Shown here: in pieces, positions 1-64,000 of the stretch | Layout: each line of letters starts with the position of its first letter | How positions within the stretch are numbered: the first letter of the stretch is position 1 | The notes under the pieces: generated by a model | Seen by the model: the letters and a program-made list of their open reading frames with translations, nothing else | Told to the model about the DNA's origin: nothing | Database searches by the model: none | Made by a program: the position numbers and the translations under genes | NCBI GenBank assembly: GCA_963765125.1 | Contig: CAVXUZ010000005.1 | Coordinates: 33,596 to 97,595 of the forward strand | DNA: 64,000 bases | Reading direction: 5' to 3' | DNA from: an uncultured candidate division WWE3 bacterium | GTDB lineage: Bacteria > Patescibacteriota > WWE3 > UBA101185 > UBA10185

Positions 1-2
1 CG

Positions 3-149
3 ACTGGAAAATGGCTTACCCCATCAAAAGATTGGGTTCATAAGGTAGGAATCGAGCCCGATGTGAAGGTTGAAATATCAAAAGAAGATATCGAAGGTGG
101 AATAGACACGCAATTAAACAAAGCTCTCGAACTAGCAAAAGAAATTTAG
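3..149 (+). CDS. 3' fragment (C-terminal about 48 aa) of an S41 C-terminal processing (tail-specific) protease; the gene starts upstream of the window
   Basis: Frame 3 reads ...TPSKDWVHKVGIEPDVKVEISKEDIEGGIDTQLNKALELAKEI*, which resembles the conserved C-terminal tail of CtpA/Prc-type peptidases. It runs in frame from the window edge to a TAG at 147-149. Confidence 0.4.
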   Translation, partial: TGKWLTPSKDWVHKVGIEPDVKVEISKEDIEGGIDTQLNKALELAKEI

Positions 150-221
150 ATTGCTGTATAATACTATCGAATTTAAGTAATTTCTCAGTTTCGGTAATTA
201 ACATTTAAACATTCACTAATT

Positions 222-1400
222 ATGAAAAACATTAAATTTACAAGAACACTATTTTTTATCATCTGGTTAGTATTTATAGTCGGTGTATTGTACTTCTCGT
301 TTTCTTTAGTAGATAAATCCGGTCTTGGTAAAAGCGACAATAAACCACAATCCTCACAGAATAAAAATATTATTGAAAAGTTTTTGAGTGGAGATCTATT
401 CAAAAAAAACAGATACGCAGAACTTAAAAAGATCACAAACGGTGGTGTTATAGAAGAAGAATCAGCCACGATCGACGCTGTCGAAAGCGTGTCGCCTGCC
501 GTTGTGTCTATAGTAGTAAAAACAATCGAATTTGATTTTTTTAATGGGCCTTCGCAAAACGAATCGGGGATTGGTACAGGTTTTATTGTTAGCCCCAACG
601 GATTAATTGTTACAAACAGCCATGTCGTAAACAATACAAGAGGGGAGTACTCAGTGGTTTTGAAAAATGGTGAAACTTACAATGTCGAAAAAATTCATTT
701 AGATACAATATCTGACTTAGCAATCCTTGAAATTACTGCACGTGATCTTCCAGTTGTTGAGCTTGGTGATTCAGACACGTTGAAAGTAGGCCAAAAAGCT
801 ATTGCGATCGGCAACGCTTTAGGTCGATACCAAAACACAGTTACCATGGGTGTTATTTCTGGTGTAGGAAGAGAATTTTATGCTTCAGCCGGATTCGGGA
901 GTAGGGGAACGTTGCAAGAAAACGCCATACAAACTGACGCCGCGTTAAACCCAGGAAATTCAGGCGGACCTTTGCTTAATCTTGCAGGTCAGGTTGTTGG
1001 GATTAATGTGGCAACGACAATTGGTGCTGATAACATAAGTTTTGCAGTTCCAGTAAATACGTTAAAACCACTGCTTGAAATATTCGAAAAAGAAGGAAGA
1101 ATCATCAGACCATACCTAGGTATAACTTATACGGCTATTACAAAGGAGCTAGCAGCTCTCAGGCGCTTACCAGAAGGCGCTTTTATCTCAAGAGTCATAC
1201 CAGAGTCTCCTGCAGAAAAGGCTGGCTTGAAAAGAGGAGATATTATAGTGAAATTTGATGGAAATGATGTTAATTCAGAGTATTTGCTCTCGCGTGAAAT
1301 TGCTAAAAGAAAAGTTGGAGATAGGGTAGAGATTGTAGTTGATCGTAGTGGCCAACAAGAAACAATGCAGGTTACTCTTGATGAGGCGCCTGAAAACTAG
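222..1400 (+). CDS. htrA: HtrA/DegP-family periplasmic serine protease (trypsin-like S1C domain plus C-terminal PDZ)
   Basis: N-terminal TM/signal segment. Catalytic motif TDAALNPGNSGGPLLNLAGQVVGIN (GNSGGPL Ser box). His-region ...IVTNSHVV.... PDZ-like C-terminus (YLGITY...GLKRGDIIVKFDG). Confidence 0.85.
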   Translation: MKNIKFTRTLFFIIWLVFIVGVLYFSFSLVDKSGLGKSDNKPQSSQNKNIIEKFLSGDLFKKNRYAELKKITNGGVIEEESATIDAVESVSPAVVSIVVKTIEFDFFNGPSQNESGIGTGFIVSPNGLIVTNSHVVNNTRGEYSVVLKNGETYNVEKIHLDTISDLAILEITARDLPVVELGDSDTLKVGQKAIAIGNALGRYQNTVTMGVISGVGREFYASAGFGSRGTLQENAIQTDAALNPGNSGGPLLNLAGQVVGINVATTIGADNISFAVPVNTLKPLLEIFEKEGRIIRPYLGITYTAITKELAALRRLPEGAFISRVIPESPAEKAGLKRGDIIVKFDGNDVNSEYLLSREIAKRKVGDRVEIVVDRSGQQETMQVTLDEAPEN

Positions 1401-2325
1401 TCAAAATATCATCTATTTCGCCGTTCATAATTGCAGCTAAATTGTGCCACGACAGCTTAAGTCTGTGGTCGGTAATTCTGTCTTGAGGAAAATTGTAAGT
1501 TCGTATTTTTTCTGAACGATCTCCTGAACCTACTTGTGCGGTTCTTAGACCAGATAGGTTTTTTACTTGCTGTTCTTGCATTGCTGTGTAAAGGCGTGAC
1601 TGTAAAATACCTAAAGCTTTCTCTCTATTTTTACCCTGTGTTCGTTCTTCTTGGCATTCGACTACCACTTGTGTTGGAACGTGGGTGAGCCTAACGGCAG
1701 TAGAAACTTTGTTTACATTTTGTCCACCCTTACCACCTGAACGAAAAAAATCCCATTGTAAATCTTCAGGTCTGATTTCAAAGTCGACGTGTTTAATGTG
1801 TGGGAGTACAGCAACCGTTGCTGTGGATGTGTGTATTCTGCCTCCAGACTCAGTAACAGGTACTCTTTGTACTCTATGTACCCCAGATTCATTTTGAAGA
1901 AGTTTAAATATTCCACGACCTTTTATTTCAGCAGTTACTGTTTTTATTCCACCAGAAATGTTTTCAGACCTAAAATATTCTTCAACTCTGTAACCCTTAA
2001 CCTCTGCGTAGCGTAAATACATTCTGTAAAGATCACCAGCAAAAAGACCAGCCTCGTCGCCTCCTGTTCCAGCACGAATTTCGATAATCGCTAAATTTGG
2101 GTCAATTACTGCACCATCATCACTTTGGTCTGATGCAGTCTCGTCAAAATTTGTGTCTAGAGAATTAAGCGATTTTTCAAGGTCTGAGATTTGAGATTTA
2201 ATCTTTTCTATCTCTTCTTTGGCAAGTTGTGACATTTCTGGGTCTTGTAAAAGCTGGTTATTTTCTTGAAGCGCGGTATTAAGCTTTTCAATCTCTGAAG
2301 TGATGCTTTGTTTTACGTAATCCAT
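1372..2325 (-). CDS. prfA: Peptide chain release factor 1
   Basis: GGQ motif (SGGKGGQNVNKVSTAVRLTHVPT). PVT tripeptide of RF1 (RVPVTESGGRIHTS) rather than the SPF of RF2. Length 317 aa. Confidence 0.9.
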   Translation of the reverse strand: MDYVKQSITSEIEKLNTALQENNQLLQDPEMSQLAKEEIEKIKSQISDLEKSLNSLDTNFDETASDQSDDGAVIDPNLAIIEIRAGTGGDEAGLFAGDLYRMYLRYAEVKGYRVEEYFRSENISGGIKTVTAEIKGRGIFKLLQNESGVHRVQRVPVTESGGRIHTSTATVAVLPHIKHVDFEIRPEDLQWDFFRSGGKGGQNVNKVSTAVRLTHVPTQVVVECQEERTQGKNREKALGILQSRLYTAMQEQQVKNLSGLRTAQVGSGDRSEKIRTYNFPQDRITDHRLKLSWHNLAAIMNGEIDDILTSFQAPHQE

Positions 2326-2375
2326 ACAAAATAATCTTAACCTTTAAAGAGAATAAAATAAAATAATGGAATAAT

Positions 2376-2711
2376 CTAAGCAGTTTGATTTCTTGCTTGT
2401 TCTAGGAGATCTTTGAGTGTGGGTTGGCCACTTGCTGCTTTTTCTACTGTTTTAGTAGCTCTTGAGTCTTTTGCTTTTTTAATATCTTGCGCAGCTTGTT
2501 TCTTTTCGGTAGCGATTTTTTGCTTTTTGATGAATTTGTCAATTCTTCCTTCAGTATCGACAAACTTTTGTTGACCAGTGTAGAAAGGATGACACGCACT
2601 GCAGATTTCGACCGAAATCGTGTCTTTTGTTGAAAACGTGGTGAATTTATTACCACAAGCGCAGGTAACAACGGCCTCTTTATTTACTTTTGGGTGAATT
2701 CCATCTTTCAT
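2376..2711 (-). CDS. rpmE: 50S ribosomal protein L31 with a Lys/Ala-rich C-terminal extension
   Basis: [63 protein letters not shown] is a canonical L31 zinc-ribbon sequence. It lies directly upstream of prfA on the same strand. Confidence 0.85.
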
Positions 2712-2727
2712 AACGTAGAGGAGTATA

Positions 2728-3717
2728 TCAACTTTTTTTTATTTCAGCAATCACTACGCCAATTGCAATCAGCGCACCGCCAGTGAGCATATACGCGTTT
2801 GGTACCTCCCCTAAGATGGCGTAGGCAAATGGAAAGGTCATAAGCGGGCTTAAATAGCTCAAAATCGCGGTATCTTTGACTTCTACCTCTTTTAAACTCC
2901 ACTCAAAAAGGGTGTAAGCGATAATCGATGAAAAAATTGCCATAAAGAGTATTCCTAGAATTGGAGTGAGGGTTAAAGCTTGGAAGTTAAAATAGAAGTC
3001 ACCAAAAAAACCTGTACTTTCAATTATCGCCATAGGAATGAACGTAGCCAGACCTATGTAAAAAGAAATGACCGAAACAAAGATAGTAGGGTACTTATGG
3101 TGCATAGGTTTCATATGGATTAAGCCGAGGGTTCTTTTAATTTCTTTGGTACTTTGCCCATCAATAATTTTTGACCAAATTACATAGAGTAGGAATGAAA
3201 GACTACTTAATGCAATGAGAATATTTCCAACAAGTCTTAATTCGGTTGTTGTAGAAAACTCAGATGGGTTCATTAGAGGTTCGAGTGTCACAAAGACGGT
3301 TCCAAGAGTTGCGAGCCATAGCCCAGCTTTGACGTGCCAATCAATTTTTTCATGGTAAAAGTAATGACCAGCTAGTACTGAAAGTATAGGTCCAAGAAGT
3401 GAAATAATTACGCCATCCATGGCTGTTGTAAACCTAAGACCAAAAAATATTAAAACGAGACTGCTTTGCGATGCTACGCCTAGAATAATAATTTTGATTA
3501 AATCATCTTTGTAAATCGGTATGCGTCTCAGCATAGTAATCGTATATGGGAGAAGAATAACGCAAACAATCGTCAACCTAAAAAGTAAAAACGTCATAGG
3601 AGGTACGGTATCTAGCGTTATTTTAATGATTGGTGTAGCCGCAGCCCAAATAAACGTTGAAAAAAGAACTGCAAGAAGGTAGGGGACTTTTTTAGATTTG
3701 GGCAGTCTATAATTCAT
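2728..3717 (-). CDS. Polytopic membrane protein, probably a DMT/EamA-type permease (about 10 TM)
   Basis: 329 aa, almost entirely hydrophobic helices in two similar halves. No catalytic motifs recognised. Confidence 0.45.
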
Positions 3718-3858
3718 CTTTTTAATAATAGCTTAAAATGGTGTTTGTCTAAAGCGTGAAATGTTTAAAGGTCGAATTGCTAATCTTAAGATTTTAGGGC
3801 AAGAATAATAATTTATTATTCTTGCCCTTACGCACCCACTTAGGTTTAGCCATTAACA

Positions 3859-4020
3859 TTAACAGGTCGCTTTATCGTGAGGGCTTACTGCAATGCTAGT
3901 CTTTGTACGTGACTTTCTTTTAAGCTTTTTAATGTATTTTTGATAAGCAAGGCAATCTTTTAGATGATACTCGCCATCAAAATACGTAAAACCACAAAAA
4001 ATACACGTTATTTTGTTCAT
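3859..4020 (-). CDS. Small hypothetical protein (53 aa) with a CxxC...HxxxC pattern; below the ORF-track size cutoff
   Basis: Reverse-strand translation MNKITCIFCGFTYFDGEYHLKDCLAYQKYIKKLKRKSRTKTSIAVSPHDKATC. Found by manual reading. No homolog recognised. Confidence 0.25.
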   Translation of the reverse strand: MNKITCIFCGFTYFDGEYHLKDCLAYQKYIKKLKRKSRTKTSIAVSPHDKATC

Positions 4021-4294
4021 ACCGCATCTCCTTTTTACAGGCTGTATTATTGAGTTTTAATTGGAATTTAAAAAAACTCGGAGCCTGACTCCGAGCATTT
4101 AAAGGACAAATCTAAATACACAAGGTCAAGCACCAAATATTTGGCATCTAAAGTGCCAAACGCAGTGATAATAATTTGTGTATTTTTTCATGTTAGTCAT
4201 GATGTTGTGATTATAGAAGCCTGTGAGCCATTAGGTCAAGCCCTAAAATCAACTCAGAAATCCACTACTATTCGTGAATGATCTTTGTTAATAT

Positions 4295-4957
4295 ATGCCT
4301 ATGGAAATTACGTTAATTGGTCATTCTTGCTTTAAAATTAAGGGAAAAAGCCTTAGTATCGTTATAGATCCTTATAACCCAGATACAGTTGGCTATAAAA
4401 TGCCAAAAGTTTCAGCGGACGTTGTTTTATTAACGCACGATCGCGATGATCAAAAAAGCTTAGAAGCCGTAACCGATTATAAGTTTGTAATAAATAGCGC
4501 TGGCGAATATGAGATATCAGACACATTTGTTTACGGTATGAAAACTTTTCACGATGACGCTAAAGGTGCAGAGAGAGGGGAGAACATCATCTACCAAATT
4601 CTAATGGATGATTTTAGTATTTTACATTTGGGTGACTTGGGGCATGAACTTACACGCGAAACTCTTGAGAAGATTACTAACGTTGATATTCTTATGATTC
4701 CTGTTGGTGGTAGTTACACCATCGACGCAAGAACTGCCTTAAAAGTAATCTCACAAGTTGAACCCTCAATAATCATACCAATGCATTTTCAAACAGAAGA
4801 TTTAAAACTTCCTCAAAAACTTCAAGACGTGAAAGCATTTTTAGAAGAGTACGGTGCAGAAGGAAATGGTCTTAAAGAGGCAGACAAGCTGAGATTTTTG
4901 ACAAGAAATGACATTCCAGAGGAAAGTGAAGTATACTTACTGAGCCCCCAACATTAA
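4295..4957 (+). CDS. Metallo-beta-lactamase-fold metal-dependent hydrolase (UPF0173-like)
   Basis: MEITLIGHSCFKIKGK... N-terminus. HxHxDH-like region LLTHDRDD. Size (220 aa) and pattern are typical of the UPF0173 MBL family. Confidence 0.65.
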   Translation: MPMEITLIGHSCFKIKGKSLSIVIDPYNPDTVGYKMPKVSADVVLLTHDRDDQKSLEAVTDYKFVINSAGEYEISDTFVYGMKTFHDDAKGAERGENIIYQILMDDFSILHLGDLGHELTRETLEKITNVDILMIPVGGSYTIDARTALKVISQVEPSIIIPMHFQTEDLKLPQKLQDVKAFLEEYGAEGNGLKEADKLRFLTRNDIPEESEVYLLSPQH

Positions 4958-4972
4958 CCTGCTCATTGAACT

Positions 4973-6316
4973 ATGGCACAAGATAATACGACAAATATTA
5001 AATCGCACGTACCGCCGCACGATCTTGAGGCAGAAAAATCTGTTCTCGGCGCTCTTTTAATCGATAAAGACGCAATTGTTAAGGTTGTTGAGTTTTTAAG
5101 ACCAAGCCACTTCTATAAATCAGCACATGAAAAAATCTATGACGCAATAATTAATCTTTACGAAAAACGAGAACCCGCAGATTTAATAACTGTTCCTGGA
5201 GAATTACGAAAGATGAAGGAGTTAGAAAATACCGGGGGAGTAACTTACCTTACGGAGCTAGTGAATAGTGTTCCGACTGCAGCAAATGTTGAGCATTACG
5301 CACAGATTATAAGAGACGAGGCAATTAAACGTCTCCTGCTCTCATCTGCAGCAAGAATTGGTGAAATGGTTTTTGAAGAACCTGATATTGATAGGTTATT
5401 AGACGAGTCTGAACAACTACTTTACTCTGTCTCTAAAGACAAGGTTCACCAAGATTTTATACCTATAAAAGAAACTTTAGAGGTTACTTTTGAGAGACTC
5501 GACGAGTTATCTAAGACTAAAGGTGCGTTGAGGGGTGTTCCCACCGGAATAAAATCTCTAGATAGAATGCTATCTGGTCTACAAGACGAGGACCTCATTA
5601 TTTTAGCCGCAAGACCCTCCGTAGGAAAATCATCTTTAGCAATAAACATAGCACAACACGCAGCCGTTAATCACGGCATAGGCGTAGCAATATTCTCATT
5701 AGAGATGGGAAGAGAGTCGATAGTAGACAGAATGATTTCATCACAGGGGGATATAGATAACTGGCGTATTACCACAGGAAACCTAGAAGCAGAGGATTTT
5801 GAAAAATACGGAATAGCAGCAGGTGAGCTCGCAGACGCGCCGATCTCAATTGACGATACTCCTGGACAAAGTGTTTTAGAAATGAGAACAAAGGCAAGAA
5901 GATTGATGTTAGACCAGAATATTGGGCTTATCGTAGTCGATTACTTGCAGTTGGTTAAAGGTAGACGACAAGAGAGCAGAGTACAGGAGGTTTCTGATAT
6001 TTCGCAATCACTAAAAAACCTAGCAAGAGAGCTTAAAGTCCCTGTGTTGGCACTCTCCCAGCTATCGCGTGCAGTTGAGCAACGTGGTGGTGATAAACGA
6101 CCGCAATTATCTGACTTACGCGATTCGGGTTCTATCGAACAAGATGCAGACATTGTGTTGTTTTTGTATAGACCAGACGATGAAGACCGTGAAAACGGCA
6201 AATTAATTATTGCAAAGCACAGAAACGGTCCCACTGGCGAAATAGACCTTTACTTCAGGCCCGATCGAACTAAGTTCTTTGAAGTCTCAAAAGCAGAAAA
6301 CCAGCAAGAATCCTAG
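4973..6316 (+). CDS. dnaB: Replicative DNA helicase DnaB
   Basis: N-terminal DnaB domain (HDLEAEKSVLGALLID). Walker A ARPSVGKSSLAINIA. Walker B LIVVDYLQL. RecA-like C-terminal domain. 447 aa. Confidence 0.9.
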   Translation: MAQDNTTNIKSHVPPHDLEAEKSVLGALLIDKDAIVKVVEFLRPSHFYKSAHEKIYDAIINLYEKREPADLITVPGELRKMKELENTGGVTYLTELVNSVPTAANVEHYAQIIRDEAIKRLLLSSAARIGEMVFEEPDIDRLLDESEQLLYSVSKDKVHQDFIPIKETLEVTFERLDELSKTKGALRGVPTGIKSLDRMLSGLQDEDLIILAARPSVGKSSLAINIAQHAAVNHGIGVAIFSLEMGRESIVDRMISSQGDIDNWRITTGNLEAEDFEKYGIAAGELADAPISIDDTPGQSVLEMRTKARRLMLDQNIGLIVVDYLQLVKGRRQESRVQEVSDISQSLKNLARELKVPVLALSQLSRAVEQRGGDKRPQLSDLRDSGSIEQDADIVLFLYRPDDEDRENGKLIIAKHRNGPTGEIDLYFRPDRTKFFEVSKAENQQES

Positions 6317-6376
6317 TATTTTAATGATTTCCGTAATTTAATTGTGGTAAAATTCACACTATATTTGTAAAGTTTT

Positions 6377-6463
6377 GCCGTGGTGGCGGAATGGTATACG
6401 CGGTGGTCTCAAAAACCACTGGGCCTTAAGCCTGTGTGGGTTCGACTCCCACTCACGGCACCA
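6377..6463 (+). tRNA. tRNA-Leu (anticodon CAA), class II with a long variable arm; CCA encoded
   Basis: Manual fold. Acceptor GCCGTGG/CCACGGC. D-arm GCGG-AATGGTATA-CGCG. Anticodon stem GTGGT/ACCAC with loop CTCAAAA. Variable arm GGGCCTTAAGCCTGTG. T-arm TGGGTTCGACTCCCA. Terminal ACCA. Confidence 0.85.
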
Positions 6464-6663
6464 ACAGGGTGCTTGAAATAAAATTACCAAATAGTGCAGT
6501 AAAATACATTTTGTATCAAAGAACGGGCTATCATTTAAACGAACCCTTTTTTTCGCTTCTCACGTATTTTGGAGCTTTAAGCTTCTCACACCTCTACAAA
6601 CTTAGCGTCGAACTAAAAAGTATTTTTTACAGCAGTCAGGTTAAGTCCGCGTTTGTAAAAGAT

Positions 6664-7188
6664 ATGAACGGTGAAATTTCGTTAATTAAAAAATATCTTC
6701 CAAAAACTATCGATTCGATCCTAGATATTGGTTGTGGTGTAGCAGGAATTGACGTCATGATAAGTAATTATTATAAAAATAAAATTAACGTTTACTTGTT
6801 AGATAAGACACTCGTTGACAAAAAAGTATTTTATAAGTTCGAAAAGAGAGCATCGTTTTACAACTCGCTTGATTTAGCAAGAAAAATATTAGAAATTAAC
6901 GGGGTCGCAAGCGCAAGCATCCACACTCAAGAAGCTACTGCAAATAATAAAATTAAATTTAAGACAAATTTCGACCTAATTATTTCTTTAATTTCTTGGG
7001 GGTTTCATTACCCAGTCGAGATTTATCTAAATGAGGCATACGCAAAATTAAAAAAGGGTGGCGTACTAATAATTGATATAAGAAAAGACACGGGTGGCGT
7101 TGAATTAGTCAAAAAGAAATTCGGAAACCTTGATGTAATAAAGGAATTTAGTAAGTTTGTTAGAATAAGATCAGTTAAGAAATTTTAG
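6664..7188 (+). CDS. Class I SAM-dependent methyltransferase (substrate unknown)
   Basis: Motif I ILDIGCGVAGIDV. A later GGVLIID motif. The track ORF starts at 6436 inside the tRNA-Leu gene, so the start was moved to the internal ATG at 6664 (MNGEISLIKK...). The true start is uncertain. Confidence 0.5.
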   Translation: MNGEISLIKKYLPKTIDSILDIGCGVAGIDVMISNYYKNKINVYLLDKTLVDKKVFYKFEKRASFYNSLDLARKILEINGVASASIHTQEATANNKIKFKTNFDLIISLISWGFHYPVEIYLNEAYAKLKKGGVLIIDIRKDTGGVELVKKKFGNLDVIKEFSKFVRIRSVKKF

Positions 7189-7222
7189 TTAAAACTGATA
7201 CTTTTGGTATAATACGAGCGCT

Positions 7223-7774
7223 ATGCTAGCTTCTGAATTAAAAACAGGTTCAATATTTAAAGACGAGGGGTACCCATTTTTGGTTGAAAAATATGAGCAT
7301 ACAAAAACCGCTAGGGGAGGCGCAACAGTTAAGGTTAAGGCAAGAAATTTGCTAACGGACCAAGTGCTAGAAAAACGATACCAATCGACGTCAAGAGTTG
7401 AAGACGCTGATGTGATGAGAAAAAACGCGCAGTATCTCTATGAAGATAACGGTTACCATTTTATGGACCCCGACACTTACGAGCAGTTTATGATGACTAA
7501 GGATAGGGTTGGTGATAGCACTAAATTTTTACTTTCCGGAGAAAACGCGCAAATAATGTACTTTGAAGGTAATCCGGTATCTTTGGAATTACCAAATACG
7601 ATGATCTTTGAGGTAGCAGAAACTACACCGGGTTTTAAAGGAAACACTGTGTCCAGTGTATTTAAAGACGCCACACTCAACAACGGCGCTGTAGTAAAAG
7701 TTCCAACATTTATTAAATCAGGTGAAAAGATTAAAATGAATACAAGAACTGGCGAGTATGTTTCAAAAGCATAG
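7223..7774 (+). CDS. efp: Elongation factor P
   Basis: MLASELKTGSIFKDEGYPFLVEKYEHTKTARGGATVKVKARNLLTDQ... This includes the KPGKG-equivalent loop region (TKTARGGA). 183 aa, three OB-like domains. Confidence 0.9.
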   Translation: MLASELKTGSIFKDEGYPFLVEKYEHTKTARGGATVKVKARNLLTDQVLEKRYQSTSRVEDADVMRKNAQYLYEDNGYHFMDPDTYEQFMMTKDRVGDSTKFLLSGENAQIMYFEGNPVSLELPNTMIFEVAETTPGFKGNTVSSVFKDATLNNGAVVKVPTFIKSGEKIKMNTRTGEYVSKA

Positions 7775-7789
7775 TAGTTCACAACGGTT

Positions 7790-8776
7790 ATGACATTACC
7801 GCAAAATATAAATCTTGGTTTTTTGAGTTTTCCAACTATTTATTTTGTAATAGCACTAGTTGTTCTTGTCGTTATCTTTTTTGTGTGGCATGAAGCAACA
7901 AAAGATGGTTTTGATAACGAAAAGGTTTTTGACTTGCTGTTTTCTCTACTAGGACTTTCTTTTGGAGGCACAATAATATTTAATTATTACGCCCCATACA
8001 GGCTTTTTCTAAGAGGCCATAAGGAAGAAATGCTGATTGTTGGATTTACCCTTATTTCGATTTTAATTATTAAGATTGTAAGCAAGGTTTGGAAATGGTC
8101 AGTGTACAGACTACTAGACATATTTTCATTATTACTCTTCAGTTTTTTTGGCTATAAATACATACAAATTTTATTAGTAGATTTAAACCACGTGAGATTA
8201 ATTGCATTAATCTTATACGTTATTGCTTACTTTACCCTTTTTATACGCAGAAGTAAGATGCTGTCAGGTTTACTATTTTCATTGTTTTTGTTGATGACAT
8301 CAATCGTGGGGCAGTTTTTTTATTCAGAAAAACTTTATTTGATATTTTACTTCTTATTGATTACAATCAGTATGGCTGTACTTGTATTTAGAACAAAAAG
8401 AAACATGACAAATAATAAAATCAGTTTAGACTTCATTCAAAAAATTAAAGACTTTCTGAAAAACAAGAGTAAAAGACTTAAATCTGAGCAAAAGAAGTTA
8501 ATCGAAGATGACCCATACCTTCAAGAGGGTAGAGACTCTGGCAATGCAGAGGATATTGACGAGGCAATACTAGAAGATCTTGCGAAAACAGAAATTGAAA
8601 TCAAGAAAAAGAATGTATTAAACATGAGCAAAGAAGTCGATAACGCACTAGATAAGATTGAAGAAGGCAAATACGGACTATGCGAGATTTGCGGTAGCCC
8701 TATTGATAAAGCAAGATTAGAGGCTTACCCAGAAGCAGTTACGTGTCTCGAATGCTCAACAAAAGAAACTCAATAA
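7790..8776 (+). CDS. Polytopic membrane protein fused to a C-terminal DksA/TraR-type C4 zinc finger
   Basis: About 200 aa of TM helices, a charged coiled-coil linker, then EEGKYGLCEICGSPIDKARLEAYPEAVTCLECS (CxxC-x17-CxxC, TraR/DksA signature). Confidence 0.5.
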   Translation: MTLPQNINLGFLSFPTIYFVIALVVLVVIFFVWHEATKDGFDNEKVFDLLFSLLGLSFGGTIIFNYYAPYRLFLRGHKEEMLIVGFTLISILIIKIVSKVWKWSVYRLLDIFSLLLFSFFGYKYIQILLVDLNHVRLIALILYVIAYFTLFIRRSKMLSGLLFSLFLLMTSIVGQFFYSEKLYLIFYFLLITISMAVLVFRTKRNMTNNKISLDFIQKIKDFLKNKSKRLKSEQKKLIEDDPYLQEGRDSGNAEDIDEAILEDLAKTEIEIKKKNVLNMSKEVDNALDKIEEGKYGLCEICGSPIDKARLEAYPEAVTCLECSTKETQ

Positions 8777-8777
8777 A

Positions 8778-9083
8778 GTGTCTACAGTAAACTGTACCTA
8801 TTTATTTTATTCTTTTTTACCATTTAAATATTTTCTCGCTATCTGTGTTCTAGCAGTTTTTGTACTTTTTCTCTATATATTAAAAAAGCGACAAACCACT
8901 CTTTCAGTAGTGGCGTTGACACTTATTACTGCAGGAGGTTTACAGAATTTAGTTGAGAGGGTAGTGTATAATTGTGTCCAAGATCACTTGAATTTTTTTG
9001 GGCTGTTCTCCTTTAATACTGCCGATACGTTAATCACGGCCGGTGTATTTTTATTAATTTGTGATTTATTAAAAAATGAGTAA
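8778..9083 (+). CDS. lspA: Short lipoprotein signal peptidase (LspA)-like protein (101 aa, about 3 TM)
   Basis: AGGLQNLVERVVYNCVQDHLNFFGLFSFNTADTLITAGVFLLI matches the LspA C-terminal conserved blocks (GGxxNLxDR ... FNxADxxIxxG). The first catalytic Asp position is Glu here. The protein is much shorter than the canonical ~160 aa. Confidence 0.4.
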   Translation: MSTVNCTYLFYSFLPFKYFLAICVLAVFVLFLYILKKRQTTLSVVALTLITAGGLQNLVERVVYNCVQDHLNFFGLFSFNTADTLITAGVFLLICDLLKNE

Positions 9084-9453
9084 AAAGATTTTACTAATTG
9101 AAGACGAAACAAATATTCGCACAATGTACGCTGATATTCTTACAGAAGAGGGTTACGAAGTAATACAAGTGGGGGATGGTAAGCAGGGCTATGAGGTGGT
9201 GATGAATTCCGACTGGGACGTACTTTTATTAGACATTATGTTGCCAAGGCTTGATGGCATTGAGCTTCTCAAGCGCATGCGTGTATCACCAGCTAAAAAA
9301 GATAAACCAATAATTATTCTCACTAATTTAGAAGACAGCAGAATAAGAGAGACTTGCCTGAATTTGGGTATTAAAGATTTTCTAGTAAAGTCTAATATTA
9401 CGCCAGATGATGTAGTCTTAGCTGTGAAAAAATATGTCTTCAACAACGAATAA
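9076..9453 (+). CDS. Single-domain response regulator (CheY-like receiver only)
   Basis: LLIEDETNIRTMYADIL...DVLLLDIMLPRLDGIELLKRMR...IIILTNL...K (DD pocket, phospho-Asp, T and K positions). No output domain. Confidence 0.8.
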   Translation: MSKKILLIEDETNIRTMYADILTEEGYEVIQVGDGKQGYEVVMNSDWDVLLLDIMLPRLDGIELLKRMRVSPAKKDKPIIILTNLEDSRIRETCLNLGIKDFLVKSNITPDDVVLAVKKYVFNNE

Positions 9454-10147
9454 ATACCCTGTTATTTTCGAAGACGACGACGTTTTAATAATTGATAAAC
9501 CTACAGGTGTAGTTGTTAACATCTCAGAAACATCACCAGAAAACACAATTCAAAACTTTTTGAATGAATATTTAAAGATTGATTTAAACGCGGACTCGGA
9601 ATATGTAAAAAGATCTGGAGTAGTACACAGACTAGATAAAGACACTTCCGGGTTACTCGCAATCGCAAAAAATGAAAACGCCTTTTTTGCGCTAAAAGAG
9701 CAATTCAAAACGCGAAGTGTGAGTAAGGAGTACATTGCAGTTGTTTACGGGTTATTAGAAGAAAAACTTATTACAGTAAAGGCGCCTCTAGGAAGAGACC
9801 CAAAAAATAGACTTAGAATGGCAGTTATTAAAGACGGTAGATTTGCGCTAACAAACTTTGAGACAGTAGGTAACTACAAGAGCGGAGAGCTTGATATGAC
9901 TGTAGTTATTGCTAAACCTTTAACAGGAAGAACTCACCAAATAAGAGTACATTTATCGGCGTTAAGCCACCCTATAATGGGGGATCCGGTTTATATAGGT
10001 AAAAAAAGATATTTAGCCACTTTCGACATTTTTAAAAGAATGATGCTTCATGCGTGGAAATTATCATTTGATCACCCAGTTACTAAGGAGAGAATATCAT
10101 TAGAGTCGCCATTGCCCGAAGAATTTAGAAGAGTTTATTCAAAATAG
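9434..10147 (+). CDS. RluA-family pseudouridine synthase
   Basis: Catalytic block GVVHRLDKDTSGLLAIAKN (HRLD...SG). Later GRTHQIRVHL motif. No S4 domain, so a short RluA/RluD-type enzyme. Confidence 0.8.
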   Translation: MSSTTNKYPVIFEDDDVLIIDKPTGVVVNISETSPENTIQNFLNEYLKIDLNADSEYVKRSGVVHRLDKDTSGLLAIAKNENAFFALKEQFKTRSVSKEYIAVVYGLLEEKLITVKAPLGRDPKNRLRMAVIKDGRFALTNFETVGNYKSGELDMTVVIAKPLTGRTHQIRVHLSALSHPIMGDPVYIGKKRYLATFDIFKRMMLHAWKLSFDHPVTKERISLESPLPEEFRRVYSK

Positions 10148-10174
10148 GAACAAAAGTTGATACAATCAAAATAG

Positions 10175-11230
10175 ATGCCAAGAGGTTCTGCCCGAAAAAA
10201 ATCTAAAAAACCCGTTAACAAACGCATTGAGAAAAAAATGCAAAAAGTTAGAAAAGTTGCAGTAGTAACTATTTTGTTTATGGTCGCAGCAACTTTTTTA
10301 AGCGGATATTTTATTTATAAAAGACTAAATTCCGAATTAGCATCAGCATTTTCCCCGTCAAGTTACAACATATTAGACCATGAAATATTTACAGTCGCAT
10401 ATTTAGAAGTAGATAATTTTCAAGATGAGCCGTTAAAAACAAAACGTGTAGAAATGTTAGTTTTTGATAAAAGTACACAAAAACTAGTGAAATATAACAT
10501 TCCTCTAAATTTGGAAATTGATGTACCCGGAAGATTTGGGGTTGAACCATTTAGCAACATATTGGCGATTGGGAAGATGGATAATAGCGAGTTATGTGTC
10601 GGTGCTAAAGTCGCCGTTGACTCACTTTTTAAGCTAATGGCGTACCCAGTTGATCGTTATGTGCTCGTTGAAGAGAGAACCGCCCCTTTGATAGACGGTG
10701 TTTTGAATGGTGAGTTACAGGCGAAAGCGATAGAAAGCGAGTTATTTCTAATTAAGGACTCCATAAAAACAAATATGTCGCTTAGGGAGTTATTTGACGC
10801 TTATTCTTTCGCCATGTCACTTCCTCGCGACCGCGTCATAACAAAGGAATATAGCATTTCTTACAGTGAAAACCCGCTTCTCTTAGACGAAGAATTTATG
10901 GATATTACCTTTGATACTGAGTTATCTAGAGAGGAGAAGAGCATCTCCATATTAAATGCTTCTGATTCTTCTGGAGTTGCAACATTGGGTGCCAGAGTTG
11001 TTAAAAACCTTAGCGGTAGGATAGTATCGGTTGGTAACGCGTCATCAACAAGAGAAAAAGGTGTAATTATTACAGACGATCTGACTTCTGAAACAACAAG
11101 AACTTTAATGAACGTATTTAACATAGAAGAAGTATTACTGGATTCTGATGCTGGAGAGTTTAATGAGAGTGAAATATCTCGTTCAGATGTAACAGTTATC
11201 CTCGGGATTGACTTTACAATATCGATGTAA
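10175..11230 (+). CDS. Membrane-anchored hypothetical protein; basic N-terminus, one TM, large extracytoplasmic domain (possibly LytR/CpsA/Psr-like)
   Basis: MPRGSARKKSKKPVNKRIEKKMQKVRK, then TM VAVVTILFMVAATFLSGYFIY, then a 280-aa domain. The architecture resembles LCP proteins but no catalytic motif could be verified. Confidence 0.35.
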   Translation: MPRGSARKKSKKPVNKRIEKKMQKVRKVAVVTILFMVAATFLSGYFIYKRLNSELASAFSPSSYNILDHEIFTVAYLEVDNFQDEPLKTKRVEMLVFDKSTQKLVKYNIPLNLEIDVPGRFGVEPFSNILAIGKMDNSELCVGAKVAVDSLFKLMAYPVDRYVLVEERTAPLIDGVLNGELQAKAIESELFLIKDSIKTNMSLRELFDAYSFAMSLPRDRVITKEYSISYSENPLLLDEEFMDITFDTELSREEKSISILNASDSSGVATLGARVVKNLSGRIVSVGNASSTREKGVIITDDLTSETTRTLMNVFNIEEVLLDSDAGEFNESEISRSDVTVILGIDFTISM

Positions 11231-11331
11231 GATAATTTTGATACATGTCTCTCTCCTTTCCAGCACCCGCTCCATATTAGGGCGGGTGTTGTGTTGTCTA
11301 AAACCAGATTTAGGATTTAGATAGTGAGATT

Positions 11332-13857
11332 ATGAATATATTATTATTAACATTAGGAATATTTTTAGTTTTATTTGCAATATTTATTGTTTTTAAAAGA
11401 ACAGTAAGTGCTTCGCATTCCGAATCGTCTACAGGATCAAAACTCGAAATTTTAGAAATCAACATACTAAAGGCAGTTGAAACAGACGCAGATATTCATG
11501 CCTCGTCTCTTGCTGCAGAAAATATGTTTGCGTCGCTGCATGGGTTGCTTCGTGAAGACGCCGGTCATCAAGAGCATTTTTCGTTTGAAATTGTTGCTAG
11601 TAAAGAGTTGGGGCTTCGTTTTTACATTGCAGTACCAACAAATATAATTAAGTATATCGAGGGGCAGGTTTACGCTCAGTACCCATCAGCCCAGATAAAA
11701 GTAGTACAGGATTACGTAGGTCAGCTAGACTTTGAAAACTCAGTTTATGAGATTGCAACCTTAGGTCTTACTAAGCCAAATTATTTTCCGATAAAGTCGT
11801 ATAGAGACCTTGAAGTTGACCCATTATCGTCGATCACGTCTGTACTTTCTCAAGTTACAAACGATGAGACAATACTGCTGCAGTACCTTGTCAAACCAAT
11901 CGGAGACACATGGCAGGAAGAAGGACATAAATATGTAAACAACGTCAGATTAGGTTTAGACGTTCAAAAAAATGCGTCACTATTGAGCACTACTTTAAAA
12001 GCAGCTAGTACTGAGGCGATAGGAATCGCGGGTGGAATATTTACAGGCATGTTTAGATATAAAGAGCTGGATACTTATGCGAGTAAACCTCAAAAAGAGG
12101 TTGTTAGGCTTACTCAAACACAAGATACTCAAATAAAGGCAATCGAGGATAAACTTTCGCGTATGGGTTTTGAAGTAGAAATCCGCGTTGTGTCAGCTGC
12201 AAAGACGCTCGATCAGGCAGAAAACAGGCTAAGGTCATTGTTGGCGACATATCAACAAATATCGACAACGACGATTAATTCATTTAAATCAAAGTTGATT
12301 GTAAATAAAAGCTCACACTTAGAAAAAATTAAAAATAGAACGTTTGAACCAGAAAATGCTTTTGTACTGAATACTGATGAACTTGGCACAATCTACCATT
12401 TACCATCGGCAAATATTATTACGCCAAATATATCTTGGGTCTACTCAAGAAAAACAGAACCTCCTGCAAGTTTACCAACGAAAGATTGCGTTTATATTGG
12501 TGAAACAGTTTTTAGAAGTGAAAAAACTCGTTTTGGAATTACTGAGGGCGATGACCGCTTACGACACATGTATGTGATAGGGAAGTCAGGTACTGGAAAA
12601 TCAACTCTTTTTGAAGGAATGATCGCGCAAGACATTAAAAACGGTTACGGAGTTGGAATTTTAGATCCGCATGGAGAAACTATCGACAAAGTGTTAAATA
12701 GGATTCCTGATGAGAGGATTGATGATGTAATATATTTCGATCCCTCAGATACCGACCGTCCGATAGGCTTAAATTTGTTGCAGATTGATGACGCGTCGCA
12801 GAAAAATCTTTTAGCTTCTGGGCTGTTGTCAGCTATAAAACAGCACTTTGATTTTTCTTGGGGACCCAGATTAGAGTACCTTCTTAACTACGCGATTTTA
12901 ACGCTACTTGAAGTACCCGGAACCACGATGCTTGGTATTACAAGACTTCTAGAGGACCAAAATTATCAAAACTTTATACTTCACCAAGTAAAAGACCCTG
13001 TTGTTAAAAGATTTTGGAATGAAGAATTCAAACAGATGAAGGGCAACCAAAAACTCGTCACCGAGGCAATTGCACCTATTCAAAATAAAGTAAACAGATT
13101 TTTAGCTTCAAGCACAATCAGAAATATTCTTGGTCAGAAAAAATCTACTTTGGATATCAGCGACGCGATGAACAATGGAAAAATACTTTTAATAAACCTT
13201 TCAAAAGGAAAAATTGGTGCAGATAACGCTAACTTGCTTGGTGCACTCTTAGTTTCGAGAATTCAATTTTACGCACTTCAGCGTGCAAACATACCATATG
13301 AAAAGAGAAGACCTTTTTATCTCTATGTTGACGAGTTTCAGAATTTTGCCACAGGCAGTTTTGAAGAAATTCTTTCTGAATCGAGAAAATATAAATTGGG
13401 GTTGTATCTAACTCATCAGTTTACCGCACAGCTCCCTGAGGAGCTGCTCAAGGCTGTTTACGGTAACGTTGGTACTATCGCTACATTTTCACTAGGTGCG
13501 CCTGACGCAAAGGCGCTTGCGAACGAATTTGCCCCATACTTTACCGCAGAGGACATTATTTCGCTGGAAAGATTCGAAATGTATATAAAACTTATGATAA
13601 ATGGTATGACCTCTATACCATTTTCAGGGAGAATACTACTACCGTGGGTAAAAGACGAAGCTATAGCCCCTATTACAAGCAATAGAGAAAAAGCATTGGC
13701 TTTAAGTAGGCAGAAATACGGAGTTGACAAAGAGTATGTCGAAGAGAAAACAAGAAAATGGGTAGACACGAAATTTGACAAAGGTATGGCAATTGCGCTT
13801 GAATATAAGAGAGAGGGAGATGAAAATACAAATTTAGAAAAAGGAGACCAAATATGA
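11332..13857 (+). CDS. Membrane-anchored P-loop NTPase of the VirD4/TraG/VirB4 (AAA_10/TrwB-like) superfamily
   Basis: N-terminal TM. Walker A RLRHMYVIGKSGTGKSTLFEGMI. GILDPHGE. Walker B-like RPFYLYVDEFQNFAT. C-terminal helical domain. 841 aa. Confidence 0.55.
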   Translation: MNILLLTLGIFLVLFAIFIVFKRTVSASHSESSTGSKLEILEINILKAVETDADIHASSLAAENMFASLHGLLREDAGHQEHFSFEIVASKELGLRFYIAVPTNIIKYIEGQVYAQYPSAQIKVVQDYVGQLDFENSVYEIATLGLTKPNYFPIKSYRDLEVDPLSSITSVLSQVTNDETILLQYLVKPIGDTWQEEGHKYVNNVRLGLDVQKNASLLSTTLKAASTEAIGIAGGIFTGMFRYKELDTYASKPQKEVVRLTQTQDTQIKAIEDKLSRMGFEVEIRVVSAAKTLDQAENRLRSLLATYQQISTTTINSFKSKLIVNKSSHLEKIKNRTFEPENAFVLNTDELGTIYHLPSANIITPNISWVYSRKTEPPASLPTKDCVYIGETVFRSEKTRFGITEGDDRLRHMYVIGKSGTGKSTLFEGMIAQDIKNGYGVGILDPHGETIDKVLNRIPDERIDDVIYFDPSDTDRPIGLNLLQIDDASQKNLLASGLLSAIKQHFDFSWGPRLEYLLNYAILTLLEVPGTTMLGITRLLEDQNYQNFILHQVKDPVVKRFWNEEFKQMKGNQKLVTEAIAPIQNKVNRFLASSTIRNILGQKKSTLDISDAMNNGKILLINLSKGKIGADNANLLGALLVSRIQFYALQRANIPYEKRRPFYLYVDEFQNFATGSFEEILSESRKYKLGLYLTHQFTAQLPEELLKAVYGNVGTIATFSLGAPDAKALANEFAPYFTAEDIISLERFEMYIKLMINGMTSIPFSGRILLPWVKDEAIAPITSNREKALALSRQKYGVDKEYVEEKTRKWVDTKFDKGMAIALEYKREGDENTNLEKGDQI

Positions 13858-14684
13858 ATCCTCAAGCACAAAACCATTTAGACGAGCTAAAGAAAAAACT
13901 AGCTCAAGTTGAGTCATTATTAATTTCAGCCAGAAAAAGTTTAGAAAAATTAGAACATGAGTATCTGAGACCAGATTATACTCAAGTTGAGGGAATGGTC
14001 GGAGTTTATGATGGAAAATATATGGTGGCTCAAGACGGTACTAAGATAGAAGTTCCATCAAATTATGCTGCAAAAACAAAATTGGTTTTTGGCGACACTT
14101 TAAAACAGATTGAAGAAGACGGAAAAAAGCTTTTTAAGCAGATCGAGCGCGTTGAGAGAGAAAAAGTTGAGGGCATAATGACAAAGAAAGAAGGGGAGTG
14201 GTACTTATTAACCGACAGAGGGTCGTACAAAGTATTAGACACCGCTGCCGATTTTCAAGGTGCAGAATTAAATAGTCAGGCGACAGCATTTGTACCCAAG
14301 AACAAGCTGGATTCACCATTTGCAACAATCGATATTATTGAAGGTTTTGGAAGAAAAGCAGAGCCAGAGAAGCCCCAAGCACCTGTTAAGCAAGAACCTA
14401 CTAAACAAGCGTCAACAAGACAAGCACCTTCTAAACAAGTGCCTGCAAAAGCAGAGTTACCGGCTAAAGTTAAGGAATCCCCGCAAGAAAAGCCTACCAA
14501 GACCGAAGAAAGAGAAAAAGCACCTGAAAAGAGCAGAAAACCTACCCAGAGTTACAAAAGAGAGAATAAACCGTCAATTTATAAGAAATCTGAAGCCGAA
14601 AAACCACAGCCTACAAATGAAGAAGTTGAGGAAAAACATACCCCAGCTAAAGAAATAGTGCTTGAAGCGGATGATTTAGTGTAA
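13854..14684 (+). CDS. Coiled-coil protein with a Lys/Pro/Glu-rich low-complexity C-terminal tail; translationally coupled to the upstream ATPase (ATGA overlap)
   Basis: The N-terminal 60 aa are predicted coiled coil. The C-terminus has repeats KPQAPVKQEPTKQASTRQAPSKQVPAKAELPAKVKESPQEKPTK.... 4-nt overlap with the preceding gene. Confidence 0.5.
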   Translation: MNPQAQNHLDELKKKLAQVESLLISARKSLEKLEHEYLRPDYTQVEGMVGVYDGKYMVAQDGTKIEVPSNYAAKTKLVFGDTLKQIEEDGKKLFKQIERVEREKVEGIMTKKEGEWYLLTDRGSYKVLDTAADFQGAELNSQATAFVPKNKLDSPFATIDIIEGFGRKAEPEKPQAPVKQEPTKQASTRQAPSKQVPAKAELPAKVKESPQEKPTKTEEREKAPEKSRKPTQSYKRENKPSIYKKSEAEKPQPTNEEVEEKHTPAKEIVLEADDLV

Positions 14685-14685
14685 A

Positions 14686-15369
14686 TTATTCTTCTTCTAT
14701 ATCGATACTTTCGGTTTCGGTAACGTCTAATTCAGGTTCGTCTAGAACATCCCTTTTCATAAAAGGTTTTTCTATTTGTTTTTCTGACCTGAAGATTGGA
14801 AATTTGCTCTGAAGCGCGATAACAACGCTTTCATCTTTTATTTTTATAACTTTGGCAGTAACGTGTTTATTGTCTTGTTTTGCTTTAAAGACAATGACGC
14901 TTGTTTCGTCTTTAATTTCTCCAAGATCTCTATCCTTTTCAGTATCTATAAAATTCAATTTTGTTTTGTTAATTCTTAAACCTAGCTCTTGGCCAATTTC
15001 AAGACTCTTTAAATACTTTTTCTCGGTTTTTAATTCAATCTGAACAGTTGTTCCTGGCTCTTTAATGTAGGCTTTTGTGAGTTTTGCAATATCTTTTCCT
15101 GCGACGTCGTCTTTTTTTTCAGCTGCGAGTTTATAGTTTTTTTGGGCGATTTTGTTAATGGGGTCTGCGTCGAGTATTTGCTTAAAGATCTTTTTTGCTT
15201 TTGCGTAATCCTTATTCATCAAGAGCGCACGGCCAAGTCTAATGGAAGCGTCCCTGTCATCTGGAATTTTCTCAAGGATCTCCCCATTTACCTTGATAGC
15301 TTCTTCCCAGTCTTGATTTAGGGCAGATGTGATAGCTTTTTTTTCTAACGCGCTAACGTTAAGTTGCAT
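14686..15369 (-). CDS. TPR-repeat protein
   Basis: Tandem TPR-like helices (AIKVNGEILEKIPDDRDASIRLGRALLMNKDYAKAKKIFKQILDADP). The start was moved to the internal ATG (MQLNVSALEKK) at 15367-15369, because the track start at 15474 overlaps the next gene by 29 nt. Confidence 0.55.
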   Translation of the reverse strand: MQLNVSALEKKAITSALNQDWEEAIKVNGEILEKIPDDRDASIRLGRALLMNKDYAKAKKIFKQILDADPINKIAQKNYKLAAEKKDDVAGKDIAKLTKAYIKEPGTTVQIELKTEKKYLKSLEIGQELGLRINKTKLNFIDTEKDRDLGEIKDETSVIVFKAKQDNKHVTAKVIKIKDESVVIALQSKFPIFRSEKQIEKPFMKRDVLDEPELDVTETESIDIEEE

Positions 15370-15445
15370 GAGTATGAACTTATCAAATATAAAACATTTG
15401 TCAATAAAAAAGACCAAGTTTGTTTTTAAACTTGGTCTAGTTTTG

Positions 15446-15691
15446 TTAGGAAGTCTGATGACCAACCCAACCATTCTTTCGACTTATTTCACTGATATCC
15501 TTTCTATCATGTTCAATAAGCTTTTTAACTATGCTTCTCGCCTTATCGAAGTTCTGTGCCCAGACTTTTACTGCTACGGTGTATGTAGTGATCACCCGGT
15601 TTTGACTGTCCAGTTTTTTAGCCGTTGCAAAGATAGTAAACTTGCGCTTACCCCCGCGCCGTTGTATTTCATCAAATCTGCTATTTGACAT
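15446..15691 (-). CDS. Small basic hypothetical protein (81 aa)
   Basis: ORF with no recognisable family. Basic and RNA-binding-like in composition. Confidence 0.3.
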   Translation of the reverse strand: MSNSRFDEIQRRGGKRKFTIFATAKKLDSQNRVITTYTVAVKVWAQNFDKARSIVKKLIEHDRKDISEISRKNGWVGHQTS

Positions 15692-15792
15692 ATCTTTTAC
15701 TCCTTTACTTTGGATTTAATGCCAGATCTTGATGGGGTTTTGCCCAATATACACCTAAACCAACCGCTGTTCAATGTGGTAAGATATCAAAT

Positions 15793-16338
15793 ATGAGTGG
15801 GCATTCAAAATGGCACAACATTAAAAGACAAAAAGGTCTTAATGACGCTAAAAAAGGCCAAACATTTTCAAAGTTGGCTAGGTTAATTACCATCGCTGCA
15901 AAACAAGGCGGTGGGGATCCTAATAGTAATGCAGCACTCAGGTTGGCAGTTCAAAAAGCAAAAGACGAGAGGATGCCAAAAGAAAATATCGAAAGAGCAA
16001 TTAAAAAAGGTACAGGTGAATTATCAGGAGAAAGCTACGAAGAAGTTGTATACGAGGCGTTTGGGCCCTTTGGAGGCGCTTTTGTGTTGGCTTGTGTTAC
16101 AGACAATATAAACAGAACCGTGTCTGAACTAAGAGCTCTTTTTAACAAAAATGGTGGTAGTTTAGGTACAAAAGGTAGTGCTGCATACATATTCAATACA
16201 CCAGACAAACAACCGAGTTTTTTTATTGACATAACAACAGAGGACGCAGCAGAAAAGATTGATAGTATTATCGAACTTTTAGAGGATAACGAAGATATAC
16301 AAGAGATCTTACATAATTATAAATTTCCAGAAGCATAA
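15793..16338 (+). CDS. YebC/PmpR-family transcriptional regulator (short form, 181 aa)
   Basis: MSGHSKWHNIKRQKGLNDAKKGQTFSKLARLITIAAKQGGGDPNSNAALRLAVQKAKDERMPKENIERAIKKGTGE is a canonical YebC N-terminus. The C-terminal domain is shortened relative to ~240-aa homologs. Confidence 0.8.
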   Translation: MSGHSKWHNIKRQKGLNDAKKGQTFSKLARLITIAAKQGGGDPNSNAALRLAVQKAKDERMPKENIERAIKKGTGELSGESYEEVVYEAFGPFGGAFVLACVTDNINRTVSELRALFNKNGGSLGTKGSAAYIFNTPDKQPSFFIDITTEDAAEKIDSIIELLEDNEDIQEILHNYKFPEA

Positions 16339-16340
16339 AA

Positions 16341-16814
16341 ATGATAATACTAGGAATTGATCCGGGTACAGCGAGCATGGGTTATGGAATTATTAAAGTG
16401 GAAAAAGACGGCCCAGTACTAAAAGGGCATGGTGTAATAAAAACCAGCGCAGACGCTTTAATGCAAAAACGCCTTGAGGTGTTGTACTCAAATTTAATTG
16501 ATATTTCAAAAGAATATAAACCAAATATAATGTCGATTGAGAGATTATTTTTTAACACTAACGCTAAGACCGCGATGACAGTTGGTCAGGCAAGGGGAGT
16601 CGCGATGCTTGCTGCGGCACATAGCGGGCTTGAAATAGTAGAGTATACTGCGCTTCAGGCTAAAATGGAGTTGACTGGTTACGGCAGAGCTGACAAAAAG
16701 CAAATGCAGGAGGCAGTTAAAAAGATCATTGGTCTAAGCGTGCCTATTAAATCAGATGATGCAAACGACGGTGTAGCAATGGCGCTATGCCACTATTTTA
16801 AATCGTCAAAGTAA
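16341..16814 (+). CDS. ruvC: Holliday junction resolvase RuvC
   Basis: MIILGIDPGTASMGYGII (catalytic Asp7). E-region IERLFFNTN. D/H motif DDANDGVAMALCHYF. 157 aa. Confidence 0.85.
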   Translation: MIILGIDPGTASMGYGIIKVEKDGPVLKGHGVIKTSADALMQKRLEVLYSNLIDISKEYKPNIMSIERLFFNTNAKTAMTVGQARGVAMLAAAHSGLEIVEYTALQAKMELTGYGRADKKQMQEAVKKIIGLSVPIKSDDANDGVAMALCHYFKSSK

Positions 16815-16815
16815 T

Positions 16816-17610
16816 ATGCATATAGATATAACAAGAAGACAAAGATTTTTTATTTTTACAGCAGCTCTTTCAGTACTTGTATATTTTTATTTAAAGCAGC
16901 TTCCTCAGATAAATATTCCACTAATTGCAATAATTGGTCTTTTAATACCGGTTGGATCATTTTGGGCGCATAGCCCTAATTCAAGAATATTAAATATAAT
17001 TGTGACAAGTATTACACCGATGGCTTTAGCCGGAGGGTATATGTTATCGATGGCATTTTTTCCAAACTTCAGTAACATATTTAAGATTGCCTCGATTGTA
17101 GTCTTTGCAAATATTTTCTACATCTTGTTATTAGTAAACAATGTATTTTTAGTGGTTGAAAGTAGGAAAGAGCCAATTCCGCTTTTTAGGGTGGCAATTA
17201 CTTGGAGTAAAATTCTGATTGCCGCGGTGGCGATTCCACTGTTGGCGGGGGTGTTTAAAATATCTGTAAACTCATTTTTTGAAGCTGGCATAACAACAGG
17301 TCTTTCGTTGTTATTTTTCATATATTTAACGTGGGCATTAAGACACGACACTGATGTTAAAACTTACAAAATAGGGGAGATTGCAGCCATTGTCGCCTTT
17401 GGCAGCTTTATGGTAACTGTAGCAAGTATTTCAGTCTCATTTATTCCTACTGAGACATTCCTAAGGGCTATGTATGTCGCATCAATTTTAATATTTGGTA
17501 TAAGTTACTTTGAGGCGCATCTAAAGAATTCCATCACAAAAAAACTAATTAATGAGCATATTGCAATCTCATTATTATTTTTAATATTACTTTTTGTATT
17601 TAAACCATAA
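16816..17610 (+). CDS. Polytopic membrane protein, unknown function (about 8 TM)
   Basis: 264 aa of hydrophobic helices. No motif recognised. Confidence 0.45.
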   Translation: MHIDITRRQRFFIFTAALSVLVYFYLKQLPQINIPLIAIIGLLIPVGSFWAHSPNSRILNIIVTSITPMALAGGYMLSMAFFPNFSNIFKIASIVVFANIFYILLLVNNVFLVVESRKEPIPLFRVAITWSKILIAAVAIPLLAGVFKISVNSFFEAGITTGLSLLFFIYLTWALRHDTDVKTYKIGEIAAIVAFGSFMVTVASISVSFIPTETFLRAMYVASILIFGISYFEAHLKNSITKKLINEHIAISLLFLILLFVFKP

Positions 17611-18468
17611 GCACAATCCGCTACAACAGCAACATTAAAGAAGGGGAGAGGGAAGTGAAAATACTCGAAACCTAGCAACCTATAGTATGCATTGCTAACA
17701 AATTGCGACGTAACCCTATAGTACTATGAACGTTTGTCATAAACTGCAACATATATTGCAGTATATTTTGGTGTTTATCTGGTCTACTGTGCAATAAACG
17801 TTGTAGTATACTGTCAAATATATTACAGCAGCAACATATAGTAAGAGTGTCATAGAGGGGGTAGGGGTGGTGTGGATAAGTCTGAGGTGCATTTAGAAAT
17901 GCAATTTAAATTCAACAGCCAAACATGGCGAAACGCTGAATAATTAATTTAATTAATAATAAATAGAGAATATATATGCTCGAAATAGACAGGAATTGAC
18001 TGCAAGACCCATCTCCACCTCTTTCCCCCCGAATAGATCTGGAAAGTGGATGACAAAGGCATCTTATATCAAGAACGTCGTTAAACATACATTATACGAC
18101 GTTACCAATCTATATAAAACAGGCACTCTCCTCAAGTATTCATCTCTTATTTTATTCAAGTCACTTGCCTTCTCTTTTTACTTCTCAATTCACTTGCAAT
18201 GTTTTTATAGTTGCCTATTGCAATCTCTTTATTCAATTTCAGTCGCATTTAAATTAATAATTTTTCAGCACAATTCCCTTGCAATTTCCGAATGATTTTT
18301 TGCTACATGTCTTTCTAAGTCTTTTAACTCCCCCTCTATGACTTACAAGTGTGCTTTATGTATAATAGGGGTACAGGAGAAACACGTCGCATCTGTTATA
18401 CGTTGTACTGACGATATAAAACGCCTGTGACGTCACAGAATGCCCTGTGAGCTCTCCTACAAAAAATC

Positions 18469-19506
18469 ATGAGTAAAGTATCATCAAACACAAGTCTGAG
18501 TGAAGCACTAGTCAAATATTTAGAGTTTTGCGAGATAGATCGCAACCTTTCCCAAAACACAATTAAGATGTATCACTTTTACCTCGAAGATTTTAATTCG
18601 TGGATAAGAGATTATTTGCAAAAAGAAGAAGTGTTACTATCTGACATCGACGGCGATCTGGTTAAAAAATATCGCGTATACCTAAACAGACGAATTAGTT
18701 CAAAATCTGACCAAGAGTACAAAAGATCAACACAAAACACTTTCTTAGTGGCGATAAGAGCCTTTTTAAAGTACTTAGTGGTTGAAGAAGAGCTCGAAAT
18801 ATTTCCACCAGATCAGATTATATTAGGTAAAGCAGAGGGCAGTATGCCTAAAGTGTTAAATGACGAGCAGTTATCAAGGCTTTTTCAGGTACAGAACCTA
18901 AATAGACTCTCTGGTGTTAGGGATCGCGCAATACTAGAGACCTTTTTTAGTACCGGACTGCGCGTATCAGAACTGAGATCCCTCAATATTGACGATATAA
19001 ATCCAGAGACGGGCGAATTTACTATTATTGGTAAGGGTAGAAAGGTTAGAACTGTTTATTTAAGCGACAGCGCAAAGAGCTGGCTAGGAAGATATATTGC
19101 ATCAAGACGCGATAATTTTAGACCGTTGTTTATTAGGTACTCGGGTAGAAAAATGACGGAAAATGACTTTACAGGTGAATCTTTGCGCATCACACCAAGG
19201 AGTATTCAAAGGTTACTTAAAAAGTACGTGATTAGAGCTGGTATATCTGTTGATGCCACGCCACATACACTTCGTCATACTTTTGCAACCGGGCTACTTA
19301 AAGAAGGCGCTGATTTACGCTCAGTTCAGGAATTACTAGGACACTCCAACGTTTCTACGACACAGATATATACGCACGTTACAAATAAGCAACTGAAGGA
19401 TACCCACAAGAAGTTTCATAGAGACCTCTACCCCTCTGAATCCCCTAACGAAAGCCTTTCCACTTTGTCAGAAGAAGAAGAAGATTCTGTGTCTTCAATT
19501 GCTTAA
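18469..19506 (+). CDS. Tyrosine site-specific recombinase of the XerC/XerD type with an acidic Ser/Glu-rich C-terminal tail
   Basis: N-terminal SAM-like domain (LVKYLEFCEIDRNLSQNTIKMYHFYLEDF). Catalytic RxxR...HxLRH...Y residues (RDRAILETFFSTGLRVSEL; TPHTLRHTFATGLLKEGADLRSVQELLGHSNVSTTQIYTHV). C-terminus SESPNESLSTLSEEEEDSVSSIA. Confidence 0.8.
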   Translation: MSKVSSNTSLSEALVKYLEFCEIDRNLSQNTIKMYHFYLEDFNSWIRDYLQKEEVLLSDIDGDLVKKYRVYLNRRISSKSDQEYKRSTQNTFLVAIRAFLKYLVVEEELEIFPPDQIILGKAEGSMPKVLNDEQLSRLFQVQNLNRLSGVRDRAILETFFSTGLRVSELRSLNIDDINPETGEFTIIGKGRKVRTVYLSDSAKSWLGRYIASRRDNFRPLFIRYSGRKMTENDFTGESLRITPRSIQRLLKKYVIRAGISVDATPHTLRHTFATGLLKEGADLRSVQELLGHSNVSTTQIYTHVTNKQLKDTHKKFHRDLYPSESPNESLSTLSEEEEDSVSSIA

Positions 19507-19528
19507 AAATTCCCTATTTTGGCCGGTG

Positions 19529-20173
19529 TTATTTAACTTTAAAAGTTTTTCTGTGTAAATCGGAGAACCCGTGTTTTTTAATCATGTTGCGGTGAAATTC
19601 GGTGCCGTATCCTTTATGTCGTTCAAAACCATAGACTTCGTATTTGTTGTTATGTGAAAACCTCTCCATTAAGGCGTCCCTATAGACTTTCGCGACGATA
19701 GACGCTGCTGCAATAGAAATGCTGAGACTATCTCCCCTTTTAATGTTTGTCTGTGATTCTTTCGCAAAGTTCTTAATCTCAAACGCGTCTGTAAGTATAT
19801 GGTGGGGTTTTTTATCGAGTTTGAGTACAGCTTTTTCAAAGGCAATTTGAGTGCATTTTGAAATACCTAGCCTATCAACCTCTAAATTGTCTATTTCAAC
19901 CACTGAGTACGCTAATGCCTCATTAACGATGAATTCATTTAATTTACAGCGTTTATTGTGGGTTAGTAATTTTGAATCATTAATTTCGTCGTACAACTTG
20001 TGTTCATCTAATAAATTTTTGTAATCATTTAAGTGTTTGGGGTTTAGAATAACGGCAGAAACAACCATTGGCCCTGCGAGGCACCCGCGCCCTACTTCAT
20101 CCACGCCAGCGATGTACTTTAGTCCCCTGTTCCAGAGGTTTCGTTCGAATTTTGTGAGTAGATCAAGCGGCAT
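19529..20173 (-). CDS. rnhB: Ribonuclease HII
   Basis: GVDEVGRGCLAGPMVVSAVIL (DEVGRG catalytic motif). Downstream SKLL and DSK motifs. 214 aa. Confidence 0.85.
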   Translation of the reverse strand: MPLDLLTKFERNLWNRGLKYIAGVDEVGRGCLAGPMVVSAVILNPKHLNDYKNLLDEHKLYDEINDSKLLTHNKRCKLNEFIVNEALAYSVVEIDNLEVDRLGISKCTQIAFEKAVLKLDKKPHHILTDAFEIKNFAKESQTNIKRGDSLSISIAAASIVAKVYRDALMERFSHNNKYEVYGFERHKGYGTEFHRNMIKKHGFSDLHRKTFKVK

Positions 20174-20188
20174 TTAATTGTTGGGTAA

Positions 20189-22804
20189 TTATTTTTCTGC
20201 AGGTTGAGGTGCACTGGTTTCGACAGTTTCATCCTCTAGCACTGCTACTGAGGTAACCTTATCGTTATCCTTTAGTTTGATTAATCTGACGCCTAAAGTA
20301 GCGCGTCCGAGTACTGGAATATCAGCAGCGGCAACTCTTATCACCATGCCACTTTCAGTTGCTATTAGAAGATCAATCTTAGTTCCATCGTTGATTGCCT
20401 TAGCTGCGACTAGGTTGCCGGTTTTATCGCTTGGTTTATATGCAATAATCCCCGACCCTCCCCTATTTTGTGTTTTGTACTCAGTGAAAGGAGTTTTCTT
20501 ACCGTAACCTTTTTCAGCTACTGTACACAGAAGCATTTTGTCGCTTTTTTCAGGAATTATAATTGCGCTTACGACTACATCTTTTGGATTTTTTAGCTTG
20601 ATACCGCCAACGCCGCTAGCGGTTCTACCCATAGGTCTTGCGTCAGCCTCATTAAATCGTATAGACTGCCCCTCAGCGGTCGTAATCATTACATCATCTT
20701 TACCGTATGTAATGCCGGCAAACACTAGGCTATCACCATCTGTTAGGTTAATTGCCTGTATACCTGATGATCTTATATGGCGATACTGCTCAATATCGGT
20801 CTTTTTAACTTTTCCTTGGTTTGTAACGAAAAAGACAAAGCCACCCATATTATCCATTTCTTCTGGGCTAAGCGTTAAAAATGCCTCGACTCTTTCTTCG
20901 GAGCCTATGCTTAAGAAGTTAACTAGAGGTGTTCCTTTTGCGATTCTCGAGTATTCAGGTATTTCCCATATTCTCATCTTGTAAACCTTGCCTGTGTTTG
21001 TAAATACGAGAGCCCAATCATGAGCTTGGCACGACTTGATGGTTGTAACTTGGTCTTCATCTTTCAGCTGCGCACCAGATATACCCGTTCCTCCTCTACC
21101 CTGTGTTCTGTAGGCGCTTTCTTTCATTCTCTTTATATAACCGCCTGCAGATATGGTAATTATTGACTCTTCGTTTACGATTATGTCTTCATCGCTTATT
21201 TCATCAATCAAACCTTTTACTACTTTAGTGCGGCGTTCATCGTTAAATTTTTCTTTTAGCTCTAATAATTCGCTTCTGACCCTTTCAATAATTAGTTTTG
21301 GTGATGCAAGTAGTTCCTCAAATCCTTGTATTGTCTTAATAATCTCTTTTAACTCGTCCTCAATCTTTTTTCTTTCGAGCGCGGCGAGTCTTCTAAGTTG
21401 CATATCTAAGATTGCCTGAGCTTGAATATCTGAAAAATCAAATACTTTAATAAGCTTTTCTTTTGCTACATCAGCGTCTGGGCTACTTCTGATCAATTTT
21501 ATTATTTCGTCAAGATTGTCCAAAGCTTTTTTCAGACCGAGCAATATGTGTTCTCTAAGCTTTGCTTTCTTAAGTAAAAAGATTGTTCGTCGGATTATTA
21601 CTTGCTGTCTGTGGATAATAAATTCTTCGAGAATATTCTTAAGAGTCATTAATCTTGGCTCATTATTTAGCAGTGCGACAATGTTTGCGTTGAATGTACT
21701 CTGCAGAGGAGTGTATTTGTACAAACTGTTCTCAATCTTCTTGGGTATTGCGTCTCTTTTTAACTCAATAACAACTCTGATTTCGTTTCTGCTTGATTCG
21801 TCGCGTAAATCTGTGATTCCCTCAATCCTTTTATCTTTAACTAGTTCGGCAATTTTGGTTAAGAGTGAAGATTTTTCAATTTGATATGGAATTTCTTTAA
21901 CGATGATGCGAGTTTTTCCGCCTTTTGTTTCCTCAATCTCCATCTTGGCTCGTGTTACTACCCTTCCTCTACCTGTTGCGTACATATGGACGATTTCTTT
22001 TTGATCATAAATTATTCCACCCGTTGGGAAATCTGGTCCGTGAATATAACTGATAAGTTCTTGTGCTGTGGCGCTAGACTCAAATTTAGTTTTTGCGATT
22101 TTTAAAATCTGTTTTTGATTAACAACGTCAATTTCATGGTCATAAGTGTCTGTTCCTATGGAGTCTGCTTTATCTATCATGAAATTAATAGCGTCTATCA
22201 CTTCGCCTAGATTATGGGGAGGAATATTTGTTGCCATTCCGACTGCGATGCCCGATGAGCCGTTAATTAAAAGGTTTGGTAATAGTGATGGCAAGTATTG
22301 TGGTTCTTCGGTTTGCAGGTCATTAAGCTCAAAATCAACCGTATCCGAGTCAATATCGCGGTAAAGCTCTTCTGCAATTTTGCTAAGTTTGCTTTCTGTG
22401 TACCTCATGGCTGCTGGAGGGTCGCCGTCGATGCTTCCGAAGTTTCCTTGAGGCATTATGAGTGGGTATCTAAGTGAAAAGTCTTGTGCCATTCTAACCA
22501 ATGAGTCGTAGATGGCTGTATCACCGTGAGGATGATACTTTTTCATAACTTCACCAACAACAGAGGCGCATTTAAAGTATTTGCCAGTATGGACCATATT
22601 TTGGTCCTGCATAGCGTAGATGATTCTTCGGTGGACTGGTTTTAAGCCGTCTCTGACGTCAGGTAGTGCTCTAGAAACGATTACGCTCATCGCGTAGTCA
22701 AGATATGCGGTTTGCATCTGCTCATTAATGTCAGTTGTACCTTTTAGCAGGCCGTTATCGTCATACTCTTTAATGGGTTCTAGTTCTGTATCTTTTTCTT
22801 CCAT
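20189..22804 (-). CDS. gyrA: DNA gyrase subunit A
   Basis: AYLDYAMSVIVSRALPDVRDGLKPVHRRIIYAM. Active-site Tyr region. C-terminal beta-pinwheel repeats. 871 aa. Confidence 0.95.
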   Translation of the reverse strand: MEEKDTELEPIKEYDDNGLLKGTTDINEQMQTAYLDYAMSVIVSRALPDVRDGLKPVHRRIIYAMQDQNMVHTGKYFKCASVVGEVMKKYHPHGDTAIYDSLVRMAQDFSLRYPLIMPQGNFGSIDGDPPAAMRYTESKLSKIAEELYRDIDSDTVDFELNDLQTEEPQYLPSLLPNLLINGSSGIAVGMATNIPPHNLGEVIDAINFMIDKADSIGTDTYDHEIDVVNQKQILKIAKTKFESSATAQELISYIHGPDFPTGGIIYDQKEIVHMYATGRGRVVTRAKMEIEETKGGKTRIIVKEIPYQIEKSSLLTKIAELVKDKRIEGITDLRDESSRNEIRVVIELKRDAIPKKIENSLYKYTPLQSTFNANIVALLNNEPRLMTLKNILEEFIIHRQQVIIRRTIFLLKKAKLREHILLGLKKALDNLDEIIKLIRSSPDADVAKEKLIKVFDFSDIQAQAILDMQLRRLAALERKKIEDELKEIIKTIQGFEELLASPKLIIERVRSELLELKEKFNDERRTKVVKGLIDEISDEDIIVNEESIITISAGGYIKRMKESAYRTQGRGGTGISGAQLKDEDQVTTIKSCQAHDWALVFTNTGKVYKMRIWEIPEYSRIAKGTPLVNFLSIGSEERVEAFLTLSPEEMDNMGGFVFFVTNQGKVKKTDIEQYRHIRSSGIQAINLTDGDSLVFAGITYGKDDVMITTAEGQSIRFNEADARPMGRTASGVGGIKLKNPKDVVVSAIIIPEKSDKMLLCTVAEKGYGKKTPFTEYKTQNRGGSGIIAYKPSDKTGNLVAAKAINDGTKIDLLIATESGMVIRVAAADIPVLGRATLGVRLIKLKDNDKVTSVAVLEDETVETSAPQPAEK

Positions 22805-22897
22805 AACTGATTAATGATACCAAGATTACATTGTGTAATCAATGGAAATACTACGTTTAAACACGCACTTTTTGGCTTTATTTCGACCTTGATTAGA

Positions 22898-24922
22898 TTA
22901 TAATCCGAAGTAAACAATTACCAATGGAGCTATTAACAAAGCTACAATTTGGATTATTTTCATCATCGGATTTATTGCTGGTCCGGAAGTATCTTTGAGA
23001 GGATCACCTACGGTGTCCCCTACTACGGCAGCTTTATGTGCCATACTTCCTTTTCCACCCATATTGCCGTCCTCAATGTACTTTTTAGCGTTATCCCAAG
23101 CTCCGCCTGTGTTGCAGCTATAAAGTGCAACCATTAAACCTGACGCGATAGCCCCTGCTAAAAATCCACCGAGAGCCTCAGCACCAAGCGTGCTGGCAAA
23201 AATTGGTGATGTAACAACAATAGCTGCAGGAATGATCAACTCTTTTTGTGCAGCCGCTGTAACAATATCAACAGCTTTTGAGTAATCTGGTAATGCTTTA
23301 CCTTCCATTATGCCTTTAATTTCTTTGAATTGGCGCCTTACCTCTTCAATGACTTGGTAAGCAGCAACACCAACTGCCTTCATAAGCCTTGAACTAAATA
23401 AGTAAGGAAGTACGCTACCAAACAATAACCCAACAAAAACCTTAGGATTTGCGATATCTATAGCTACAAGTCCGGTTATTTCAAAGTATGTTGCAAATAA
23501 TGAACTTGCGGCGATGACGGCTGATCCTACTGCAAAACCTTTTGTAAGAGCTTTTGTGGTATTACCGACAGCGTCGAGACCTGATGTGACTTCAGCAGCC
23601 TTTTCAGATAAACCTGCCATTTCACACATTCCTTGAGCATTGTCTGAGATAGGTCCAAATGTATCCAATGCCATAATAATTCCTGTCGTAGCGAGCATTC
23701 CCATACCAACTAGTGAAACACCGTAAAATCCAAGAAGCTCGTAACCTATTAGTATGCCCCCGATCATAACCAATGTTGAAGCAAAGGTTGACTCCATTCC
23801 GTAAGACATTCCAGAAATGATGTTTGTACCGGCGCCTGTTTCAGAAGCTTTTGCGATTGCAACAACCGGCTTTTCTCCTGGTCCAGTGTAGTATTTGGTG
23901 ATAAAAAGCAAAGCTAACATAGCAACAATACCTGCGACCGCTGCGTATCCCGCTTTTACTTCTCCAAGAAGATAATAAGCAAGACCCATAAATATAAACG
24001 CAGAAGATATGGCTGAGATAACAAAACCTCTAATTAACGGTTGAATTGCACCCTTATCTTTTTTAGTAGCTTTAACAAAGAATGAACCAAGGATCGAAGT
24101 GAAAATAGCTGCTGACCTTGCAAGTAGAGGGAAAACGACTCCTTTGAGTCCAAACATATGTCCGCCTAAAATCATGGCTGCAACGACGGTTAACTCATAT
24201 GATTCAAAGACATCCGCTGCCATACCGGCGCAGTCTCCAACGTTGTCACCAACGTTATCTGCGATAACTGCTGGATTTCTTGGGTCATCTTCAGGAATAC
24301 CTTTTTCAACTTTGCCTACTAAGTCGGCACCTACATCAGCTGCCTTTGTAAATATACCGCCCCCTACTCTCATAAAGAGTGCGAGAAGCGCAGCACCAAA
24401 TCCATAACCAACCAAAACATCAGTTGCGTGTTTAGCAACTTGCGCATCGCCCTGTGTGTGAAAAGAGAAATATGACCACATATAGATAAGTGAAACACCG
24501 AGTAGTCCAAGTCCGACAACGAGCATTCCGTTTACTGTACCTGCGCCAAAAGCAACTTTTAGAGCGGGGTTTAGGCCTCTTAACGCGGCATTTGCTGTTC
24601 TAACGTTAGCTTGAACGGCAACCCACATACCAATGTATCCGATAATTGCGCTTGAGATTGCACCGAGCAAAAACGTTACCGCAATATCAGCACCCATAGT
24701 CGCGAAAAGAATAAAGAAAAGGACAATCATAAAAGGAATGATTACCTTAAATTGTCTTTTAAGATAAGCCATGGCTCCGTCTCTGATAGCTTGAGCAATA
24801 GCCTTAAGCTTTGGAGAACCTTCTGGCTCTTTTAGTACTTGTTTTGTTAAATAAAAACCATAGGCAAGCGCAATAACCGATGTTATTGGTGCTCCGAAAA
24901 GTGCGATCAATTGTATATCCAT
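22898..24922 (-). CDS. hppA: Membrane-bound H+/Na+-translocating pyrophosphatase
   Basis: [18 protein letters not shown] and other V-PPase signature blocks. About 16 TM helices. 674 aa. Confidence 0.9.
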
Positions 24923-25058
24923 TTGTTGTCCTTAATATGATAAAGAAATAATTACTTTAGTTTGAAAAACTTCGTAAATTATACATTTATATCTGTATAT
25001 GGCAAGTTTTTCTGCCTGTTTGAACCAATAATGCGAACGTTAAAAATTTATCGTTAAA

Positions 25059-25556
25059 TCATTTAAGATTTAAGTTAAAACCACGCTCGTAAACACTGTT
25101 GTCATTTCCTCCGTCGCTTTGTGCATTTATCTGGTAGCGGTTTGACTCAAAAACCATATTTAGTTCAAAATCGGTACCGTTTGAATAATATGAGAATACG
25201 TAAGGATCGGAATTTACCGGATCGGCTGGAAGTACAGATATTACATCGATTAATCCCCTACCCTTTAAGTCAACAAATTTTACCCACCCCAATCCGTTTA
25301 TATTATTTGAACCAAGATTTGAACTGCAGTCAGAACAACCGATTGTGTTGCTAAGTTGGATTACACCGTTTGCAATAGAATCAATAATTGCAGTTTGAAC
25401 ACTGAGCATATCATTCATTCTGCGCGCATCTCTTGCTTGTTTTTGATACTCGTTAACGTCGAGTATCTTAACCATAATTCCTGTAAGTATTCCAATAATT
25501 GAAATTACGATTAGAAGTTCAATAAGTGTAAATGCATTTGGTTTGGTGATGGGCAT
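25059..25556 (-). CDS. Type IV pilin paralog (prepilin leader MPITKPNA|FTLIELLIVISIIGIL)
   Basis: Class III signal peptide with E+5. The C-terminal blocks LPADPVNSDPYVFSYY, FELNMVFE and DGGNDNSVYERG are shared with the pilins at 32599 and 48299. Confidence 0.75.
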   Translation of the reverse strand: MPITKPNAFTLIELLIVISIIGILTGIMVKILDVNEYQKQARDARRMNDMLSVQTAIIDSIANGVIQLSNTIGCSDCSSNLGSNNINGLGWVKFVDLKGRGLIDVISVLPADPVNSDPYVFSYYSNGTDFELNMVFESNRYQINAQSDGGNDNSVYERGFNLNLK

Positions 25557-25579
25557 TACTAAAAGTATAGTGTGAAGTG

Positions 25580-27559
25580 CTAGGTTTTGTCGATATTTGC
25601 TTCTTTAGCGTGAGTTTGTATAAATCTTTTTCTTGGAGGTACTTCGCTTCCCATTAGCATTGTGAAAACCTCGTCTGTTTTTGCTTCGTCGCTAATGCTG
25701 ATTTGTAAAAGTTTTCTTGTTTCTGGATTCATTGTGGTTTCCCAGAGTTCATCGGCATTCATTTCTCCTAGACCTTTAAACCTTTGCACAACAGCTTTTT
25801 TACCGGCGTCTGTCTTGAGAAATTCCTGTCTTTCATTTTCGTCAAAAAGGTACTTCTTTTCCTTATTCCAAGAAGCTTTAAACAGCGGTGGAACTGCCAC
25901 AAAAATGTGTCCTTCATCAATCAATTGCTTCATATGTCTATAGAAGAAAGTTAAATGCAAAGTCATGATGTGCATTCCGTCACTATCTGCATCGGCCATA
26001 ATGATGATCTTGTGATATCTGAGTTTTTCTGCGTTGTATTGTTCCCCTATTCCAGCGCCGACAGCTACGATTAAGCTTTTGAATTTGTCAGATTCTACAA
26101 TTTTATCGATTCTTGCACGTTCGGTATTTAAAACTTTTCCAAACAAAGGAAGAATTGCTTGAGTTTCTCTGTTTCTACCTTGTTTTGCTGAACCTCCTGC
26201 TGAATCTCCCTCAACAATAAAAAGCTCTGCTCTTTTTGGATCTTTTGTTGCGCAGTCAGAAAGTTTACCTGGTAATACGCCGCTACCTGAATCCAAAAGA
26301 TTCTTTCGGATAACTGTATCCCTTGCAGCTTTTGCAGCCATTCTTGCTTTTAATGCGAGTACATTTTTTTCAATGATTGCTTTAGCGTCTCGAGGGTTTT
26401 CGTTTAGAAAATTTTCAAGTCCGTCTTTAACTACGGTTTCAACTGCTTGTCTAACGATTGTGTTTCCTAGTTTTGCCTTTGTTTGGCCTTCAAACTGAAG
26501 TGTTTCAGAGTTCAGCTGAACAGAAATTACTGCTGTTAGGCCCTCTCTTAAATCGTCACCTGAAAGATTATCGTCTTTGTCTTTAATAATATTTGATTTT
26601 CTTGCATAGTCATTGATTGATTTGGTTAATGCCGATCTAAACCCTGTCATATGGGTTCCACCTTCATTATTTTTAAGATGGTTTGCAAAGCAAAGGAGTG
26701 TTTCATTAAATGAATCGTTGTATTGAAGAGCTACTTCAACGTCGACGTCATCTTGGGTTTTTTTAACAAAAAAGATATTTGGGTGCATGACCTGCTTATT
26801 TCTGTTAATAGCCTTTAGATAAGATTTAATTCCACCCTCAAAATAAAATGATTCTTTTATATCGTTGCGATAATCGTGCACGTCAAATTTAATATTTGCA
26901 GTTAAATACGCGTACTCTTTTACTTGATTTAAAAAGAATTTATGTTTAAAGTCGATTGTTTCAAATATTGTGTCATCGGGTAAAAACTGGACTATACTTC
27001 CCGATTCGTAGTTCCAGTCGTCGAGGTGTAATAACCATTTTGGTTTTGCGCTTAATTTTGTAACTGGTTTTTTAAGATCAAGCGTTTCTACTGGTCTAAC
27101 AACTTTTCCTCCGTTTTCATATTCTTGGATAACAATTGTATCCCCTCTTTTGACTATCACTCTGCACCACTTAGAAAGTGCGTTTACTACCGAAGCACCA
27201 ACTCCGTGGAGTCCGCTTGAGACTTTGTAACCGCCTCCGCCGAATTTTCCACCCGCGTGGAGCCTTGTATAAGCAAGTTCCAAAGCGCTTACGCCATAGC
27301 CTTCTTTTATATCAAATGGAATTCCTCTTCCGTTATCGTAGATTGCAGCTGAGCCATCTTCTAAAAATTCAAGTCTAATATGATTTGCAAAACCACCAAT
27401 ACCCTCGTCCATTGAGTTATTGAGAATTTCTGTAACCAAATGATGAAGACCCTCTTCACCTGTCGACCCGATGTACATACCAGGTCTTTTTCTGACCGGT
27501 TCGAGACCTTCTAGTACTTGTATTTGATCAGCGCTGTATTCAGAAGTTTGTTTAGTCAT
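25580..27559 (-). CDS. gyrB: DNA gyrase subunit B
   Basis: GHKL ATPase N-terminus (LHHLVTEILNNSMDE). TOPRIM domain EGDSAGGSAKQGR. C-terminal tail. 659 aa. Confidence 0.95.
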   Translation of the reverse strand: MTKQTSEYSADQIQVLEGLEPVRKRPGMYIGSTGEEGLHHLVTEILNNSMDEGIGGFANHIRLEFLEDGSAAIYDNGRGIPFDIKEGYGVSALELAYTRLHAGGKFGGGGYKVSSGLHGVGASVVNALSKWCRVIVKRGDTIVIQEYENGGKVVRPVETLDLKKPVTKLSAKPKWLLHLDDWNYESGSIVQFLPDDTIFETIDFKHKFFLNQVKEYAYLTANIKFDVHDYRNDIKESFYFEGGIKSYLKAINRNKQVMHPNIFFVKKTQDDVDVEVALQYNDSFNETLLCFANHLKNNEGGTHMTGFRSALTKSINDYARKSNIIKDKDDNLSGDDLREGLTAVISVQLNSETLQFEGQTKAKLGNTIVRQAVETVVKDGLENFLNENPRDAKAIIEKNVLALKARMAAKAARDTVIRKNLLDSGSGVLPGKLSDCATKDPKRAELFIVEGDSAGGSAKQGRNRETQAILPLFGKVLNTERARIDKIVESDKFKSLIVAVGAGIGEQYNAEKLRYHKIIIMADADSDGMHIMTLHLTFFYRHMKQLIDEGHIFVAVPPLFKASWNKEKKYLFDENERQEFLKTDAGKKAVVQRFKGLGEMNADELWETTMNPETRKLLQISISDEAKTDEVFTMLMGSEVPPRKRFIQTHAKEANIDKT

Positions 27560-27685
27560 ACGAATGTTGGGTTATTATATGTTACTTTTTTCTAAATAAC
27601 GATAATAACTGTTAGATTTTATAGTAATTGCTAGGGCTTTTCAAGGCTACGTATTTATAGAGATGGCCTTATTAAAGCTAAAAAG

Positions 27686-28357
27686 TCAGTTTAGATTAAT
27701 GAAGATTGTTTCTAATGCCAATCTCGCATTAACGTTTGTTTCTTCAATGTCTTTTTTAATCTCTAACGCTCTTTTCAAAAATTGAACAGAGCTCTTGTCT
27801 GCAAAATTTAACATCTCTTCCCTACCCTGTGTAATTAAATCTTCTAAAACTAATACAATCTCTTCTTTTTCAAATTTCCCAATTTCCTGAGCTAATTCTA
27901 GTTTTTGTCCAAAATCCATCATTTTAATTGTTTTTAATTTATAGTTACTTTTAATTTCTTCTGTGTCATCCCTTTCTGCGTGTATTTTTCTACACCTAGA
28001 AACAACTGTTGGAAGTAGTGAATTTTCTGTTTTTGCACTTAGAACTATAAGTACTCCTGCGGGTGGTTCTTCGAGTGTTTTTAAAAGTGCGTTTTGGGCT
28101 TGGGATGTTAGAAGGTGAGCGTCGTGAATTATTACAGCTTTATTCTTTGCGCTGTAGGCTTTAGTAGAAAGAAAGGTTGTACATTTTCTAACCAAATCAA
28201 TACCTATACTATTTTTTCCTTTTTCTTTTTTAATCACTAAAAGGTCAGGATTTTCTTTTTCAACAAGTTTTAGATTGGCGTTTTTAATGATCTCAAAGAC
28301 CTTTTTTTCGCGTATTTTTAAAGTATTTCCGATAACGAGTACCGCTCCCGATGTCAT
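27686..28357 (-). CDS. holB: DNA polymerase III delta-prime-like clamp-loader subunit (short, degenerate P-loop)
   Basis: AVIIHDAHLLTSQAQNALLKTLEEPP (sensor-1 / SRC-like arginine-finger region, typical of HolB). 223 aa. Confidence 0.6.
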   Translation of the reverse strand: MTSGAVLVIGNTLKIREKKVFEIIKNANLKLVEKENPDLLVIKKEKGKNSIGIDLVRKCTTFLSTKAYSAKNKAVIIHDAHLLTSQAQNALLKTLEEPPAGVLIVLSAKTENSLLPTVVSRCRKIHAERDDTEEIKSNYKLKTIKMMDFGQKLELAQEIGKFEKEEIVLVLEDLITQGREEMLNFADKSSVQFLKRALEIKKDIEETNVNARLALETIFINLN

Positions 28358-28419
28358 ATTCGCATTATACTATCAATCAAATGATTGTGTTATGATAGAT
28401 AATATAATTAAACCTGCCT

Positions 28420-30183
28420 ATGTTTGATGCAAGTAAACAAAAAGGAATCGAAGACGTTTTAGCCGCAAAAGGTATCTTGAGCAAAGACCAACTTTCAGCC
28501 GTAAAATTTGATCACGTTAATACTGGAAGGAGCATGCACGAGATCCTTAAAGAAAGAGGCTTTGTCTCAGAAAAGGATTTCGTAGAAGCCTACGGTGAGG
28601 TTTATAACATTCCCTATCTCAATCTAGAGAGTGAACAAATAGATGAGAATATTTTTAACATCCTTCCTCTTTCAGTTTTAAAAAAGTACAAAATAGTCCC
28701 AGTTAAACTTGAAGATAAATCAAAACTACATTTAGCCATGGAAGATCCACTCGATCTTCAAACAATCGAGTTTGTAGAAAGAAAAACCGGCTACCACGTA
28801 ATTCCCTATATTGCGACGACAAAAGCATTAGAAAAGATCTTAGAAGAGTTTAAAAGTGAAGCTATTGGTGATGAAATTAGCGCTGCGTTAGAAGAAATCA
28901 CCCAAACAACGTTAAAAATTGAAGAAGGTTCTGCCGATTTGTCTGACGAAACAATAAGAGATGCGCCTGTTGCAAGAATTGTGAGCATGATTTTAGAAAC
29001 CGCTGTTAAAACCGGCGCCTCTGATGTGCACCTAGAGCCTGGTGAAGATAAGTCAAGACTACGTTACCGAGTTGATGGAATTTTAGAAGAAAAAAGAACA
29101 TTTCCTAAAGAAATGCACGATTCAATCGTTGCAAGAATAAAAATCCTTTCTAATATGAAAATTGATGAGCGCAGACTTCCTCAAGACGGTAGATTCAAAG
29201 TTCAAGTTGGCGAAACAAGCACAGATTTGCGCGTGTCGTCACTGCCGACGATATACGGTGAAAAAGCAGTTATTAGGTTGTTGAAAGAACAAGGGGTTGT
29301 TTTTAGCTACAAAGATTTAGGATTACGCGGTCTCGCGTTGAAAAGATTTGAAGCAGCATCGTTTAAACCAACGGGTATGATTCTTGTTACAGGTCCTACA
29401 GGTTCAGGAAAAACCGTCACGCTTTCTGCAGCGCTCTCTAAATTAAATACTGCGAGAGTAAACATCGTTACAATTGAAGACCCTGTTGAAATTCGTGTCA
29501 GCGGTGTTAACCAGGTTCAAGTCAATCCTCAAGCAGGATTAACATTCGCTGCAGGGCTAAGATCATTCTTACGACAAGACCCAAACATTATTCTAGTGGG
29601 AGAGATTCGAGACAGTGAAACTGCGGAGCTAGCAATCCACGCGGCATTAACTGGGCATTTAGTTTTATCGACTCTCCACACCAATTCTGCTGCTGGAGCA
29701 ATTCCTAGGTTATTAGATATGAAGGTTGAAGATTTTCTGCTCTCCTCTACCCTGAATGCTGTTTTAGCACAAAGACTTGTGAGAAAAATTTGTAATGAAT
29801 GCAAAGAGCCGTACGAACCTCCTGAGGAAATACAAAAACAAATTAGAGAAATTCTCGCCGAAGTTAAGACAAACAAAATTCTCGTTTCAAAAGATCCGGA
29901 CGTGGCAAAATTATTAAAAGAATTAGATAAACCAGCAATTACTTTATATAAAGGAAAAGGTTGCGATGTTTGTGGCCAGACAGGCTACAAAGGTAGAATT
30001 GGTATTTTTGAATTATTAGAAATGAATGAAAAGATTGCACGTTTAACGATAGATGGTAGCCCAGCAGAAACAATCGAAAAACAAGCGATAGAAGATGGAA
30101 TGCTCAAACTGCTGCACGACGGCTACTTGCGAGCTTTAGAAGGAAATACAACTATTGAAGAAGTTATGAGGGTTGCAAAATAA
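28420..30183 (+). CDS. pilB: Type IV pilus assembly (extension) ATPase PilB/GspE family
   Basis: N-terminal GSPII_E_N domains. Walker A LVTGPTGSGKTVTLSAAL. Asp/His boxes. Tetracysteine CNECK...CDVCGQTGYKGR zinc motif. 587 aa. Confidence 0.9.
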   Translation: MFDASKQKGIEDVLAAKGILSKDQLSAVKFDHVNTGRSMHEILKERGFVSEKDFVEAYGEVYNIPYLNLESEQIDENIFNILPLSVLKKYKIVPVKLEDKSKLHLAMEDPLDLQTIEFVERKTGYHVIPYIATTKALEKILEEFKSEAIGDEISAALEEITQTTLKIEEGSADLSDETIRDAPVARIVSMILETAVKTGASDVHLEPGEDKSRLRYRVDGILEEKRTFPKEMHDSIVARIKILSNMKIDERRLPQDGRFKVQVGETSTDLRVSSLPTIYGEKAVIRLLKEQGVVFSYKDLGLRGLALKRFEAASFKPTGMILVTGPTGSGKTVTLSAALSKLNTARVNIVTIEDPVEIRVSGVNQVQVNPQAGLTFAAGLRSFLRQDPNIILVGEIRDSETAELAIHAALTGHLVLSTLHTNSAAGAIPRLLDMKVEDFLLSSTLNAVLAQRLVRKICNECKEPYEPPEEIQKQIREILAEVKTNKILVSKDPDVAKLLKELDKPAITLYKGKGCDVCGQTGYKGRIGIFELLEMNEKIARLTIDGSPAETIEKQAIEDGMLKLLHDGYLRALEGNTTIEEVMRVAK

Positions 30184-31253
30184 TGTCAGAAAAATTAAAC
30201 GCCACACCGCTTTTAGAGAAAATATTGGACCTAAACGCGTCAGATTTACTGCTATCTGTAACAAATGTACCTATTATTAGAGTTCACGGTAAACTTCAGC
30301 AATTGCCCGGTTACGAGCCTTTAACCGCTTTAGACATTGAGTTTTTTCTTTCGCAAATACTAAAAGCAGATCAAAAGGACATTTTAGACGTTAATAAGGA
30401 GATTGATTTTTCAGTTGCGCTTGGTAATAAGGCAAGATTTAGGGTAAATGCATTTTTTCAAAAAGGCTACCCCTCAGTTGCTTTAAGAGCAATCCCCTTG
30501 CGAGTTCCGAACTTAGAAGAATTAAATTTGCCAAAAATTGTTGAACAACTAACAAATCTTAAACAGGGATTAGTGCTAGTAGTCGGTCCCACTGGTCATG
30601 GAAAGTCCACGACGATTGCTGCAATGATCGAAAAGATCAACGAAACCAGATCAGAGCATATCATCACGATAGAAGACCCAATTGAGTACATCTTTTTTAA
30701 TAAGAAATCACTCATTGAGCAGCGCGAAATGTACCTAGACACCCACTCTTGGGATGTTGCACTCAAATCAGTTTTACGCCAAGATCCAAATATTGTTATG
30801 GTTGGTGAGATGCGAGATACGCAGACGATGTCTGCAGTTTTGCAGATTTCTGAAACAGGCCATTTGGTTTTTGCTACACTCCACACAAATTCAGCTGCGC
30901 AGACAATTGAAAGAATCATTGTCTCCTTCCCAGAAAGTAAGCAAGGTCAGGTTAGACAGCAGTTATCACAGGTTATTGAGGCCGTAGTCTCTCAAAGGTT
31001 AGTGCAGGCAAAAGGTGGAGGTTTAATACCTGCGGTTGAAATATTACTTTCGACCGGAGCTGTGAGAAACTTGATACGAGAAGGTAAAACCCACATGATA
31101 GACAACGTAATTAGCACAAGTTTAGGTATAGGCATGATAGACCTAGACCACAGCCTTGCAGAGCTGGCGATGCAAAACAAAGTAGATATTGAAGAGGCGA
31201 TGAAATATTCACTCAAACCAGATAATTTAAGGACTGCTCTCAAGCAGAAATAA
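30183..31253 (+). CDS. pilT: Twitching-motility (retraction) ATPase PilT
   Basis: VVGPTGHGKSTTIAAMIEKIN (Walker A). ITIEDPIEY. AIRNLIREGK motif region (GAVRNLIREGK). 356 aa. 1-nt overlap with pilB. Confidence 0.85.
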   Translation: MSEKLNATPLLEKILDLNASDLLLSVTNVPIIRVHGKLQQLPGYEPLTALDIEFFLSQILKADQKDILDVNKEIDFSVALGNKARFRVNAFFQKGYPSVALRAIPLRVPNLEELNLPKIVEQLTNLKQGLVLVVGPTGHGKSTTIAAMIEKINETRSEHIITIEDPIEYIFFNKKSLIEQREMYLDTHSWDVALKSVLRQDPNIVMVGEMRDTQTMSAVLQISETGHLVFATLHTNSAAQTIERIIVSFPESKQGQVRQQLSQVIEAVVSQRLVQAKGGGLIPAVEILLSTGAVRNLIREGKTHMIDNVISTSLGIGMIDLDHSLAELAMQNKVDIEEAMKYSLKPDNLRTALKQK

Positions 31254-31255
31254 AT

Positions 31256-32458
31256 ATGCCAGTTTACGCTTACACTGCCTCAGATACTGCCGGTAATAAA
31301 AGAACAGGTGCAGTTGACGCGCGAAACAGAGAGTTTGCCGTTGGTCTGCTTAAAAACCAAGGTTTATACGTTATTGAACTGCACGAAAAACATGATTCTT
31401 TGATTGATAAACTAGGTCTTTTTGGTAATGTTCCTGAAGGTGAAGTTGTAGCTTTCACAAGACAATTTTCAACAATGATCAGCGCAGGGCTGCCAATTTC
31501 ACGTGCGTTAGACGTTCTATCTTCACAATCAACAAGTAAAGCTCTGAGAAAAGTATTAATCGATGTTTTAAGAGATATTGAAGGCGGTTCTTCACTCTCG
31601 ATGGCGCTTGGTAGATACCCAGACGCGTTTCCTGCTACGTATCAAGCTTTAGTTCGCGCAGGCGAAGCATCCGGTAAGCTCGACGATATTTTAAAACGAC
31701 TCGCTACAACATTAGAAAAACAAAGGGAGCTAAACTCTAGTTTCAAATCGGCGATGATTTATCCGACAATTGTTTTCTTTGCCATGATAGGTGTTTTTGT
31801 GTTAATGATGATATTTGTTATACCAAAACTCGCAGATATGTATGAAAGTTTAAACGTTGAGTTGCCCGCAACAACCCAGATGATGATAGATACTTCAAAC
31901 TTCATTGTAAACAATATCGTAGTTATGATTATTTTATCTCTCGGAGGCATAATCGCCTTAAGATCATTTTTGAAAACAGAAACCGGCCACGAGTTAGTCG
32001 CAGAAATTACATTTAAACTACCAGTTTTTGGAAAAATAAATAAGCAAAAAGAAGTTACAGATTTTACAAGGACGTTAGGTTTGTTAATCGCATCTGCTAT
32101 ACCAATTGTTGAGGCATTAAATATCACTGCTGGTGTTATGAAAAATAAATTTTATCGCGAGGCGGCAATAAACGCAGCGGCTGCTGTTGAAAAAGGTAAC
32201 AAACTTTCGGATTACATCAGATCAAATTCAGTTTTTCCTCCCCTACTCGGGCAAATGACTAGTGTTGGTGAAGAGACGGGGCAACTCGACGAAGTATTAG
32301 ACAGAGTTGCAAACTATTTAGAGGGTGAAGTTGACCACGCAGTAAAAGGGCTATCTTCTGCACTAGAACCAATAATTTTGTTAATGCTGGGCGGGATGGT
32401 TGGGTTCTTGATTATCTCGATTATTACACCGATTTATAAGATTACGAGTGCGCTGTAA
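31256..32458 (+). CDS. pilC: Type IV pilus platform protein PilC (GspF family)
   Basis: Two GspF repeats, each with a cytoplasmic domain plus TM segments (…GLPISRALDVL…; …AIPIVEALNITAGV…). 400 aa. Confidence 0.85.
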   Translation: MPVYAYTASDTAGNKRTGAVDARNREFAVGLLKNQGLYVIELHEKHDSLIDKLGLFGNVPEGEVVAFTRQFSTMISAGLPISRALDVLSSQSTSKALRKVLIDVLRDIEGGSSLSMALGRYPDAFPATYQALVRAGEASGKLDDILKRLATTLEKQRELNSSFKSAMIYPTIVFFAMIGVFVLMMIFVIPKLADMYESLNVELPATTQMMIDTSNFIVNNIVVMIILSLGGIIALRSFLKTETGHELVAEITFKLPVFGKINKQKEVTDFTRTLGLLIASAIPIVEALNITAGVMKNKFYREAAINAAAAVEKGNKLSDYIRSNSVFPPLLGQMTSVGEETGQLDEVLDRVANYLEGEVDHAVKGLSSALEPIILLMLGGMVGFLIISIITPIYKITSAL

Positions 32459-32598
32459 AAAACCAATTATTAGGTTGGTGATTGCAACAACAGTAATTGT
32501 TAGCTTTGCTAATTGGATATAAATCTGTTTAGAATTAATAAGTTGAACGTAATTATTTATTATAAAAATATAATTTTGAAAGGGGGTGTATTAGAACA

Positions 32599-33096
32599 AT
32601 GAGAAATCAAAAAGGTTTTACGCTAGTTGAGCTCTTGGTCGTTATCGCAATTGTCGGTATTTTAGCCGGTGTTGTATTGATCGCAATTAATCCTGCCACA
32701 TTATTGGCAAAAGCGAGAGATTCACAGAGATTGCAAGATATAGATACCATCAACAAGGCAATCGGTTTAGCATTAGCAGACAACGAGGTTACACTCGGTG
32801 CAACTGGTACATGTGCCACCTGCGACAGTTTATCAGGTTCACAGACAGTTGAGGGTGCAAACGGTTGGGTAAAGTTCACAATTCCTACAGGAAAGACTGG
32901 ACTTAGCAAATATATCGCCGCACTTCCTGTTGATCCTACAAACACAGGAGCGTTGGTTTATACATTTGCATCAACTGCAACAGCTTATGAGTTGAATGCA
33001 GTACTTGAGAATGTAGATAACGTAGCAAAAATGACTACAGATGGTGGCGACGACGCCGCAGTTTTCGAAGTGGGAACAAATCTTACTATCCTCTAA
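32599..33096 (+). CDS. pilA: Type IV pilin, probable major pilin (leader MRNQKG|FTLVELLVVIAIVGILAG)
   Basis: Canonical G-F cleavage site and E+5. A very strong Shine-Dalgarno (GAAAGGGGGTG) lies 8 nt upstream. A stem-loop terminator lies immediately downstream. Shares C-terminal blocks with the pilins at 25059 and 48299. Confidence 0.8.
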   Translation: MRNQKGFTLVELLVVIAIVGILAGVVLIAINPATLLAKARDSQRLQDIDTINKAIGLALADNEVTLGATGTCATCDSLSGSQTVEGANGWVKFTIPTGKTGLSKYIAALPVDPTNTGALVYTFASTATAYELNAVLENVDNVAKMTTDGGDDAAVFEVGTNLTIL

Positions 33097-33152
33097 TCAC
33101 CTGTCTAAGATTGGATGATAGTAACGCCCATGTGCACATGATAGCGTTACGT

Positions 33153-33186
33153 GAAAAGCCCTCCTAATCGAGGGCTTTTCTAACTT
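33153..33186 (+). terminator. Rho-independent terminator after the major pilin gene
   Basis: GAAAAGCCCTC-ctaatc-GAGGGCTTTTC is a perfect 11-bp stem followed by a T-rich tail. A second palindrome GTAACGC...GCGTTAC lies at 33121-33150. Confidence 0.6.
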
Positions 33187-33212
33187 TAGAAATATGCTAA
33201 ACTTACTAAGGT

Positions 33213-34097
33213 ATGTTGCAACAAGTATTGTTATACATTTTGGTTTTTGTCTCAGGTCTATTTTTTGGATCATTTTTAAATCTCGTTTCTGATCGAGTAA
33301 CTAAAGGTAAATCAGTTTTATTTGGTAGATCACAATGCGACCATTGTAAAAAACCACTTGGTGCAAAAAATCTTATTCCTGTTGTTTCGTATATTTTACA
33401 AAGAGGAAAGTGTGCAAAGTGCCACAAGAAAATTTCATTTTACTATCCATTTTCAGAAATTCTTACCGGTTTAGCATTTGTTGGTGCTGCAGTTTCAGCA
33501 AGAATCACAGTTTTAGTTAACGTTTCAACAATATTTACATTCATATATCTTCTTGGTGTTGCTAGCTTTTTTATCATCTTGCTTTTAACAGATATGAAAG
33601 AAAGAGTAATCCCAAATAAAATTATTTACCCAGCAATTATTTTTGTTTTCTCATTTTTAATATTAAGCGCAGTAATTTATTTCTACATGTATTACATCCA
33701 ACTTAAAGCTGACACGTTTGGTCAATATTTACTCGACGCTGGAATTATGAAAGTACAAATCTTAAACTCATTAGTCTCTCTGGGAATTTTGATTTTAAGT
33801 TCCCTGGTTATTTCTGCATTCTTTGCGTTTTTAGTTTGGATAACAAAGGGCAGAGGTATGGGAGCTGGCGACATTAGACTCGGATTTTTAATTGGGTTGT
33901 TTAACGGCTATCCATTTAACTTTATCGCAATATTTTTAGGATTTGTCTTGGGAGCCCTAGTAAGTTTGGTTCTAGTTGTTTTAAAGAAAAAGACGATGAA
34001 AGACACAATTGCATTTGGGCCATTTTTAATCTTAGGGAGTGTTGTAGCAATGATCTGGGGAAGCCTAATTTTACAGTGGTATACAAACCTTCTCTAA
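33213..34097 (+). CDS. pilD: Prepilin peptidase / N-methyltransferase PilD (A24 family)
   Basis: N-terminal zinc-binding CDHCKKPL...CAKCHKKI. Catalytic Asp regions (TDMKERVIPN; GAGDIRLGFLIG). 294 aa, polytopic. Confidence 0.85.
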   Translation: MLQQVLLYILVFVSGLFFGSFLNLVSDRVTKGKSVLFGRSQCDHCKKPLGAKNLIPVVSYILQRGKCAKCHKKISFYYPFSEILTGLAFVGAAVSARITVLVNVSTIFTFIYLLGVASFFIILLLTDMKERVIPNKIIYPAIIFVFSFLILSAVIYFYMYYIQLKADTFGQYLLDAGIMKVQILNSLVSLGILILSSLVISAFFAFLVWITKGRGMGAGDIRLGFLIGLFNGYPFNFIAIFLGFVLGALVSLVLVVLKKKTMKDTIAFGPFLILGSVVAMIWGSLILQWYTNLL

Positions 34098-35218
34098 TCT
34101 TTTTTAGGTCGTTTTTTAGATAAAGTAAACCAAAACGTCGATCCCTTACCAACCCCATCAGAAAAGACTCCGATTTTTCCACCCATCGCATCAACAAAAA
34201 GTTTTACGATATAAAGACCAAGTCCCGTGCCCTCTGCTTCTGCAACAGTTTGGTAGGACGAATCTAGCCTTCCGAATTTATGAAATAGTCTTTCTAATTC
34301 ACTTTGTTTAATTCCCCTACCCGTATCAATAATCGAAATTTTTATAAAATCACCAGCGTTTCTGATATCAATTTTTATTTCTCCTTGATCGGTAAATTTC
34401 ATAGAATTTCCAACGAGATTTACCAAAATTTCTCTCAATTTCGATGTGTCGACATACGCATAGTGCTTATTATGCTCGTTTGAAATTGTAAGCTTTAAAC
34501 CTTTTTCGTCTGCTTTAACTTTAAAATCAGAAACAAGTTCTGCAACAGTGTCTACGAGTTCGACGCGGTTAATTACTACGTGAAGTGCGTTTTGTTCAAT
34601 TCGCGAAACACTCAAAATATCGTTGATAAGTTCGATCATTCTCTCGGTACTTAAAATCGCTTTTTTAATATACTCTTTTTGTTTATCGGTAAGAGTTCCG
34701 TGTTTTTCAGAACTAATCATCCACAAATAACTTTTAATAATTGTCATTGGAGTGCGCAGCTCGTGTGAGGCAACAGACAAAAACTCATCTTTGGTTCGTT
34801 CAAGTTCTTTGATTTTTGTAATATCAGATATTGTGATTAGGCTTTCCTCTTGCCCCTCACCAAGTTCAATAACTGCAGTCTTTACCTCTACTCGATATTT
34901 ATTGCCTTTTGCTAAAAGGATGATGTCTGCAATATGACTATGTTTTGAACTTTTCTTAAAGCAAAAGCTTTCTGGGCTTACCGGAGAATTATCAGTTGAA
35001 TAAAGCTCTAATAAGTCGTGAACTCCAGCTCCGATGGCGTTTTCTTTTTTTACACCGAATTGCTCCTCAGCAGCTTTATTGAAAAGAGTAATTTTATAAT
35101 GTTTATTTACAGCAAGAATTGATTTTGAGATAGCATCAATAATTTGCTCAATACTTGCCTTGTGAGAATTATTTTTGGTCAAACTTTCAATATTGGGCAT
35201 TAAAACTATTTTACACAA
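34094..35218 (-). CDS. Sensor histidine kinase with a PAS domain (cytoplasmic; HisKA plus HATPase_c)
   Basis: PAS block (ITLFNKAAEEQFGVKKENAIGAGVHDLLELY). H-box SHELRTPMTIIKSY. N/G boxes (NLVGNSMKFT; DTGRGI; GTGLGLYIVK). The track start is TTG at 35218; an alternative ATG start lies at 35200. Confidence 0.8.
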   Translation of the reverse strand: MCKIVLMPNIESLTKNNSHKASIEQIIDAISKSILAVNKHYKITLFNKAAEEQFGVKKENAIGAGVHDLLELYSTDNSPVSPESFCFKKSSKHSHIADIILLAKGNKYRVEVKTAVIELGEGQEESLITISDITKIKELERTKDEFLSVASHELRTPMTIIKSYLWMISSEKHGTLTDKQKEYIKKAILSTERMIELINDILSVSRIEQNALHVVINRVELVDTVAELVSDFKVKADEKGLKLTISNEHNKHYAYVDTSKLREILVNLVGNSMKFTDQGEIKIDIRNAGDFIKISIIDTGRGIKQSELERLFHKFGRLDSSYQTVAEAEGTGLGLYIVKLFVDAMGGKIGVFSDGVGKGSTFWFTLSKKRPKKD

Positions 35219-35248
35219 AAAAATATTTTGGTATATACTAGAAATACT

Positions 35249-35635
35249 ATGGAAGAAAACATTACAAAGAAAAAAACCGTACTTTTAGTTGAGGACGAAG
35301 TAGATTTAGTAGATTTATACACAGAAATATTAAACGAAGCGGGTTACGATGTACTCCCCTCTTATGACGGTGAAGATGGAATTTATAAAGTAAAAAATGA
35401 AAAATGGGATTTGTTACTTTTAGATATTATGCTCCCAGAAAAAGATGGTATGGCTGTACTTGAAGAAATGCAAAAAACTGAGGCCTCAAAAAAGGGACCG
35501 GTGGTGCTACTCACAAACCTAAACAGTGAAGATCTCATAGAACGTGCATACAAACTAGGTGCCGATGACTATTTAATCAAATCAGAAATTTCGTTAGACG
35601 ATATTGTTAAAAAAGTAAAACAGTATCTTAGTTAA
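35249..35635 (+). CDS. Single-domain response regulator (receiver only), divergent from the histidine kinase
   Basis: VLLVEDEVDLVDLYTEIL...DLLLLDIMLPEKDGMAVLEEMQ...VVLLTNL...K. Start taken at ATG 35249 (MEENITKKK); the track uses TTG 35228. The stop overlaps the start of the next gene. Confidence 0.8.
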   Translation: MEENITKKKTVLLVEDEVDLVDLYTEILNEAGYDVLPSYDGEDGIYKVKNEKWDLLLLDIMLPEKDGMAVLEEMQKTEASKKGPVVLLTNLNSEDLIERAYKLGADDYLIKSEISLDDIVKKVKQYLS

Positions 35636-36171
35636 TGTTTAAGCTTAGTAAAAAAAGAATCACAATTATTTTATTTGTTATTGTCATTTTGGCAATTACC
35701 ACAGCCGCCGTCATTTTTATACTTCCAAAGATAACAAATAAAAAAAGTGTAGTTAGAGATCAGCCAATTGCATACGAGGACACTAAAGACACAATTGTTC
35801 CCGAAGAAGCAGCAGCGTTGATAGAGTTAAATGCAATTTTAGATCCTGAAACCGACTATTGGGCAGACTGGAGCTGGCAAGCAAAATATGCAGAGTTTAT
35901 CATAAGCAATTTAAGTGTTGCTGATAATTACATTGTTGGCTACATTAGCAGACCGGTGGCGTTATCGAATAATAATGCGCAGATAGTAAAACACCCGTTA
36001 TGTGATCCTACAAAGTCGATTGCGGTTTCCAAAGATGATCCACTTAGAGGTATAAATGCAAAAGGCTTTGAATTTATGCAACGTGCAAGCTCTGGAGATA
36101 TTTTCTACACCAATTGTTTAGACGAGGAGTGTTTTAACATTGGCAATAACTGTGTCTTAGTAGAATTTTAA
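35635..36171 (+). CDS. Membrane-anchored small secreted protein, member 1 of a C-x3-C-x6-C C-terminal motif family
   Basis: N-terminal signal-anchor KRITIILFVIVILAITTAAVIFIL. C-terminus ...ASSGDIFYTNCLDEECFNIGNNCVLVEF. Clear paralog of the 40272 gene and related to 36174. Confidence 0.6.
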   Translation: MFKLSKKRITIILFVIVILAITTAAVIFILPKITNKKSVVRDQPIAYEDTKDTIVPEEAAALIELNAILDPETDYWADWSWQAKYAEFIISNLSVADNYIVGYISRPVALSNNNAQIVKHPLCDPTKSIAVSKDDPLRGINAKGFEFMQRASSGDIFYTNCLDEECFNIGNNCVLVEF

Positions 36172-36173
36172 AA

Positions 36174-36749
36174 ATGAAAAAATTAATAAACAAAAAAATA
36201 TTACGAATCTTATTAATAATACTTGGCGTTATATTGCTGGGCTTTATAGTTAGCCCATTTATTTTTAGTAAACGAGTAGAAATTAATGAGTTTGACCAGA
36301 TTTATATAAAGAGTAATAGATTTGTTTTACCTAAATTAATTTCAATAGAAAAAAGACAAGATATCGGGGTTAAAGAGGCAGGTTTAATCAAAACCGAAAT
36401 TATCTCTCCTGAGGGTAAAACTGGTATTAACGAACTTTCTTATTGGGATACGTGGACTTGGAACACAAAATTGGTAAAACTAGAAATCTTAAGAGTTTCT
36501 GTTGAAAGCGGTAATGTTTACGCAAGTCTATTACTTCCTGCCGAGTCGAGTGGGTTGTCACCAGAAAAAGAGTACGAAATCAAATGCAGTGTTGATGAAA
36601 CATCTGTTATTTATTTTCGTGATCCAGCTAATCGCAACGATGAGTATAAACCAGCGATTGAACTGTTAGCGTCCGGTGACCTGTTCTACGCATATTGTTT
36701 GGATTCTCAATGTAGTTCTCTTGGTCGACGCTGTATTATTGAGCGCTAA
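36174..36749 (+). CDS. Membrane-anchored small secreted protein, member 2 of the C-x3-C-x6-C family
   Basis: Signal-anchor ILRILLIILGVILLGFIV. C-terminus ...LASGDLFYAYCLDSQCSSLGRRCIIER. Confidence 0.55.
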   Translation: MKKLINKKILRILLIILGVILLGFIVSPFIFSKRVEINEFDQIYIKSNRFVLPKLISIEKRQDIGVKEAGLIKTEIISPEGKTGINELSYWDTWTWNTKLVKLEILRVSVESGNVYASLLLPAESSGLSPEKEYEIKCSVDETSVIYFRDPANRNDEYKPAIELLASGDLFYAYCLDSQCSSLGRRCIIER

Positions 36750-36772
36750 AAACTACCTTTAGTTTAAGGTAC

Positions 36773-36811
36773 CCCATAGTTGATATTTGCCACATAATTT
36801 GAGACAATCCA
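36773..36811 (+). promoter_or_regulatory. Conserved upstream element CCCATAGTTG-N16-TGAGACAAT, copy 1 of 4 (upstream of the 36855 lipoprotein gene)
   Basis: Same bipartite motif as at 40866, 41465 and 42179. Confidence 0.4.
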
Positions 36812-36854
36812 ATTAAACTTAAATAACCCGAAAAAACAATAAAAAGGAGGCAAA

Positions 36855-37748
36855 ATGAAGACTAAGTTTTTTTCAGGGTCTTGGCTATTTAGCCGCACTT
36901 TAAAAACTCTAATTCTCGTACTACTTATTACGTCAGTTGTTATGACAATACTTATCGGCTGTACGCCTGCGACGTCAGTTCTAGTCGTAGAACCGATTGT
37001 AACTACAAACACACCGCTAATAGAGATTGTTGGCGAGTCGACAGCTACAGCAGTACCTACGGCTACCCTATTTCCGACCATGGTTGTTACGCCCGAGCCA
37101 ACTACAATGCCAGAAAATTTTGGGTGGCCCATCTTACAAGAAATGCCTTACGGTGAGGAACGTGCAGAGATTGAGGCTTCGCTTGCAAAGGACCCTAACC
37201 TTGTAAAAGGAACTCCCTCTGAGAATGAGCGGTTCATGATTGCTGATGTATGGGGTTTATGGCCACTTCTTTATAATCCAAACACAGGGATGTTACCTGA
37301 CTATTCAAATAAAAGTCTTCCAGATGACCTTTACAGTTATCTGAATGTTTGGTATAGAGGCAGTCATAAATTTTATGTCGACACCGGAACAAGTGGTAAC
37401 CCGGCGATGTTTGCAGAACAACTAGACGGTAATCTACCGATAATGTTTAAATACCCATTTGTGGTGTATGAATATGCAAATAGCACGTCGAGTAGTCTTT
37501 GCCAGTTTTTCGAAGCCGGAACGTTAGCCGGCTATGGATTGGGTGAAGAGACTGTCGATGGGCAGCCAAGTGACATACCAACCGGAATCGCATATCTGGT
37601 TGAAAGGTTTGGTGATTCTAAAATCATCAATGATGCAGACAGGCTGTACTGTAGTAACTTTGATCCTGTCTCAAACGACTTCTTAACCATAGCAAAGGCA
37701 AAAGGTTACGATACTATAGTTGCACAGGTTTTGGAAAAGCTCAAATAA
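36855..37748 (+). CDS. Putative lipoprotein or secreted protein (297 aa), unknown function
   Basis: Strong SD (AAAAAGGAGGCAAAATG). Signal peptide with lipobox-like LIGC. Thr/Pro-rich linker. An upstream CCCATAGTTG...TGAGACAAT motif is shared with the 40949, 41548 and 42261 genes. Confidence 0.5.
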   Translation: MKTKFFSGSWLFSRTLKTLILVLLITSVVMTILIGCTPATSVLVVEPIVTTNTPLIEIVGESTATAVPTATLFPTMVVTPEPTTMPENFGWPILQEMPYGEERAEIEASLAKDPNLVKGTPSENERFMIADVWGLWPLLYNPNTGMLPDYSNKSLPDDLYSYLNVWYRGSHKFYVDTGTSGNPAMFAEQLDGNLPIMFKYPFVVYEYANSTSSSLCQFFEAGTLAGYGLGEETVDGQPSDIPTGIAYLVERFGDSKIINDADRLYCSNFDPVSNDFLTIAKAKGYDTIVAQVLEKLK

Positions 37749-37847
37749 AATAATCGAGAATTAGAAAATTATTAAGTAACACCCTCAGTCACTTTGAGGG
37801 TGTTTTTTATTGTTATTCTATAAATAATCGTTTAGTATTAATAAGTA

Positions 37848-40097
37848 GTGAACAATACTTCACCTTGCCTAAAACTTAATACCATATTATTAATCCGTTT
37901 GTTAATTTTTATTACTAGTGCTTTTTTACTTTCATTTGCTACAAAAAACGTTATTTACGCAGGCTGCGCCGCAAACGAATGTGACGGACCAGGTGAATAC
38001 GAGTGCGAGAATGGAACGATGTGCTGTACAGGCGGCGGATGTCCATCAAACAGATGTCCAGCCAACTGCACTGCTAGAATTTATTCGGGTTATTGGACGT
38101 GTAATTGTACACTATCAAGAGAGGTATGTTCCATTCCTACACCGTATGATTGTGAGCCTTGCATTACTGAAAGGGTGTGTGGACCAGAGACAACATGTGG
38201 TTATGTGAGTAGTTCAACATGTGCACAATGGGCTACCCGTTCTTACCCATGTCGACAAAAGACATGTTGGTATAATTATTGTTGGTACACTTGGGGCACA
38301 TGCAAGTCAACATACTGTGCAAGATACTATCAGGTTTGGCGCTGCTCAACCACAGACGTTTGCAAAAATGTTAAAAATTGTAGTACTTGCTACAAAAAAA
38401 ATTGCTTCATAGAGTACTACGAAGATCAAACAACCTACACCGCTAGAGGTACATGTAAATACTGTACACAGGGTGGCGGCGGGGGTGGTGGCTCTTGCAC
38501 AACTAACCCAACTGCGCCTACTTTAAATACCCCATTTGAAGGTTCGTCAATGCAAGGTAGTCTAGCAATTGATTTTAGCTGGAATGCCCCGACAAGTTGG
38601 GGGGCTAATTGTACGCCCGCAAGTTACTTTCTAATGGTTGATGACGAGAGTAGTTTTACAGACCCCCGAGTGCACAGCGTGTCGTACCCAACTTCGACTA
38701 CATCACAAACCGTTACAATGCCGGGAGAAGATACTTATTTTTGGAGAGTTCAGGCGTGTAATCAACGCGGCTGTACCTCATCTGTCACGAGGTCATTTAA
38801 CTTTAGTTGCGGTATAGCTCCTGGTAGAGCAACTAACCCATCGCCGTCAGATGGTGCGACCGACGTTACTATTGCACCAACACTATCATGGGATGGCCCA
38901 TCAGATTGGGGTTCAGCATGTGGTATGAACAACAACAATAGATTCACAGTTTACGGTCAGGTTAAAAATGGAGTATGTGAGGGTCCAGGTTCTGGCTATT
39001 CTGCAATACCTTCTTGTACAAATTTACCTGAGGGTACGACATCTTGTATAGACCCATTTTTCAACACCAGCAGTACCCCTTACTGTTGGTATGTTTCCAC
39101 AAACAACGGTACAGAGACGACGCTTTCTGCCTCTACTGCTGATGAAGTATGGGAGTTTAGAACAGAAGAGCCCATCACTTATACAAATTGGGTTACTGCA
39201 TTGTTTGGTGATTTTTATGCAGGAGGTTTAACCGAGCAATACCCAAGCACAACACGCTATGTGACGCCTTGGAATCCTCCATATGCAGCATATGAAAAAG
39301 AACCTACCTCCTCTGATGAGCCAAACGTAGCACTTATCACAAGCAATGATACGGATATAACAAATGATAATGGTGCTAATGAATACAATCCCGGATCTCA
39401 ATCAAATCTATCAGTTGAATTTGCTAACTTTGAAGAAACATGGCCTGCAAGCTACCGCGGTACTCCCCCAGCTTCAGCTATTAATTTACCTTTAAATGGA
39501 GGCTCTTGTTCAGATATCTTCACAGGTAGTACAAAGCTTGATCCTTACGAAGTATATGAAGCTGATGCAAGCTGTATGTCAGAAGCAATCAATGCAGTTG
39601 ATGGTAACCCCAATGGCTATTCACTAGCCTCAGACGGTTATACAGTTATCTTTGTTACAGGAAGCACAAACCTTGAAATAGACAGTCCATTTACCACATC
39701 AAATGATGATTACCGTGTGGTATTTGTTACTGGACCTAATGTTTCAGTACAGATAGATAGAAACTTAAAGTTAGCAACCGATCCTGATTTTAACAGTGAG
39801 CCTTTAATTGAAGCTGCCTTTATCGTTACCAAAGACTTAACCATTGAGGGTGCTGCTAACGATTCATCTATAGACCTAACTACTGATCCAGATGGTTCAA
39901 TTATGGTTGAGGGTCCACTTATCGCAAGAACAGTAAACTTTAACAGAAACAGAGGTCTAACTAATCAATATCCATCAGAGATTGTTAAATACAATCCTAA
40001 CTACATATATAACCTAACAGAACAAGAAAGAACCTCTCTAAAAAACAATGGTTCAGGCCTGTTTGTTATTGATATTACTTGGATGAATGTAGACTAG
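37848..40097 (+). CDS. Giant secreted protein 1 (749 aa): signal peptide, extremely Cys-rich module, Gly7 linker, two FN3-like domains, and a conserved C-terminal domain shared with the 43554 gene
   Basis: About 40 Cys in residues 38-218 (CAANECDGPGEYECENGTMCC...CKYCTQGGGGGGGSC). FN3-like repeats with the W...Y.W.VQACN..GC...TRSF pattern. C-terminal 261 codons nearly identical at the DNA level to 44931-45714. Confidence 0.7.
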   Translation: MNNTSPCLKLNTILLIRLLIFITSAFLLSFATKNVIYAGCAANECDGPGEYECENGTMCCTGGGCPSNRCPANCTARIYSGYWTCNCTLSREVCSIPTPYDCEPCITERVCGPETTCGYVSSSTCAQWATRSYPCRQKTCWYNYCWYTWGTCKSTYCARYYQVWRCSTTDVCKNVKNCSTCYKKNCFIEYYEDQTTYTARGTCKYCTQGGGGGGGSCTTNPTAPTLNTPFEGSSMQGSLAIDFSWNAPTSWGANCTPASYFLMVDDESSFTDPRVHSVSYPTSTTSQTVTMPGEDTYFWRVQACNQRGCTSSVTRSFNFSCGIAPGRATNPSPSDGATDVTIAPTLSWDGPSDWGSACGMNNNNRFTVYGQVKNGVCEGPGSGYSAIPSCTNLPEGTTSCIDPFFNTSSTPYCWYVSTNNGTETTLSASTADEVWEFRTEEPITYTNWVTALFGDFYAGGLTEQYPSTTRYVTPWNPPYAAYEKEPTSSDEPNVALITSNDTDITNDNGANEYNPGSQSNLSVEFANFEETWPASYRGTPPASAINLPLNGGSCSDIFTGSTKLDPYEVYEADASCMSEAINAVDGNPNGYSLASDGYTVIFVTGSTNLEIDSPFTTSNDDYRVVFVTGPNVSVQIDRNLKLATDPDFNSEPLIEAAFIVTKDLTIEGAANDSSIDLTTDPDGSIMVEGPLIARTVNFNRNRGLTNQYPSEIVKYNPNYIYNLTEQERTSLKNNGSGLFVIDITWMNVD
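39267..40050 (+). repeat. 784-bp intragenomic direct repeat, copy 1 (partner at 44931-45714); in-frame coding sequence
   Basis: Base-by-base comparison of the printed lines. The copies are identical except two adjacent third-position synonymous differences at 39956-39957 (ggtcta versus gggtta). Confidence 0.85.
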
Positions 40098-40271
40098 CTA
40101 CTTTAAAATAGGGTTATGTTATTAAACCAATATTGAATTTTGGCCTGTTGATAAGGTAAGAAAAAGTCTTATGATATTGTTAACAAAACTAGACAGTAAA
40201 GACCCAGTAGATTGCGATCGCAAACTGTGTGCCAGTGTCTACTTAAAAAATAGAAATTTTGTAATTTAATA

Positions 40272-40802
40272 ATGCCCGTTAAAGATTACATACAAAAGAA
40301 AAAATTCTCCGTCACCATACTTCTGATAGTTATTGTTGTAACACTAATTACTGTAGGTTTCGTAATGCCGCTCATCACCAACCCAGAAAAAAAAGTTGCT
40401 AAAGATACAAAGACAACGCAAGTTGGAAAACTAGACGCAAACATGTTGCCATCAGAATTTGTAAAAGCGTTTTCAGAAGGGTCAATGTATTTTAAAAATT
40501 GGAACTGGCATGACAAAATGGTGCAAGTCATAATTACAGACTCAAGCGTTAGTGAAGATTCGATGGCAGGCTACATCAGAAACCTAACTGATAAATTTCC
40601 TGACAGAGAAAACAGAAGATTTTTTAACTCGTGCACGCCTGAACAAACTTTTGCTGTGTCTAACGTCAACCCAACTAAAAGCGTTTTAGCAAAAGGTTTT
40701 GGTTTAGTGAGCCGTGCCTCTGCGGGAGACATCTTATATACGTACTGTCTTGACGAAAACTGTGTAAACCTCGGCAAGAGCTGCGTGCTGATTGAATTTT
40801 AA
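40272..40802 (+). CDS. Membrane-anchored small secreted protein, member 3 of the C-x3-C-x6-C family
   Basis: Signal-anchor FSVTILLIVIVVTLITVGFVM. C-terminus ...ASAGDILYTYCLDENCVNLGKSCVLIEF. About 45% identical to the 35635 product over the C-terminal half. Confidence 0.6.
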   Translation: MPVKDYIQKKKFSVTILLIVIVVTLITVGFVMPLITNPEKKVAKDTKTTQVGKLDANMLPSEFVKAFSEGSMYFKNWNWHDKMVQVIITDSSVSEDSMAGYIRNLTDKFPDRENRRFFNSCTPEQTFAVSNVNPTKSVLAKGFGLVSRASAGDILYTYCLDENCVNLGKSCVLIEF

Positions 40803-40865
40803 ATAATCCCCTACTTTATGTTTTTTGGTTTGGTGATTTTTTTTGCGTCGGTGGATAACCGATAG

Positions 40866-40902
40866 CCTATAGTTGATTTTTATGCTGAAAATGTGAGTTA
40901 AT
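40866..40902 (+). promoter_or_regulatory. Conserved upstream element CCTATAGTTG-N17-TGAGTTAAT (putative promoter/operator), copy 2 of 4
   Basis: The same bipartite motif with the same spacing occurs at 36773, 41465 and 42179, each about 45-60 nt upstream of a secreted-protein gene. Confidence 0.45.
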
Positions 40903-40948
40903 CCTTATCAATTGTATGTGCTCAGTCAATACCGCAAAGGAGGTACAA

Positions 40949-41386
40949 ATGGCTGTTAAGAATGGCTCGGCTGTATTTGTTGTTGTGAGCGTTTTATTAC
41001 TGGTTATGGTACTTGTAGTGACGATTGTTTATATAACATTAAAACTTACTGCACCGATTGAGTTAAGGAGCTTTACGGACGTAACTGACAAAGTTATCTC
41101 TGGAGAGATTGTTTGCGCCCCATTGGGAGACGCGCAGTTAGAAAGAACAAGACTTGGTCTAAAATCAGGTCGCACCACTATAGTAAATCAACTCTACCCG
41201 AGTCATAACGTGTCAGTGGCATGTTCCTTTCTTGTGGTGCTCGAGTCAGCTAATCCAGAAGTAGTTACGATCGTTTATTACAAAAAAGGTGGAGTTAGGG
41301 TAGTGGAGAGGGTTTTAATAGACCCGCGGAATGCAGCGCAACTCTGGAAAAATGCTAAACCGGTAAATGGTAACTTAAATTTATAA
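40949..41386 (+). CDS. Small secreted/membrane-anchored protein, tandem paralog A (146 aa)
   Basis: Start at the ATG preceded by AAAGGAGGTACAAATG, which is the identical RBS context of the 42261 gene. Signal-anchor AVFVVVSVLLLVMVLVVTIVYI. Conserved blocks VISGEIVCAPLGD and VVTIVYYKKGGVRVVERVLIDPRNAAQLWKNA are shared with the 41548 and 42261 products. Confidence 0.55.
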   Translation: MAVKNGSAVFVVVSVLLLVMVLVVTIVYITLKLTAPIELRSFTDVTDKVISGEIVCAPLGDAQLERTRLGLKSGRTTIVNQLYPSHNVSVACSFLVVLESANPEVVTIVYYKKGGVRVVERVLIDPRNAAQLWKNAKPVNGNLNL

Positions 41387-41401
41387 ATTGTAGATTTGTT
41401 A

Positions 41402-41440
41402 GTCCCCATCTCTTTCACCAAGATGTGGGGATTTAATTTG
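41402..41440 (+). terminator. Stem-loop terminator after paralog A
   Basis: TCCCCATCTCTTTCACCAAGATGTGGGGA followed by TTTAATTTG. Confidence 0.4.
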
Positions 41441-41464
41441 TTTGATAGCCCAACACAAATAGTA

Positions 41465-41500
41465 CCTATAGTTGCACTTAGCAAAGATTTATGAGTAAAT
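41465..41500 (+). promoter_or_regulatory. Conserved upstream element CCTATAGTTG-N17-TGAGTAAAT, copy 3 of 4
   Basis: Same motif and spacing as at 40866 and 42179. Confidence 0.45.
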
Positions 41501-41547
41501 AGCATCAAGATAAATCCGTATATTCCACATCAAGGAAGGAGGGAAGA

Positions 41548-42099
41548 GTGGCTACAAATAACAACTTTAGTAAGGTTGTAGTTTTAATGCTTGCTGTGCT
41601 ACTGGTTGCTGTTTCAGGTTGTAATGAGACTCAGGCAAGTGTTTCACCGACCGTTGAACCAACTCTGGCACCAACGATCGTGATTAAAAATATTGCTACA
41701 ACGACGCTGCCACCAACTACCAAGCCCACGTTAGTACCAACACCTTCGGAGGAACTTGGGTCAACATCAACACCAATAGCTGTAGTAGAAATTAGATCAC
41801 TAGATGAATTGATTACTACTGTTAATAATGAAGTTATTGCTGGTGCACCCATCTGTGGAACACCCAAACTTGGGGATTCAGGAGTAACGTTATCTAACGG
41901 TTTTAAGTACTTAAGCTTAAAAACAAAAGTGTTTCCGGATTTAGAAAAAATACTTTGCCAGTACCTTATTATTATGCCAAATGAGCATACTCCAACTGTT
42001 ACAGCAGTATATTTAAGAGATGGTGTGTACCTACTTGAAAATGTAAAGATCGAAAAGAGCCTATTAAATGATTTTTGGAAAAAAGGTTTAACTGAGTAG
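41548..42099 (+). CDS. Lipoprotein, tandem paralog B (183 aa); GTG start
   Basis: Signal peptide with lipobox LLVAVSGC. Thr/Pro-rich linker. C-terminal domain VIAGAPICGTPKLGDSGVTLSNGFKYLSLKTKVFPDLEKILCQYLIIMPNEHTPTVTAVYLRDGVYLLENVKIEKSLLNDFWKKGL is homologous to the 42261 product. Confidence 0.55.
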   Translation: MATNNNFSKVVVLMLAVLLVAVSGCNETQASVSPTVEPTLAPTIVIKNIATTTLPPTTKPTLVPTPSEELGSTSTPIAVVEIRSLDELITTVNNEVIAGAPICGTPKLGDSGVTLSNGFKYLSLKTKVFPDLEKILCQYLIIMPNEHTPTVTAVYLRDGVYLLENVKIEKSLLNDFWKKGLTE

Positions 42100-42120
42100 T
42101 AAACACCTAAGTCGCAATCA

Positions 42121-42162
42121 AACCCCACCTTACTTTTTAAGAAGATGGGGTATTTTTTTAAA
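42121..42162 (+). terminator. Stem-loop terminator after paralog B
   Basis: AACCCCACCTTACTTTTTAAGAAGATGGGGT followed by ATTTTTTT. Confidence 0.45.
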
Positions 42163-42178
42163 AAGCATTTTAACATGC

Positions 42179-42214
42179 CCTATAGTTGCAAATTTACCTA
42201 AAATATGAGTAAAT
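42179..42214 (+). promoter_or_regulatory. Conserved upstream element CCTATAGTTG-N17-TGAGTAAAT, copy 4 of 4
   Basis: Reads as TTGCAA-N17-GTAAAT (sigma70-like) preceded by the conserved CCTATAG. Confidence 0.45.
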
Positions 42215-42260
42215 AACAACAGAACAAATCAACGCAAACAATACCATAAAGGAGGTACAA

Positions 42261-42764
42261 ATGAATGCGAAAAATAACCACACTAAGGTTATGGTTGTTG
42301 TTATTGTTATAGTAGCAATACTGGTCATGGGTTATACCACAGCAGACGCAGGGTATCTTCTGACAGGAAAAAATACTCTGGGATCCAAGGTTGCGCGGAG
42401 CTCAGTGTCGTCTTCGATGGCTGATTCCACCTTGATGTTCTTGCCAATATCCCTAGACGAGAAAATTGATTCTATCGCAGAAGATGTAATTGCTGGAAAG
42501 ACAGTATGCGGTGATCCAGGAGCTGACTTAACAGCCATGAAGTTTGACTCTGGATACAGATACGTAAGATGGCATGTAACAAAGTTTCCGGAGTACAAAC
42601 AGGTGATGTGTAAACTCATTGTTGTGCTACCGTCAGAAAAGTCGTCCACTGTTTTTGTTGTATATTTAAACAACGGCGATTACACGGTTAGTGAGGCCCT
42701 TGTTGATTCCAAAATACTTAAATCTTTTTGGAAAAGAAGTCTATTGATAACCACAGAATCTTGA
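42261..42764 (+). CDS. Secreted/membrane-anchored protein, tandem paralog C (167 aa)
   Basis: RBS AAAGGAGGTACAAATG. Signal-anchor VMVVVIVIVAILVMGY. C-terminal domain VIAGKTVCGDPGADLTAMKFDSGYRYVRWHVTKFPEYKQVMCKLIVVLPSEKSSTVFVVYLNNGDYTVSEALVDSKILKSFWKRSL. Confidence 0.55.
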   Translation: MNAKNNHTKVMVVVIVIVAILVMGYTTADAGYLLTGKNTLGSKVARSSVSSSMADSTLMFLPISLDEKIDSIAEDVIAGKTVCGDPGADLTAMKFDSGYRYVRWHVTKFPEYKQVMCKLIVVLPSEKSSTVFVVYLNNGDYTVSEALVDSKILKSFWKRSLLITTES

Positions 42765-42770
42765 TAGGAG

Positions 42771-42810
42771 ATCCCCACTTCAATTTTATTGGACTGGGGA
42801 TTTACTTTAT
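42771..42810 (+). terminator. Stem-loop terminator after paralog C
   Basis: ATCCCCA-cttcaattttattggac-TGGGGAT has a perfect 7-bp stem and is followed by TTACTTTAT. Confidence 0.45.
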
Positions 42811-42811
42811 G

Positions 42812-42840
42812 TTGACATAGGTGAACAATAATTACATAAT
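42812..42840 (+). promoter_or_regulatory. Sigma70-like promoter TTGACA-N17-CATAAT ending 6 nt before the GTG/ATG start of the 42847 gene (possible leaderless transcript)
   Basis: Consensus -35 TTGACA at 42812-42817. 17-nt spacer. -10 CATAAT at 42835-42840. Confidence 0.5.
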
Positions 42841-42846
42841 TTTACT

Positions 42847-43575
42847 GTGATGAATGTATTGCCCAAAAGAAACGCCATCCTGGTAAGTGTAATTATAATC
42901 TTGTTTACTCTAACGCTATTATCCATCGTGCCGTACTTAACGTTAAGAAGCTACATCAAAAGAAATGTTGATAAAAATATAGAATATGTGTTTTACGTTG
43001 AGGTAGAAGATTCATTAAAAAATTCAAAATATCCAAATCTTGCGACTTGGTACCTAAGTAAGGTACAGAACTTTTATAAAGCAGTACTTAATAGGGAGTT
43101 TCTTGTAGAGCTACCTGATTATAATACTGTTTTTCAAGCCTACGACTACACCGAATACCCAGCTGTATTTTTGGTCAAGAATTATGACTTACCAACAGAC
43201 GAGATAAGTATTGAATTTGTAATGCCCACTGATTTTGCTGAATTTACAGCAGTAGCAAAGTTGAACTGCGGTAAGGCAACAACGCGTGCTGGTGTATACA
43301 GTGCTAGCCAGCAAACCGAGAAATGGGCAATACTCAAGGAGTTACGACAGAGTAATCTTAGCGAAGAAGACAGGTTTACTTTGATTGGTAAATTATATCG
43401 CGCAATTCCGTTTGAAGAACAGCTATCAGTGGAAAATGGTGTTGGCCAGACAATTCAGGAGATGCTGGAGCGATCAGAAATAACACAGGACAAAAGGCAG
43501 CTAAAATTGGTAACAACTTGTAGAGAGGACCAGTGTGACAATACCTCTGAGCAATGTATTCTGTACATTCAATAA
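42847..43575 (+). CDS. Membrane-anchored secreted protein (242 aa), divergent member 4 of the C-x3-C-x6-C family; overlaps the start of giant protein 2 by 22 nt
   Basis: Signal-anchor AILVSVIIILFTLTLLSIV. C-terminus ...KLVTTCREDQCDNTSEQCILYIQ. Confidence 0.55.
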   Translation: MMNVLPKRNAILVSVIIILFTLTLLSIVPYLTLRSYIKRNVDKNIEYVFYVEVEDSLKNSKYPNLATWYLSKVQNFYKAVLNREFLVELPDYNTVFQAYDYTEYPAVFLVKNYDLPTDEISIEFVMPTDFAEFTAVAKLNCGKATTRAGVYSASQQTEKWAILKELRQSNLSEEDRFTLIGKLYRAIPFEEQLSVENGVGQTIQEMLERSEITQDKRQLKLVTTCREDQCDNTSEQCILYIQ

Positions 43576-45761
43576 ATATGAAAATTAATAAAAACTATAC
43601 TAATAAGAGTGCCTTACCTTTTGTAGCGTCATTGTTTCTTGCGTGTGTTATTTTGTTTAGTCCTGTTGCCGATGCAAAAATTTACAATCCTAAACCAAAA
43701 CCTGGAAAATATATTAACTGGGACAGAGTTTACAAAGAGAGAATAAATAAAATTCATGAGAAGGATGCCAAGATGGCGGCGACTTACGCAAGACTGGCAG
43801 CTAAAAACCCAGATAAGCTGAGAGATTTAATCGATACATGGGCAGCAAACAAAGGTATTACTCATGATCAGTTTAATGTCTGGGAGGTAAAGAATCTTTA
43901 TTCAATAATCTCGGGAGGAAGCGTTGTCCTTGGTAGCTTTGGGCCGTCTGCGGACTATGAGTTTATTGTCAGCGATGACGGCACAAAGATGTATTGGAGT
44001 GACGCCACCGGCGGTTATACAAGTATAACTGTACCTGCGCGTTACACTACAGTATCAGGTCAGTATGCGTCATATAATTCATCAACTGGTGTTGTTTGTT
44101 ACAGTTGGATTGGTTGTACTATACCAACTACCGCATCTAATGGAAATACAAACAATGGATGTAGTGGGCTACCTACGGCGCCACCACTTGTTAGTCCCCT
44201 CAACGGTGCAACAATCTTTGAGAATAAAACGATTAGTTTTCAGTGGGGTGCACCCACTGGGTGGGGTACAAACTGTCCAACTCATGTATATAGGCTACAA
44301 GTTGACGACGAAAACACGTTTAGTGAGCCTTCTGCTTTAGATTCTGGTTTTGATGGTAGTACAACCTCAACGACAGCAGATTTTACTTTAAATAAAGAGT
44401 ACTTTTGGAAAGTTCAAGCTTGTAACGCAAAAGGATGCACCCCCTCTGTAACAAGATCATTCATACTTGGTTGCGGTATCGCTCCAGGAGTTGCATCAAA
44501 CCCAACACCTTCAGACGGTGCAATAGATGTAGTTATTGCACCAACACTGTCTTGGGATGGTCCATCCGATTGGGGCTCAGCATGCGGTATGGATAACAAT
44601 AATACATTTACGGTATACGGTCAGGTTAAAAATGGACTGTGTGAAACTCCAGGCCCAGGTTATTCTGCAATTCCAACTTGTACAAACCTCTCTGAAGCAT
44701 CAACATCTTGTGTAGATCCATTCTTTAACACTCGAAGCACACCATATTGCTGGTATGTAGGAACAAACAATGGAACAGAAAGTAATACGTCAGCAGCAAC
44801 AGCTGACCAAGTATGGGAGTTTAGAACTGAAGACCCCCTTCTCTTTGAAAACTGGGTAACCACACTTTTTGGTGATTTTTATGCAGATACTCTTGCAGAA
44901 CAATATCCTAAATCAGCAAACTACGCATCCCCTTGGAATCCTCCATATGCAGCATATGAAAAAGAACCTACCTCCTCTGATGAGCCAAACGTAGCACTTA
45001 TCACAAGCAATGATACGGATATAACAAATGATAATGGTGCTAATGAATACAATCCCGGATCTCAATCAAATCTATCAGTTGAATTTGCTAACTTTGAAGA
45101 AACATGGCCTGCAAGCTACCGCGGTACTCCCCCAGCTTCAGCTATTAATTTACCTTTAAATGGAGGCTCTTGTTCAGATATCTTCACAGGTAGTACAAAG
45201 CTTGATCCTTACGAAGTATATGAAGCTGATGCAAGCTGTATGTCAGAAGCAATCAATGCAGTTGATGGTAACCCCAATGGCTATTCACTAGCCTCAGACG
45301 GTTATACAGTTATCTTTGTTACAGGAAGCACAAACCTTGAAATAGACAGTCCATTTACCACATCAAATGATGATTACCGTGTGGTATTTGTTACTGGACC
45401 TAATGTTTCAGTACAGATAGATAGAAACTTAAAGTTAGCAACCGATCCTGATTTTAACAGTGAGCCTTTAATTGAAGCTGCCTTTATCGTTACCAAAGAC
45501 TTAACCATTGAGGGTGCTGCTAACGATTCATCTATAGACCTAACTACTGATCCAGATGGTTCAATTATGGTTGAGGGTCCACTTATCGCAAGAACAGTAA
45601 ACTTTAACAGAAACAGAGGGTTAACTAATCAATATCCATCAGAGATTGTTAAATACAATCCTAACTACATATATAACCTAACAGAACAAGAAAGAACCTC
45701 TCTAAAAAACAATGACTCAGGTCTGTTTGTTGTTGATGTTACTTGGATTAGCGACGAATGA
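43554..45761 (+). CDS. Giant secreted protein 2 (735 aa): signal peptide, non-Cys-rich N-terminal domain, FN3-like domains, and the same conserved C-terminal domain as the 37848 gene
   Basis: Signal peptide ALPFVASLFLACVILFSPVADA. The FN3-like region is 70-85% identical to protein 1. The C-terminal 261 codons (44931-45714) are nearly identical in DNA to 39267-40050. Confidence 0.7.
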   Translation: MYSVHSINMKINKNYTNKSALPFVASLFLACVILFSPVADAKIYNPKPKPGKYINWDRVYKERINKIHEKDAKMAATYARLAAKNPDKLRDLIDTWAANKGITHDQFNVWEVKNLYSIISGGSVVLGSFGPSADYEFIVSDDGTKMYWSDATGGYTSITVPARYTTVSGQYASYNSSTGVVCYSWIGCTIPTTASNGNTNNGCSGLPTAPPLVSPLNGATIFENKTISFQWGAPTGWGTNCPTHVYRLQVDDENTFSEPSALDSGFDGSTTSTTADFTLNKEYFWKVQACNAKGCTPSVTRSFILGCGIAPGVASNPTPSDGAIDVVIAPTLSWDGPSDWGSACGMDNNNTFTVYGQVKNGLCETPGPGYSAIPTCTNLSEASTSCVDPFFNTRSTPYCWYVGTNNGTESNTSAATADQVWEFRTEDPLLFENWVTTLFGDFYADTLAEQYPKSANYASPWNPPYAAYEKEPTSSDEPNVALITSNDTDITNDNGANEYNPGSQSNLSVEFANFEETWPASYRGTPPASAINLPLNGGSCSDIFTGSTKLDPYEVYEADASCMSEAINAVDGNPNGYSLASDGYTVIFVTGSTNLEIDSPFTTSNDDYRVVFVTGPNVSVQIDRNLKLATDPDFNSEPLIEAAFIVTKDLTIEGAANDSSIDLTTDPDGSIMVEGPLIARTVNFNRNRGLTNQYPSEIVKYNPNYIYNLTEQERTSLKNNDSGLFVVDVTWISDE
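44931..45714 (+). repeat. 784-bp direct repeat, copy 2 (partner at 39267-40050)
   Basis: See copy 1. Identity breaks exactly at both ends (g/c before, g/a after). Confidence 0.85.
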
Positions 45762-45892
45762 TTAGATCTGTAAAAGGATTGTTTGAAAACAGTAGATTTG
45801 GGTTGTTGTTTGTGATTGTATTTTTTATGGTGTCGATGTTTGTTGCCTACTACATTGCACCATTAATTATGCAAAGTGTGTTTGCAAGATAG
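45758..45892 (+). CDS. Possible 44-aa single-TM micro-protein whose ATG overlaps the stop of giant protein 2 (ATGA)
   Basis: MIRSVKGLFENSRFGLLFVIVFFMVSMFVAYYIAPLIMQSVFAR, read manually. Below the ORF-track cutoff. No homolog known. Confidence 0.25.
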   Translation: MIRSVKGLFENSRFGLLFVIVFFMVSMFVAYYIAPLIMQSVFAR

Positions 45893-45974
45893 GAGTTTAT
45901 ATCTGCTAGTATAAGTGCAAAGTAACAAATTGTTTGTGCTATACTAAAAAGGTATAGGAATAAGGCTGCTCAGT

Positions 45975-46841
45975 ATGATAAAAAAATACAATACTGCTCT
46001 AAAAGAATCAGAAAAAGGACAAGCGTTGCTTTTTGTTGTAGTCGCTATGACAATTGCTTTGTCTATTGGAATTAATTCAAGTGTCAGAACACTTACCTCC
46101 CTGTCAAGAACTTCAAGATCAGACACGGCCTCAAGAGCTTTAGCTGCAGCAGAGGGCGGCATTGAGAGATATCTTGCACTCTCTACAACCGAACTAGAGA
46201 GTACGATTACTGGCAATTGCGCAGCAGGAACTTATGATCAAACAGCAGAAGCTTGCCTGATAGAGTTTGATGCTTCTTCTGATGCAATTGTTTCTCAAGC
46301 TCACGTTACTGTGCAAAGATACGAACCAGATTTCTATCCCTTTGATTTAGAGAGTGGCCAAGTTAAAGAAGTGAATCTTTATGATTACAACAGCGGTAAT
46401 CATTACGGTGCTTCTACTGTCGAAGTTTGTTGGAATTCAAAACCACAATCAGAGTTAATGTATATTGCATACAAAGACTCCGGTATTAGTGCTCGTGGTG
46501 GTCTTACCGGTTCAAACGCACCAGATGCTCCTTACAGCAGCAAAGGTTTTGAAAGCGCAGGACCGGGCAGAGACGGATACGCTAACTGCAAAACTATAGA
46601 TATAACTAATGATGTTTACGGGCTGAGAATTAGATCTGTTGGTGATGCTTCTAGCGTTGCAGTGTTCCCTACCGGCAATGAGAGACTCCCTCTTCAAGGT
46701 TATACAATTAAATCTATTGGAAGAATACAACAGGACCAAGGCGTTACCGCTACGAGAACAATTAGCATTATAAGAAGTCTAGCTTATCTCCCTGTAAGCT
46801 TTGACTATGCGTTATATTCAGAGGGCTCGATTACTAAATAA
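45975..46841 (+). CDS. PilX-like minor pilus protein (PilX_N-type N-terminus, no prepilin cleavage site)
   Basis: MIKKYNTALKESEKGQALLFVVVAMTIALSIGINSSV...ASRALAAAEGGIE. Paralog of the 50417 gene (shared C-terminal FDYALYS / FDYALFQ). Confidence 0.6.
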   Translation: MIKKYNTALKESEKGQALLFVVVAMTIALSIGINSSVRTLTSLSRTSRSDTASRALAAAEGGIERYLALSTTELESTITGNCAAGTYDQTAEACLIEFDASSDAIVSQAHVTVQRYEPDFYPFDLESGQVKEVNLYDYNSGNHYGASTVEVCWNSKPQSELMYIAYKDSGISARGGLTGSNAPDAPYSSKGFESAGPGRDGYANCKTIDITNDVYGLRIRSVGDASSVAVFPTGNERLPLQGYTIKSIGRIQQDQGVTATRTISIIRSLAYLPVSFDYALYSEGSITK

Positions 46842-46848
46842 TCTGACC

Positions 46849-47298
46849 ATGCCCAAAAATCAATATCTAAAAACACAAAGTGCCTTTACGCTAATCGAAC
46901 TGTTAATTGTTATTTCTGTTGTTGGCATATTATCCGGAGTTTTGGTAAATGTTATAGATTCGAAAGGTCAAAAAAATAAAGCACTAGACAGTGTTCATCG
47001 AAAAGACATAAACGATTTAGCAGTTTCAATCGAGTCTTACAGGACAGCAGAAGGTTCATACCCCGATGAGGGAACAGAAAACAACCCTCTTGACCCCAGC
47101 GCGTCTACGAGAAATACTGCCGCGGTTTATATAACAGAGTGGCCAGTGGGTGTTATTTATATAAAAAACGATCCTGATTTTGCAATTTATATTCAAAAAG
47201 AAGCTGATACAAATTTTATAAAGTATAATTCGGTGTGGAGAGAATTCAGAGAGTGCGCTGATACAACAAATCCAACCAGTATTACCGACTGTGATTAA
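46849..47298 (+). CDS. Type IV (minor) pilin
   Basis: Start moved to the internal ATG. Leader MPKNQYLKTQSA|FTLIELLIVISVVGILSGV with E+5. Confidence 0.7.
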   Translation: MPKNQYLKTQSAFTLIELLIVISVVGILSGVLVNVIDSKGQKNKALDSVHRKDINDLAVSIESYRTAEGSYPDEGTENNPLDPSASTRNTAAVYITEWPVGVIYIKNDPDFAIYIQKEADTNFIKYNSVWREFRECADTTNPTSITDCD

Positions 47299-47734
47299 AA
47301 AAGAATTCGGATTTACCTTAATAGAACTGCTCGTAGTTGTCTCCGTTATTGGAGTTCTCGTGGGAGTAACTGTAAATGTTATTGATGGAAGAAGGCAAAA
47401 GGCAGTTGCGCAAGATTCTGCTAAAAAAACTAATTTAGAAAAAGTGTGTGCAGGTTTACAAGCTTACTATCAAGGTGAAGATTCATATCCGGCTGAAGGT
47501 GACGTAAATGTACCTCTTCATAGTACTGCAGCAACCGCGTCGACTTTAGCTTTTTATATTAATTCTTGGCCTGATGGTTTTATATACAACGTTAACGGGA
47601 ATGACTTTTCAATTCATGTGCAAAAGTCTGTTGATGAAAACTTTTTTAAATGCGGTACTGCTTGGAGAACTGTTCAAGAATGTGCAAGTACTACAGATGC
47701 CAATGATGTAAGTAGTTGCAATCCAATTCCCTAA
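47291..47734 (+). CDS. Type IV (minor) pilin
   Basis: Leader MIKKEFG|FTLIELLVVVSVIGVLVGV. 8-nt overlap with the previous gene. Confidence 0.75.
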   Translation: MIKKEFGFTLIELLVVVSVIGVLVGVTVNVIDGRRQKAVAQDSAKKTNLEKVCAGLQAYYQGEDSYPAEGDVNVPLHSTAATASTLAFYINSWPDGFIYNVNGNDFSIHVQKSVDENFFKCGTAWRTVQECASTTDANDVSSCNPIP

Positions 47735-47790
47735 AGAATATTTCACTCTCCTACCTTGACACCGCAACGCTAAAATCTCATACTTAATCT

Positions 47791-48315
47791 ATGCCCTCAC
47801 ACCTTAAAAATAAAAAATCAGCAGGTTTTACTTTAATAGAGTTATTAGTTGTTATTTTGGTGATTGGCGCACTTAGTGGTGTGCTTTTAAGCGTGATTAA
47901 TAGCTCAGGCATAAGAGGAAAAGCTAGAGATTCTCAAAGAAAAGCAGATGTTAAAAAAATACAAACAGCTCTAGAATTATACTTTTCGGACAATAGAACT
48001 TACCCTGTTAGCGACGATGGCGGAGGTGCAGGATCTTGGGAGCTTGTAGGTGCAGGTGCATTGGGAGCGTTTCTTTCGCCAGATTATATTGACCCACTCC
48101 CGCAAGACCCCAAAAAAGAGGTTTCAACTGATTCCGACCCTTGTTCAAACCCAACTGTTCCTAGATATAATTATCGCTCAGACGGCGCATACTATTTCTT
48201 AACAGCGATCATGGAAGTTGAAACATCTAACGATGATGGCGAGTGTGGCTCAGTCATTGGTTGTGCGGCAGGGTACGCCTCAGAAAATTTCTGCTATTAT
48301 GCCAGAAATCCATAA
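47791..48315 (+). CDS. Type IV (minor) pilin
   Basis: Leader MPSHLKNKKSAG|FTLIELLVVILVIGALSGV. Confidence 0.75.
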   Translation: MPSHLKNKKSAGFTLIELLVVILVIGALSGVLLSVINSSGIRGKARDSQRKADVKKIQTALELYFSDNRTYPVSDDGGGAGSWELVGAGALGAFLSPDYIDPLPQDPKKEVSTDSDPCSNPTVPRYNYRSDGAYYFLTAIMEVETSNDDGECGSVIGCAAGYASENFCYYARNP

Positions 48316-48799
48316 GCCTAAAAATTTAAAAGGAATGACTTTGATTGAGATTGTTCTTGCTGTTGCAGTTATTCTCATTATTTCGGGAGCAGGACTACTG
48401 GCTATTAATCCAGCTGAGAAAAGGGCAAATGCGAGAGACACCGTAAGAATTAGTGATATAGAAACAATCGAGAGGGCAGTTCAGGAATATTTGATGGATA
48501 ACGGCAGCTATCCTGACCTGGCGGGTACTATAAGAGAAAGCGTCACCCTCCCAACAGGAAATACGTCATTAGATAATTCAGCGTCTGGTTGGATTGATAC
48601 CGACCTCTCTAAATATATGTCGAGAATGCCGATCGATCCTATTAATGACGCCACTTATAAGTACAGTTATTACCACACCACTAGCACTTACGAGATTAAC
48701 GCAGTTTTAGAAGACATTACTAACCTAATGTTAGACGACGGTGGAAATGACGCAAATGTTTACGAAGTAGGAAACGATTTAACATTAATCTCGCCATAA
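48299..48799 (+). CDS. Type IV pilin paralog of the major pilin
   Basis: Start moved to the internal ATG, giving leader MPEIHKPKNLKG|MTLIEIVLAVAV. The C-terminus MPIDPINDATYKYSYYHTTSTYEINAVLEDITNLMLDDGGNDANVYEVGNDLTLIS matches the 32599 and 25059 pilins. Confidence 0.7.
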   Translation: MPEIHKPKNLKGMTLIEIVLAVAVILIISGAGLLAINPAEKRANARDTVRISDIETIERAVQEYLMDNGSYPDLAGTIRESVTLPTGNTSLDNSASGWIDTDLSKYMSRMPIDPINDATYKYSYYHTTSTYEINAVLEDITNLMLDDGGNDANVYEVGNDLTLISP

Positions 48800-48825
48800 A
48801 AAAGTATAAGTGTTAGAATTTTAGT

Positions 48826-49371
48826 ATGAGAACTGCCCAAAACTCTCTTTTTCACGGATTTACCCTAATTGAGCTTTTAATAACCATTTCTATTATTACG
48901 ATTATTACAGGCGCGTCATTACCAAGCTTTAATTCTTATATTAAAAATCAAAATGTAAAACAGTCACAAGAAAAAGTAAAAGATGATTTACGAACAGTAC
49001 AAAATAGAGCGTTAAATGGTCAAGACGCAGAAGTGCTACTAAGTGGTAACAAAGTAAATTATTGGGGAATTGAATTTGCTCAAGGAGAGGCCGCCTATAC
49101 ATATTTTATTTCTACAGATACTTCGTCATGTGGACCTGCCGCCAATCGACAAGATTTTAGAGTTAGTGAAATACTCCCTGGCGACAACGTAGTGAGAAGC
49201 GAGGATGGCTGTGTTTTTTTTAGTTTTGAAAATGGTGATGCTTTTTTCTCACCGGCCCCGGCAGACACAATTATTATCGGCCCCCCTACCGGAAGTACAG
49301 GGTGTAAAAGGCTTGAAGTTACCCCTGTCGGGTTAATACAAGCAATAACAAACAATGATTTATGTACGTAA
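48826..49371 (+). CDS. Type IV (minor) pilin
   Basis: Leader MRTAQNSLFHG|FTLIELLITISIITIITG. Confidence 0.75.
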   Translation: MRTAQNSLFHGFTLIELLITISIITIITGASLPSFNSYIKNQNVKQSQEKVKDDLRTVQNRALNGQDAEVLLSGNKVNYWGIEFAQGEAAYTYFISTDTSSCGPAANRQDFRVSEILPGDNVVRSEDGCVFFSFENGDAFFSPAPADTIIIGPPTGSTGCKRLEVTPVGLIQAITNNDLCT

Positions 49372-49864
49372 AATAAAACTAAATAATGAAAGCGGAATTG
49401 GTATTGTTGAGGTGATTGCGGCCTTGGGAGTGTCGGTTGTAGTACTTACCTCTTTAGTTGCGTTGTCAATTTTTTCTCTGAGATCCTCATTACATAGCAA
49501 ACTCCAGCTTGAAGGAACAAAATTTGCAAATCGTGAACTTGAGCTAGTCAGGGCATTTCGTGATACTCCGCCCGAATGGGAAAATGGTACAGATGGATTT
49601 CTTGACCAAGTAATGGGCTGCACCGCCGCGAGTCCTTGCCACATGCTTTTTACAGGTGGTTTAACGGTTGGCAGCGGTAGTACTACTGAGGGAAACGGCG
49701 CAGAAACAATCACCAGACAATTTACAGCTTCGAGAACAGACGGAACGCAGCTTCAATCAGGAGACGAAACGGTGAGAATTAGCGTAACAGTATCTTGGGA
49801 AGTAGGAACCGATACAAAATACGCTCGTTTATATACAGATTTAACGAATTGGGCAGACAAATAA
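49355..49864 (+). CDS. Pseudopilin/minor pilin with an atypical leader (…NNESG|IGIVEVIAALGV)
   Basis: Hydrophobic N-terminal helix with Glu at +5 after Gly. Overlaps the previous gene by 17 nt. Confidence 0.55.
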   Translation: MIYVRKIKLNNESGIGIVEVIAALGVSVVVLTSLVALSIFSLRSSLHSKLQLEGTKFANRELELVRAFRDTPPEWENGTDGFLDQVMGCTAASPCHMLFTGGLTVGSGSTTEGNGAETITRQFTASRTDGTQLQSGDETVRISVTVSWEVGTDTKYARLYTDLTNWADK

Positions 49865-49865
49865 A

Positions 49866-50417
49866 ATGAAAAAAACCGTAGAGAAAAATGGATTTACACT
49901 AATAGAATTAATCATTGTAGTTTCAATTTTAGCCATTGCTGTTGGAGTAACCAGCGATGTTCTAATTAACTTAGTGAGGTCATACAACAAAAGTCAGGTA
50001 TCGCATGAGGTTGAACAGAACGCAAACTTTGTTGGACAAAAATTGGTTAAAGAATTACGAAACGCTACGGTGATTACAGACCTTGATCTCGGCGACTTAA
50101 CCCCGCTTCAACAAGGCGACCATTACAATGAAGTTACTTTTTTAGACTCGGCGGGTAATGAAATAATTTATAGTGTTTTAGGCGGGATAATATTTAGAAA
50201 TAGTGGGTCTGGTGATGAAGAGCTGACTGAGAATAATCCACCATATGGTATTGACGCGGCGTGTCCAAACACAGACGACTGTTTTACTTTGCTATCCGCG
50301 AATCCACAGGTCTTAAGAATATCCATTATTATGACGCAAGCCGGCACACCGGGTAACCGCTCATTTGAAGGCGAAATAAATATCGAAGATACAATAGTCA
50401 TAAGGAACACGTATTAA
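49866..50417 (+). CDS. Type IV (minor) pilin
   Basis: Leader MKKTVEKNG|FTLIELIIVVSILAIAVGV. Confidence 0.75.
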   Translation: MKKTVEKNGFTLIELIIVVSILAIAVGVTSDVLINLVRSYNKSQVSHEVEQNANFVGQKLVKELRNATVITDLDLGDLTPLQQGDHYNEVTFLDSAGNEIIYSVLGGIIFRNSGSGDEELTENNPPYGIDAACPNTDDCFTLLSANPQVLRISIIMTQAGTPGNRSFEGEINIEDTIVIRNTY

Positions 50418-51226
50418 TGAAAAATAACCTTTATAACAATGAAAAAGGTCAGACCTTACTCATCATGTTTGTGATGATGGTTATCGCACTTTCTATAGGA
50501 ATTGCAATTTCTACAAGATACATTGGTGGTTTAAGGAATATTACGCAATCCGATCTTTCTACAAGGGCAATCGCAGTAGCCGAAGCAGCTGTTGAACATA
50601 TCTTGTTATTACCAATCGAAACAATCGAAGACTATGCAACAAATGGCACATGCGGGGCAAACTGTACGCTCTCGATAACTGGCGATGATGGTCAGGTGCT
50701 GACTGCAAACGTGACTTTAACAATCTTAGGTTCGAGTTCAGAGCCTTACCTTCTTCAACTTAAAACAGACGAGACATCGCAGGTTAATCTTCAAGGTTAC
50801 CCACAAAATCAAAACGTTTATATTTGTTGGGATGAACCAGATATGTCAATCACCGGTCTTTATTTAAATGGTGCTGTTGGTAGTTATCAAGCTGACGCAT
50901 TCTCATATAATCCTCCAACGACATCTCATGCTGATAATAATTTTTCAAACGCTGCTGCTCAACAAGGTTATAGCAGTTGTATTACTATAGCCAGTATTGC
51001 AAATTCAAATATGTTGAGATTAAAAGCACTTTATAATGAAGGTTACGTCGTTGTAATACCCGCAAGCGGACAAGTATTACCAAACCAAGGAATTTTAATT
51101 GAGTCAGTCGGCAACGCAGGAGATGTAACAAAAACGGTCACGGTACTTATTACAGACCCCATTATGCCAGCACAATTCGACTACGCGCTTTTTCAAAAAT
51201 CGAACACTCAGCCATTGTCTAACTAG
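50417..51226 (+). CDS. PilX-like minor pilus protein, paralog of the 45975 gene
   Basis: MKNNLYNNEKGQTLLIMFVMMVIALSIGIAISTRY...TRAIAVAEAAVEH. C-terminal FDYALFQ. Confidence 0.6.
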   Translation: MKNNLYNNEKGQTLLIMFVMMVIALSIGIAISTRYIGGLRNITQSDLSTRAIAVAEAAVEHILLLPIETIEDYATNGTCGANCTLSITGDDGQVLTANVTLTILGSSSEPYLLQLKTDETSQVNLQGYPQNQNVYICWDEPDMSITGLYLNGAVGSYQADAFSYNPPTTSHADNNFSNAAAQQGYSSCITIASIANSNMLRLKALYNEGYVVVIPASGQVLPNQGILIESVGNAGDVTKTVTVLITDPIMPAQFDYALFQKSNTQPLSN

Positions 51227-51249
51227 TTTAATTAAGGTAACATTTTCTT

Positions 51250-52281
51250 ATGCCCTCAGTACTAGGTCTTGATTTAGGTCAACACACGTTCCGAGCCGTT
51301 GAGATTGAAGTTTCAAAAAAAGGTACGTTTCTCAATCATTATGGGGTTTACGATAATCAAAATATTGATTTCGATGGAACAGATGCTGACTCACAAAAAG
51401 AATATTCTCACGCGATCAAAGAGTTTATAAAAGACTCAGGATTTTCTACTCCTCAAGTAATAATTTCACTTGAAGATAAAGATATTTTTATGAGGGTGAT
51501 TAGCGTACCTCAAATGAGTGATAAAGAACTAAGTAGTTCGATAATGTTTGAAGCAGAACAATACATTCCCCTACCGATAAAAGAAGTTAATCTTAGTTAC
51601 CAAGTACTTGATATTCCTACTAACGAACCAGGAAGAGTGAGCGTTCAGTTGGTGGCAGCAAGAAAAGATATTATTCAAAAATCAATTAGCCTTGTTAAAG
51701 AAGCGAAACTAACACCGGTAGGAATAGAACCAGAAGCGTTGTCTATTGGACGCGCTTTAGGTGAAGCCTCTGACGCTAGCGCAAATATAATTTTACATTT
51801 AGGTTACAGAAAATCTCTTATTATAGTTGCTCTGAAAGGATTTGTTGTTTTTAACAGAACGTTATCTATTGGAGGAGATGCTATGACCAGGGCCTTGAGT
51901 CAGGCGTTAAACCTAGATTACATACAAGCTGAAGAGTATAAAAAAGCGTATGGATTGATGCAGGAACAAGCTGAGGGGCGTATTTATGAGGTTATTAAGC
52001 CCATGTTTGACAGCATAAACGATGAAATTGGTCGCGCACAAGTATTTTTTACAACTCACCACCCGGGTGTTACTATTAATAAAGTGTTGTTATCCGGAGG
52101 TACTGCCCTAATGCCAGGATTATTATTATACATGGCAAATAATTTAAGCCTCGAAGTCGAACTAGCTAACCCATTTAAAAAGGTAGCATTTTCTAAAGAT
52201 CTAGAGAGTAAAAAAGAGTGGCTGATGGAGAATGGCCCATTATTTACCGCCCCCGTTGGGCTGGCGTTAAAGGAATTTTAA
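51250..52281 (+). CDS. pilM: Type IV pilus assembly protein PilM (actin-like ATPase fold)
   Basis: MPSVLGLDLGQHTFRAVEIE... N-terminus. Sugar-kinase/actin fold blocks (ILHLGYRKSLIIVA; LLSGGTALMPGL). 343 aa. Confidence 0.8.
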   Translation: MPSVLGLDLGQHTFRAVEIEVSKKGTFLNHYGVYDNQNIDFDGTDADSQKEYSHAIKEFIKDSGFSTPQVIISLEDKDIFMRVISVPQMSDKELSSSIMFEAEQYIPLPIKEVNLSYQVLDIPTNEPGRVSVQLVAARKDIIQKSISLVKEAKLTPVGIEPEALSIGRALGEASDASANIILHLGYRKSLIIVALKGFVVFNRTLSIGGDAMTRALSQALNLDYIQAEEYKKAYGLMQEQAEGRIYEVIKPMFDSINDEIGRAQVFFTTHHPGVTINKVLLSGGTALMPGLLLYMANNLSLEVELANPFKKVAFSKDLESKKEWLMENGPLFTAPVGLALKEF

Positions 52282-52284
52282 TCG

Positions 52285-52836
52285 ATGGCGCAATCTATTA
52301 ACCTCATCCCCCAAGAAGAAAGATTAGCTCAAACAAAAACAAAAGTTGTTAAAGTAAGTACGATTCTAACAGTAGTGCTTCTCGTAATTGTTGGAGGTGT
52401 TGGAGGATATTATTTCTATAGAGCGAGTACGATAAAGTCAGAATTAAATAATCTTGAAACACAGGTAAATTCACTTAGATCAGATATTTCGCAACTTAAA
52501 GACATGGAGATCAATGCGAGAAATCTTTATAAAAAATCGACTGCATTGGGTACTATATTTTCGAGTCGTGTCTATTATTCAAAAATGCTTTCAGCACTAG
52601 AACAGAGTACGCCAGAAGGAATCCTGATTGATTCTTTTGGACTCGGAACCGACCAGACGGTTGCAATTTCAGGCCGAGCAAATACCTATAATGATGTGCA
52701 GAGTTTTACAAATCGATTACTTGAACGCGAATTATTTACTGAGGTTGAATTAAAGTCAGTCGGTCTCGAAAGCCGTCAAGAAAAAGTAAACTTTTTTATA
52801 GTAGTAAGTTACGACTTAGGATTATTACATGAATGA
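52285..52836 (+). CDS. pilN: Type IV pilus assembly protein PilN
   Basis: Short cytoplasmic N-terminus (INLIPQEERL), a single TM, then a coiled coil. Position directly after pilM. Confidence 0.7.
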   Translation: MAQSINLIPQEERLAQTKTKVVKVSTILTVVLLVIVGGVGGYYFYRASTIKSELNNLETQVNSLRSDISQLKDMEINARNLYKKSTALGTIFSSRVYYSKMLSALEQSTPEGILIDSFGLGTDQTVAISGRANTYNDVQSFTNRLLERELFTEVELKSVGLESRQEKVNFFIVVSYDLGLLHE

Positions 52837-53755
52837 AGACCTAGGACTACAACCACAAATGGATCAAGCAGATCAACAAATGGATAAAGTGTTATCAGAG
52901 GCGACGAACCAGTTCAAACAGCCGATTGTAATGCCAAAGAAATCAAGTGTTCAACTAGACGCTATAAAAGAAACATTACTAAACTACATAGTCCCGTTGG
53001 TTTCTATACTTCTCACAGTCCTGATCGGTTTATTTGTCTTATATCCTTCATACAAAAGTCTCCCCGACCTTCAAACACAGCTAGATCAAAAGAGGCTTCT
53101 AAAATCAAACCTCGAGAAAAAGATAGACAATTTAAATAGACTCGCAGATTTTAAAAATGTTGTTGATGAAGATGCTGCGCTAGTCAGTAAAGTACTGGTA
53201 TCAGATCAATTAATACCTGGGTTGTTAACTCAAGTCGACAAAATTACACAAGAGGCTGGCCTTTCAATCAATAGACTTAACTACGGAGTTGGTGTAACAA
53301 CCCAAGCCGGCGGTACAGCGACGCCAGTCACATACAACTATGTAACTGTAAATCTTGGCGTAACAGGAAGTTTTGAACAAATTAAAACATTTTTATCAAG
53401 ACTCGAAGGCGCGGCAAGAATAATTGATGTCGATAAGTTTAGATACACACTCAGTGAAACAGACGCAGGAAACTTTTTAGGTGTGAATTTTGTGTTAGTT
53501 TCACCTTATCTATTTGTTGAATCCACAGCTATAACTGATGAGTCTATTAATCTCGATATCTCGAGCCCAGCTTTTGTAGGATTAATTAATAAAATAAAAA
53601 ATCTTAATTACTACGATCCAAATGAAATAAATCTCGAAGTTCCTGTTATAGAGGCAACAGAAGAAGACAAGGAAGAAGAGTTAACAGGTGAAGAAATTAT
53701 TCAACAAGTCACACAGCAAGAAGTTCTGCAGGGTGCGGGTGAACCAACTCAGTAG
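52829..53755 (+). CDS. pilO: PilO-like pilus assembly protein
   Basis: Single TM (IVPLVSILLTVLIGLFVLY) followed by a coiled coil and a periplasmic domain. Position after pilN. The Glu-rich C-terminus is atypical. Confidence 0.5.
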   Translation: MNEDLGLQPQMDQADQQMDKVLSEATNQFKQPIVMPKKSSVQLDAIKETLLNYIVPLVSILLTVLIGLFVLYPSYKSLPDLQTQLDQKRLLKSNLEKKIDNLNRLADFKNVVDEDAALVSKVLVSDQLIPGLLTQVDKITQEAGLSINRLNYGVGVTTQAGGTATPVTYNYVTVNLGVTGSFEQIKTFLSRLEGAARIIDVDKFRYTLSETDAGNFLGVNFVLVSPYLFVESTAITDESINLDISSPAFVGLINKIKNLNYYDPNEINLEVPVIEATEEDKEEELTGEEIIQQVTQQEVLQGAGEPTQ

Positions 53756-54387
53756 TCTTTAGAGTTTTCTTTTCTCCATTTTTTAATTTCAGCGTGATTA
53801 CCCGACACTAATACTTGTGGTACTTTGTGGCCTTTAAATTCCTCTGGTCTTGTATATTGTGGATATTCAAGTGTGTCTTCTGAAAATGATTCTACAGCAG
53901 TTGTCTCATCGTCCAGAACACCTGGTTGTAAACGCGTAATACTTTCCATAATAATTAACGCTGGCAGTTCACCACCAGATAAAACATAATCACCAATAGA
54001 AATCATTTCATCACAATAATTGTTTACTCTTTCATCAACACCTTCGTATCTTCCACAAATTAGAGTTAGCTCGTCGAGTTTCTGATATTCACGGGCAACC
54101 TTTTGCGTATATTTTTTTCCACGCGGCGAAAGAAGAATAGTTTTTCTATTTTCTGATGTAGGTTTGATGGTTTGTAGTGCGTTAAAAATTGGCTCAACCA
54201 TTAAAAGCATGCCTTTACCTCCACCGTAAGGTTTACCATCAACAGTGCCGTAGCTATCGAGCGCAAAATTTCTCAAACCGATTAAATTAACTTCGATTTT
54301 ATTTAATTCTATAGCCTTCTTAAATGGGAGATATTCTAAATGTTTTTCAAATATTTCTGGAAAAAGTGTAACGATATTAAGCTTCAT
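53749..54387 (-). CDS. trmD: tRNA (guanine37-N1)-methyltransferase
   Basis: MKLNIVTLFPEIF...GLRNFALDSYGTVDGKPYGGGKGMLLMVEPI (SPOUT fold, TrmD signature). 212 aa. Confidence 0.9.
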   Translation of the reverse strand: MKLNIVTLFPEIFEKHLEYLPFKKAIELNKIEVNLIGLRNFALDSYGTVDGKPYGGGKGMLLMVEPIFNALQTIKPTSENRKTILLSPRGKKYTQKVAREYQKLDELTLICGRYEGVDERVNNYCDEMISIGDYVLSGGELPALIIMESITRLQPGVLDDETTAVESFSEDTLEYPQYTRPEEFKGHKVPQVLVSGNHAEIKKWRKENSKDY

Positions 54388-54628
54388 TTTCTCTATTTTT
54401 GTCTATCAACTCTACTCGGACTCTGACGCCATCTTTGATAGCCTTAGCCCTGATGAGTGATCTTATGCTTCTGATAGTCTTACCTTGTTTGCCAATCACC
54501 AAACCCATATCTTCGTCGGCAACTTCAATATTAAATGTCACGTATCCATTGTCATTTAATTCTTCAATTTTAATATTTTCGGGCTGTGAAACTATTTGGT
54601 TAAGAATGTATACAAGAAATTCTTTCAT
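54377..54628 (-). CDS. KH-domain RNA-binding protein (UPF0109/YlqC family)
   Basis: GLVIGKQGKTIRSIRSLIRAKA (GxxG KH loop). Conserved position between rpsP and trmD. Confidence 0.75.
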   Translation of the reverse strand: MKEFLVYILNQIVSQPENIKIEELNDNGYVTFNIEVADEDMGLVIGKQGKTIRSIRSLIRAKAIKDGVRVRVELIDKNRENEA

Positions 54629-54642
54629 TGTTTAATTCTACT

Positions 54643-55101
54643 TTACTCTGTAGGTACTTCGCCAGCAGTCTCTTCTGCAGTCTCTTCTGAGGGTGTGTCT
54701 TCGACTTTTGCACTTTCTGCAGCTTCGCTCTCGACGGCTTCTTTTGCACTTTCTGCAGATTTTTTTGCACTTTCCGCGGCGGCGCTTTCAGCAGCCTCTT
54801 TCGCGTTCTCAGCAGCTGCCTTATCGGCGGCTTCTTTTTGAGCTTTAGGATTATAGTCGGCGTATTTAAAAGTACCGTCAAGTAGTGATTTTACTGCTGC
54901 AGTAACAATTGCACCTTTTCCAACCCATTTATCGTAACCGTCTTTATTAATGGTTAATTTGCTTTTTGGATCAATTGGATTATAAAAACCTAGGATTTCT
55001 AAAAATTTCCCATTTCTCTTGGTTTTTGTTTGCGTCACAACAACCCTAAATGAGGGTGCGTGCCTTTTTCCGAATTTTGCTAATCTAATGGTTACTGACA
55101 T
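54643..55101 (-). CDS. rpsP: 30S ribosomal protein S16 with a roughly 70-aa Ala/Glu/Lys-rich repetitive C-terminal extension
   Basis: MSVTIRLAKFGKRHAPSFRVVVTQTKTKRNGKFLEILGFYNP is a canonical S16 sequence. The tail is AAENAKEAAESAAAESAKKSAESAKEAVESEAAESAK, encoded by imperfect tandem DNA repeats. Confidence 0.85.
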   Translation of the reverse strand: MSVTIRLAKFGKRHAPSFRVVVTQTKTKRNGKFLEILGFYNPIDPKSKLTINKDGYDKWVGKGAIVTAAVKSLLDGTFKYADYNPKAQKEAADKAAAENAKEAAESAAAESAKKSAESAKEAVESEAAESAKVEDTPSEETAEETAGEVPTE

Positions 55102-55126
55102 AACGGAATGAATAGTATCATAGGGC

Positions 55127-55813
55127 TTAAAGCTTGTCTATCGCTGTTTTTGCTGCCTCTTGCTCTGCTTTCTGTTTGCTGTGGCCTTCCCCTACTCCAA
55201 ATTCTTTTTCATTGAGATAAACCCCAACTTTAAAGATTTTTTCATGATCTAAACCCCACGAGTCTATAACTTTATAACTTGGTGTAACGCCGAATTTTTC
55301 TTGTGCCATCTCTTGAAATATGGACTTAGCATCCTTATAGGACTGGTTTTCAACTATACTGTCAATTTTGTATAAAAGTTCTTTTTCAACGAATTTTTTG
55401 CATACTTGTAGGCCGTTTTCAATGTAAATTGCGCCTAAAACTGCCTCAAAAGTATTTGCTAAGATATACTCTCTGTCACGGCCGCCCGTTGCTTCTTCTC
55501 CGTTAGAAAGTAAAAGAAACTCCCCAAAGCCTAGTCTACGGGCTTCTTCGCCAATTGAAGCTGTACATACAATTGCAGCTCGATAATTCGTCATATCGCC
55601 TTCTGGAGCCTTAGGAAACCTATTAAAAAGGTATTCTGACGAGACTAGCTGTAAAACAGCGTCACCTAAAAATTCAAATCTCTCATTTGAGGGATTTTCA
55701 TAGTTTGGGTGCTCGTTTAGGTAGGATCTATGGGTAAAAGCAATAACGTAATTATTTTCGTTTTTAATATCGATTTGTAGTATTTTTGAAAGTTTTTTAG
55801 CGTCGAAAGGCAT
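55127..55813 (-). CDS. rnc: Ribonuclease III
   Basis: RNase III signature ERFEFLGDAVLQLVSSEYLF. C-terminal dsRBD (…GEGHSKQKAEQEAAKTAI). 228 aa. Confidence 0.9.
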   Translation of the reverse strand: MPFDAKKLSKILQIDIKNENNYVIAFTHRSYLNEHPNYENPSNERFEFLGDAVLQLVSSEYLFNRFPKAPEGDMTNYRAAIVCTASIGEEARRLGFGEFLLLSNGEEATGGRDREYILANTFEAVLGAIYIENGLQVCKKFVEKELLYKIDSIVENQSYKDAKSIFQEMAQEKFGVTPSYKVIDSWGLDHEKIFKVGVYLNEKEFGVGEGHSKQKAEQEAAKTAIDKL

Positions 55814-55816
55814 ATT

Positions 55817-56053
55817 TTAGTCTAATTTTTCTATTAAAAGCTCAACTAGATCCATTACAGACTCTAGTTCTTCTTTTTCTTCTTCTTCAAACTCTATTTT
55901 ATACTCTTCTTCTAGAGCAGCGAGAACTTCAATTAATTCTAGCTCGCTTATGTTTAGGTCATCTTCAAAGTAAGAGCTTTCAGAAATATCCTCAGGGTCA
56001 ACTCCTGTTCTTTCTATGATAACTGACATAACTTTATTTAAATATTTATTCAT
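55817..56053 (-). CDS. Acyl-carrier-protein-like small acidic protein
   Basis: 78 aa, highly acidic four-helix pattern. A candidate phosphopantetheine Ser lies in DDLNISELELIE. The DSL motif is degenerate, so the call is tentative. Confidence 0.45.
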   Translation of the reverse strand: MNKYLNKVMSVIIERTGVDPEDISESSYFEDDLNISELELIEVLAALEEEYKIEFEEEEKEELESVMDLVELLIEKLD

Positions 56054-56483
56054 TTTTTGTTGCCTCCTTTTTTAACTCAACGACAGTGCCTAACACTCCG
56101 TTGATAAATTTTGATGACGTGTCGTTACCGAACTCCTTGCCCAACTCGACTGCCTCATCTATCGCAACTTTTTCTGGTGTTTTGCCCCTACCAAATAATA
56201 TTTCAAAAATCGCTATTCTCAATATTACCAAATCTACTTTTGAAATTTTATCTAATGGCCAATCAGGTGCACACTGCGCAATTATTTCATCAATTTCCCT
56301 TTTATGTACCTTTACACCTTGAATAATAAAATCCGTCAACTCGATGTCTTGCCCAGCCTCGTTAAGAAGTTCTTCAGAAAGTTCCATATTATTATGGTCG
56401 TCTGAATCTGAAAAAAGCCAACAAAATATAGAAGTAAGTGCTAATTTTCTTGCGGCGTGTCTTGGGTCAGATTTTGTCTTCAT
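56046..56483 (-). CDS. nusB: Transcription antitermination factor NusB
   Basis: MKTKSDPRHAARKLALTSIF... and a conserved helical NusB fold pattern. 145 aa. Confidence 0.8.
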   Translation of the reverse strand: MKTKSDPRHAARKLALTSIFCWLFSDSDDHNNMELSEELLNEAGQDIELTDFIIQGVKVHKREIDEIIAQCAPDWPLDKISKVDLVILRIAIFEILFGRGKTPEKVAIDEAVELGKEFGNDTSSKFINGVLGTVVELKKEATKNE

Positions 56484-56494
56484 TTTATGGATTA

Positions 56495-56641
56495 TTAAAC
56501 TTCGACGTACTCATCAACGTGGGGTCTTTTATAACCCTTTGTGTCTTTGGTCTTTATGGCTTTTACTTCATCTCTTCCATAATGAGCGTTTCTTTTTCGC
56601 CTTGTTCGGCCTTTTGAATGTTTTCTTTTTGGTACTGGCAT
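56495..56641 (-). CDS. rpmF: 50S ribosomal protein L32 (48 aa); missed by the ORF track because of its size
   Basis: Manual reverse-strand translation MPVPKRKHSKGRTRRKRNAHYGRDEVKAIKTKDTKGYKRPHVDEYVEV. The MxVPKRKxSKxR start is diagnostic of L32. Confidence 0.8.
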   Translation of the reverse strand: MPVPKRKHSKGRTRRKRNAHYGRDEVKAIKTKDTKGYKRPHVDEYVEV

Positions 56642-56732
56642 ACTGTACGTTTATAACCTAATTTTAGCGCTTTTGCAACCTTATTTTGATGGTTTGGTGA
56701 TTTGTTGCTTTTTTAAAATCGTAAAATAGCTT

Positions 56733-57248
56733 TTACCAAATCTGCGCTGATCGACTATCCCAAGACCTAAATTTTCTACAAGTTTTTCGATTTGATAGCT
56801 CATTACCGTGAAAAAAGACCGTAATGCCGTCATTATTAAGTATTTCTTCAATATTTTGCATTAAAAATCTATGCGAGGTTGTGTTGTAAAAGGGGTCAAG
56901 AAAGATAATATCGTAGCTTTTTTCTGTGTTTGCAACATACTTTATGGCGTCGCGGTGAAAAAACTCCGCTTTATCTTGATAGCCAAGCTCTTCGATATTT
57001 CTTAAGATTGCATTTCCAGCCTCATGGCTAATGTCCACAAAATCACACCACTGCGCACCTCGGCTCAAAGCTTCAAAACCTAAATTACCGCTTCCTGCAA
57101 AAAGGTCAAGACAGACAGCATTAACCACCTTTTCACCCAACATAGAAAAAAGTGATCCTTTTGCCACTTCTTGCACCGCTCGGTATTCTTTTGTATTCGG
57201 GGTTTTTAAATGTTTGTTTTTTGAAATGCCAGTAGTAATTCTAACCAT
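56733..57248 (-). CDS. rsmD: 16S rRNA (guanine966-N2)-methyltransferase RsmD; the 3' end is possibly frameshifted
   Basis: LDLFAGSGNLGFEALSRGA (motif I). DIIFLDPFY (DPPY catalytic motif). An alternative +1 frame after an A5 run encodes a more RsmD-like C-terminus (see findings). Confidence 0.75.
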   Translation of the reverse strand: MVRITTGISKNKHLKTPNTKEYRAVQEVAKGSLFSMLGEKVVNAVCLDLFAGSGNLGFEALSRGAQWCDFVDISHEAGNAILRNIEELGYQDKAEFFHRDAIKYVANTEKSYDIIFLDPFYNTTSHRFLMQNIEEILNNDGITVFFHGNELSNRKTCRKFRSWDSRSAQIW

Positions 57249-57270
57249 AAGTATATTTTATACTTTTTAG

Positions 57271-57360
57271 CAAAAAAAAACGGCACGAGTTTATTTTATA
57301 AGCAGTAATCGTTATGAGTGGAAGGGGTCCACAACGATTACTTTGCTTTAAACTCGTGCC
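57271..57360 (-). terminator. Exceptionally long intrinsic terminator (about 30-bp interrupted stem plus T9) downstream of the minus-strand tRNA pair
   Basis: Minus strand: GGCACGAGTTTAAAGCAAAGTAATCGTTGTGGACCCCTTCCACTCATAACGATTACTGCTTATAAAATAAACTCGTGCCG followed by TTTTTTTTT. Confidence 0.6.
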
Positions 57361-57362
57361 AA

Positions 57363-57492
57363 GGTGCGGGAGGATGGATTCGAACCACCATTTCCGTGCG
57401 AAGTTGGTTCAACATGGGCATTAAGGCCTGATACGCCAGAACACACTCGGCATGTTAACTACCACGGCGCCTTACCACTAGGCCACTCTCGC
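57363..57492 (-). tRNA. Atypical tRNA-like gene (130 nt): canonical acceptor, D and T arms, with a roughly 57-nt insertion within the anticodon loop; isotype undetermined
   Basis: Acceptor GCGAGAG/CTCCCGC (one A:C mismatch). T8. D-arm GCCT-AGTGGTA-AGGC. Anticodon stem CCGTG...CACGG separated by 64 nt. Variable loop AAAT. T-arm GGTGG-TTCGAAT-CCATC. Discriminator A plus CC. Confidence 0.45.
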
Positions 57493-57504
57493 GATTAAAT
57501 CCAG

Positions 57505-57578
57505 AGCGGGTGGATGGATTCAAACCACCGACCTCTACGTTATCTACGTAGCGCTCATCTCAGCTGAGCTACACCCGC
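57505..57578 (-). tRNA. tRNA-Ile (anticodon GAU)
   Basis: Acceptor GCGGGTG/CACCCGC. D-arm GCTC-AGCTGAGAT-GAGC. Anticodon stem CTACG/CGTAG with loop TAGATAA. T-arm GGTGG-TTTGAAT-CCATC. CCA not encoded. Confidence 0.8.
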
Positions 57579-57645
57579 GTTTGGTAACAGCAATTCTCTC
57601 CTTCTCTCTTACGAGTTTGTAGTATTAAACAAAGTTAATGTTTTG

Positions 57646-59664
57646 TCAATTATTTCCCACGTATCGGCCAAGTCTGTCGTAAATCTTCTTTTTTAGCTTA
57701 GGGTAGTTATCTATTTGGGGAAAATATTTTGCAGAGTATTCTTTTGCCTTTTCTAAAGTTTCAAGATCAGACAAACGCGCGACTTTAAATCTTTTAAAAC
57801 CGTGTTGGAGTGTGCCGTAGATATCCCCACTTCCGCGAAGTTCGAGATCGATTTCTGCTAATTCTAAGCCGTTATTTACGGTTTCTAGATATTTTAATCT
57901 GTTGTAGGCGCTACGGTTATTACTACTCATAAAAATAAAACAATGTCCCTCTTGCCCCATACGCCCGATTCTGCCTCGTAGCTGATGTAAACTTGCGAGA
58001 CCGTATCTTTCTGCGCTTTCGATCACCATAACTGCTGCTTCTGGAATGTCTATGCCTACTTCAATAACCGGAGTGGACACTAGAATTTGTATTTCTCCTT
58101 TTTCAAATCTTTCAACAACGCCTCTTTTTTCTTCAGAAGTCATTTTGCCGTGGAGTAAACCAATCTTAAGATTTTTAAAAACTCCAGTTCTCAATTTTTC
58201 AAACTCAACTGTCGCAGCACGGACATTTTCAAAATCCTCATGCGACGACTCAAGAATAAAAGGACAAACGATAAATGTTTGTTCTCCTCTATCTCTAATC
58301 CATTCAAAGTGTTGATCACGTAATTTCTCAGGAACAACTTTTGTTTTAATTTTCTTTTCTTTTGATAGTATCGTTCTCAATTGTGATATTTCTAAATCAC
58401 CGTATATTGTTAATGCTAGTGTTCTAGGTATAGGAGTTGCCGTCATGGTAAGTAGGTGGGGTGTGAAACCGCCAAAGTCTAAACTCGCAAGTTTTGTTCT
58501 TTGTTCAACACCAAAACGATGCTGTTCATCGATAATCACCAAACCAACACCACTGTAATCCTCTTTAAAAAGAAGTGAGTGGGTTCCGATTAGAATATAA
58601 GGTTCTTTTGCAACTTCAGTTTTTAGCGAGCTCATTGCAATATGAACATTTGCGCCAAGCGGCTCTAGCACCTTTTTAAATGTGTCATAGTGCTGTTTTG
58701 AAAGAATCTCGGTTGGAGACATATAAAGAACATTTTTACCATTTAAGTAGGAAATATAAGCAGAAATAATTGCAACCATAGTTTTACCAGTGCCCACGTC
58801 ACCTTCAAGTAGTCTATTCATAGGGTGCGTCTTATTAAGATCACTTTTAATTTCTACAATTGCAGATTTTTGTGATTCAGATAATTCGAATGGAAGTGTT
58901 TTTATAAGTTCATTAACATTATTTTCATATTTCTCTGATGGTAACTCGCGGGAATGTAATTGTTTTTGCCAAATAGCTTTTCTATTCTCAACGTTTATAA
59001 GTTCTATTAATAATTCTTCAAGTGCAAATCTTTTTCTCGCCTGGTCAATCTCTCTTTGCGTAGTGGGAAAGTGAAAATAGTTTAATGCTTCGCCAAACTT
59101 AGGAAACTTTTCGTGAGAAATTATGTCTTCTGGTAAAAATTCATCTAGTGTCAATTTTGATAAAAGTATTTCATTTATTTTTCCCCTAATCCATTTTGAC
59201 GATACTCCACTCGTTTCAGGGTAAACTCCGATAAGTCTTCCAGTGTTTAGAGCTTGCTCGGCTAAAAGTTCGTATGTGGGTGCTACAAGATTTAATTTAC
59301 TTCCGAATTTGCCAACCTTACCACTAAAACTATATTTCTCACCCTGTTTTAAAGATTTTTTGAGGTAGTGGCTGTTAAACCAGATAACATTTACTTTTCC
59401 GGTTTGGTCAAGAACGTCGGTTTGAGTTAAACGTTTACCGTATTTTGTAAAAATATTTTTCACTTCGCCTAATACGCCTTGAACTGTTGCAACGTCACCT
59501 TCGTTCAAATCTGAGATGTTTTTAATAACTGAATAATCGTCGTATCTAAATGGAAAATGATAAAGTAGCTCTTCTACTGTTCTAATACCGAGCTTTTCTA
59601 AAAGCACACGATACTTGGGTCCTATTTTAGGAACTGCTGTAACCGGATTGGTTAATTCAAGCAT
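57646..59664 (-). CDS. recG: ATP-dependent DNA helicase RecG
   Basis: Wedge/OB N-terminus. Helicase motifs (…GDVGTGKT…; DEQHRFG; …LVSTPVIEVGIDIPEAAVMVIESAERYGLASLHQLRGRIGR). 672 aa. Confidence 0.9.
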   Translation of the reverse strand: MLELTNPVTAVPKIGPKYRVLLEKLGIRTVEELLYHFPFRYDDYSVIKNISDLNEGDVATVQGVLGEVKNIFTKYGKRLTQTDVLDQTGKVNVIWFNSHYLKKSLKQGEKYSFSGKVGKFGSKLNLVAPTYELLAEQALNTGRLIGVYPETSGVSSKWIRGKINEILLSKLTLDEFLPEDIISHEKFPKFGEALNYFHFPTTQREIDQARKRFALEELLIELINVENRKAIWQKQLHSRELPSEKYENNVNELIKTLPFELSESQKSAIVEIKSDLNKTHPMNRLLEGDVGTGKTMVAIISAYISYLNGKNVLYMSPTEILSKQHYDTFKKVLEPLGANVHIAMSSLKTEVAKEPYILIGTHSLLFKEDYSGVGLVIIDEQHRFGVEQRTKLASLDFGGFTPHLLTMTATPIPRTLALTIYGDLEISQLRTILSKEKKIKTKVVPEKLRDQHFEWIRDRGEQTFIVCPFILESSHEDFENVRAATVEFEKLRTGVFKNLKIGLLHGKMTSEEKRGVVERFEKGEIQILVSTPVIEVGIDIPEAAVMVIESAERYGLASLHQLRGRIGRMGQEGHCFIFMSSNNRSAYNRLKYLETVNNGLELAEIDLELRGSGDIYGTLQHGFKRFKVARLSDLETLEKAKEYSAKYFPQIDNYPKLKKKIYDRLGRYVGNN

Positions 59665-59685
59665 ATATTCATTCTACCAATTAAC

Positions 59686-59841
59686 CTAAAACATATATGG
59701 CAAAAGCGATGTTAGTAGTAATGCAATAGTTGCTATGAGAACTAAAACGCTGCCGATATTTTTTGGTCTAAAAGCTCTGCGTATTTTCTTTTTTATTGCT
59801 TTGGCTTTTGATATTTCTGTTTGTTGTTTATCAGACTGCAT
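59686..59841 (-). CDS. Possible 51-aa single-TM micro-protein upstream of recG
   Basis: Manual translation MQSDKQQTEISKAKAIKKKIRRAFRPKNIGSVLVLIATIALLLTSLLPYMF. Below the ORF-track cutoff. Speculative. Confidence 0.2.
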   Translation of the reverse strand: MQSDKQQTEISKAKAIKKKIRRAFRPKNIGSVLVLIATIALLLTSLLPYMF

Positions 59842-59931
59842 AAAAAGAGTATAGCAAAGTTGTAAGAGTTTGATTAGTAAGACAAAAAATAACCCTTAAA
59901 GATTTCTCTGTAAGGGTTATTGTGTTGCAGG

Positions 59932-60156
59932 TTAATCGTAGCATCGGGTGCAAACATTTTCGAGTTTGAACCGGCGAATGGCAACACTGGGATTATCACA
60001 GCAGACTGTTACCAAATCTTTGTCATGTGTGTTATCTGTCAATGTGCCGTCTTTTTTCACGAACCTTTTTCCTCCTGGTTTTATACCAACTACCACCAAA
60101 ACCCAGCGCTCACCATCTTTCTGAGTCTTGACCTCTAATTTCTTGCTGCTAGTCAT
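59932..60156 (-). CDS. Small Cys-containing hypothetical protein (74 aa)
   Basis: …VTVCCDNP…CTRCYD. No family recognised. Confidence 0.35.
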   Translation of the reverse strand: MTSSKKLEVKTQKDGERWVLVVVGIKPGGKRFVKKDGTLTDNTHDKDLVTVCCDNPSVAIRRFKLENVCTRCYD

Positions 60157-60284
60157 AAGCCATCTCCTTTGAATATTAGTTTTGTGGATTATATCACGTT
60201 ATATAGGTTATAAGCAATACTACAGGTCATTTACAATAGGACAACAAAAAGCCCCTTAGATTATATCTTTGGGGCTTATACTTG

Positions 60285-60506
60285 CTAAGATTGTGAACGG
60301 CCTTCCCATCTTCTTGGATTAAATCCGCGAATGTTTGGTATAAAAGGTATCGTTTCACGCTCTTTTTCTGTTTCGCGATGCTTTGCTGCAGCGGTTTCTA
60401 TTTGCGCATCAGTCATCGCCGGCATCTCACATCCACAACCTGGACAAATATTTGTAAGAGATGTGGTACTTTTCCACATCCTACAAGGTATACAGTAAAG
60501 CCACAT
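60285..60506 (-). CDS. Small zinc-ribbon protein (73 aa)
   Basis: CIPC-x15-CPGC four-Cys ribbon. No family recognised. Confidence 0.4.
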   Translation of the reverse strand: MWLYCIPCRMWKSTTSLTNICPGCGCEMPAMTDAQIETAAAKHRETEKERETIPFIPNIRGFNPRRWEGRSQS

Positions 60507-60521
60507 GGTTCTCCTTATATT

Positions 60522-60848
60522 CTATGCAAGTTTTACTCTTAGCCTGCTCCCCACCGTTGTACGCCCGGATTTTATTGTAACGAATTGCGCTTTGCAGCCG
60601 CATCTCAATGATTGACGACCTCTCTCGAGTATCGTCTCGATCTCTTCTTTTTGGGCTTGTAACATAGGTTTACCACAGCATTCGCAGTTTCTAGGTTTTT
60701 TGCTGTCAGATAAAATCTGAAGCCGGCAATCGCCGCACACGAACCAGAACTTACCAGTATCACTTGACATATCGAACTCCTTTTTTTGTGGATTTGGTTG
60801 TGAGCATTTTACCACCTTTTTACTGAATTGAAAAACCGCTGTAGTCAT
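60522..60848 (-). CDS. Small zinc-ribbon protein (probably about 82 aa, starting at the internal MSSDTGKFWF)
   Basis: FVCGDC-x15-CECCGKPM four-Cys ribbon. The N-terminal 26 aa of the track ORF are doubtful. Confidence 0.4.
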   Translation of the reverse strand: MTTAVFQFSKKVVKCSQPNPQKKEFDMSSDTGKFWFVCGDCRLQILSDSKKPRNCECCGKPMLQAQKEEIETILERGRQSLRCGCKAQFVTIKSGRTTVGSRLRVKLA

Positions 60849-60882
60849 AAAAAAAGGACTATATCTTTGATATAATCACTCT

Positions 60883-63591
60883 ATGTTTAGAGTGCTTAAC
60901 GCAAAGAAACGAAAAGTAAAAAAGGCTATTAGAGTATTCAAAAGCAGATTCTTCAATTCAAAGCTTGGAGTTACTTCAATAACCAGAAAGATAGGTACTA
61001 TCGAGCTTGAGGGTAAACAACTTTATCTGGCTACATATCTTGCAACTTTCACTTTGGTAGGGTTAGTTGCTGCAACTTTTCTAGCACTCATAGTTTTGGC
61101 TGTCGTATCGCGACAACTACCCAACCCAAATCAACTTCTTGAGAGGAGTTACGAATTATCGACAAAAATTTACGATCGCAATAATGTACCGATTTATGAG
61201 GTTTATGGAGAAAAAAATAGGACGCTTGTTAAACTTTCAGATATTTCTCCAGACGTACAGCACGCGACTTTAGCAGTTGAGGATGCTGCTTTTTATACGC
61301 ATAAAGGTTTCTCGTTACGCGGAATGGCAAGAGCACTGCGCAATACAATAACTGGAAAAGGACTACAAGGCGGGTCAACTCTTACGCAGCAGGTTATTAA
61401 AAACACACTTTTAACTCAAGAACGTACGATTATGCGAAAACTGAAAGAGTTAGTTTTATCGTTACAGCTAGAAAATCGCTATTCAAAAGATGAAATTTTA
61501 CAAATGTACCTAAATGAGTCTCCTTATGGAGGGCAAAATTACGGCGTTTACACTGCGTCACGAGCCTATTTTGGAAAAGAACCTAAGGATCTCTCGCTCG
61601 CCCAGGCAGCATATTTATCTGGGCTCCCACAAAGACCTAGCTATTATTCACAGTATGGTACTAACCCAGAAGCTGGAATTGAAAGAAAAAATGCAGTTTT
61701 GGAATTAATGCACAAAAAAGGGTGGGTCGGCGCTGACGGAAAAAATTATTATATTAGTGATGAGGATTACGAAAAGGCGATAAATGAGGAGTTAATCTTT
61801 CAAGCTGCAAGTATTCCATTTTTAGCCCCACATTTTGTTTTTTATGTGAAACAAGAGCTGGTTGATTTATTTGGCGAAGATATTGTTGAACAGGGTGGCT
61901 TGCAGGTAAAAACTACTTTAGACTTGGAGTTTCAGGAGGAAGCACAAAAAATAGTGTTTGAAGAAGTCGAAGGTTCTAAAACTCTTAATGTCTACAATGG
62001 CGGTCTCATTGCATTAAACCCGAAAAATGGACAAATACTAGCGATGGTAGGTTCAAAAGGTTATTTCTTAGAATCAGAGCCTGAGGGCTGTATATCTGGT
62101 ATAACGGGAGAAAACAGCTGTTTATTTGAACCTGAACTTAATACCACAACAGCAAACAGACAGCCGGGCTCGAGTATTAAACCGTTAACTTATGCGTCGA
62201 TGCTGAATCAGGGCTACACCAGCTCGTTCACATTCTTAGACGTTCCTACAAAGTTTCCTGGTGAAGATGTAAACAAACCTTATGTACCAGAAAACTACGA
62301 TGGTACATTTCGCGGTCCAATGTCTTTAAGAAAATCATTAGCAAACTCATTAAATATTCCTGCAGTTAAGGCACTAAGAGTTGGTGGTCTTGATAATATG
62401 ATTGATTTTGCAGAAGAGCTTGGTATCACCACATTAAAACAGCGCGAGAGATTTGGATTAGCTTTAACTTTGGGCGGTGGAGAGACCAAGCTTTTAGAGA
62501 TGACTGGAGCATTTGGCGCGTTTGCAAATAAAGGAATGTTCTACAAGCCAATTGCAATTACCGAGGTTACAAACTCAAGAGGCGAAGTTTTATACAAATG
62601 GAGAGACGACGGTGGCAAAAAAGTGATGGGAGAAGAAGTAGCGTTTCTTATTTCAGATATTTTGTCTGATGATGGTGCAAGAAGCGATGCTTTTGGATTA
62701 GGCAGCTTGTTAAACATTTCTGGATATAAGGTTGCAGTTAAAACTGGTACAACGGATGACAAGCGTGATAACTACGCCATGGGTTATACGCCGTCAATTG
62801 CGATTGGTGTTTGGGTTGGTAATAATAATAACGATAAGATGAACCCCTACATTGCATCGGGTATAACAGGCGCAACACCAGTTTGGAATCGTACGATGAA
62901 ACATTATTTACAAAAATACTTTTCTGATGAAGAATCGCGAGAAAATTTTGAAGCTCCAAAAAATGTAGAAAAAATATCAATCGATAAACTTACGGGAATG
63001 CTACCTTACGACGATAAAGATACAAGGTCAGAGTGGTTTATCAAAGGAACAGAACCTACTGCAATTAGCGACTGGTATAAAAAGATAGAAATTTGCGAAG
63101 AAGATGGAAAGATTGCAAATGATTCATGCAAAGACGCTGATAATACAGACACAGAAACTTTTATAGACATTCAAGCCGAGTTGCCCGAGTGGCAATTGTA
63201 TGTGGACAAATGGGTTAGCGAAAATTATTCAGAAAAGGATGAATATTTTCCACCAAAAATGCAAACCTGTTTAGAATTTGATGATGACGGAGATGTCGAT
63301 GATGATAGTAAAGTTTGCGTAAAAATAATTAATTTCAACGACGGCGATCGTGTACCGTTAGATTTTAGACTAAGCGTTGAGGCCTCAAGTGCAAAAGACA
63401 TTGAAACTATAACAATTTATATGGACGGCGAAAAAATTACCGAAGATGACTCATCGCCATACGGTTATAATTTTGAACTTTCTGGAAATAAAATCGGCGA
63501 GCATACATTTAGAGTTACAGCAAAAGATGAAAAAGGAAATAAAGGCGAAGATGAGATTAAGCTGAACGTCAGTGGGTACCAGTTAGATTAA
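60883..63591 (+). CDS. Class A penicillin-binding protein (bifunctional glycosyltransferase/transpeptidase) with a C-terminal extra domain
   Basis: N-terminal TM. GT51 motifs (ATLAVEDAAFYTHKGFS; GGSTLTQQ). Transpeptidase SxxK (PGSSIKP), SxN and KTGTT motifs. A C-terminal roughly 180-aa Ig-like/acidic domain. 902 aa. Confidence 0.9.
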   Translation: MFRVLNAKKRKVKKAIRVFKSRFFNSKLGVTSITRKIGTIELEGKQLYLATYLATFTLVGLVAATFLALIVLAVVSRQLPNPNQLLERSYELSTKIYDRNNVPIYEVYGEKNRTLVKLSDISPDVQHATLAVEDAAFYTHKGFSLRGMARALRNTITGKGLQGGSTLTQQVIKNTLLTQERTIMRKLKELVLSLQLENRYSKDEILQMYLNESPYGGQNYGVYTASRAYFGKEPKDLSLAQAAYLSGLPQRPSYYSQYGTNPEAGIERKNAVLELMHKKGWVGADGKNYYISDEDYEKAINEELIFQAASIPFLAPHFVFYVKQELVDLFGEDIVEQGGLQVKTTLDLEFQEEAQKIVFEEVEGSKTLNVYNGGLIALNPKNGQILAMVGSKGYFLESEPEGCISGITGENSCLFEPELNTTTANRQPGSSIKPLTYASMLNQGYTSSFTFLDVPTKFPGEDVNKPYVPENYDGTFRGPMSLRKSLANSLNIPAVKALRVGGLDNMIDFAEELGITTLKQRERFGLALTLGGGETKLLEMTGAFGAFANKGMFYKPIAITEVTNSRGEVLYKWRDDGGKKVMGEEVAFLISDILSDDGARSDAFGLGSLLNISGYKVAVKTGTTDDKRDNYAMGYTPSIAIGVWVGNNNNDKMNPYIASGITGATPVWNRTMKHYLQKYFSDEESRENFEAPKNVEKISIDKLTGMLPYDDKDTRSEWFIKGTEPTAISDWYKKIEICEEDGKIANDSCKDADNTDTETFIDIQAELPEWQLYVDKWVSENYSEKDEYFPPKMQTCLEFDDDGDVDDDSKVCVKIINFNDGDRVPLDFRLSVEASSAKDIETITIYMDGEKITEDDSSPYGYNFELSGNKIGEHTFRVTAKDEKGNKGEDEIKLNVSGYQLD

Positions 63592-63966
63592 CTAGGATCT
63601 GCATTCATATCCGTAATCAGAGTTGAGCATTTTTATTAATCCATCACGTACTTTTTGTGTGTCACTAGTTTTGTATTTAATTTCAACCAAAACTGCTTTT
63701 TTATTATCCCCCACTTCGGTACCTATATATTCCTCGGTAACGTAAGCTTCATTAATAATCTCAGAAAACTTCTCAATATTTTGTAGAGCAGGGCCAAAAG
63801 ATTCATTAATGTTCATAACTAGTGAAATATTTTCTGTAGTAAAATCAGGAGCCTCATTAACTGGTCTTAAAGAAGTATTTTTAAATTTTAAAAGTTGTTG
63901 CGTGTTTAGTGTAAAACCTTGGACATCCAAAAAACCTATTTTATCTTTACCTATTAAAACATTCAC
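63592..63966 (-). CDS. Hypothetical protein (124 aa)
   Basis: ORF only. No motif recognised. Confidence 0.3.
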   Translation of the reverse strand: MNVLIGKDKIGFLDVQGFTLNTQQLLKFKNTSLRPVNEAPDFTTENISLVMNINESFGPALQNIEKFSEIINEAYVTEEYIGTEVGDNKKAVLVEIKYKTSDTQKVRDGLIKMLNSDYGYECRS

Positions 63967-64000
63967 ACCAAATTCGTTTTTTTCAAAAATGTAATTAGCT

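Follow-up and report, generated by a model that had tools for sequence, protein, structure and literature searches.

Recent gene conversion between two secreted-protein genes of a WWE3 type IV pilus locus, and the protein family defined by their common C-terminal domain

How did two genes whose products begin with unrelated sequences come to carry 784 bp that are almost the same, and what might these products do? The question is raised by a stretch of 64,000 nucleotides from an uncultured bacterium of candidate division WWE3 (contig CAVXUZ010000005.1; the whole stretch is called the window here), in which a preliminary description had flagged positions 44931–45714, the 3'-terminal part of a gene for a giant secreted protein, as the partner copy of a 784-bp repeat. 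The two genes and their relevant parts are the following:

37848..40097, + strand: gene A, 749 aa, paralog of gene B, with a signal peptide, a Cys-rich N-terminal region, two repeats and a C-terminal domain
39171..40094, + strand: C-terminal domain of gene A, residues 442–749 (HMM limits)
39267..40050, + strand: tract copy 1, gene A residues 474–734
43554..45761, + strand: gene B, 735 aa, with a signal peptide, a unique N-terminal region, two repeats and a C-terminal domain
44835..45758, + strand: C-terminal domain of gene B, about 308 aa, starting with NWVTTLFGDFY and ending with SGLFVVDVTWISDE (HMM limits)
44931..45714, + strand: tract copy 2, gene B residues 460–720, which are residues 33–293 of the 308-aa C-terminal domain

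Direct comparison confirmed the repeat, with 782 of 784 positions identical between 44931–45714 and 39267–40050 (offset of 5664, same strand and same reading frame). Only two adjacent positions differ (45620/45621, corresponding to 39956/39957), giving GGG/GGT (Gly) and TTA/CTA (Leu); since both mismatches are synonymous, the two copies encode the same 261 residues (PWNPPYAAYEKEP...ERTSLKNN), as had been claimed. The placement at the 3' end of a secreted-protein gene also stands, the product of gene B beginning with a Sec-type signal peptide (read by eye), but neither this protein (735 aa) nor its paralog (749 aa) is giant. A generic repeat finder picked up the diverged homology further upstream (38736–39035 against 44400–44699, 76%) but not the identical part, so that the direct comparison is the evidence that counts.

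The signal peptide of B (residues ~1–41, by eye) is followed by a Cys-poor unique N-terminal region up to ~192, by two putative cysteine-containing repeats of Fn3/Ig-like appearance (~193–427) and by the C-terminal domain (428–735). Gene A carries 29 Cys in its first 210 aa, and its head region aligns with homologs from two of the other loci compared (L001 and L003). The two proteins are 81% identical over 540 aa (BLASTP), with unrelated N-terminal parts of ~200 aa, middle parts that are 62–75% identical and homogenised C-terminal parts. No Pfam or NCBIfam match of A or B reached or approached the curated cut-offs, and a word-indexed protein search with B recovered, besides B and its paralog, a single weak match.

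The edges of the tract are abrupt at both ends. In a 60-nt identity scan the 5' side changes from 38–44/60 just outside the tract to 55/60 in the boundary segment and 58–60/60 within, whereas at the 3' end the boundary segment has 46/60 and the sequence past the stop codon ~21/60; nucleotide identity 5' of the tract is 62–73%. The difference extends to silent positions: in the tract 259 of 261 codons agree exactly, compared with 82 of the 166 codons that specify the same amino acid in the homologous 5' flank, and third-position identity is 0.996 against 0.41. If 75% identity is assumed in the calculation, the probability of 782/784 matches by chance is ~4e-94.

Genes A and B are old paralogs that, outside the tract, have come close to saturation at synonymous sites; their homology spans 540 residues, and the 784-bp repeat is just that portion of it which has been homogenised. 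A block of near-identity with abrupt edges, embedded in diverged homology and homogenised at synonymous sites as well, marks a recent gene conversion, a non-reciprocal recombination in which the 784 bp of one copy were replaced by those of the other; its outcome was the homogenisation of most of the common C-terminal domain of A and B. Purifying selection was ruled out as the cause of the identity because protein-level selection cannot account for identical synonymous sites. An origin from a mobile element or phage was also rejected, as no such genes occur in or near the repeat, which sits within two chromosomal paralogs. Paralog pairs elsewhere are not homogenised (69% identity in locus L006 and 48% in L007), and the conversion event in the window is therefore local and recent. 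Collapse or cross-polishing of paralogs during assembly has to be considered as a source of the identity, given that the window probably derives from a metagenome-assembled genome (MAG; its proteins were found on a single 482-kb contig) and that exact repeats in MAGs can be artefactual. Such an artefact is nevertheless very unlikely: one contig carries both copies, each in frame and with distinct flanks, a divergence of 25–30% as in these flanks would not normally allow paralogs to cross-map during polishing, and the two adjacent synonymous differences tell the copies apart, which argues for two real copies. As a phenomenon, the conversion tract is ordinary. The babA/babB genes of H. pylori and the pil loci of Neisseria likewise combine diverged receptor-binding parts with near-identical 3' parts through non-reciprocal recombination, although they involve other proteins and organisms, and here just one tract is seen, with no sign of switching on more than one occasion.

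The domain covered by the tract defines an unannotated protein family. Among 1.84 billion proteins, relatives were found in 141 representative clusters at E<=1e-3, and the family was seen in Patescibacteria only. In nearly all members the domain ends 0–6 residues from the C-terminus of the protein, and the N-terminal modules that precede it are variable and of binding type (CBM60, Big_7, TSP1, PKD, He_PIG, propeller repeats, Fn3, cadherin-like and Ig-like). The proteins start with a signal peptide, and in short members of ~330 aa nothing separates it from the domain, the apparent cleavage site (by eye) lying immediately before a conserved Trp. Across 36 full-length domains, W, Y, P, G, R and N make up the set of residues that are invariant or at least 90% conserved; acidic residues and lysine do not occur in this set. 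The preliminary description had suggested a search of the shared domain against Pfam/InterPro and structure databases. There was no match in Pfam or NCBIfam, a profile search of PDB sequences gave 0 matches, and the fold resemblances in PDB are weak (see below). A word-indexed search with the 36-sequence profile returned 5 proteins only. The nearest sequence signal was Pfam DUF7305, matched by 3 of 36 and 2 of 65 family members with best E-values of 0.0034 and 0.035, below the gathering threshold, and not matched by the window protein; a remote relation to DUF7305 is possible. A literature search yielded no paper on DUF7305 and none describing the domain family. Since it has at present no relative in Pfam, NCBIfam or PDB, the domain merits a family entry.

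An AlphaFold2 model of the domain (pLDDT 89.4, pTM 0.88) is mostly beta, with ~17 strands and two helices, one of which, a single 13-residue helix (133–145), precedes the C-terminal strands. The IBP-1/DUF3494 fold is a beta-solenoid with one flanking alpha-helix, and this ice-binding fold class accounted for 11 of the 15 top Foldseek matches in PDB (e.g., FfIBP, PDB 7ehk). The modelled domain is likewise beta-rich with one flanking helix, but none of the matches is significant (best E 0.055, TM 0.30/0.41, rmsd ~10 A) and Pfam DUF3494 (PF11999) does not match the domain, so that the resemblance is a lead only. The fold is apparently of the beta-solenoid type. With its ~17 strands and two helices the model does not look like a PilY1-type beta-propeller, and the PDB fold matches include no propeller; Foldseek against viral structures gave nothing meaningful.

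In the window, the domain gene B is followed by this gene:

45975..46841, + strand: PilX-like pilin-type protein, 288 aa, N-terminus EKGQALLFVVVAMTIAL; the conserved gene downstream of the family

The AF2 model of this protein (pLDDT 87.6) consists of a helix (5–67) followed by an all-beta domain, a pilin-like "lollipop". A profile search of PDB sequences gave 0 matches, and 91 homologs were found, some of them named type 4 fimbrial biogenesis or PulJ-like in their source. PilX1 of the saccharibacterium TM7x resembles the model in architecture and also has no canonical PilD signal, and the type IV pilus loci of cultured TM7x, as described, list no such secreted domain protein (PMC11623550).

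A PilX-like homolog stands directly downstream of the domain gene in loci L002–L019, the sole exception being L001, a Saccharibacteria MAG with a domain gene and a small transmembrane-protein gene and no pilus genes within 13 kb. Among them are a WWE3 locus (L008), four loci with short forms (L009–L012), a locus in which each of two copies has its own PilX-like gene (L007) and seven metagenome loci (L013–L019). The latter were found solely through a hand-made degenerate DNA motif of the domain and are for this reason unbiased with respect to neighbours; a locus search with a 3-sequence alignment had yielded one genome locus and no metagenome locus. When only distinct loci retrieved via the domain itself are counted, the next gene is PilX-like in 11 of 12. 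The stop and start codons of the two genes often overlap or lie 1–2 nt apart, and domain-only short forms retain the same downstream arrangement. Gene A in the window and an 889-aa copy in L006 have no PilX-like gene directly downstream. Divergence of the domain and of the PilX-like protein is correlated (r 0.94), but their common phylogeny confounds this value. What the adjacency demonstrates is that the two genes are functionally linked, not by which mechanism.

By their domain matches, the surrounding genes form a complete type IV pilus locus, and A and B sit inside it. Its components besides those already listed are:

28420..34097, + strand: genes for PilB, a PilT-type ATPase, PilC and the prepilin peptidase PilD, at 28420, 30183, 31256 and 33213 (PF00437, PF05157, PF00482, PF06750/PF01478)
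40916..43575, + strand: four small genes with hydrophobic N-termini (156, 183, 167 and 242 aa), between the gene at 40272–40802 and gene B
46801..50417, + strand: seven consecutive genes, four of them with TIGR02532/PF07963 matches; orthologs in L002, L003, L004 and L005
50417..51226, + strand: second PilX-like paralog of 269 aa, sharing 29% identity with the 45975 product
51250..53755, + strand: genes of the alignment complex, PilM, PilN and PilO (PF11104, PF05137, PF04350)

Of the five genes scanned in this run of seven, those at 46801, 47791, 48826 and 49866 have a prepilin-type N-terminal methylation motif, and 49355 has only a 0.065 NCBIfam match; the other two, 47291 and 48218, are paralogs of motif-bearing genes. 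The four downstream genes match TIGR02532/PF07963, whereas A and B match neither and have no prepilin motif (G|FxxxE followed by a hydrophobic helix), which speaks against their being type IV pilins or pseudopilins. The position of the second PilX-like gene is likewise occupied in L003, L006, L008 and L019. Gene order in L003 matches that of the window, except that a single big gene occupies the interval from its 299-aa gene to its PilX-like gene. None of the four small genes at 40916..43575 matched the L003 genes compared, and those at 40916, 41548 and 42261 are mutually paralogous. Promoter and terminator scans gave counts at or near background.

A and B are best read as adhesins of the PilY1/PilC kind, non-pilin proteins associated with the pilus whose heads would be interchangeable and whose conserved tail would serve for docking, a reading to which we give a probability of roughly 60%. 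The adhesin function itself is one that we infer. Both proteins would be exported by Sec, the conserved tail would dock onto the PilX-like protein and the minor-pilin complex that primes and caps the pilus, and the variable head would thus be displayed as an adhesin toward a host cell or substrate, which would correspond to the role of PilY1/PilC in classical type IVa pili with a different fold. For the window this would mean two heads, one Cys-rich and one not, and one adjacent PilX-like partner, with identical tails keeping both heads compatible with it. That selection favours identical tails for this reason is speculation; a counter-case is L006, where two copies with one adjacent partner are just 69% identical, and the conversion itself may be neutral. 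Going further, it could tentatively be proposed that the ~308-aa tail is an undescribed Patescibacteria-specific docking module that joins interchangeable Sec-exported heads to a PilX-like tip pilin. It would then be analogous to PilY1 irrespective of fold, and would give episymbiotic ultrasmall bacteria a plug-in system for altering the targets of their pili, with conversion in this genome keeping two heads compatible with one tip partner.

Other functions could be envisaged for the same arrangement. A variable head on a conserved C-terminal module is typical of wall-anchored proteins, and the domain could be an anchor to the envelope (cell wall or S-layer), A and B being ordinary adhesins of the cell surface whose genes just happen to lie in an operon with pilus genes. 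L001, with no pilus gene within 13 kb of its domain gene, would fit this, and, as no sortase motif, lipobox or C-terminal transmembrane helix was read in the sequences of A and B, some non-covalent retention would be needed. The explanation appears unlikely, however, because it does not account for a PilX-like gene immediately downstream in nearly all loci retrieved via the domain, across distant lineages and often with scarcely a nucleotide between the genes, nor for short domain-only forms that keep this arrangement. The same absence of an anchor motif, combined with a Sec-type signal peptide and a place in a pilus operon beside a minor-pilin-like gene, would also suit soluble factors that the pilus machinery exports or presents and then sets free, as with TcpF or CofJ, instead of stable adhesins at the tip; in the TcpF/TcpB and CofJ/CofB pairs the secreted protein does bind the tip minor pilin. 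Here too the case is improbable: Patescibacteria are thought to have no outer membrane, so that a Sec substrate needs no pilus piston, and heads of adhesion or carbohydrate-binding type make more sense when tethered. The present data nevertheless scarcely distinguish released factors from pilus-bound adhesins.

That the C-terminal domain is instead a beta-helix enzyme of the polysaccharide lyase or hydrolase type, acting on glycans of the host wall to which CBM and Ig modules would target it, seems quite unlikely. The combination of CBM60 and the C-terminal domain does resemble the layout of carbohydrate-active enzymes, and family 3 pectate lyases and iota-carrageenase are among the weak fold matches, but these matches are not significant (E 1.4–7.5, TM 0.1–0.2), no enzyme family was matched in Pfam or NCBIfam, and the highly conserved residues of the domain include neither an acidic residue nor a lysine.

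The pilus-adhesin reading of A and B finds its closest parallel in PilY1 (Pseudomonas, Myxococcus) and PilC1/PilC2 (Neisseria), which are also large proteins that are not pilins, carry a Sec signal and are encoded in a minor-pilin cluster beside pilX-type genes (PMC11623550). A and B are likewise non-pilin proteins with a Sec signal (read from sequence) within a minor-pilin cluster. PilY1/PilC also combine a variable N-terminal with a conserved C-terminal part, and Neisseria also has two paralogs with similar tails. On the other hand, the Pfam family of PilY1/PilC (Neisseria_PilC) has no match in A, B or the 36 and 65 family members scanned, and, unlike in PilY1/PilC, the domain gene stands upstream of the PilX-like and pilin genes and the modelled tail does not look propeller-like. 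The proposed purpose, to present a binding module on the type IV pili of a cell that has no outer membrane, is shared with PilX1/PilX2 of TM7x and PilB/PilC of Streptococcus sanguinis, in which the module is fused to the pilin, whereas here it would sit on a protein of its own, exported by Sec and encoded by the preceding gene. TcpF–TcpB of V. cholerae and CofJ–CofB of ETEC also involve a Sec-exported protein from a pilus operon, theirs binding the tip minor pilin, but those systems are type IVb and diderm, and their proteins are released and have no sequence or fold relation to A and B.

Cultivated Patescibacteria are all host-attached and type IV pili matter for host binding (PMC11623550). 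In several lineages of this group, pilus loci carry a conserved module of two genes, the first for a secreted modular protein whose tail is conserved and the second for a PilX-like pilin. A small membrane protein recurs beside the module, and the heads of the secreted protein are variable and of adhesion type. Should the tail indeed dock on the pilus tip, these genes would be direct candidates for host-range determinants.

The small membrane protein is represented in the window by a complete gene after gene A and, it appears, by a fragment after gene B:

40272..40802, + strand: small transmembrane protein, 176 aa, C-terminus ...YCLDENCVNLGKSCVLIEF
45758..45892, + strand: 44-codon ORF with one hydrophobic helix, overlapping the stop of gene B (ATGA)

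Paralogs of the former lie at 35635–36171 and 36174–36749, and members of the family stand beside the big genes elsewhere (BLASTP; L001 5086, L003 7872/8415, L005 1–330, L006 8872 and L008 5067). The ATGA overlap reported in the preliminary description is present, with the TGA of gene B at 45759–45761 and the ATG at 45758. An independent conserved micro-protein was rejected for this ORF, as it aligns with the N-termini of the longer family and is cut short. Its best local alignments are with the N-termini of the 40272 gene (z 6.1) and of L001 5086 (z 4.0), and BLASTP against a small database matched the N-terminus of L003_7872 with an E-value of 4.6e-4; the ORF is most likely a truncated N-terminal remnant of a gene of the small transmembrane-protein family.

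Genes A and B, two neighbouring paralogs for secreted, adhesin-like proteins, lie within a complete type IV pilus locus of the window (~38% G+C), where A and B, in an island shared with small membrane-protein genes, precede the pilin-type PilX-like gene at 45975; PilM, PilN and PilO are part of the same locus as PilB to PilD.

Features of the window and of related loci (L numbers) on other contigs
28420-34097: PilB, PilT-type ATPase, PilC and PilD
34094-35635: histidine kinase (- strand) and response regulator, between PilD and the adhesin island
35635-36171, 36174-36749 and 40272-40802: genes of the small-TM family (small membrane proteins beside big genes)
37848-40097: gene A, 749 aa, GTG start
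37848-38470: cysteine-rich region of gene A (residues ~38-206)
40916-41386, 41548-42099 and 42261-42764: three paralogous small genes (156, 183 and 167 aa) between A and B
43554-45761: gene B, 735 aa
45758-45892: micro-ORF of 44 codons, hydrophobic, overlapping the stop of B
45975-46841: PilX-like gene, 288 aa
46801-50417: seven consecutive genes, four matching the prepilin N-terminal methylation motif
50417-51226: second PilX-like gene
L001 5086-5649, L003 7872-8954, L005 1-330, L006 8872-9534 and L008 5067-5720: small-TM family in other loci
L007 702-8858 and L006 1725-8864: two tandem big-gene copies each, in other Patescibacteria loci

Direct comparison of 44931-45714 (+) with 39267-40050 (+), which are 5664 bp apart and share a frame, found 782 of 784 positions identical, and the extent given for this repeat in the preliminary description was borne out, together with its position at the C-terminus of the protein, the N-terminal signal peptide (MKINKNYTNKSALPFVASLFLACVILFSPVADA before the cleavage point and K after it, as judged by eye) and the hydrophobic 44-codon ORF that overlaps through ATGA. 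The term "giant" does not hold for proteins of 749 and 735 aa. The two mismatches are adjacent and synonymous (GGG/GGT for Gly and TTA/CTA for Leu), so that the two copies specify an identical run of 261 residues, as had been stated. The tract lies inside a longer homology (A 207-746 with B 193-732, 81% identity over 540 residues), the first ~200 residues of A and B being unrelated. Scored in 60-nt segments, A/B identity is 33-50/60 ahead of the tract on its 5' side (38-44/60 in the three segments nearest it), 55/60 at the 5' boundary, 58-60/60 across thirteen segments inside, 46/60 over the last codons and ~21/60 past the stop codons.

Gene conversion, a non-reciprocal recombination of recent date between two old paralogs, very probably produced the tract; a match this close would arise by chance with a probability of ~4e-94 if 75% identity is assumed. 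Selection at the protein level was rejected as the cause from the codon and third-position pattern, since it cannot give 259 of 261 identical codons in the tract when, in the homologous 5' flank, just 82 of the 166 codons at conserved residues agree (third-position identity 0.41). An assembly artefact is an unlikely source of the identity: cross-polishing is hard to square with the two synonymous differences and with a 5' flank that diverges by ~27-38% at the nucleotide level. Taken by itself the repeat is a commonplace gene-conversion tract, and the greater interest lies in its content, a domain family and a two-gene module.

An exhaustive HMMER search of 1.84 billion representative proteins with the ~308-aa C-terminal domain, or tail (residues 428-735 of B), returned 141 relatives at E<=1e-3 and 78 at E<=1e-10, and in nearly all of the 141 the match ends 0-6 residues from the C-terminus. 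Family proteins range from ~300 to 1357 aa; the shortest have a signal peptide (cleavage site read by eye) followed almost immediately by the domain start 'W[FY]..xG.GV', and the larger ones carry recognisable binding modules ahead of the domain, namely CBM60, Big_7, TSP1 repeats, PKD, He_PIG, Big_9/13, Fn3, SBBP/DUF5122 propeller repeats, cadherin-like modules and, once, a Hint module. The domain has no match in NCBIfam or among PDB sequences and gives only sub-threshold matches in Pfam (DUF7305, 3 of 36 and 2 of 65 members); it is an unannotated family specific to Patescibacteria. Its most conserved positions are W7, G13, P25, P100, Y129, Y150, G248, R259, N265, P268 and W304, and the cysteine pair C113 and C135 is invariant among the eight closest sequences. 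The AlphaFold2 model (36-sequence alignment; mean pLDDT 89.4, pTM 0.88) comprises about seventeen beta-strands, a 13-residue helix (133-145) and a short C-terminal helix, with the conserved Trp in a low-confidence terminal stretch; the predicted fold is probably beta-solenoid-like, with no established relative.

The family gene and the PilX-like pilin gene form a conserved two-gene module, present in 11 of the 12 distinct loci when only loci retrieved through the domain are counted. A homolog of 45975-46841 lies directly downstream of the family gene in L002, L003, L004, L005 and L008 (a WWE3 genome), of an 834-aa copy in L006, of each of the two copies in L007, and of the domain-only short forms in L009/L010 and L011/L012, the pair in L010 standing directly after PilD. 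The same holds for 7 of 7 metagenome contigs (L013-L019) found by searching with nothing but a degenerate DNA motif from the domain. In several loci the stop and start codons of the pair overlap or are 1-2 nt apart. Only L001, on a contig of a Saccharibacteria MAG, departs from this: its family gene is followed by a small-TM family member, and pilus genes are absent within 13 kb of it. The PilX-like protein has 91 detectable homologs, some of which, from WWE3, Saccharimonadales and 'Patescibacteria group' genomes, are named by their sources as type 4 fimbrial biogenesis or PulJ-like proteins. In its model (pLDDT 87.6) an all-beta domain follows an N-terminal helix of 63 residues; the fold matches are weak only, jelly-roll and lectin-type proteins among them. 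The same architecture has been described for PilX1 of Saccharibacteria TM7x, which is the largest pilin in that locus, lacks a canonical PilD signal and may, as the authors of that study suggest, prime pilus assembly like PilY1; the published listing of the TM7x loci contains no A- or B-like protein (PMC11623550).

The conserved C-terminal domain stands behind variable binding-type heads, its PilX-like linkage is tight and widespread in type IV pilus loci, and the N-terminus of A and B, judged by eye, is Sec-type and not prepilin-type. It is proposed, with a probability of about 0.5, that the tail docks the protein on a complex of the PilX-like protein and minor pilins, which would initiate and then cap the pilus, and that the head would bind a host cell or substrate. 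PilY1/PilC proteins act by pilus docking and head binding, as proposed for A and B; however, the A/B tail has no sequence match to that family and its model shows no propeller, so that A and B may be said to work like PilY1/PilC rather than to belong with them. The domain family, paired as it is with a PilX-like pilin, is plausibly a fold-independent counterpart of PilY1/PilC and a candidate host-recognition determinant. The tail could instead be an envelope anchor, or A and B could be released as secreted factors of the TcpF/CofJ type; both readings appear unlikely to a similar degree, although present data hardly separate release from docking. A beta-helix enzyme targeted by its CBMs is rated lower still. 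No acidic residue occurs among the invariant or >=90% conserved positions of the domain, a mild argument against it having the active site of a hydrolase or lyase.

Two different heads stand beside one adjacent PilX-like gene in the window, that of A being cysteine-rich (29 Cys in the first 210 residues) and that of B cysteine-poor. The cysteine-rich N-terminal part of A, which has no Pfam match and is absent from B, aligns with family proteins of L001 (P0004), L003 (P0006), L004 (P0017) and L005 (P0022). With identical tails, both heads could work with the one PilX-like partner, but this rationale is speculative because the L006 copies share one partner and yet are 69% identical, the L007 copies, each with its own partner, are 48% identical (the tail is homogenised in neither pair), and conversion may simply be neutral.

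Small-TM family members (~176-220 aa, one N-terminal TM helix, C-terminal Cys motif Y.YCLD..C...G..C.L, no Pfam match) recur in several loci as neighbours of a big gene or of the PilX-like gene, and the family appears to be a third conserved element of the module. The micro-ORF aligned best with the N-terminal transmembrane segment of this family (z 6.1 and 4.0 against shuffles for the window 40272 gene and L001 5086; BLASTP E 4.6e-4, in a small database, for L003 7872) and ends after 44 codons, 83 bp ahead of the next gene. It is taken as a truncated remnant of the family, with confidence kept moderate because similarity between TM segments is easily overrated.

The 59.7-kb contig L003, from another assembly, has the gene order of the window from PilB to PilO, then trmD, S16 and RNase III, with only one big gene (1162 aa) against two in the window, where the small TM gene 40272-40802 and four more small genes (40916-43575) lie between them. 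The paralogs at 40916, 41548 and 42261 share 30-32% identity over their C-terminal ~100 aa, and all have hydrophobic N-termini; they have no above-threshold Pfam match and no counterpart among the L003 genes compared. The histidine kinase/response regulator pair occupies the same place in L003, an arrangement suggesting that this stretch of the pilus locus has its own dedicated regulation. The two PilX-like paralogs of the window (29% identical) bracket the pilin-gene block, and since the same bracketing is found in L003, L006, L008 and L019, the locus may build a tip or priming complex from two PilX-like proteins. The ORF at 46801-47298 overlaps the end of the first PilX-like gene by 41 nt from its listed TTG start; its real start is probably near 46849, because its prepilin-like part starts from an internal Met (MPKNQYLKTQSAFTLIELL...). 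Finally, a 128-nt match to the Rfam tRNA model (45.7 bits) at 57365-57492 (-), beside tRNA-Ile (57504-57578), was not called by ARAGORN and may represent a degenerate copy or else a tRNA interrupted by a long insertion or an intron.

What the first reader, a model, noticed from the sequence alone, without database searches (positions are those of the whole stretch)
57363..57492. tRNA-like gene with a roughly 57-nt insertion in the anticodon loop, immediately downstream of tRNA-Ile(GAU)
All canonical tRNA elements are present on the minus strand: a 7-bp acceptor stem, T8, a D-arm with GG, the T-arm GGTGGTTCGAATCCATC, discriminator A and CC. However the two halves of the anticodon stem (CCGTG / CACGG) are separated by 64 nt instead of 7. 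The insert has imperfect terminal inverted repeats (GTTAACATG…CATGTTGAAC) and folds as an extension of the anticodon stem. No canonical 7-nt loop, and therefore no isotype, could be derived.

Possibilities:
- a tRNA with a small intron;
- a MITE-like insertion that inactivates a tRNA (pseudo-tRNA);
- a structured tRNA-like regulatory RNA.
Bacterial group I tRNA introns are normally above 200 nt, so this one is unusual either way.
Basis: seen in the sequence. Interest (0 to 1): 0.6.

Follow-up and report, generated by a model that had tools for sequence, protein, structure and literature searches.

The report
tRNA-shaped gene lacking an anticodon loop
A candidate-phylum (WWE3) bacterium carries a tRNA-shaped gene whose anticodon loop is replaced by a 64-base irregular hairpin that cannot be cut out to give a normal tRNA, and it sits in a small, fast-changing operon of similarly aberrant tRNA-like genes that all 11 relatives readable there also carry at this spot.

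Summary
Rfam's tRNA model matches window 57365-57492 (-) end to end at 45.7 bits, with 64 nt where the 7-nt anticodon loop belongs.

It is not a recognisable intron:
- No single excision between positions 25 and 51 restores a 5-bp stem plus a 7-nt loop with U33 and R37.
- It is too short for group I and has no Rfam match.
- I found no bulge-helix-bulge by hand.
- The same excision solver does recover unique, perfect solutions in phage tRNA genes, so the negative result carries weight.

The gene is the second of two aberrant tRNA-like genes between recG and rsmD. A promoter-like site lies upstream, and a very stable long hairpin plus U9 lies downstream.

I fetched 12 WWE3 relatives. All carry a comparable TTGAC(A/T) promoter-like site after recG, and 11 can be read across the spacer. 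With the window these hold 22 tRNA-like genes, of which only 4 have a canonical anticodon loop. Five carry 33-66 nt inserts and three have a replaced lower half.

Compensatory changes in some relatives argue these RNAs are maintained. That evidence does not come from X itself.

Best reading: a non-decoding, tRNA-derived RNA processed like a tRNA, function unknown. A decaying pseudogene is the main rival. No homolog of this particular gene was found.

The parts
57621..57649 (-). Promoter-like site TTGACA-17 nt-AATACT, directly after the recG stop codon
   Evidence: 10 of 12 consensus matches. This is not significant on its own (2 sites found, 0.9 expected from shuffles). By my reading, all 12 relatives have a TTGAC(A/T) -35 followed about 17 nt later by a -10-like hexamer after recG; the placement in L005 is ambiguous.
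57504..57578 (-). First gene of the unit (W1): a tRNA-Ile(GAU)-like gene that is itself non-canonical
   Evidence: ARAGORN; Rfam 53 bits. The sequence shows the loop UAGAUAA (A33 in place of U33), the D-loop AGCUGAGAU without GG, the T-loop UUUGAAU (U56) and U73. Its T-arm plus 3' acceptor strand match those of X at 22 of 24 bases.
57365..57492 (-). X: the tRNA-shaped gene of the finding, G1 to A73. CC follows at 57363-57364.
   Evidence: Rfam tRNA 45.7 bits over the full model.
57469..57492 (-). X, 5' acceptor strand GCGAGAG, U8 G9 and D-arm GCCUAGUGGUAAGGC
   Evidence: cmscan alignment; sequence.
57463..57467 (-). X, 5' strand of the anticodon stem (CCGUG)
57399..57462 (-). X, the 64 nt that replace the 7-nt anticodon loop. 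48% G+C against roughly 36% in the flanking sequence.
   Evidence: The fold is not better than shuffles. There is no other copy, no Rfam family and no phage similarity.
57394..57398 (-). X, 3' strand of the anticodon stem (CACGG)
57365..57393 (-). X, variable region AAAU, T-arm GGUGGUUCGAAUCCAUC, 3' acceptor strand CUCCCGC and A73
57272..57360 (-). Long terminal hairpin (57282-57360) followed by G plus U9: the intrinsic terminator of the two-gene unit
   Evidence: -38.3 kcal/mol against -13.9 +/- 2.6 for shuffles (z = -9.3). The simple scanner missed it because the loop and stem exceed its limits.

Best explanation
X is a tRNA-derived gene that makes a tRNA-shaped RNA which does not decode.

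**Steps and their status**
1. *Inferred from sequence signals.* X is transcribed together with the upstream Ile-like gene W1 from the promoter-like site just after recG. Transcription stops at the long hairpin plus U9.
2. *Inferred from established tRNA biology.* The acceptor helix, D-arm (G18 G19), T-arm (UUCGAAU) and 4-nt variable region are intact. The RNA can therefore form the tRNA elbow and be cut by RNase P at the 5' end and trimmed at the 3' end like a tRNA.
3. *Shown.* The anticodon loop is replaced by 64 nt that probably extend the anticodon arm as an irregular helix. No excision restores a decoding loop.
4. *Inferred.* The product is a roughly 128-nt RNA with a tRNA top half and a long lower arm.

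**How the gene arose (inferred).** X and W1 look like tandem paralogs, and the lower half of X was later remodelled.

**What it does.** This is not known. My best guess is that the tRNA body serves as a processing and stability scaffold for a fast-evolving lower arm, in an operon of such RNAs kept at this locus across a WWE3 clade.
For: **X has a tRNA body but no decoding loop**
- Full-length tRNA model match with a 64-nt gap at the loop.
- Zero single-excision solutions for X, even when only 4 of 5 stem pairs are required.
- The solver works as a positive control. It finds a solution at positions 25-30 in 11 of 26 distinct phage tRNA genes, against 0.4% of shuffled controls.

**Signals of a transcription unit**
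- Promoter-like site.
- Terminator hairpin with z = -9.3.
- The cluster is 52-53% G+C against roughly 36% in flanking sequence.

**The locus holds aberrant tRNA-like genes in every relative readable there**
- By my count there are 22 tRNA-like genes in the window plus 11 relatives, and only 4 have a canonical 7-nt loop.
- Rfam tRNA hits with large gaps occur in L007 (38 for 5), L010 (75 for 9, and 5088-5205) and L180 (2889-3019).
- Other members have 8-, 9- and 14-nt loops.

**Signs of maintenance in relatives (not in X)**
- L004 and L178 differ at 1 of 75 positions in the tRNA-like gene, while the leader between promoter and gene differs by several substitutions and an indel.
- L003 against L004 shows a compensatory U-A to C-G change in the odd anticodon stem.
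- L007-3 and L180-1 share the flank TTTWATACCC and an 11-mer (AGCCAGGATCA) inside the insert. Their acceptor stems are entirely different, ACCCGCG/CGCGGGT against TGGGGTG/CACCCCG, and both are fully paired, the second with one G-U.

**X and W1 as paralogs**
- 22 of 24 identity over the T-arm plus 3' acceptor strand.
- The 6-67 pair is flipped from U-A to A-U.
Against: - No homolog of X itself was found. There is therefore no direct conservation or covariation evidence for X or for its insert.
- The insert's fold is no better than that of shuffled sequence.
- The acceptor stem has an A4.C69 mismatch.
- The inserts of the related genes share no common motif. Gene content at the locus turns over even between genomes whose RecG proteins are 79% identical. 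Both are also what decay would produce.
- There are no expression data.
- Only one other tRNA gene (Leu-CAA, normal) lies in the sequence available. I therefore cannot show that aberrant genes are confined to this locus.
Confidence: 0.5

Rival explanations
1. X is a dead tRNA pseudogene. It is a tandem duplicate of a neighbouring tRNA whose anticodon loop was destroyed by an insertion or rearrangement, and it is drifting in a fast-evolving spacer. It may be transcribed only because it lies between a promoter and a terminator.
For: - It cannot decode.
- The acceptor stem has an A.C mismatch.
- The insert's fold is not better than chance.
- No homolog was found.
- The inserts in relatives are heterogeneous, and gene content at the locus turns over rapidly.
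- Several relatives' genes also carry stem mismatches.
Against: - All 11 relatives that can be read across this spacer keep 1-5 tRNA-like genes there, and all 12 fetched keep the promoter-like site, although the genomes look compact. All elbow-forming nucleotides of X are intact.
- Aberrant members in relatives show compensatory change and near-identity where flanks differ.
- The G+C content of the insert (48%) is well above that of the flanking sequence.
Confidence: 0.27
2. X is a functional tRNA with a new kind of small intron, removed by an unknown bacterial endonuclease and ligase or by more than one cut. The mature loop may be non-canonical, for example an 8-nt loop GUAGUUAA, or UAGUUAA with A33 as in the neighbouring gene.
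For: - The tRNA body is perfect apart from one mismatch.
- The first 9 nt of the insert (GUAGUUAAC) match the anticodon-loop segment of the upstream gene (GUAGAUAAC) at 8 of 9 positions. A loop of that type may therefore once have been present.
- Small introns of 39-59 nt evidently exist in phage tRNA genes. Bacterial-world tRNA introns smaller than group I are therefore possible.
Against: - No excision yields a 5-bp stem plus a loop with U33 and R37.
- I found no bulge-helix-bulge when pairing the flanks by hand.
- No group I model matches, and 57 nt is too short.
- A model of the phage mini-intron motif has no match in X or in the relatives' inserts.
- ARAGORN's intron positions across the related genes are inconsistent.
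Confidence: 0.1
3. The insert is the footprint of a mobile element, either a MITE or the scar of an integrase that targets anticodon loops. X is therefore an inactivated attachment-site tRNA.
For: - The insert has imperfect terminal inverted repeats (GTTAACATG / CATGTTGAAC).
- Inserts recur at the anticodon arm in related genomes.
Against: - There is no second copy in 64 kb or in any fetched locus.
- I see no target-site duplication.
- No integrase or transposase lies nearby; the neighbours are recG, rsmD, nusB, an acyl-carrier-protein-like gene, rnc and rpsP.
- The inserts of different genomes are unrelated to one another.
Confidence: 0.08
4. Assembly or chimera artefact.
For: - The source is a metagenome-assembled contig.
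- The identical RecG protein is recorded on only one contig.
Against: - The junctions fall exactly at a perfectly paired stem.
- Comparable insert-bearing genes occur at the same locus in three assemblies from three different sources: Logan L007, JGI L010 and NCBI L180.
Confidence: 0.03

Closest known systems
Bacterial tRNA genes interrupted by group I introns (tRNA-Leu UAA, tRNA-fMet, tRNA-Ile2; PMC8450103)
   Same: Extra sequence lies in the anticodon loop of an otherwise normal bacterial tRNA gene, and tRNA finders miss the gene.
   Different: Those introns are mostly over 200 nt (PMC8450103) and have the group I catalytic core. Their removal restores a canonical loop. Here the insert is 57-64 nt, has no Rfam match and allows no restoring excision.
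Archaeal and eukaryotic protein-spliced tRNA introns (bulge-helix-bulge; PMC4090602)
   Same: The size range is similar (tens of nt), and the location is in or near the anticodon loop.
   Different: No bulge-helix-bulge can be drawn, and no canonical product results. The organism is bacterial: recG, rsmD and a WWE3-type RecG. Whether it has a splicing endonuclease could not be tested.
Mini-introns in phage and metagenome tRNA genes seen here (no paper found)
   Same: These are 39-59 nt inserts in tRNA genes of the bacterial and phage world, often several per tRNA array.
   Different: They sit at position 28/29 or 29/30 (one case at 25/26). They share a covarying hairpin followed by NC(A/C)GCAA, and their removal gives perfect tRNAs. 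X has none of these properties.
tRNA-like non-coding RNAs and engineered 'tRNA scaffolds' (tmRNA, YrlA Y-RNA-like RNAs, anticodon-arm fusions; recalled from my own knowledge)
   Same: A tRNA top half is used for folding, processing or stability, while the lower half carries something else.
   Different: - tmRNA needs G3.U70 and a tag reading frame.
- YrlA is permuted and linked to Rsr.
- Neither Rfam model matches X.
- Natural anticodon-arm 'display' RNAs of this kind are not described in the papers I could search.
Long tRNA gene arrays with atypical members (PMC8421152)
   Same: Clusters of tRNA genes that include non-canonical or cryptic members, and that vary between strains.
   Different: Going by the abstract only, those arrays hold up to 43 genes. 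Here the unit holds 1-5 genes, sits at a fixed housekeeping locus, and most members lack a usable anticodon loop.

Membership tests
Canonical decoding tRNA | Acceptor stem, D-arm with G18 G19, T-arm with UUCRANY, and a discriminator base | tested here: met
   Rfam RF00005 at 45.7 bits over model positions 1-71. There is one A4.C69 mismatch.
Canonical decoding tRNA | A 5-bp anticodon stem closed by a 7-nt loop with U33 and a purine at position 37 | tested here: not met
   64 nt lie between CCGUG and CACGG. No 7-nt loop can be derived.
Group I intron in a bacterial tRNA | An intron with the group I core (P3-P9), typically over 200 nt | tested here: not met
   No Rfam family other than tRNA matches 57250-57650 at E <= 1. 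The insert is 57-64 nt.
Group I intron in a bacterial tRNA | Excision restores a canonical anticodon loop | tested here: not met
   zero solutions.
Bulge-helix-bulge (protein-spliced) tRNA intron | Two 3-nt bulges separated by a 4-bp helix at the exon-intron junctions | tested here: not met
   I paired the flanks by hand (sequence). The junction is an asymmetric 3 x 8 nt internal loop followed by a 9-bp helix with one bulged G. No dedicated bulge-helix-bulge program was available.
Bulge-helix-bulge (protein-spliced) tRNA intron | A splicing endonuclease and an RNA ligase encoded in the genome | not testable with these tools
   Only 64 kb of the genome is available.
Phage-type tRNA mini-intron (defined here) | A covarying hairpin followed by NC(A/C)GCAA inside the insert | tested here: not met
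   Model R1, run with filters off, gives no match inside X. The best matches in the window are noise elsewhere (E >= 0.5). None falls in the relatives' inserts.
Phage-type tRNA mini-intron (defined here) | The insert lies in the 5' strand of the anticodon stem (28/29-29/30), and its removal gives a perfect arm | tested here: not met
MITE or mobile-element insertion | Multiple copies in the genome | tested here: inconclusive
   No second copy in the 64-kb window or in the loci fetched by then. The rest of the genome was not available.
MITE or mobile-element insertion | Terminal inverted repeats flanked by a target-site duplication | tested here: not met
   An imperfect 9-10-nt inverted repeat is present, but no duplication flanks it.
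tmRNA, YrlA or other curated tRNA-like RNAs | A match to the family's covariance model | tested here: not met
   only RF00005 matches. For tmRNA, G3.U70 is also absent (G3-C70).

The most novel reading that the evidence does not exclude
A clade of WWE3 (Patescibacteria) bacteria keeps, at a fixed promoter-to-terminator slot between recG and rsmD, an operon of 'display' RNAs. Each RNA has a tRNA body that guarantees processing and stability. Its anticodon arm is replaced by a fast-diversifying module: inserts of 33-66 nt, odd loops, or a wholly replaced lower half. These RNAs would serve a non-translational role, for example as decoys or ligands in conflict with phages or hosts. X would be one such RNA. 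This would be a natural counterpart of the engineered tRNA scaffold and a new class of bacterial non-coding RNA.
Probability: 0.2. Interest if true: 0.8.

Novelty: new variant of a known kind. Interest (0 to 1): 0.55.

Why it matters
**Annotation.** Standard tRNA finders either miss this gene or give it an invented anticodon. Genome annotation and tRNA-complement estimates for candidate-phyla bacteria will therefore be wrong at such loci.

**Biology.** If these RNAs are made and kept, compact candidate-phyla genomes devote a conserved, promoter-driven slot to tRNA-shaped RNAs that cannot decode. That raises a concrete question that sequencing small RNAs from enrichment cultures could answer. 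If they are merely decaying duplicates, the locus is a rare view of how tRNA genes die in reduced genomes.

**By-product.** The control searches turned up tRNA genes in phage and metagenome contigs with 39-59-nt inserts whose removal gives perfect tRNAs. I found no description of these in the papers I could search.

Tried and rejected
**Searches for relatives or homologs of X**
- *Homologs of X by DNA pattern.* The 5' half found nothing in viral contigs. The D-arm + gap + T-loop pattern in metagenomes returned 120 or more hits. By eye, none is an X homolog. They are archaeal intron-bearing tRNAs, tandem or duplicated T-arm artefacts, and unrelated insert-bearing tRNAs.
- *Similarity of the insert or the whole unit to GenBank phages.* Only chance 18-mers and generic tRNA matches came back.

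**Tests of the intron reading**
- *ARAGORN with intron models.* The solutions are forced and mutually inconsistent.
- *Single-excision solver.* It gave nothing for X.
- *Model of the phage mini-intron motif.* It has no match in the WWE3 inserts.
- *Rfam at permissive thresholds on X and on five relatives' loci.* Only tRNA matched.

**Structure and shared motifs**
- *Thermodynamic support for the extended arm.* There is none.
- *A common motif among the WWE3 inserts.* There is none. Only pairwise 8-11-mers are shared.

**Literature**
- Eight full-text searches were run. Seven looked for candidate-phyla tRNA introns or tRNA-like genes and for small phage tRNA introns, and found nothing relevant. 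The eighth ('WWE3' with 'tRNA genes') returned six titles, none about tRNA-like genes.

**Considered and dropped**
- tmRNA: no G3.U70 and no Rfam match.
- YrlA: different topology and no match.
- A class II reading with a long variable arm: it ignores the perfect CCGUG/CACGG stem.
- Anti-Shine-Dalgarno mimicry by pyrimidine runs in the terminal hairpins: these runs are simply the 3' strands of the stems.

Full report
**1. The observation**

On the minus strand, 57492 to 57365 reads GCGAGAG-UG-GCCUAGUGGUAAGGC-G-CCGUG-[64 nt]-CACGG-AAAU-GGUGGUUCGAAUCCAUC-CUCCCGC-A, followed by CC. Rfam's tRNA model matches it from model position 1 to 71 at 45.7 bits (gathering score 29). The only irregularities are 64 nt in place of the 7 loop positions and one non-standard acceptor pair, A4.C69.

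Default ARAGORN misses the gene. It reports only tRNA-Ile(GAU) 11 nt upstream (57504-57578) and a normal tRNA-Leu(CAA) at 6377-6463.

The feature is therefore real and far beyond chance. One part of the description is not supported statistically. The arm folds at -19.6 kcal/mol, against -18.3 +/- 3.0 for shuffles (z = -0.45).

**2. The organism and the neighbourhood**

Pfam gives the following minus-strand genes, in order of transcription: recG (57646-59664), rsmD family (56733-57248), nusB, an acyl-carrier-protein-like gene, rnc, rpsP and trmD.

The identical RecG is recorded on one 482-kb contig. The nearest other RecG proteins are only 65% identical, and the named ones are from candidate division WWE3 / Patescibacteria. 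The organism is therefore a candidate-phyla bacterium with no close sequenced relative.

**3. A transcription unit**

- A TTGACA-17-AATACT site lies directly after the recG stop codon.
- After X comes a 79-nt hairpin (-38.3 kcal/mol, z = -9.3) followed by U9.
- The two-gene cluster is 52-53% G+C, against about 36% in the surrounding sequence.
- rsmD then starts 6 nt after its own TAAAAT box.

**4. Is the insert an intron?**

I tested every way of deleting one contiguous segment between tRNA positions 25 and 51. The remainder had to form an anticodon stem plus a 7-nt loop with U33 and a purine at 37, with a 4- or 5-nt variable region. X gives no solution, whether 5 of 5 or only 4 of 5 stem pairs are required.

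The test has power. In phage contigs fetched with a D-arm + gap + T-loop pattern, 11 of 26 distinct genes give a solution at positions 25-30, against 0.4% of shuffled controls. The products are perfect tRNAs: Gly-UCC, Asn-GUU, Lys-UUU, Gln-UUG, Cys-GCA and others.

Other tests point the same way:
- The phage inserts share a hairpin in which all 7 pairs show compensatory change, followed by NC(A/C)GCAA. A covariance model of that motif finds nothing in X or in any related insert.
- No group I or other Rfam family matches.
- Pairing the flanks by hand gives a 3 x 8 nt internal loop and a 9-bp helix with a bulged G. This is not a bulge-helix-bulge.
- ARAGORN with introns allowed proposes Ile-AAU, with a 37-nt intron at 32/33 and a roughly 23-nt variable arm. 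For related genes it places introns at 33/34, 36/37, 37/38 and 38/39. It is fitting noise.

I conclude that X is not an intron-containing tRNA of any recognisable kind.

**5. The same locus in relatives**

I used all twelve contig look-ups on RecG relatives (62-65% identical to the window; 70-91% among some of themselves). All twelve loci keep recG, and every contig that continues downstream has rsmD next. All twelve also show a TTGAC(A/T) -35 box about 17 nt from a -10-like hexamer just after recG, although its placement in L005 is ambiguous. One contig (L179) ends at the start of its first tRNA-like gene, so 11 relatives can be read across the spacer.

Between promoter and terminator lie 1-5 tRNA-like genes. 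By my count there are 22 in the window plus these 11 relatives. Only four have a canonical loop: L005 (AGG), L006 (CAU), L009 (CUU) and L010 (UUC).

The other 18 are:
- Five relatives' genes with inserts of 33-66 nt. Four are Rfam tRNA hits: L007 5166-5270, L010 5088-5205, L010 5327-5465 and L180 2889-3019. The fifth is L007 5304-5420.
- X itself, with its 57-nt insert.
- Three genes with a replaced lower half: L006 5113-5206 and two in L007.
- Loops of 8, 9 and 14 nt (L008, L002).
- An arm with 24 nt where 22 are expected and a 5-nt loop (L003, L004, L178).
- Loops with A33 (the window's Ile-like gene), G33 (L009) or C37 (L007).

X is therefore one instance of a recurrent condition at this locus, not a lone accident. 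In the roughly 150 kb I hold from these genomes, a simple T-arm-plus-acceptor search finds tRNA-like genes only in this spacer, plus the window's normal tRNA-Leu. The sample of other tRNA genes is one. I therefore cannot claim that the oddity is specific to the locus.

**6. Maintained or decaying?**

*For maintenance*
- L004 and L178 (RecG 90% identical) differ at 1 of 75 positions in their odd tRNA-like gene. The leader between promoter and gene differs by several substitutions and an indel.
- L003 against L004 carries a U-A to C-G double change in the odd stem.
- L007-3 and L180-1 (RecG 74% identical) are homologous. They share the flank TTTWATACCC, the D-arm and T-arm pattern, and an 11-mer (AGCCAGGATCA) at the 3' end of the insert. 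Their acceptor stems are completely different, ACCCGCG/CGCGGGT against TGGGGTG/CACCCCG, and both are fully paired, the second with one G-U.
- In the window, X and the upstream gene share 22 of 24 bases over the T-arm and 3' acceptor strand. They differ by a flipped 6-67 pair.

*For decay*
- The inserts share no common motif.
- Gene content differs even between genomes whose RecG proteins are 79% identical.
- Several members have stem mismatches.
- X has no detectable homolog.

On balance I favour an expressed, tRNA-processed, non-decoding RNA (0.5) over a dead pseudogene (0.27). None of the evidence for maintenance comes from X itself.

**7. Mechanism**

*Shown*
- X has a tRNA body and no decoding loop.
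- A promoter-like site lies upstream and a strong terminator downstream.

*Inferred from established tRNA biology*
- The intact acceptor/T minihelix and D/T elbow make X a substrate for RNase P and for 3'-end maturation.
- The long lower arm is incompatible with decoding on the ribosome.

*Speculative*
- The tRNA body acts as a scaffold for a fast-evolving lower arm.

*A lead, not a result*
- The first 9 nt of the insert (GUAGUUAAC) match the neighbour's anticodon-loop segment (GUAGAUAAC) at 8 of 9 positions. X may have begun as a tandem copy with a similar A33 loop before its 3' side was remodelled.

**8. Comparison with what is known**

The closest known kinds are group I intron-bearing bacterial tRNAs, protein-spliced archaeal and eukaryotic tRNA introns, curated tRNA-like RNAs (tmRNA, YrlA) and atypical tRNA arrays. 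X fails a defining feature of each of the first three (see the membership table).

Seven full-text searches found no description of small tRNA inserts or tRNA-like genes in candidate-phyla bacteria, or of small phage tRNA introns. An eighth, on 'WWE3' with 'tRNA genes', returned six titles, none about tRNA-like genes.

I rate X as a new variant of a known kind (tRNA-derived, tRNA-like RNA), with moderate interest. The most novel reading that the evidence does not exclude is an operon of tRNA-scaffolded, diversifying RNAs, to which I give a probability of about 0.2.

Noticed in passing
window 57504-57578 (-): The 'tRNA-Ile(GAU)' next to X is itself non-canonical. Its anticodon loop is UAGAUAA (A33 instead of U33). 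Its D-loop AGCUGAGAU has no GG, its T-loop is UUUGAAU (U56, perhaps pairing with A19), and its discriminator is U. It still scores 53 bits.
   Followed up: partly
L002-L010, L178-L180 (recG-rsmD spacers), e.g. L007 5075-5633: The spacer between recG and rsmD is a hypervariable cluster of tRNA-like genes in every WWE3 relative that could be read there. It holds 1-5 genes, and most lack a canonical anticodon arm. L007 has five in tandem, four with large inserts or a replaced lower half.
   Followed up: yes
L011-L057 (IMG/VR) and e.g. L066, L082, L100, L112 (metagenomes): - Many phage-contig tRNA genes carry 39-59-nt inserts, often several per tRNA array.
- Removal at position 28/29 or 29/30 restores perfect tRNAs in 11 of 26 distinct genes, against 0.4% of shuffles.
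- The inserts share a covarying hairpin followed by NC(A/C)GCAA.
- A second sub-type reads ACNUUU-CGC..GCAUA..GUUCCUA.
- I found no paper describing this.
   Followed up: partly
L081, L086, L094, L102, L108, L110 (gut and other metagenomes); L079, L080, L119, L174: - Some tRNA-Gln(UUG) genes carry a 57-nt insert inside the anticodon loop. Its removal restores CUUUGAC, and the insert holds a T-arm-like hairpin GAGUUCAAGACUC.
- Some tRNA genes read GCUGA-[about 50 nt]-AUCUAAA-UCAGC, which would be an amber-suppressor (CUA) loop after excision.
   Followed up: no
L008 5267-5342: A tRNA-like gene with a 9-nt loop AUACUAGAU. ARAGORN calls it 'Pyl (CUA)', and it may be suppressor-like. Its neighbour at 5113-5186 has an 8-nt loop with a 4-base 'anticodon' GCUG.
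   Followed up: no
L007 about 5272-5292 and about 5545-5565; L010 about 5215-5235; L180 about 2845-2865: A small conserved spacer hairpin, AGAACCAAAUCAGUUCU, recurs between tRNA-like genes. L180 appears to keep the L010 spacers (GAAGAAC..AGUUCU and UUGCUUUCGCAGA) while lacking the two genes that lie between them in L010.
   Followed up: no
window 57272-57360 (-); L003 4407-4480; L004 5137-5215; L005 5167-5235; L010/L180 terminal 110 nt: Every cluster ends in an unusually long, internally structured hairpin before a U-run (window z = -9.3). In many relatives it begins CUGAGAG directly after the last tRNA-like gene. The L010 and L180 versions are clearly homologous. It may be more than a terminator.
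   Followed up: partly
L002 5226-5472: A 247-nt G+C-rich element closed by a 14-bp stem (GACCGGCGGUGCAU / AUGCACCGCCGGUC) follows an A+U-rich, degenerate tRNA-like gene. Its fold has z = -2.75, and it has no Rfam match.
   Followed up: partly
window 59665-60882: Relatives have a tRNA-synt_1b gene (TyrRS/TrpRS family, about 400 aa) between the penicillin-binding-protein gene and recG. The window has only three small ORFs without Pfam matches there.
   Followed up: no
window 57249-57270 (-) and the same place in the relatives: rsmD appears to be leaderless. A TAAAAT-type -10 box (often TGCTAAAAT) lies exactly 6 nt before the ATG in the window and in the relatives whose rsmD start was read.
   Followed up: no
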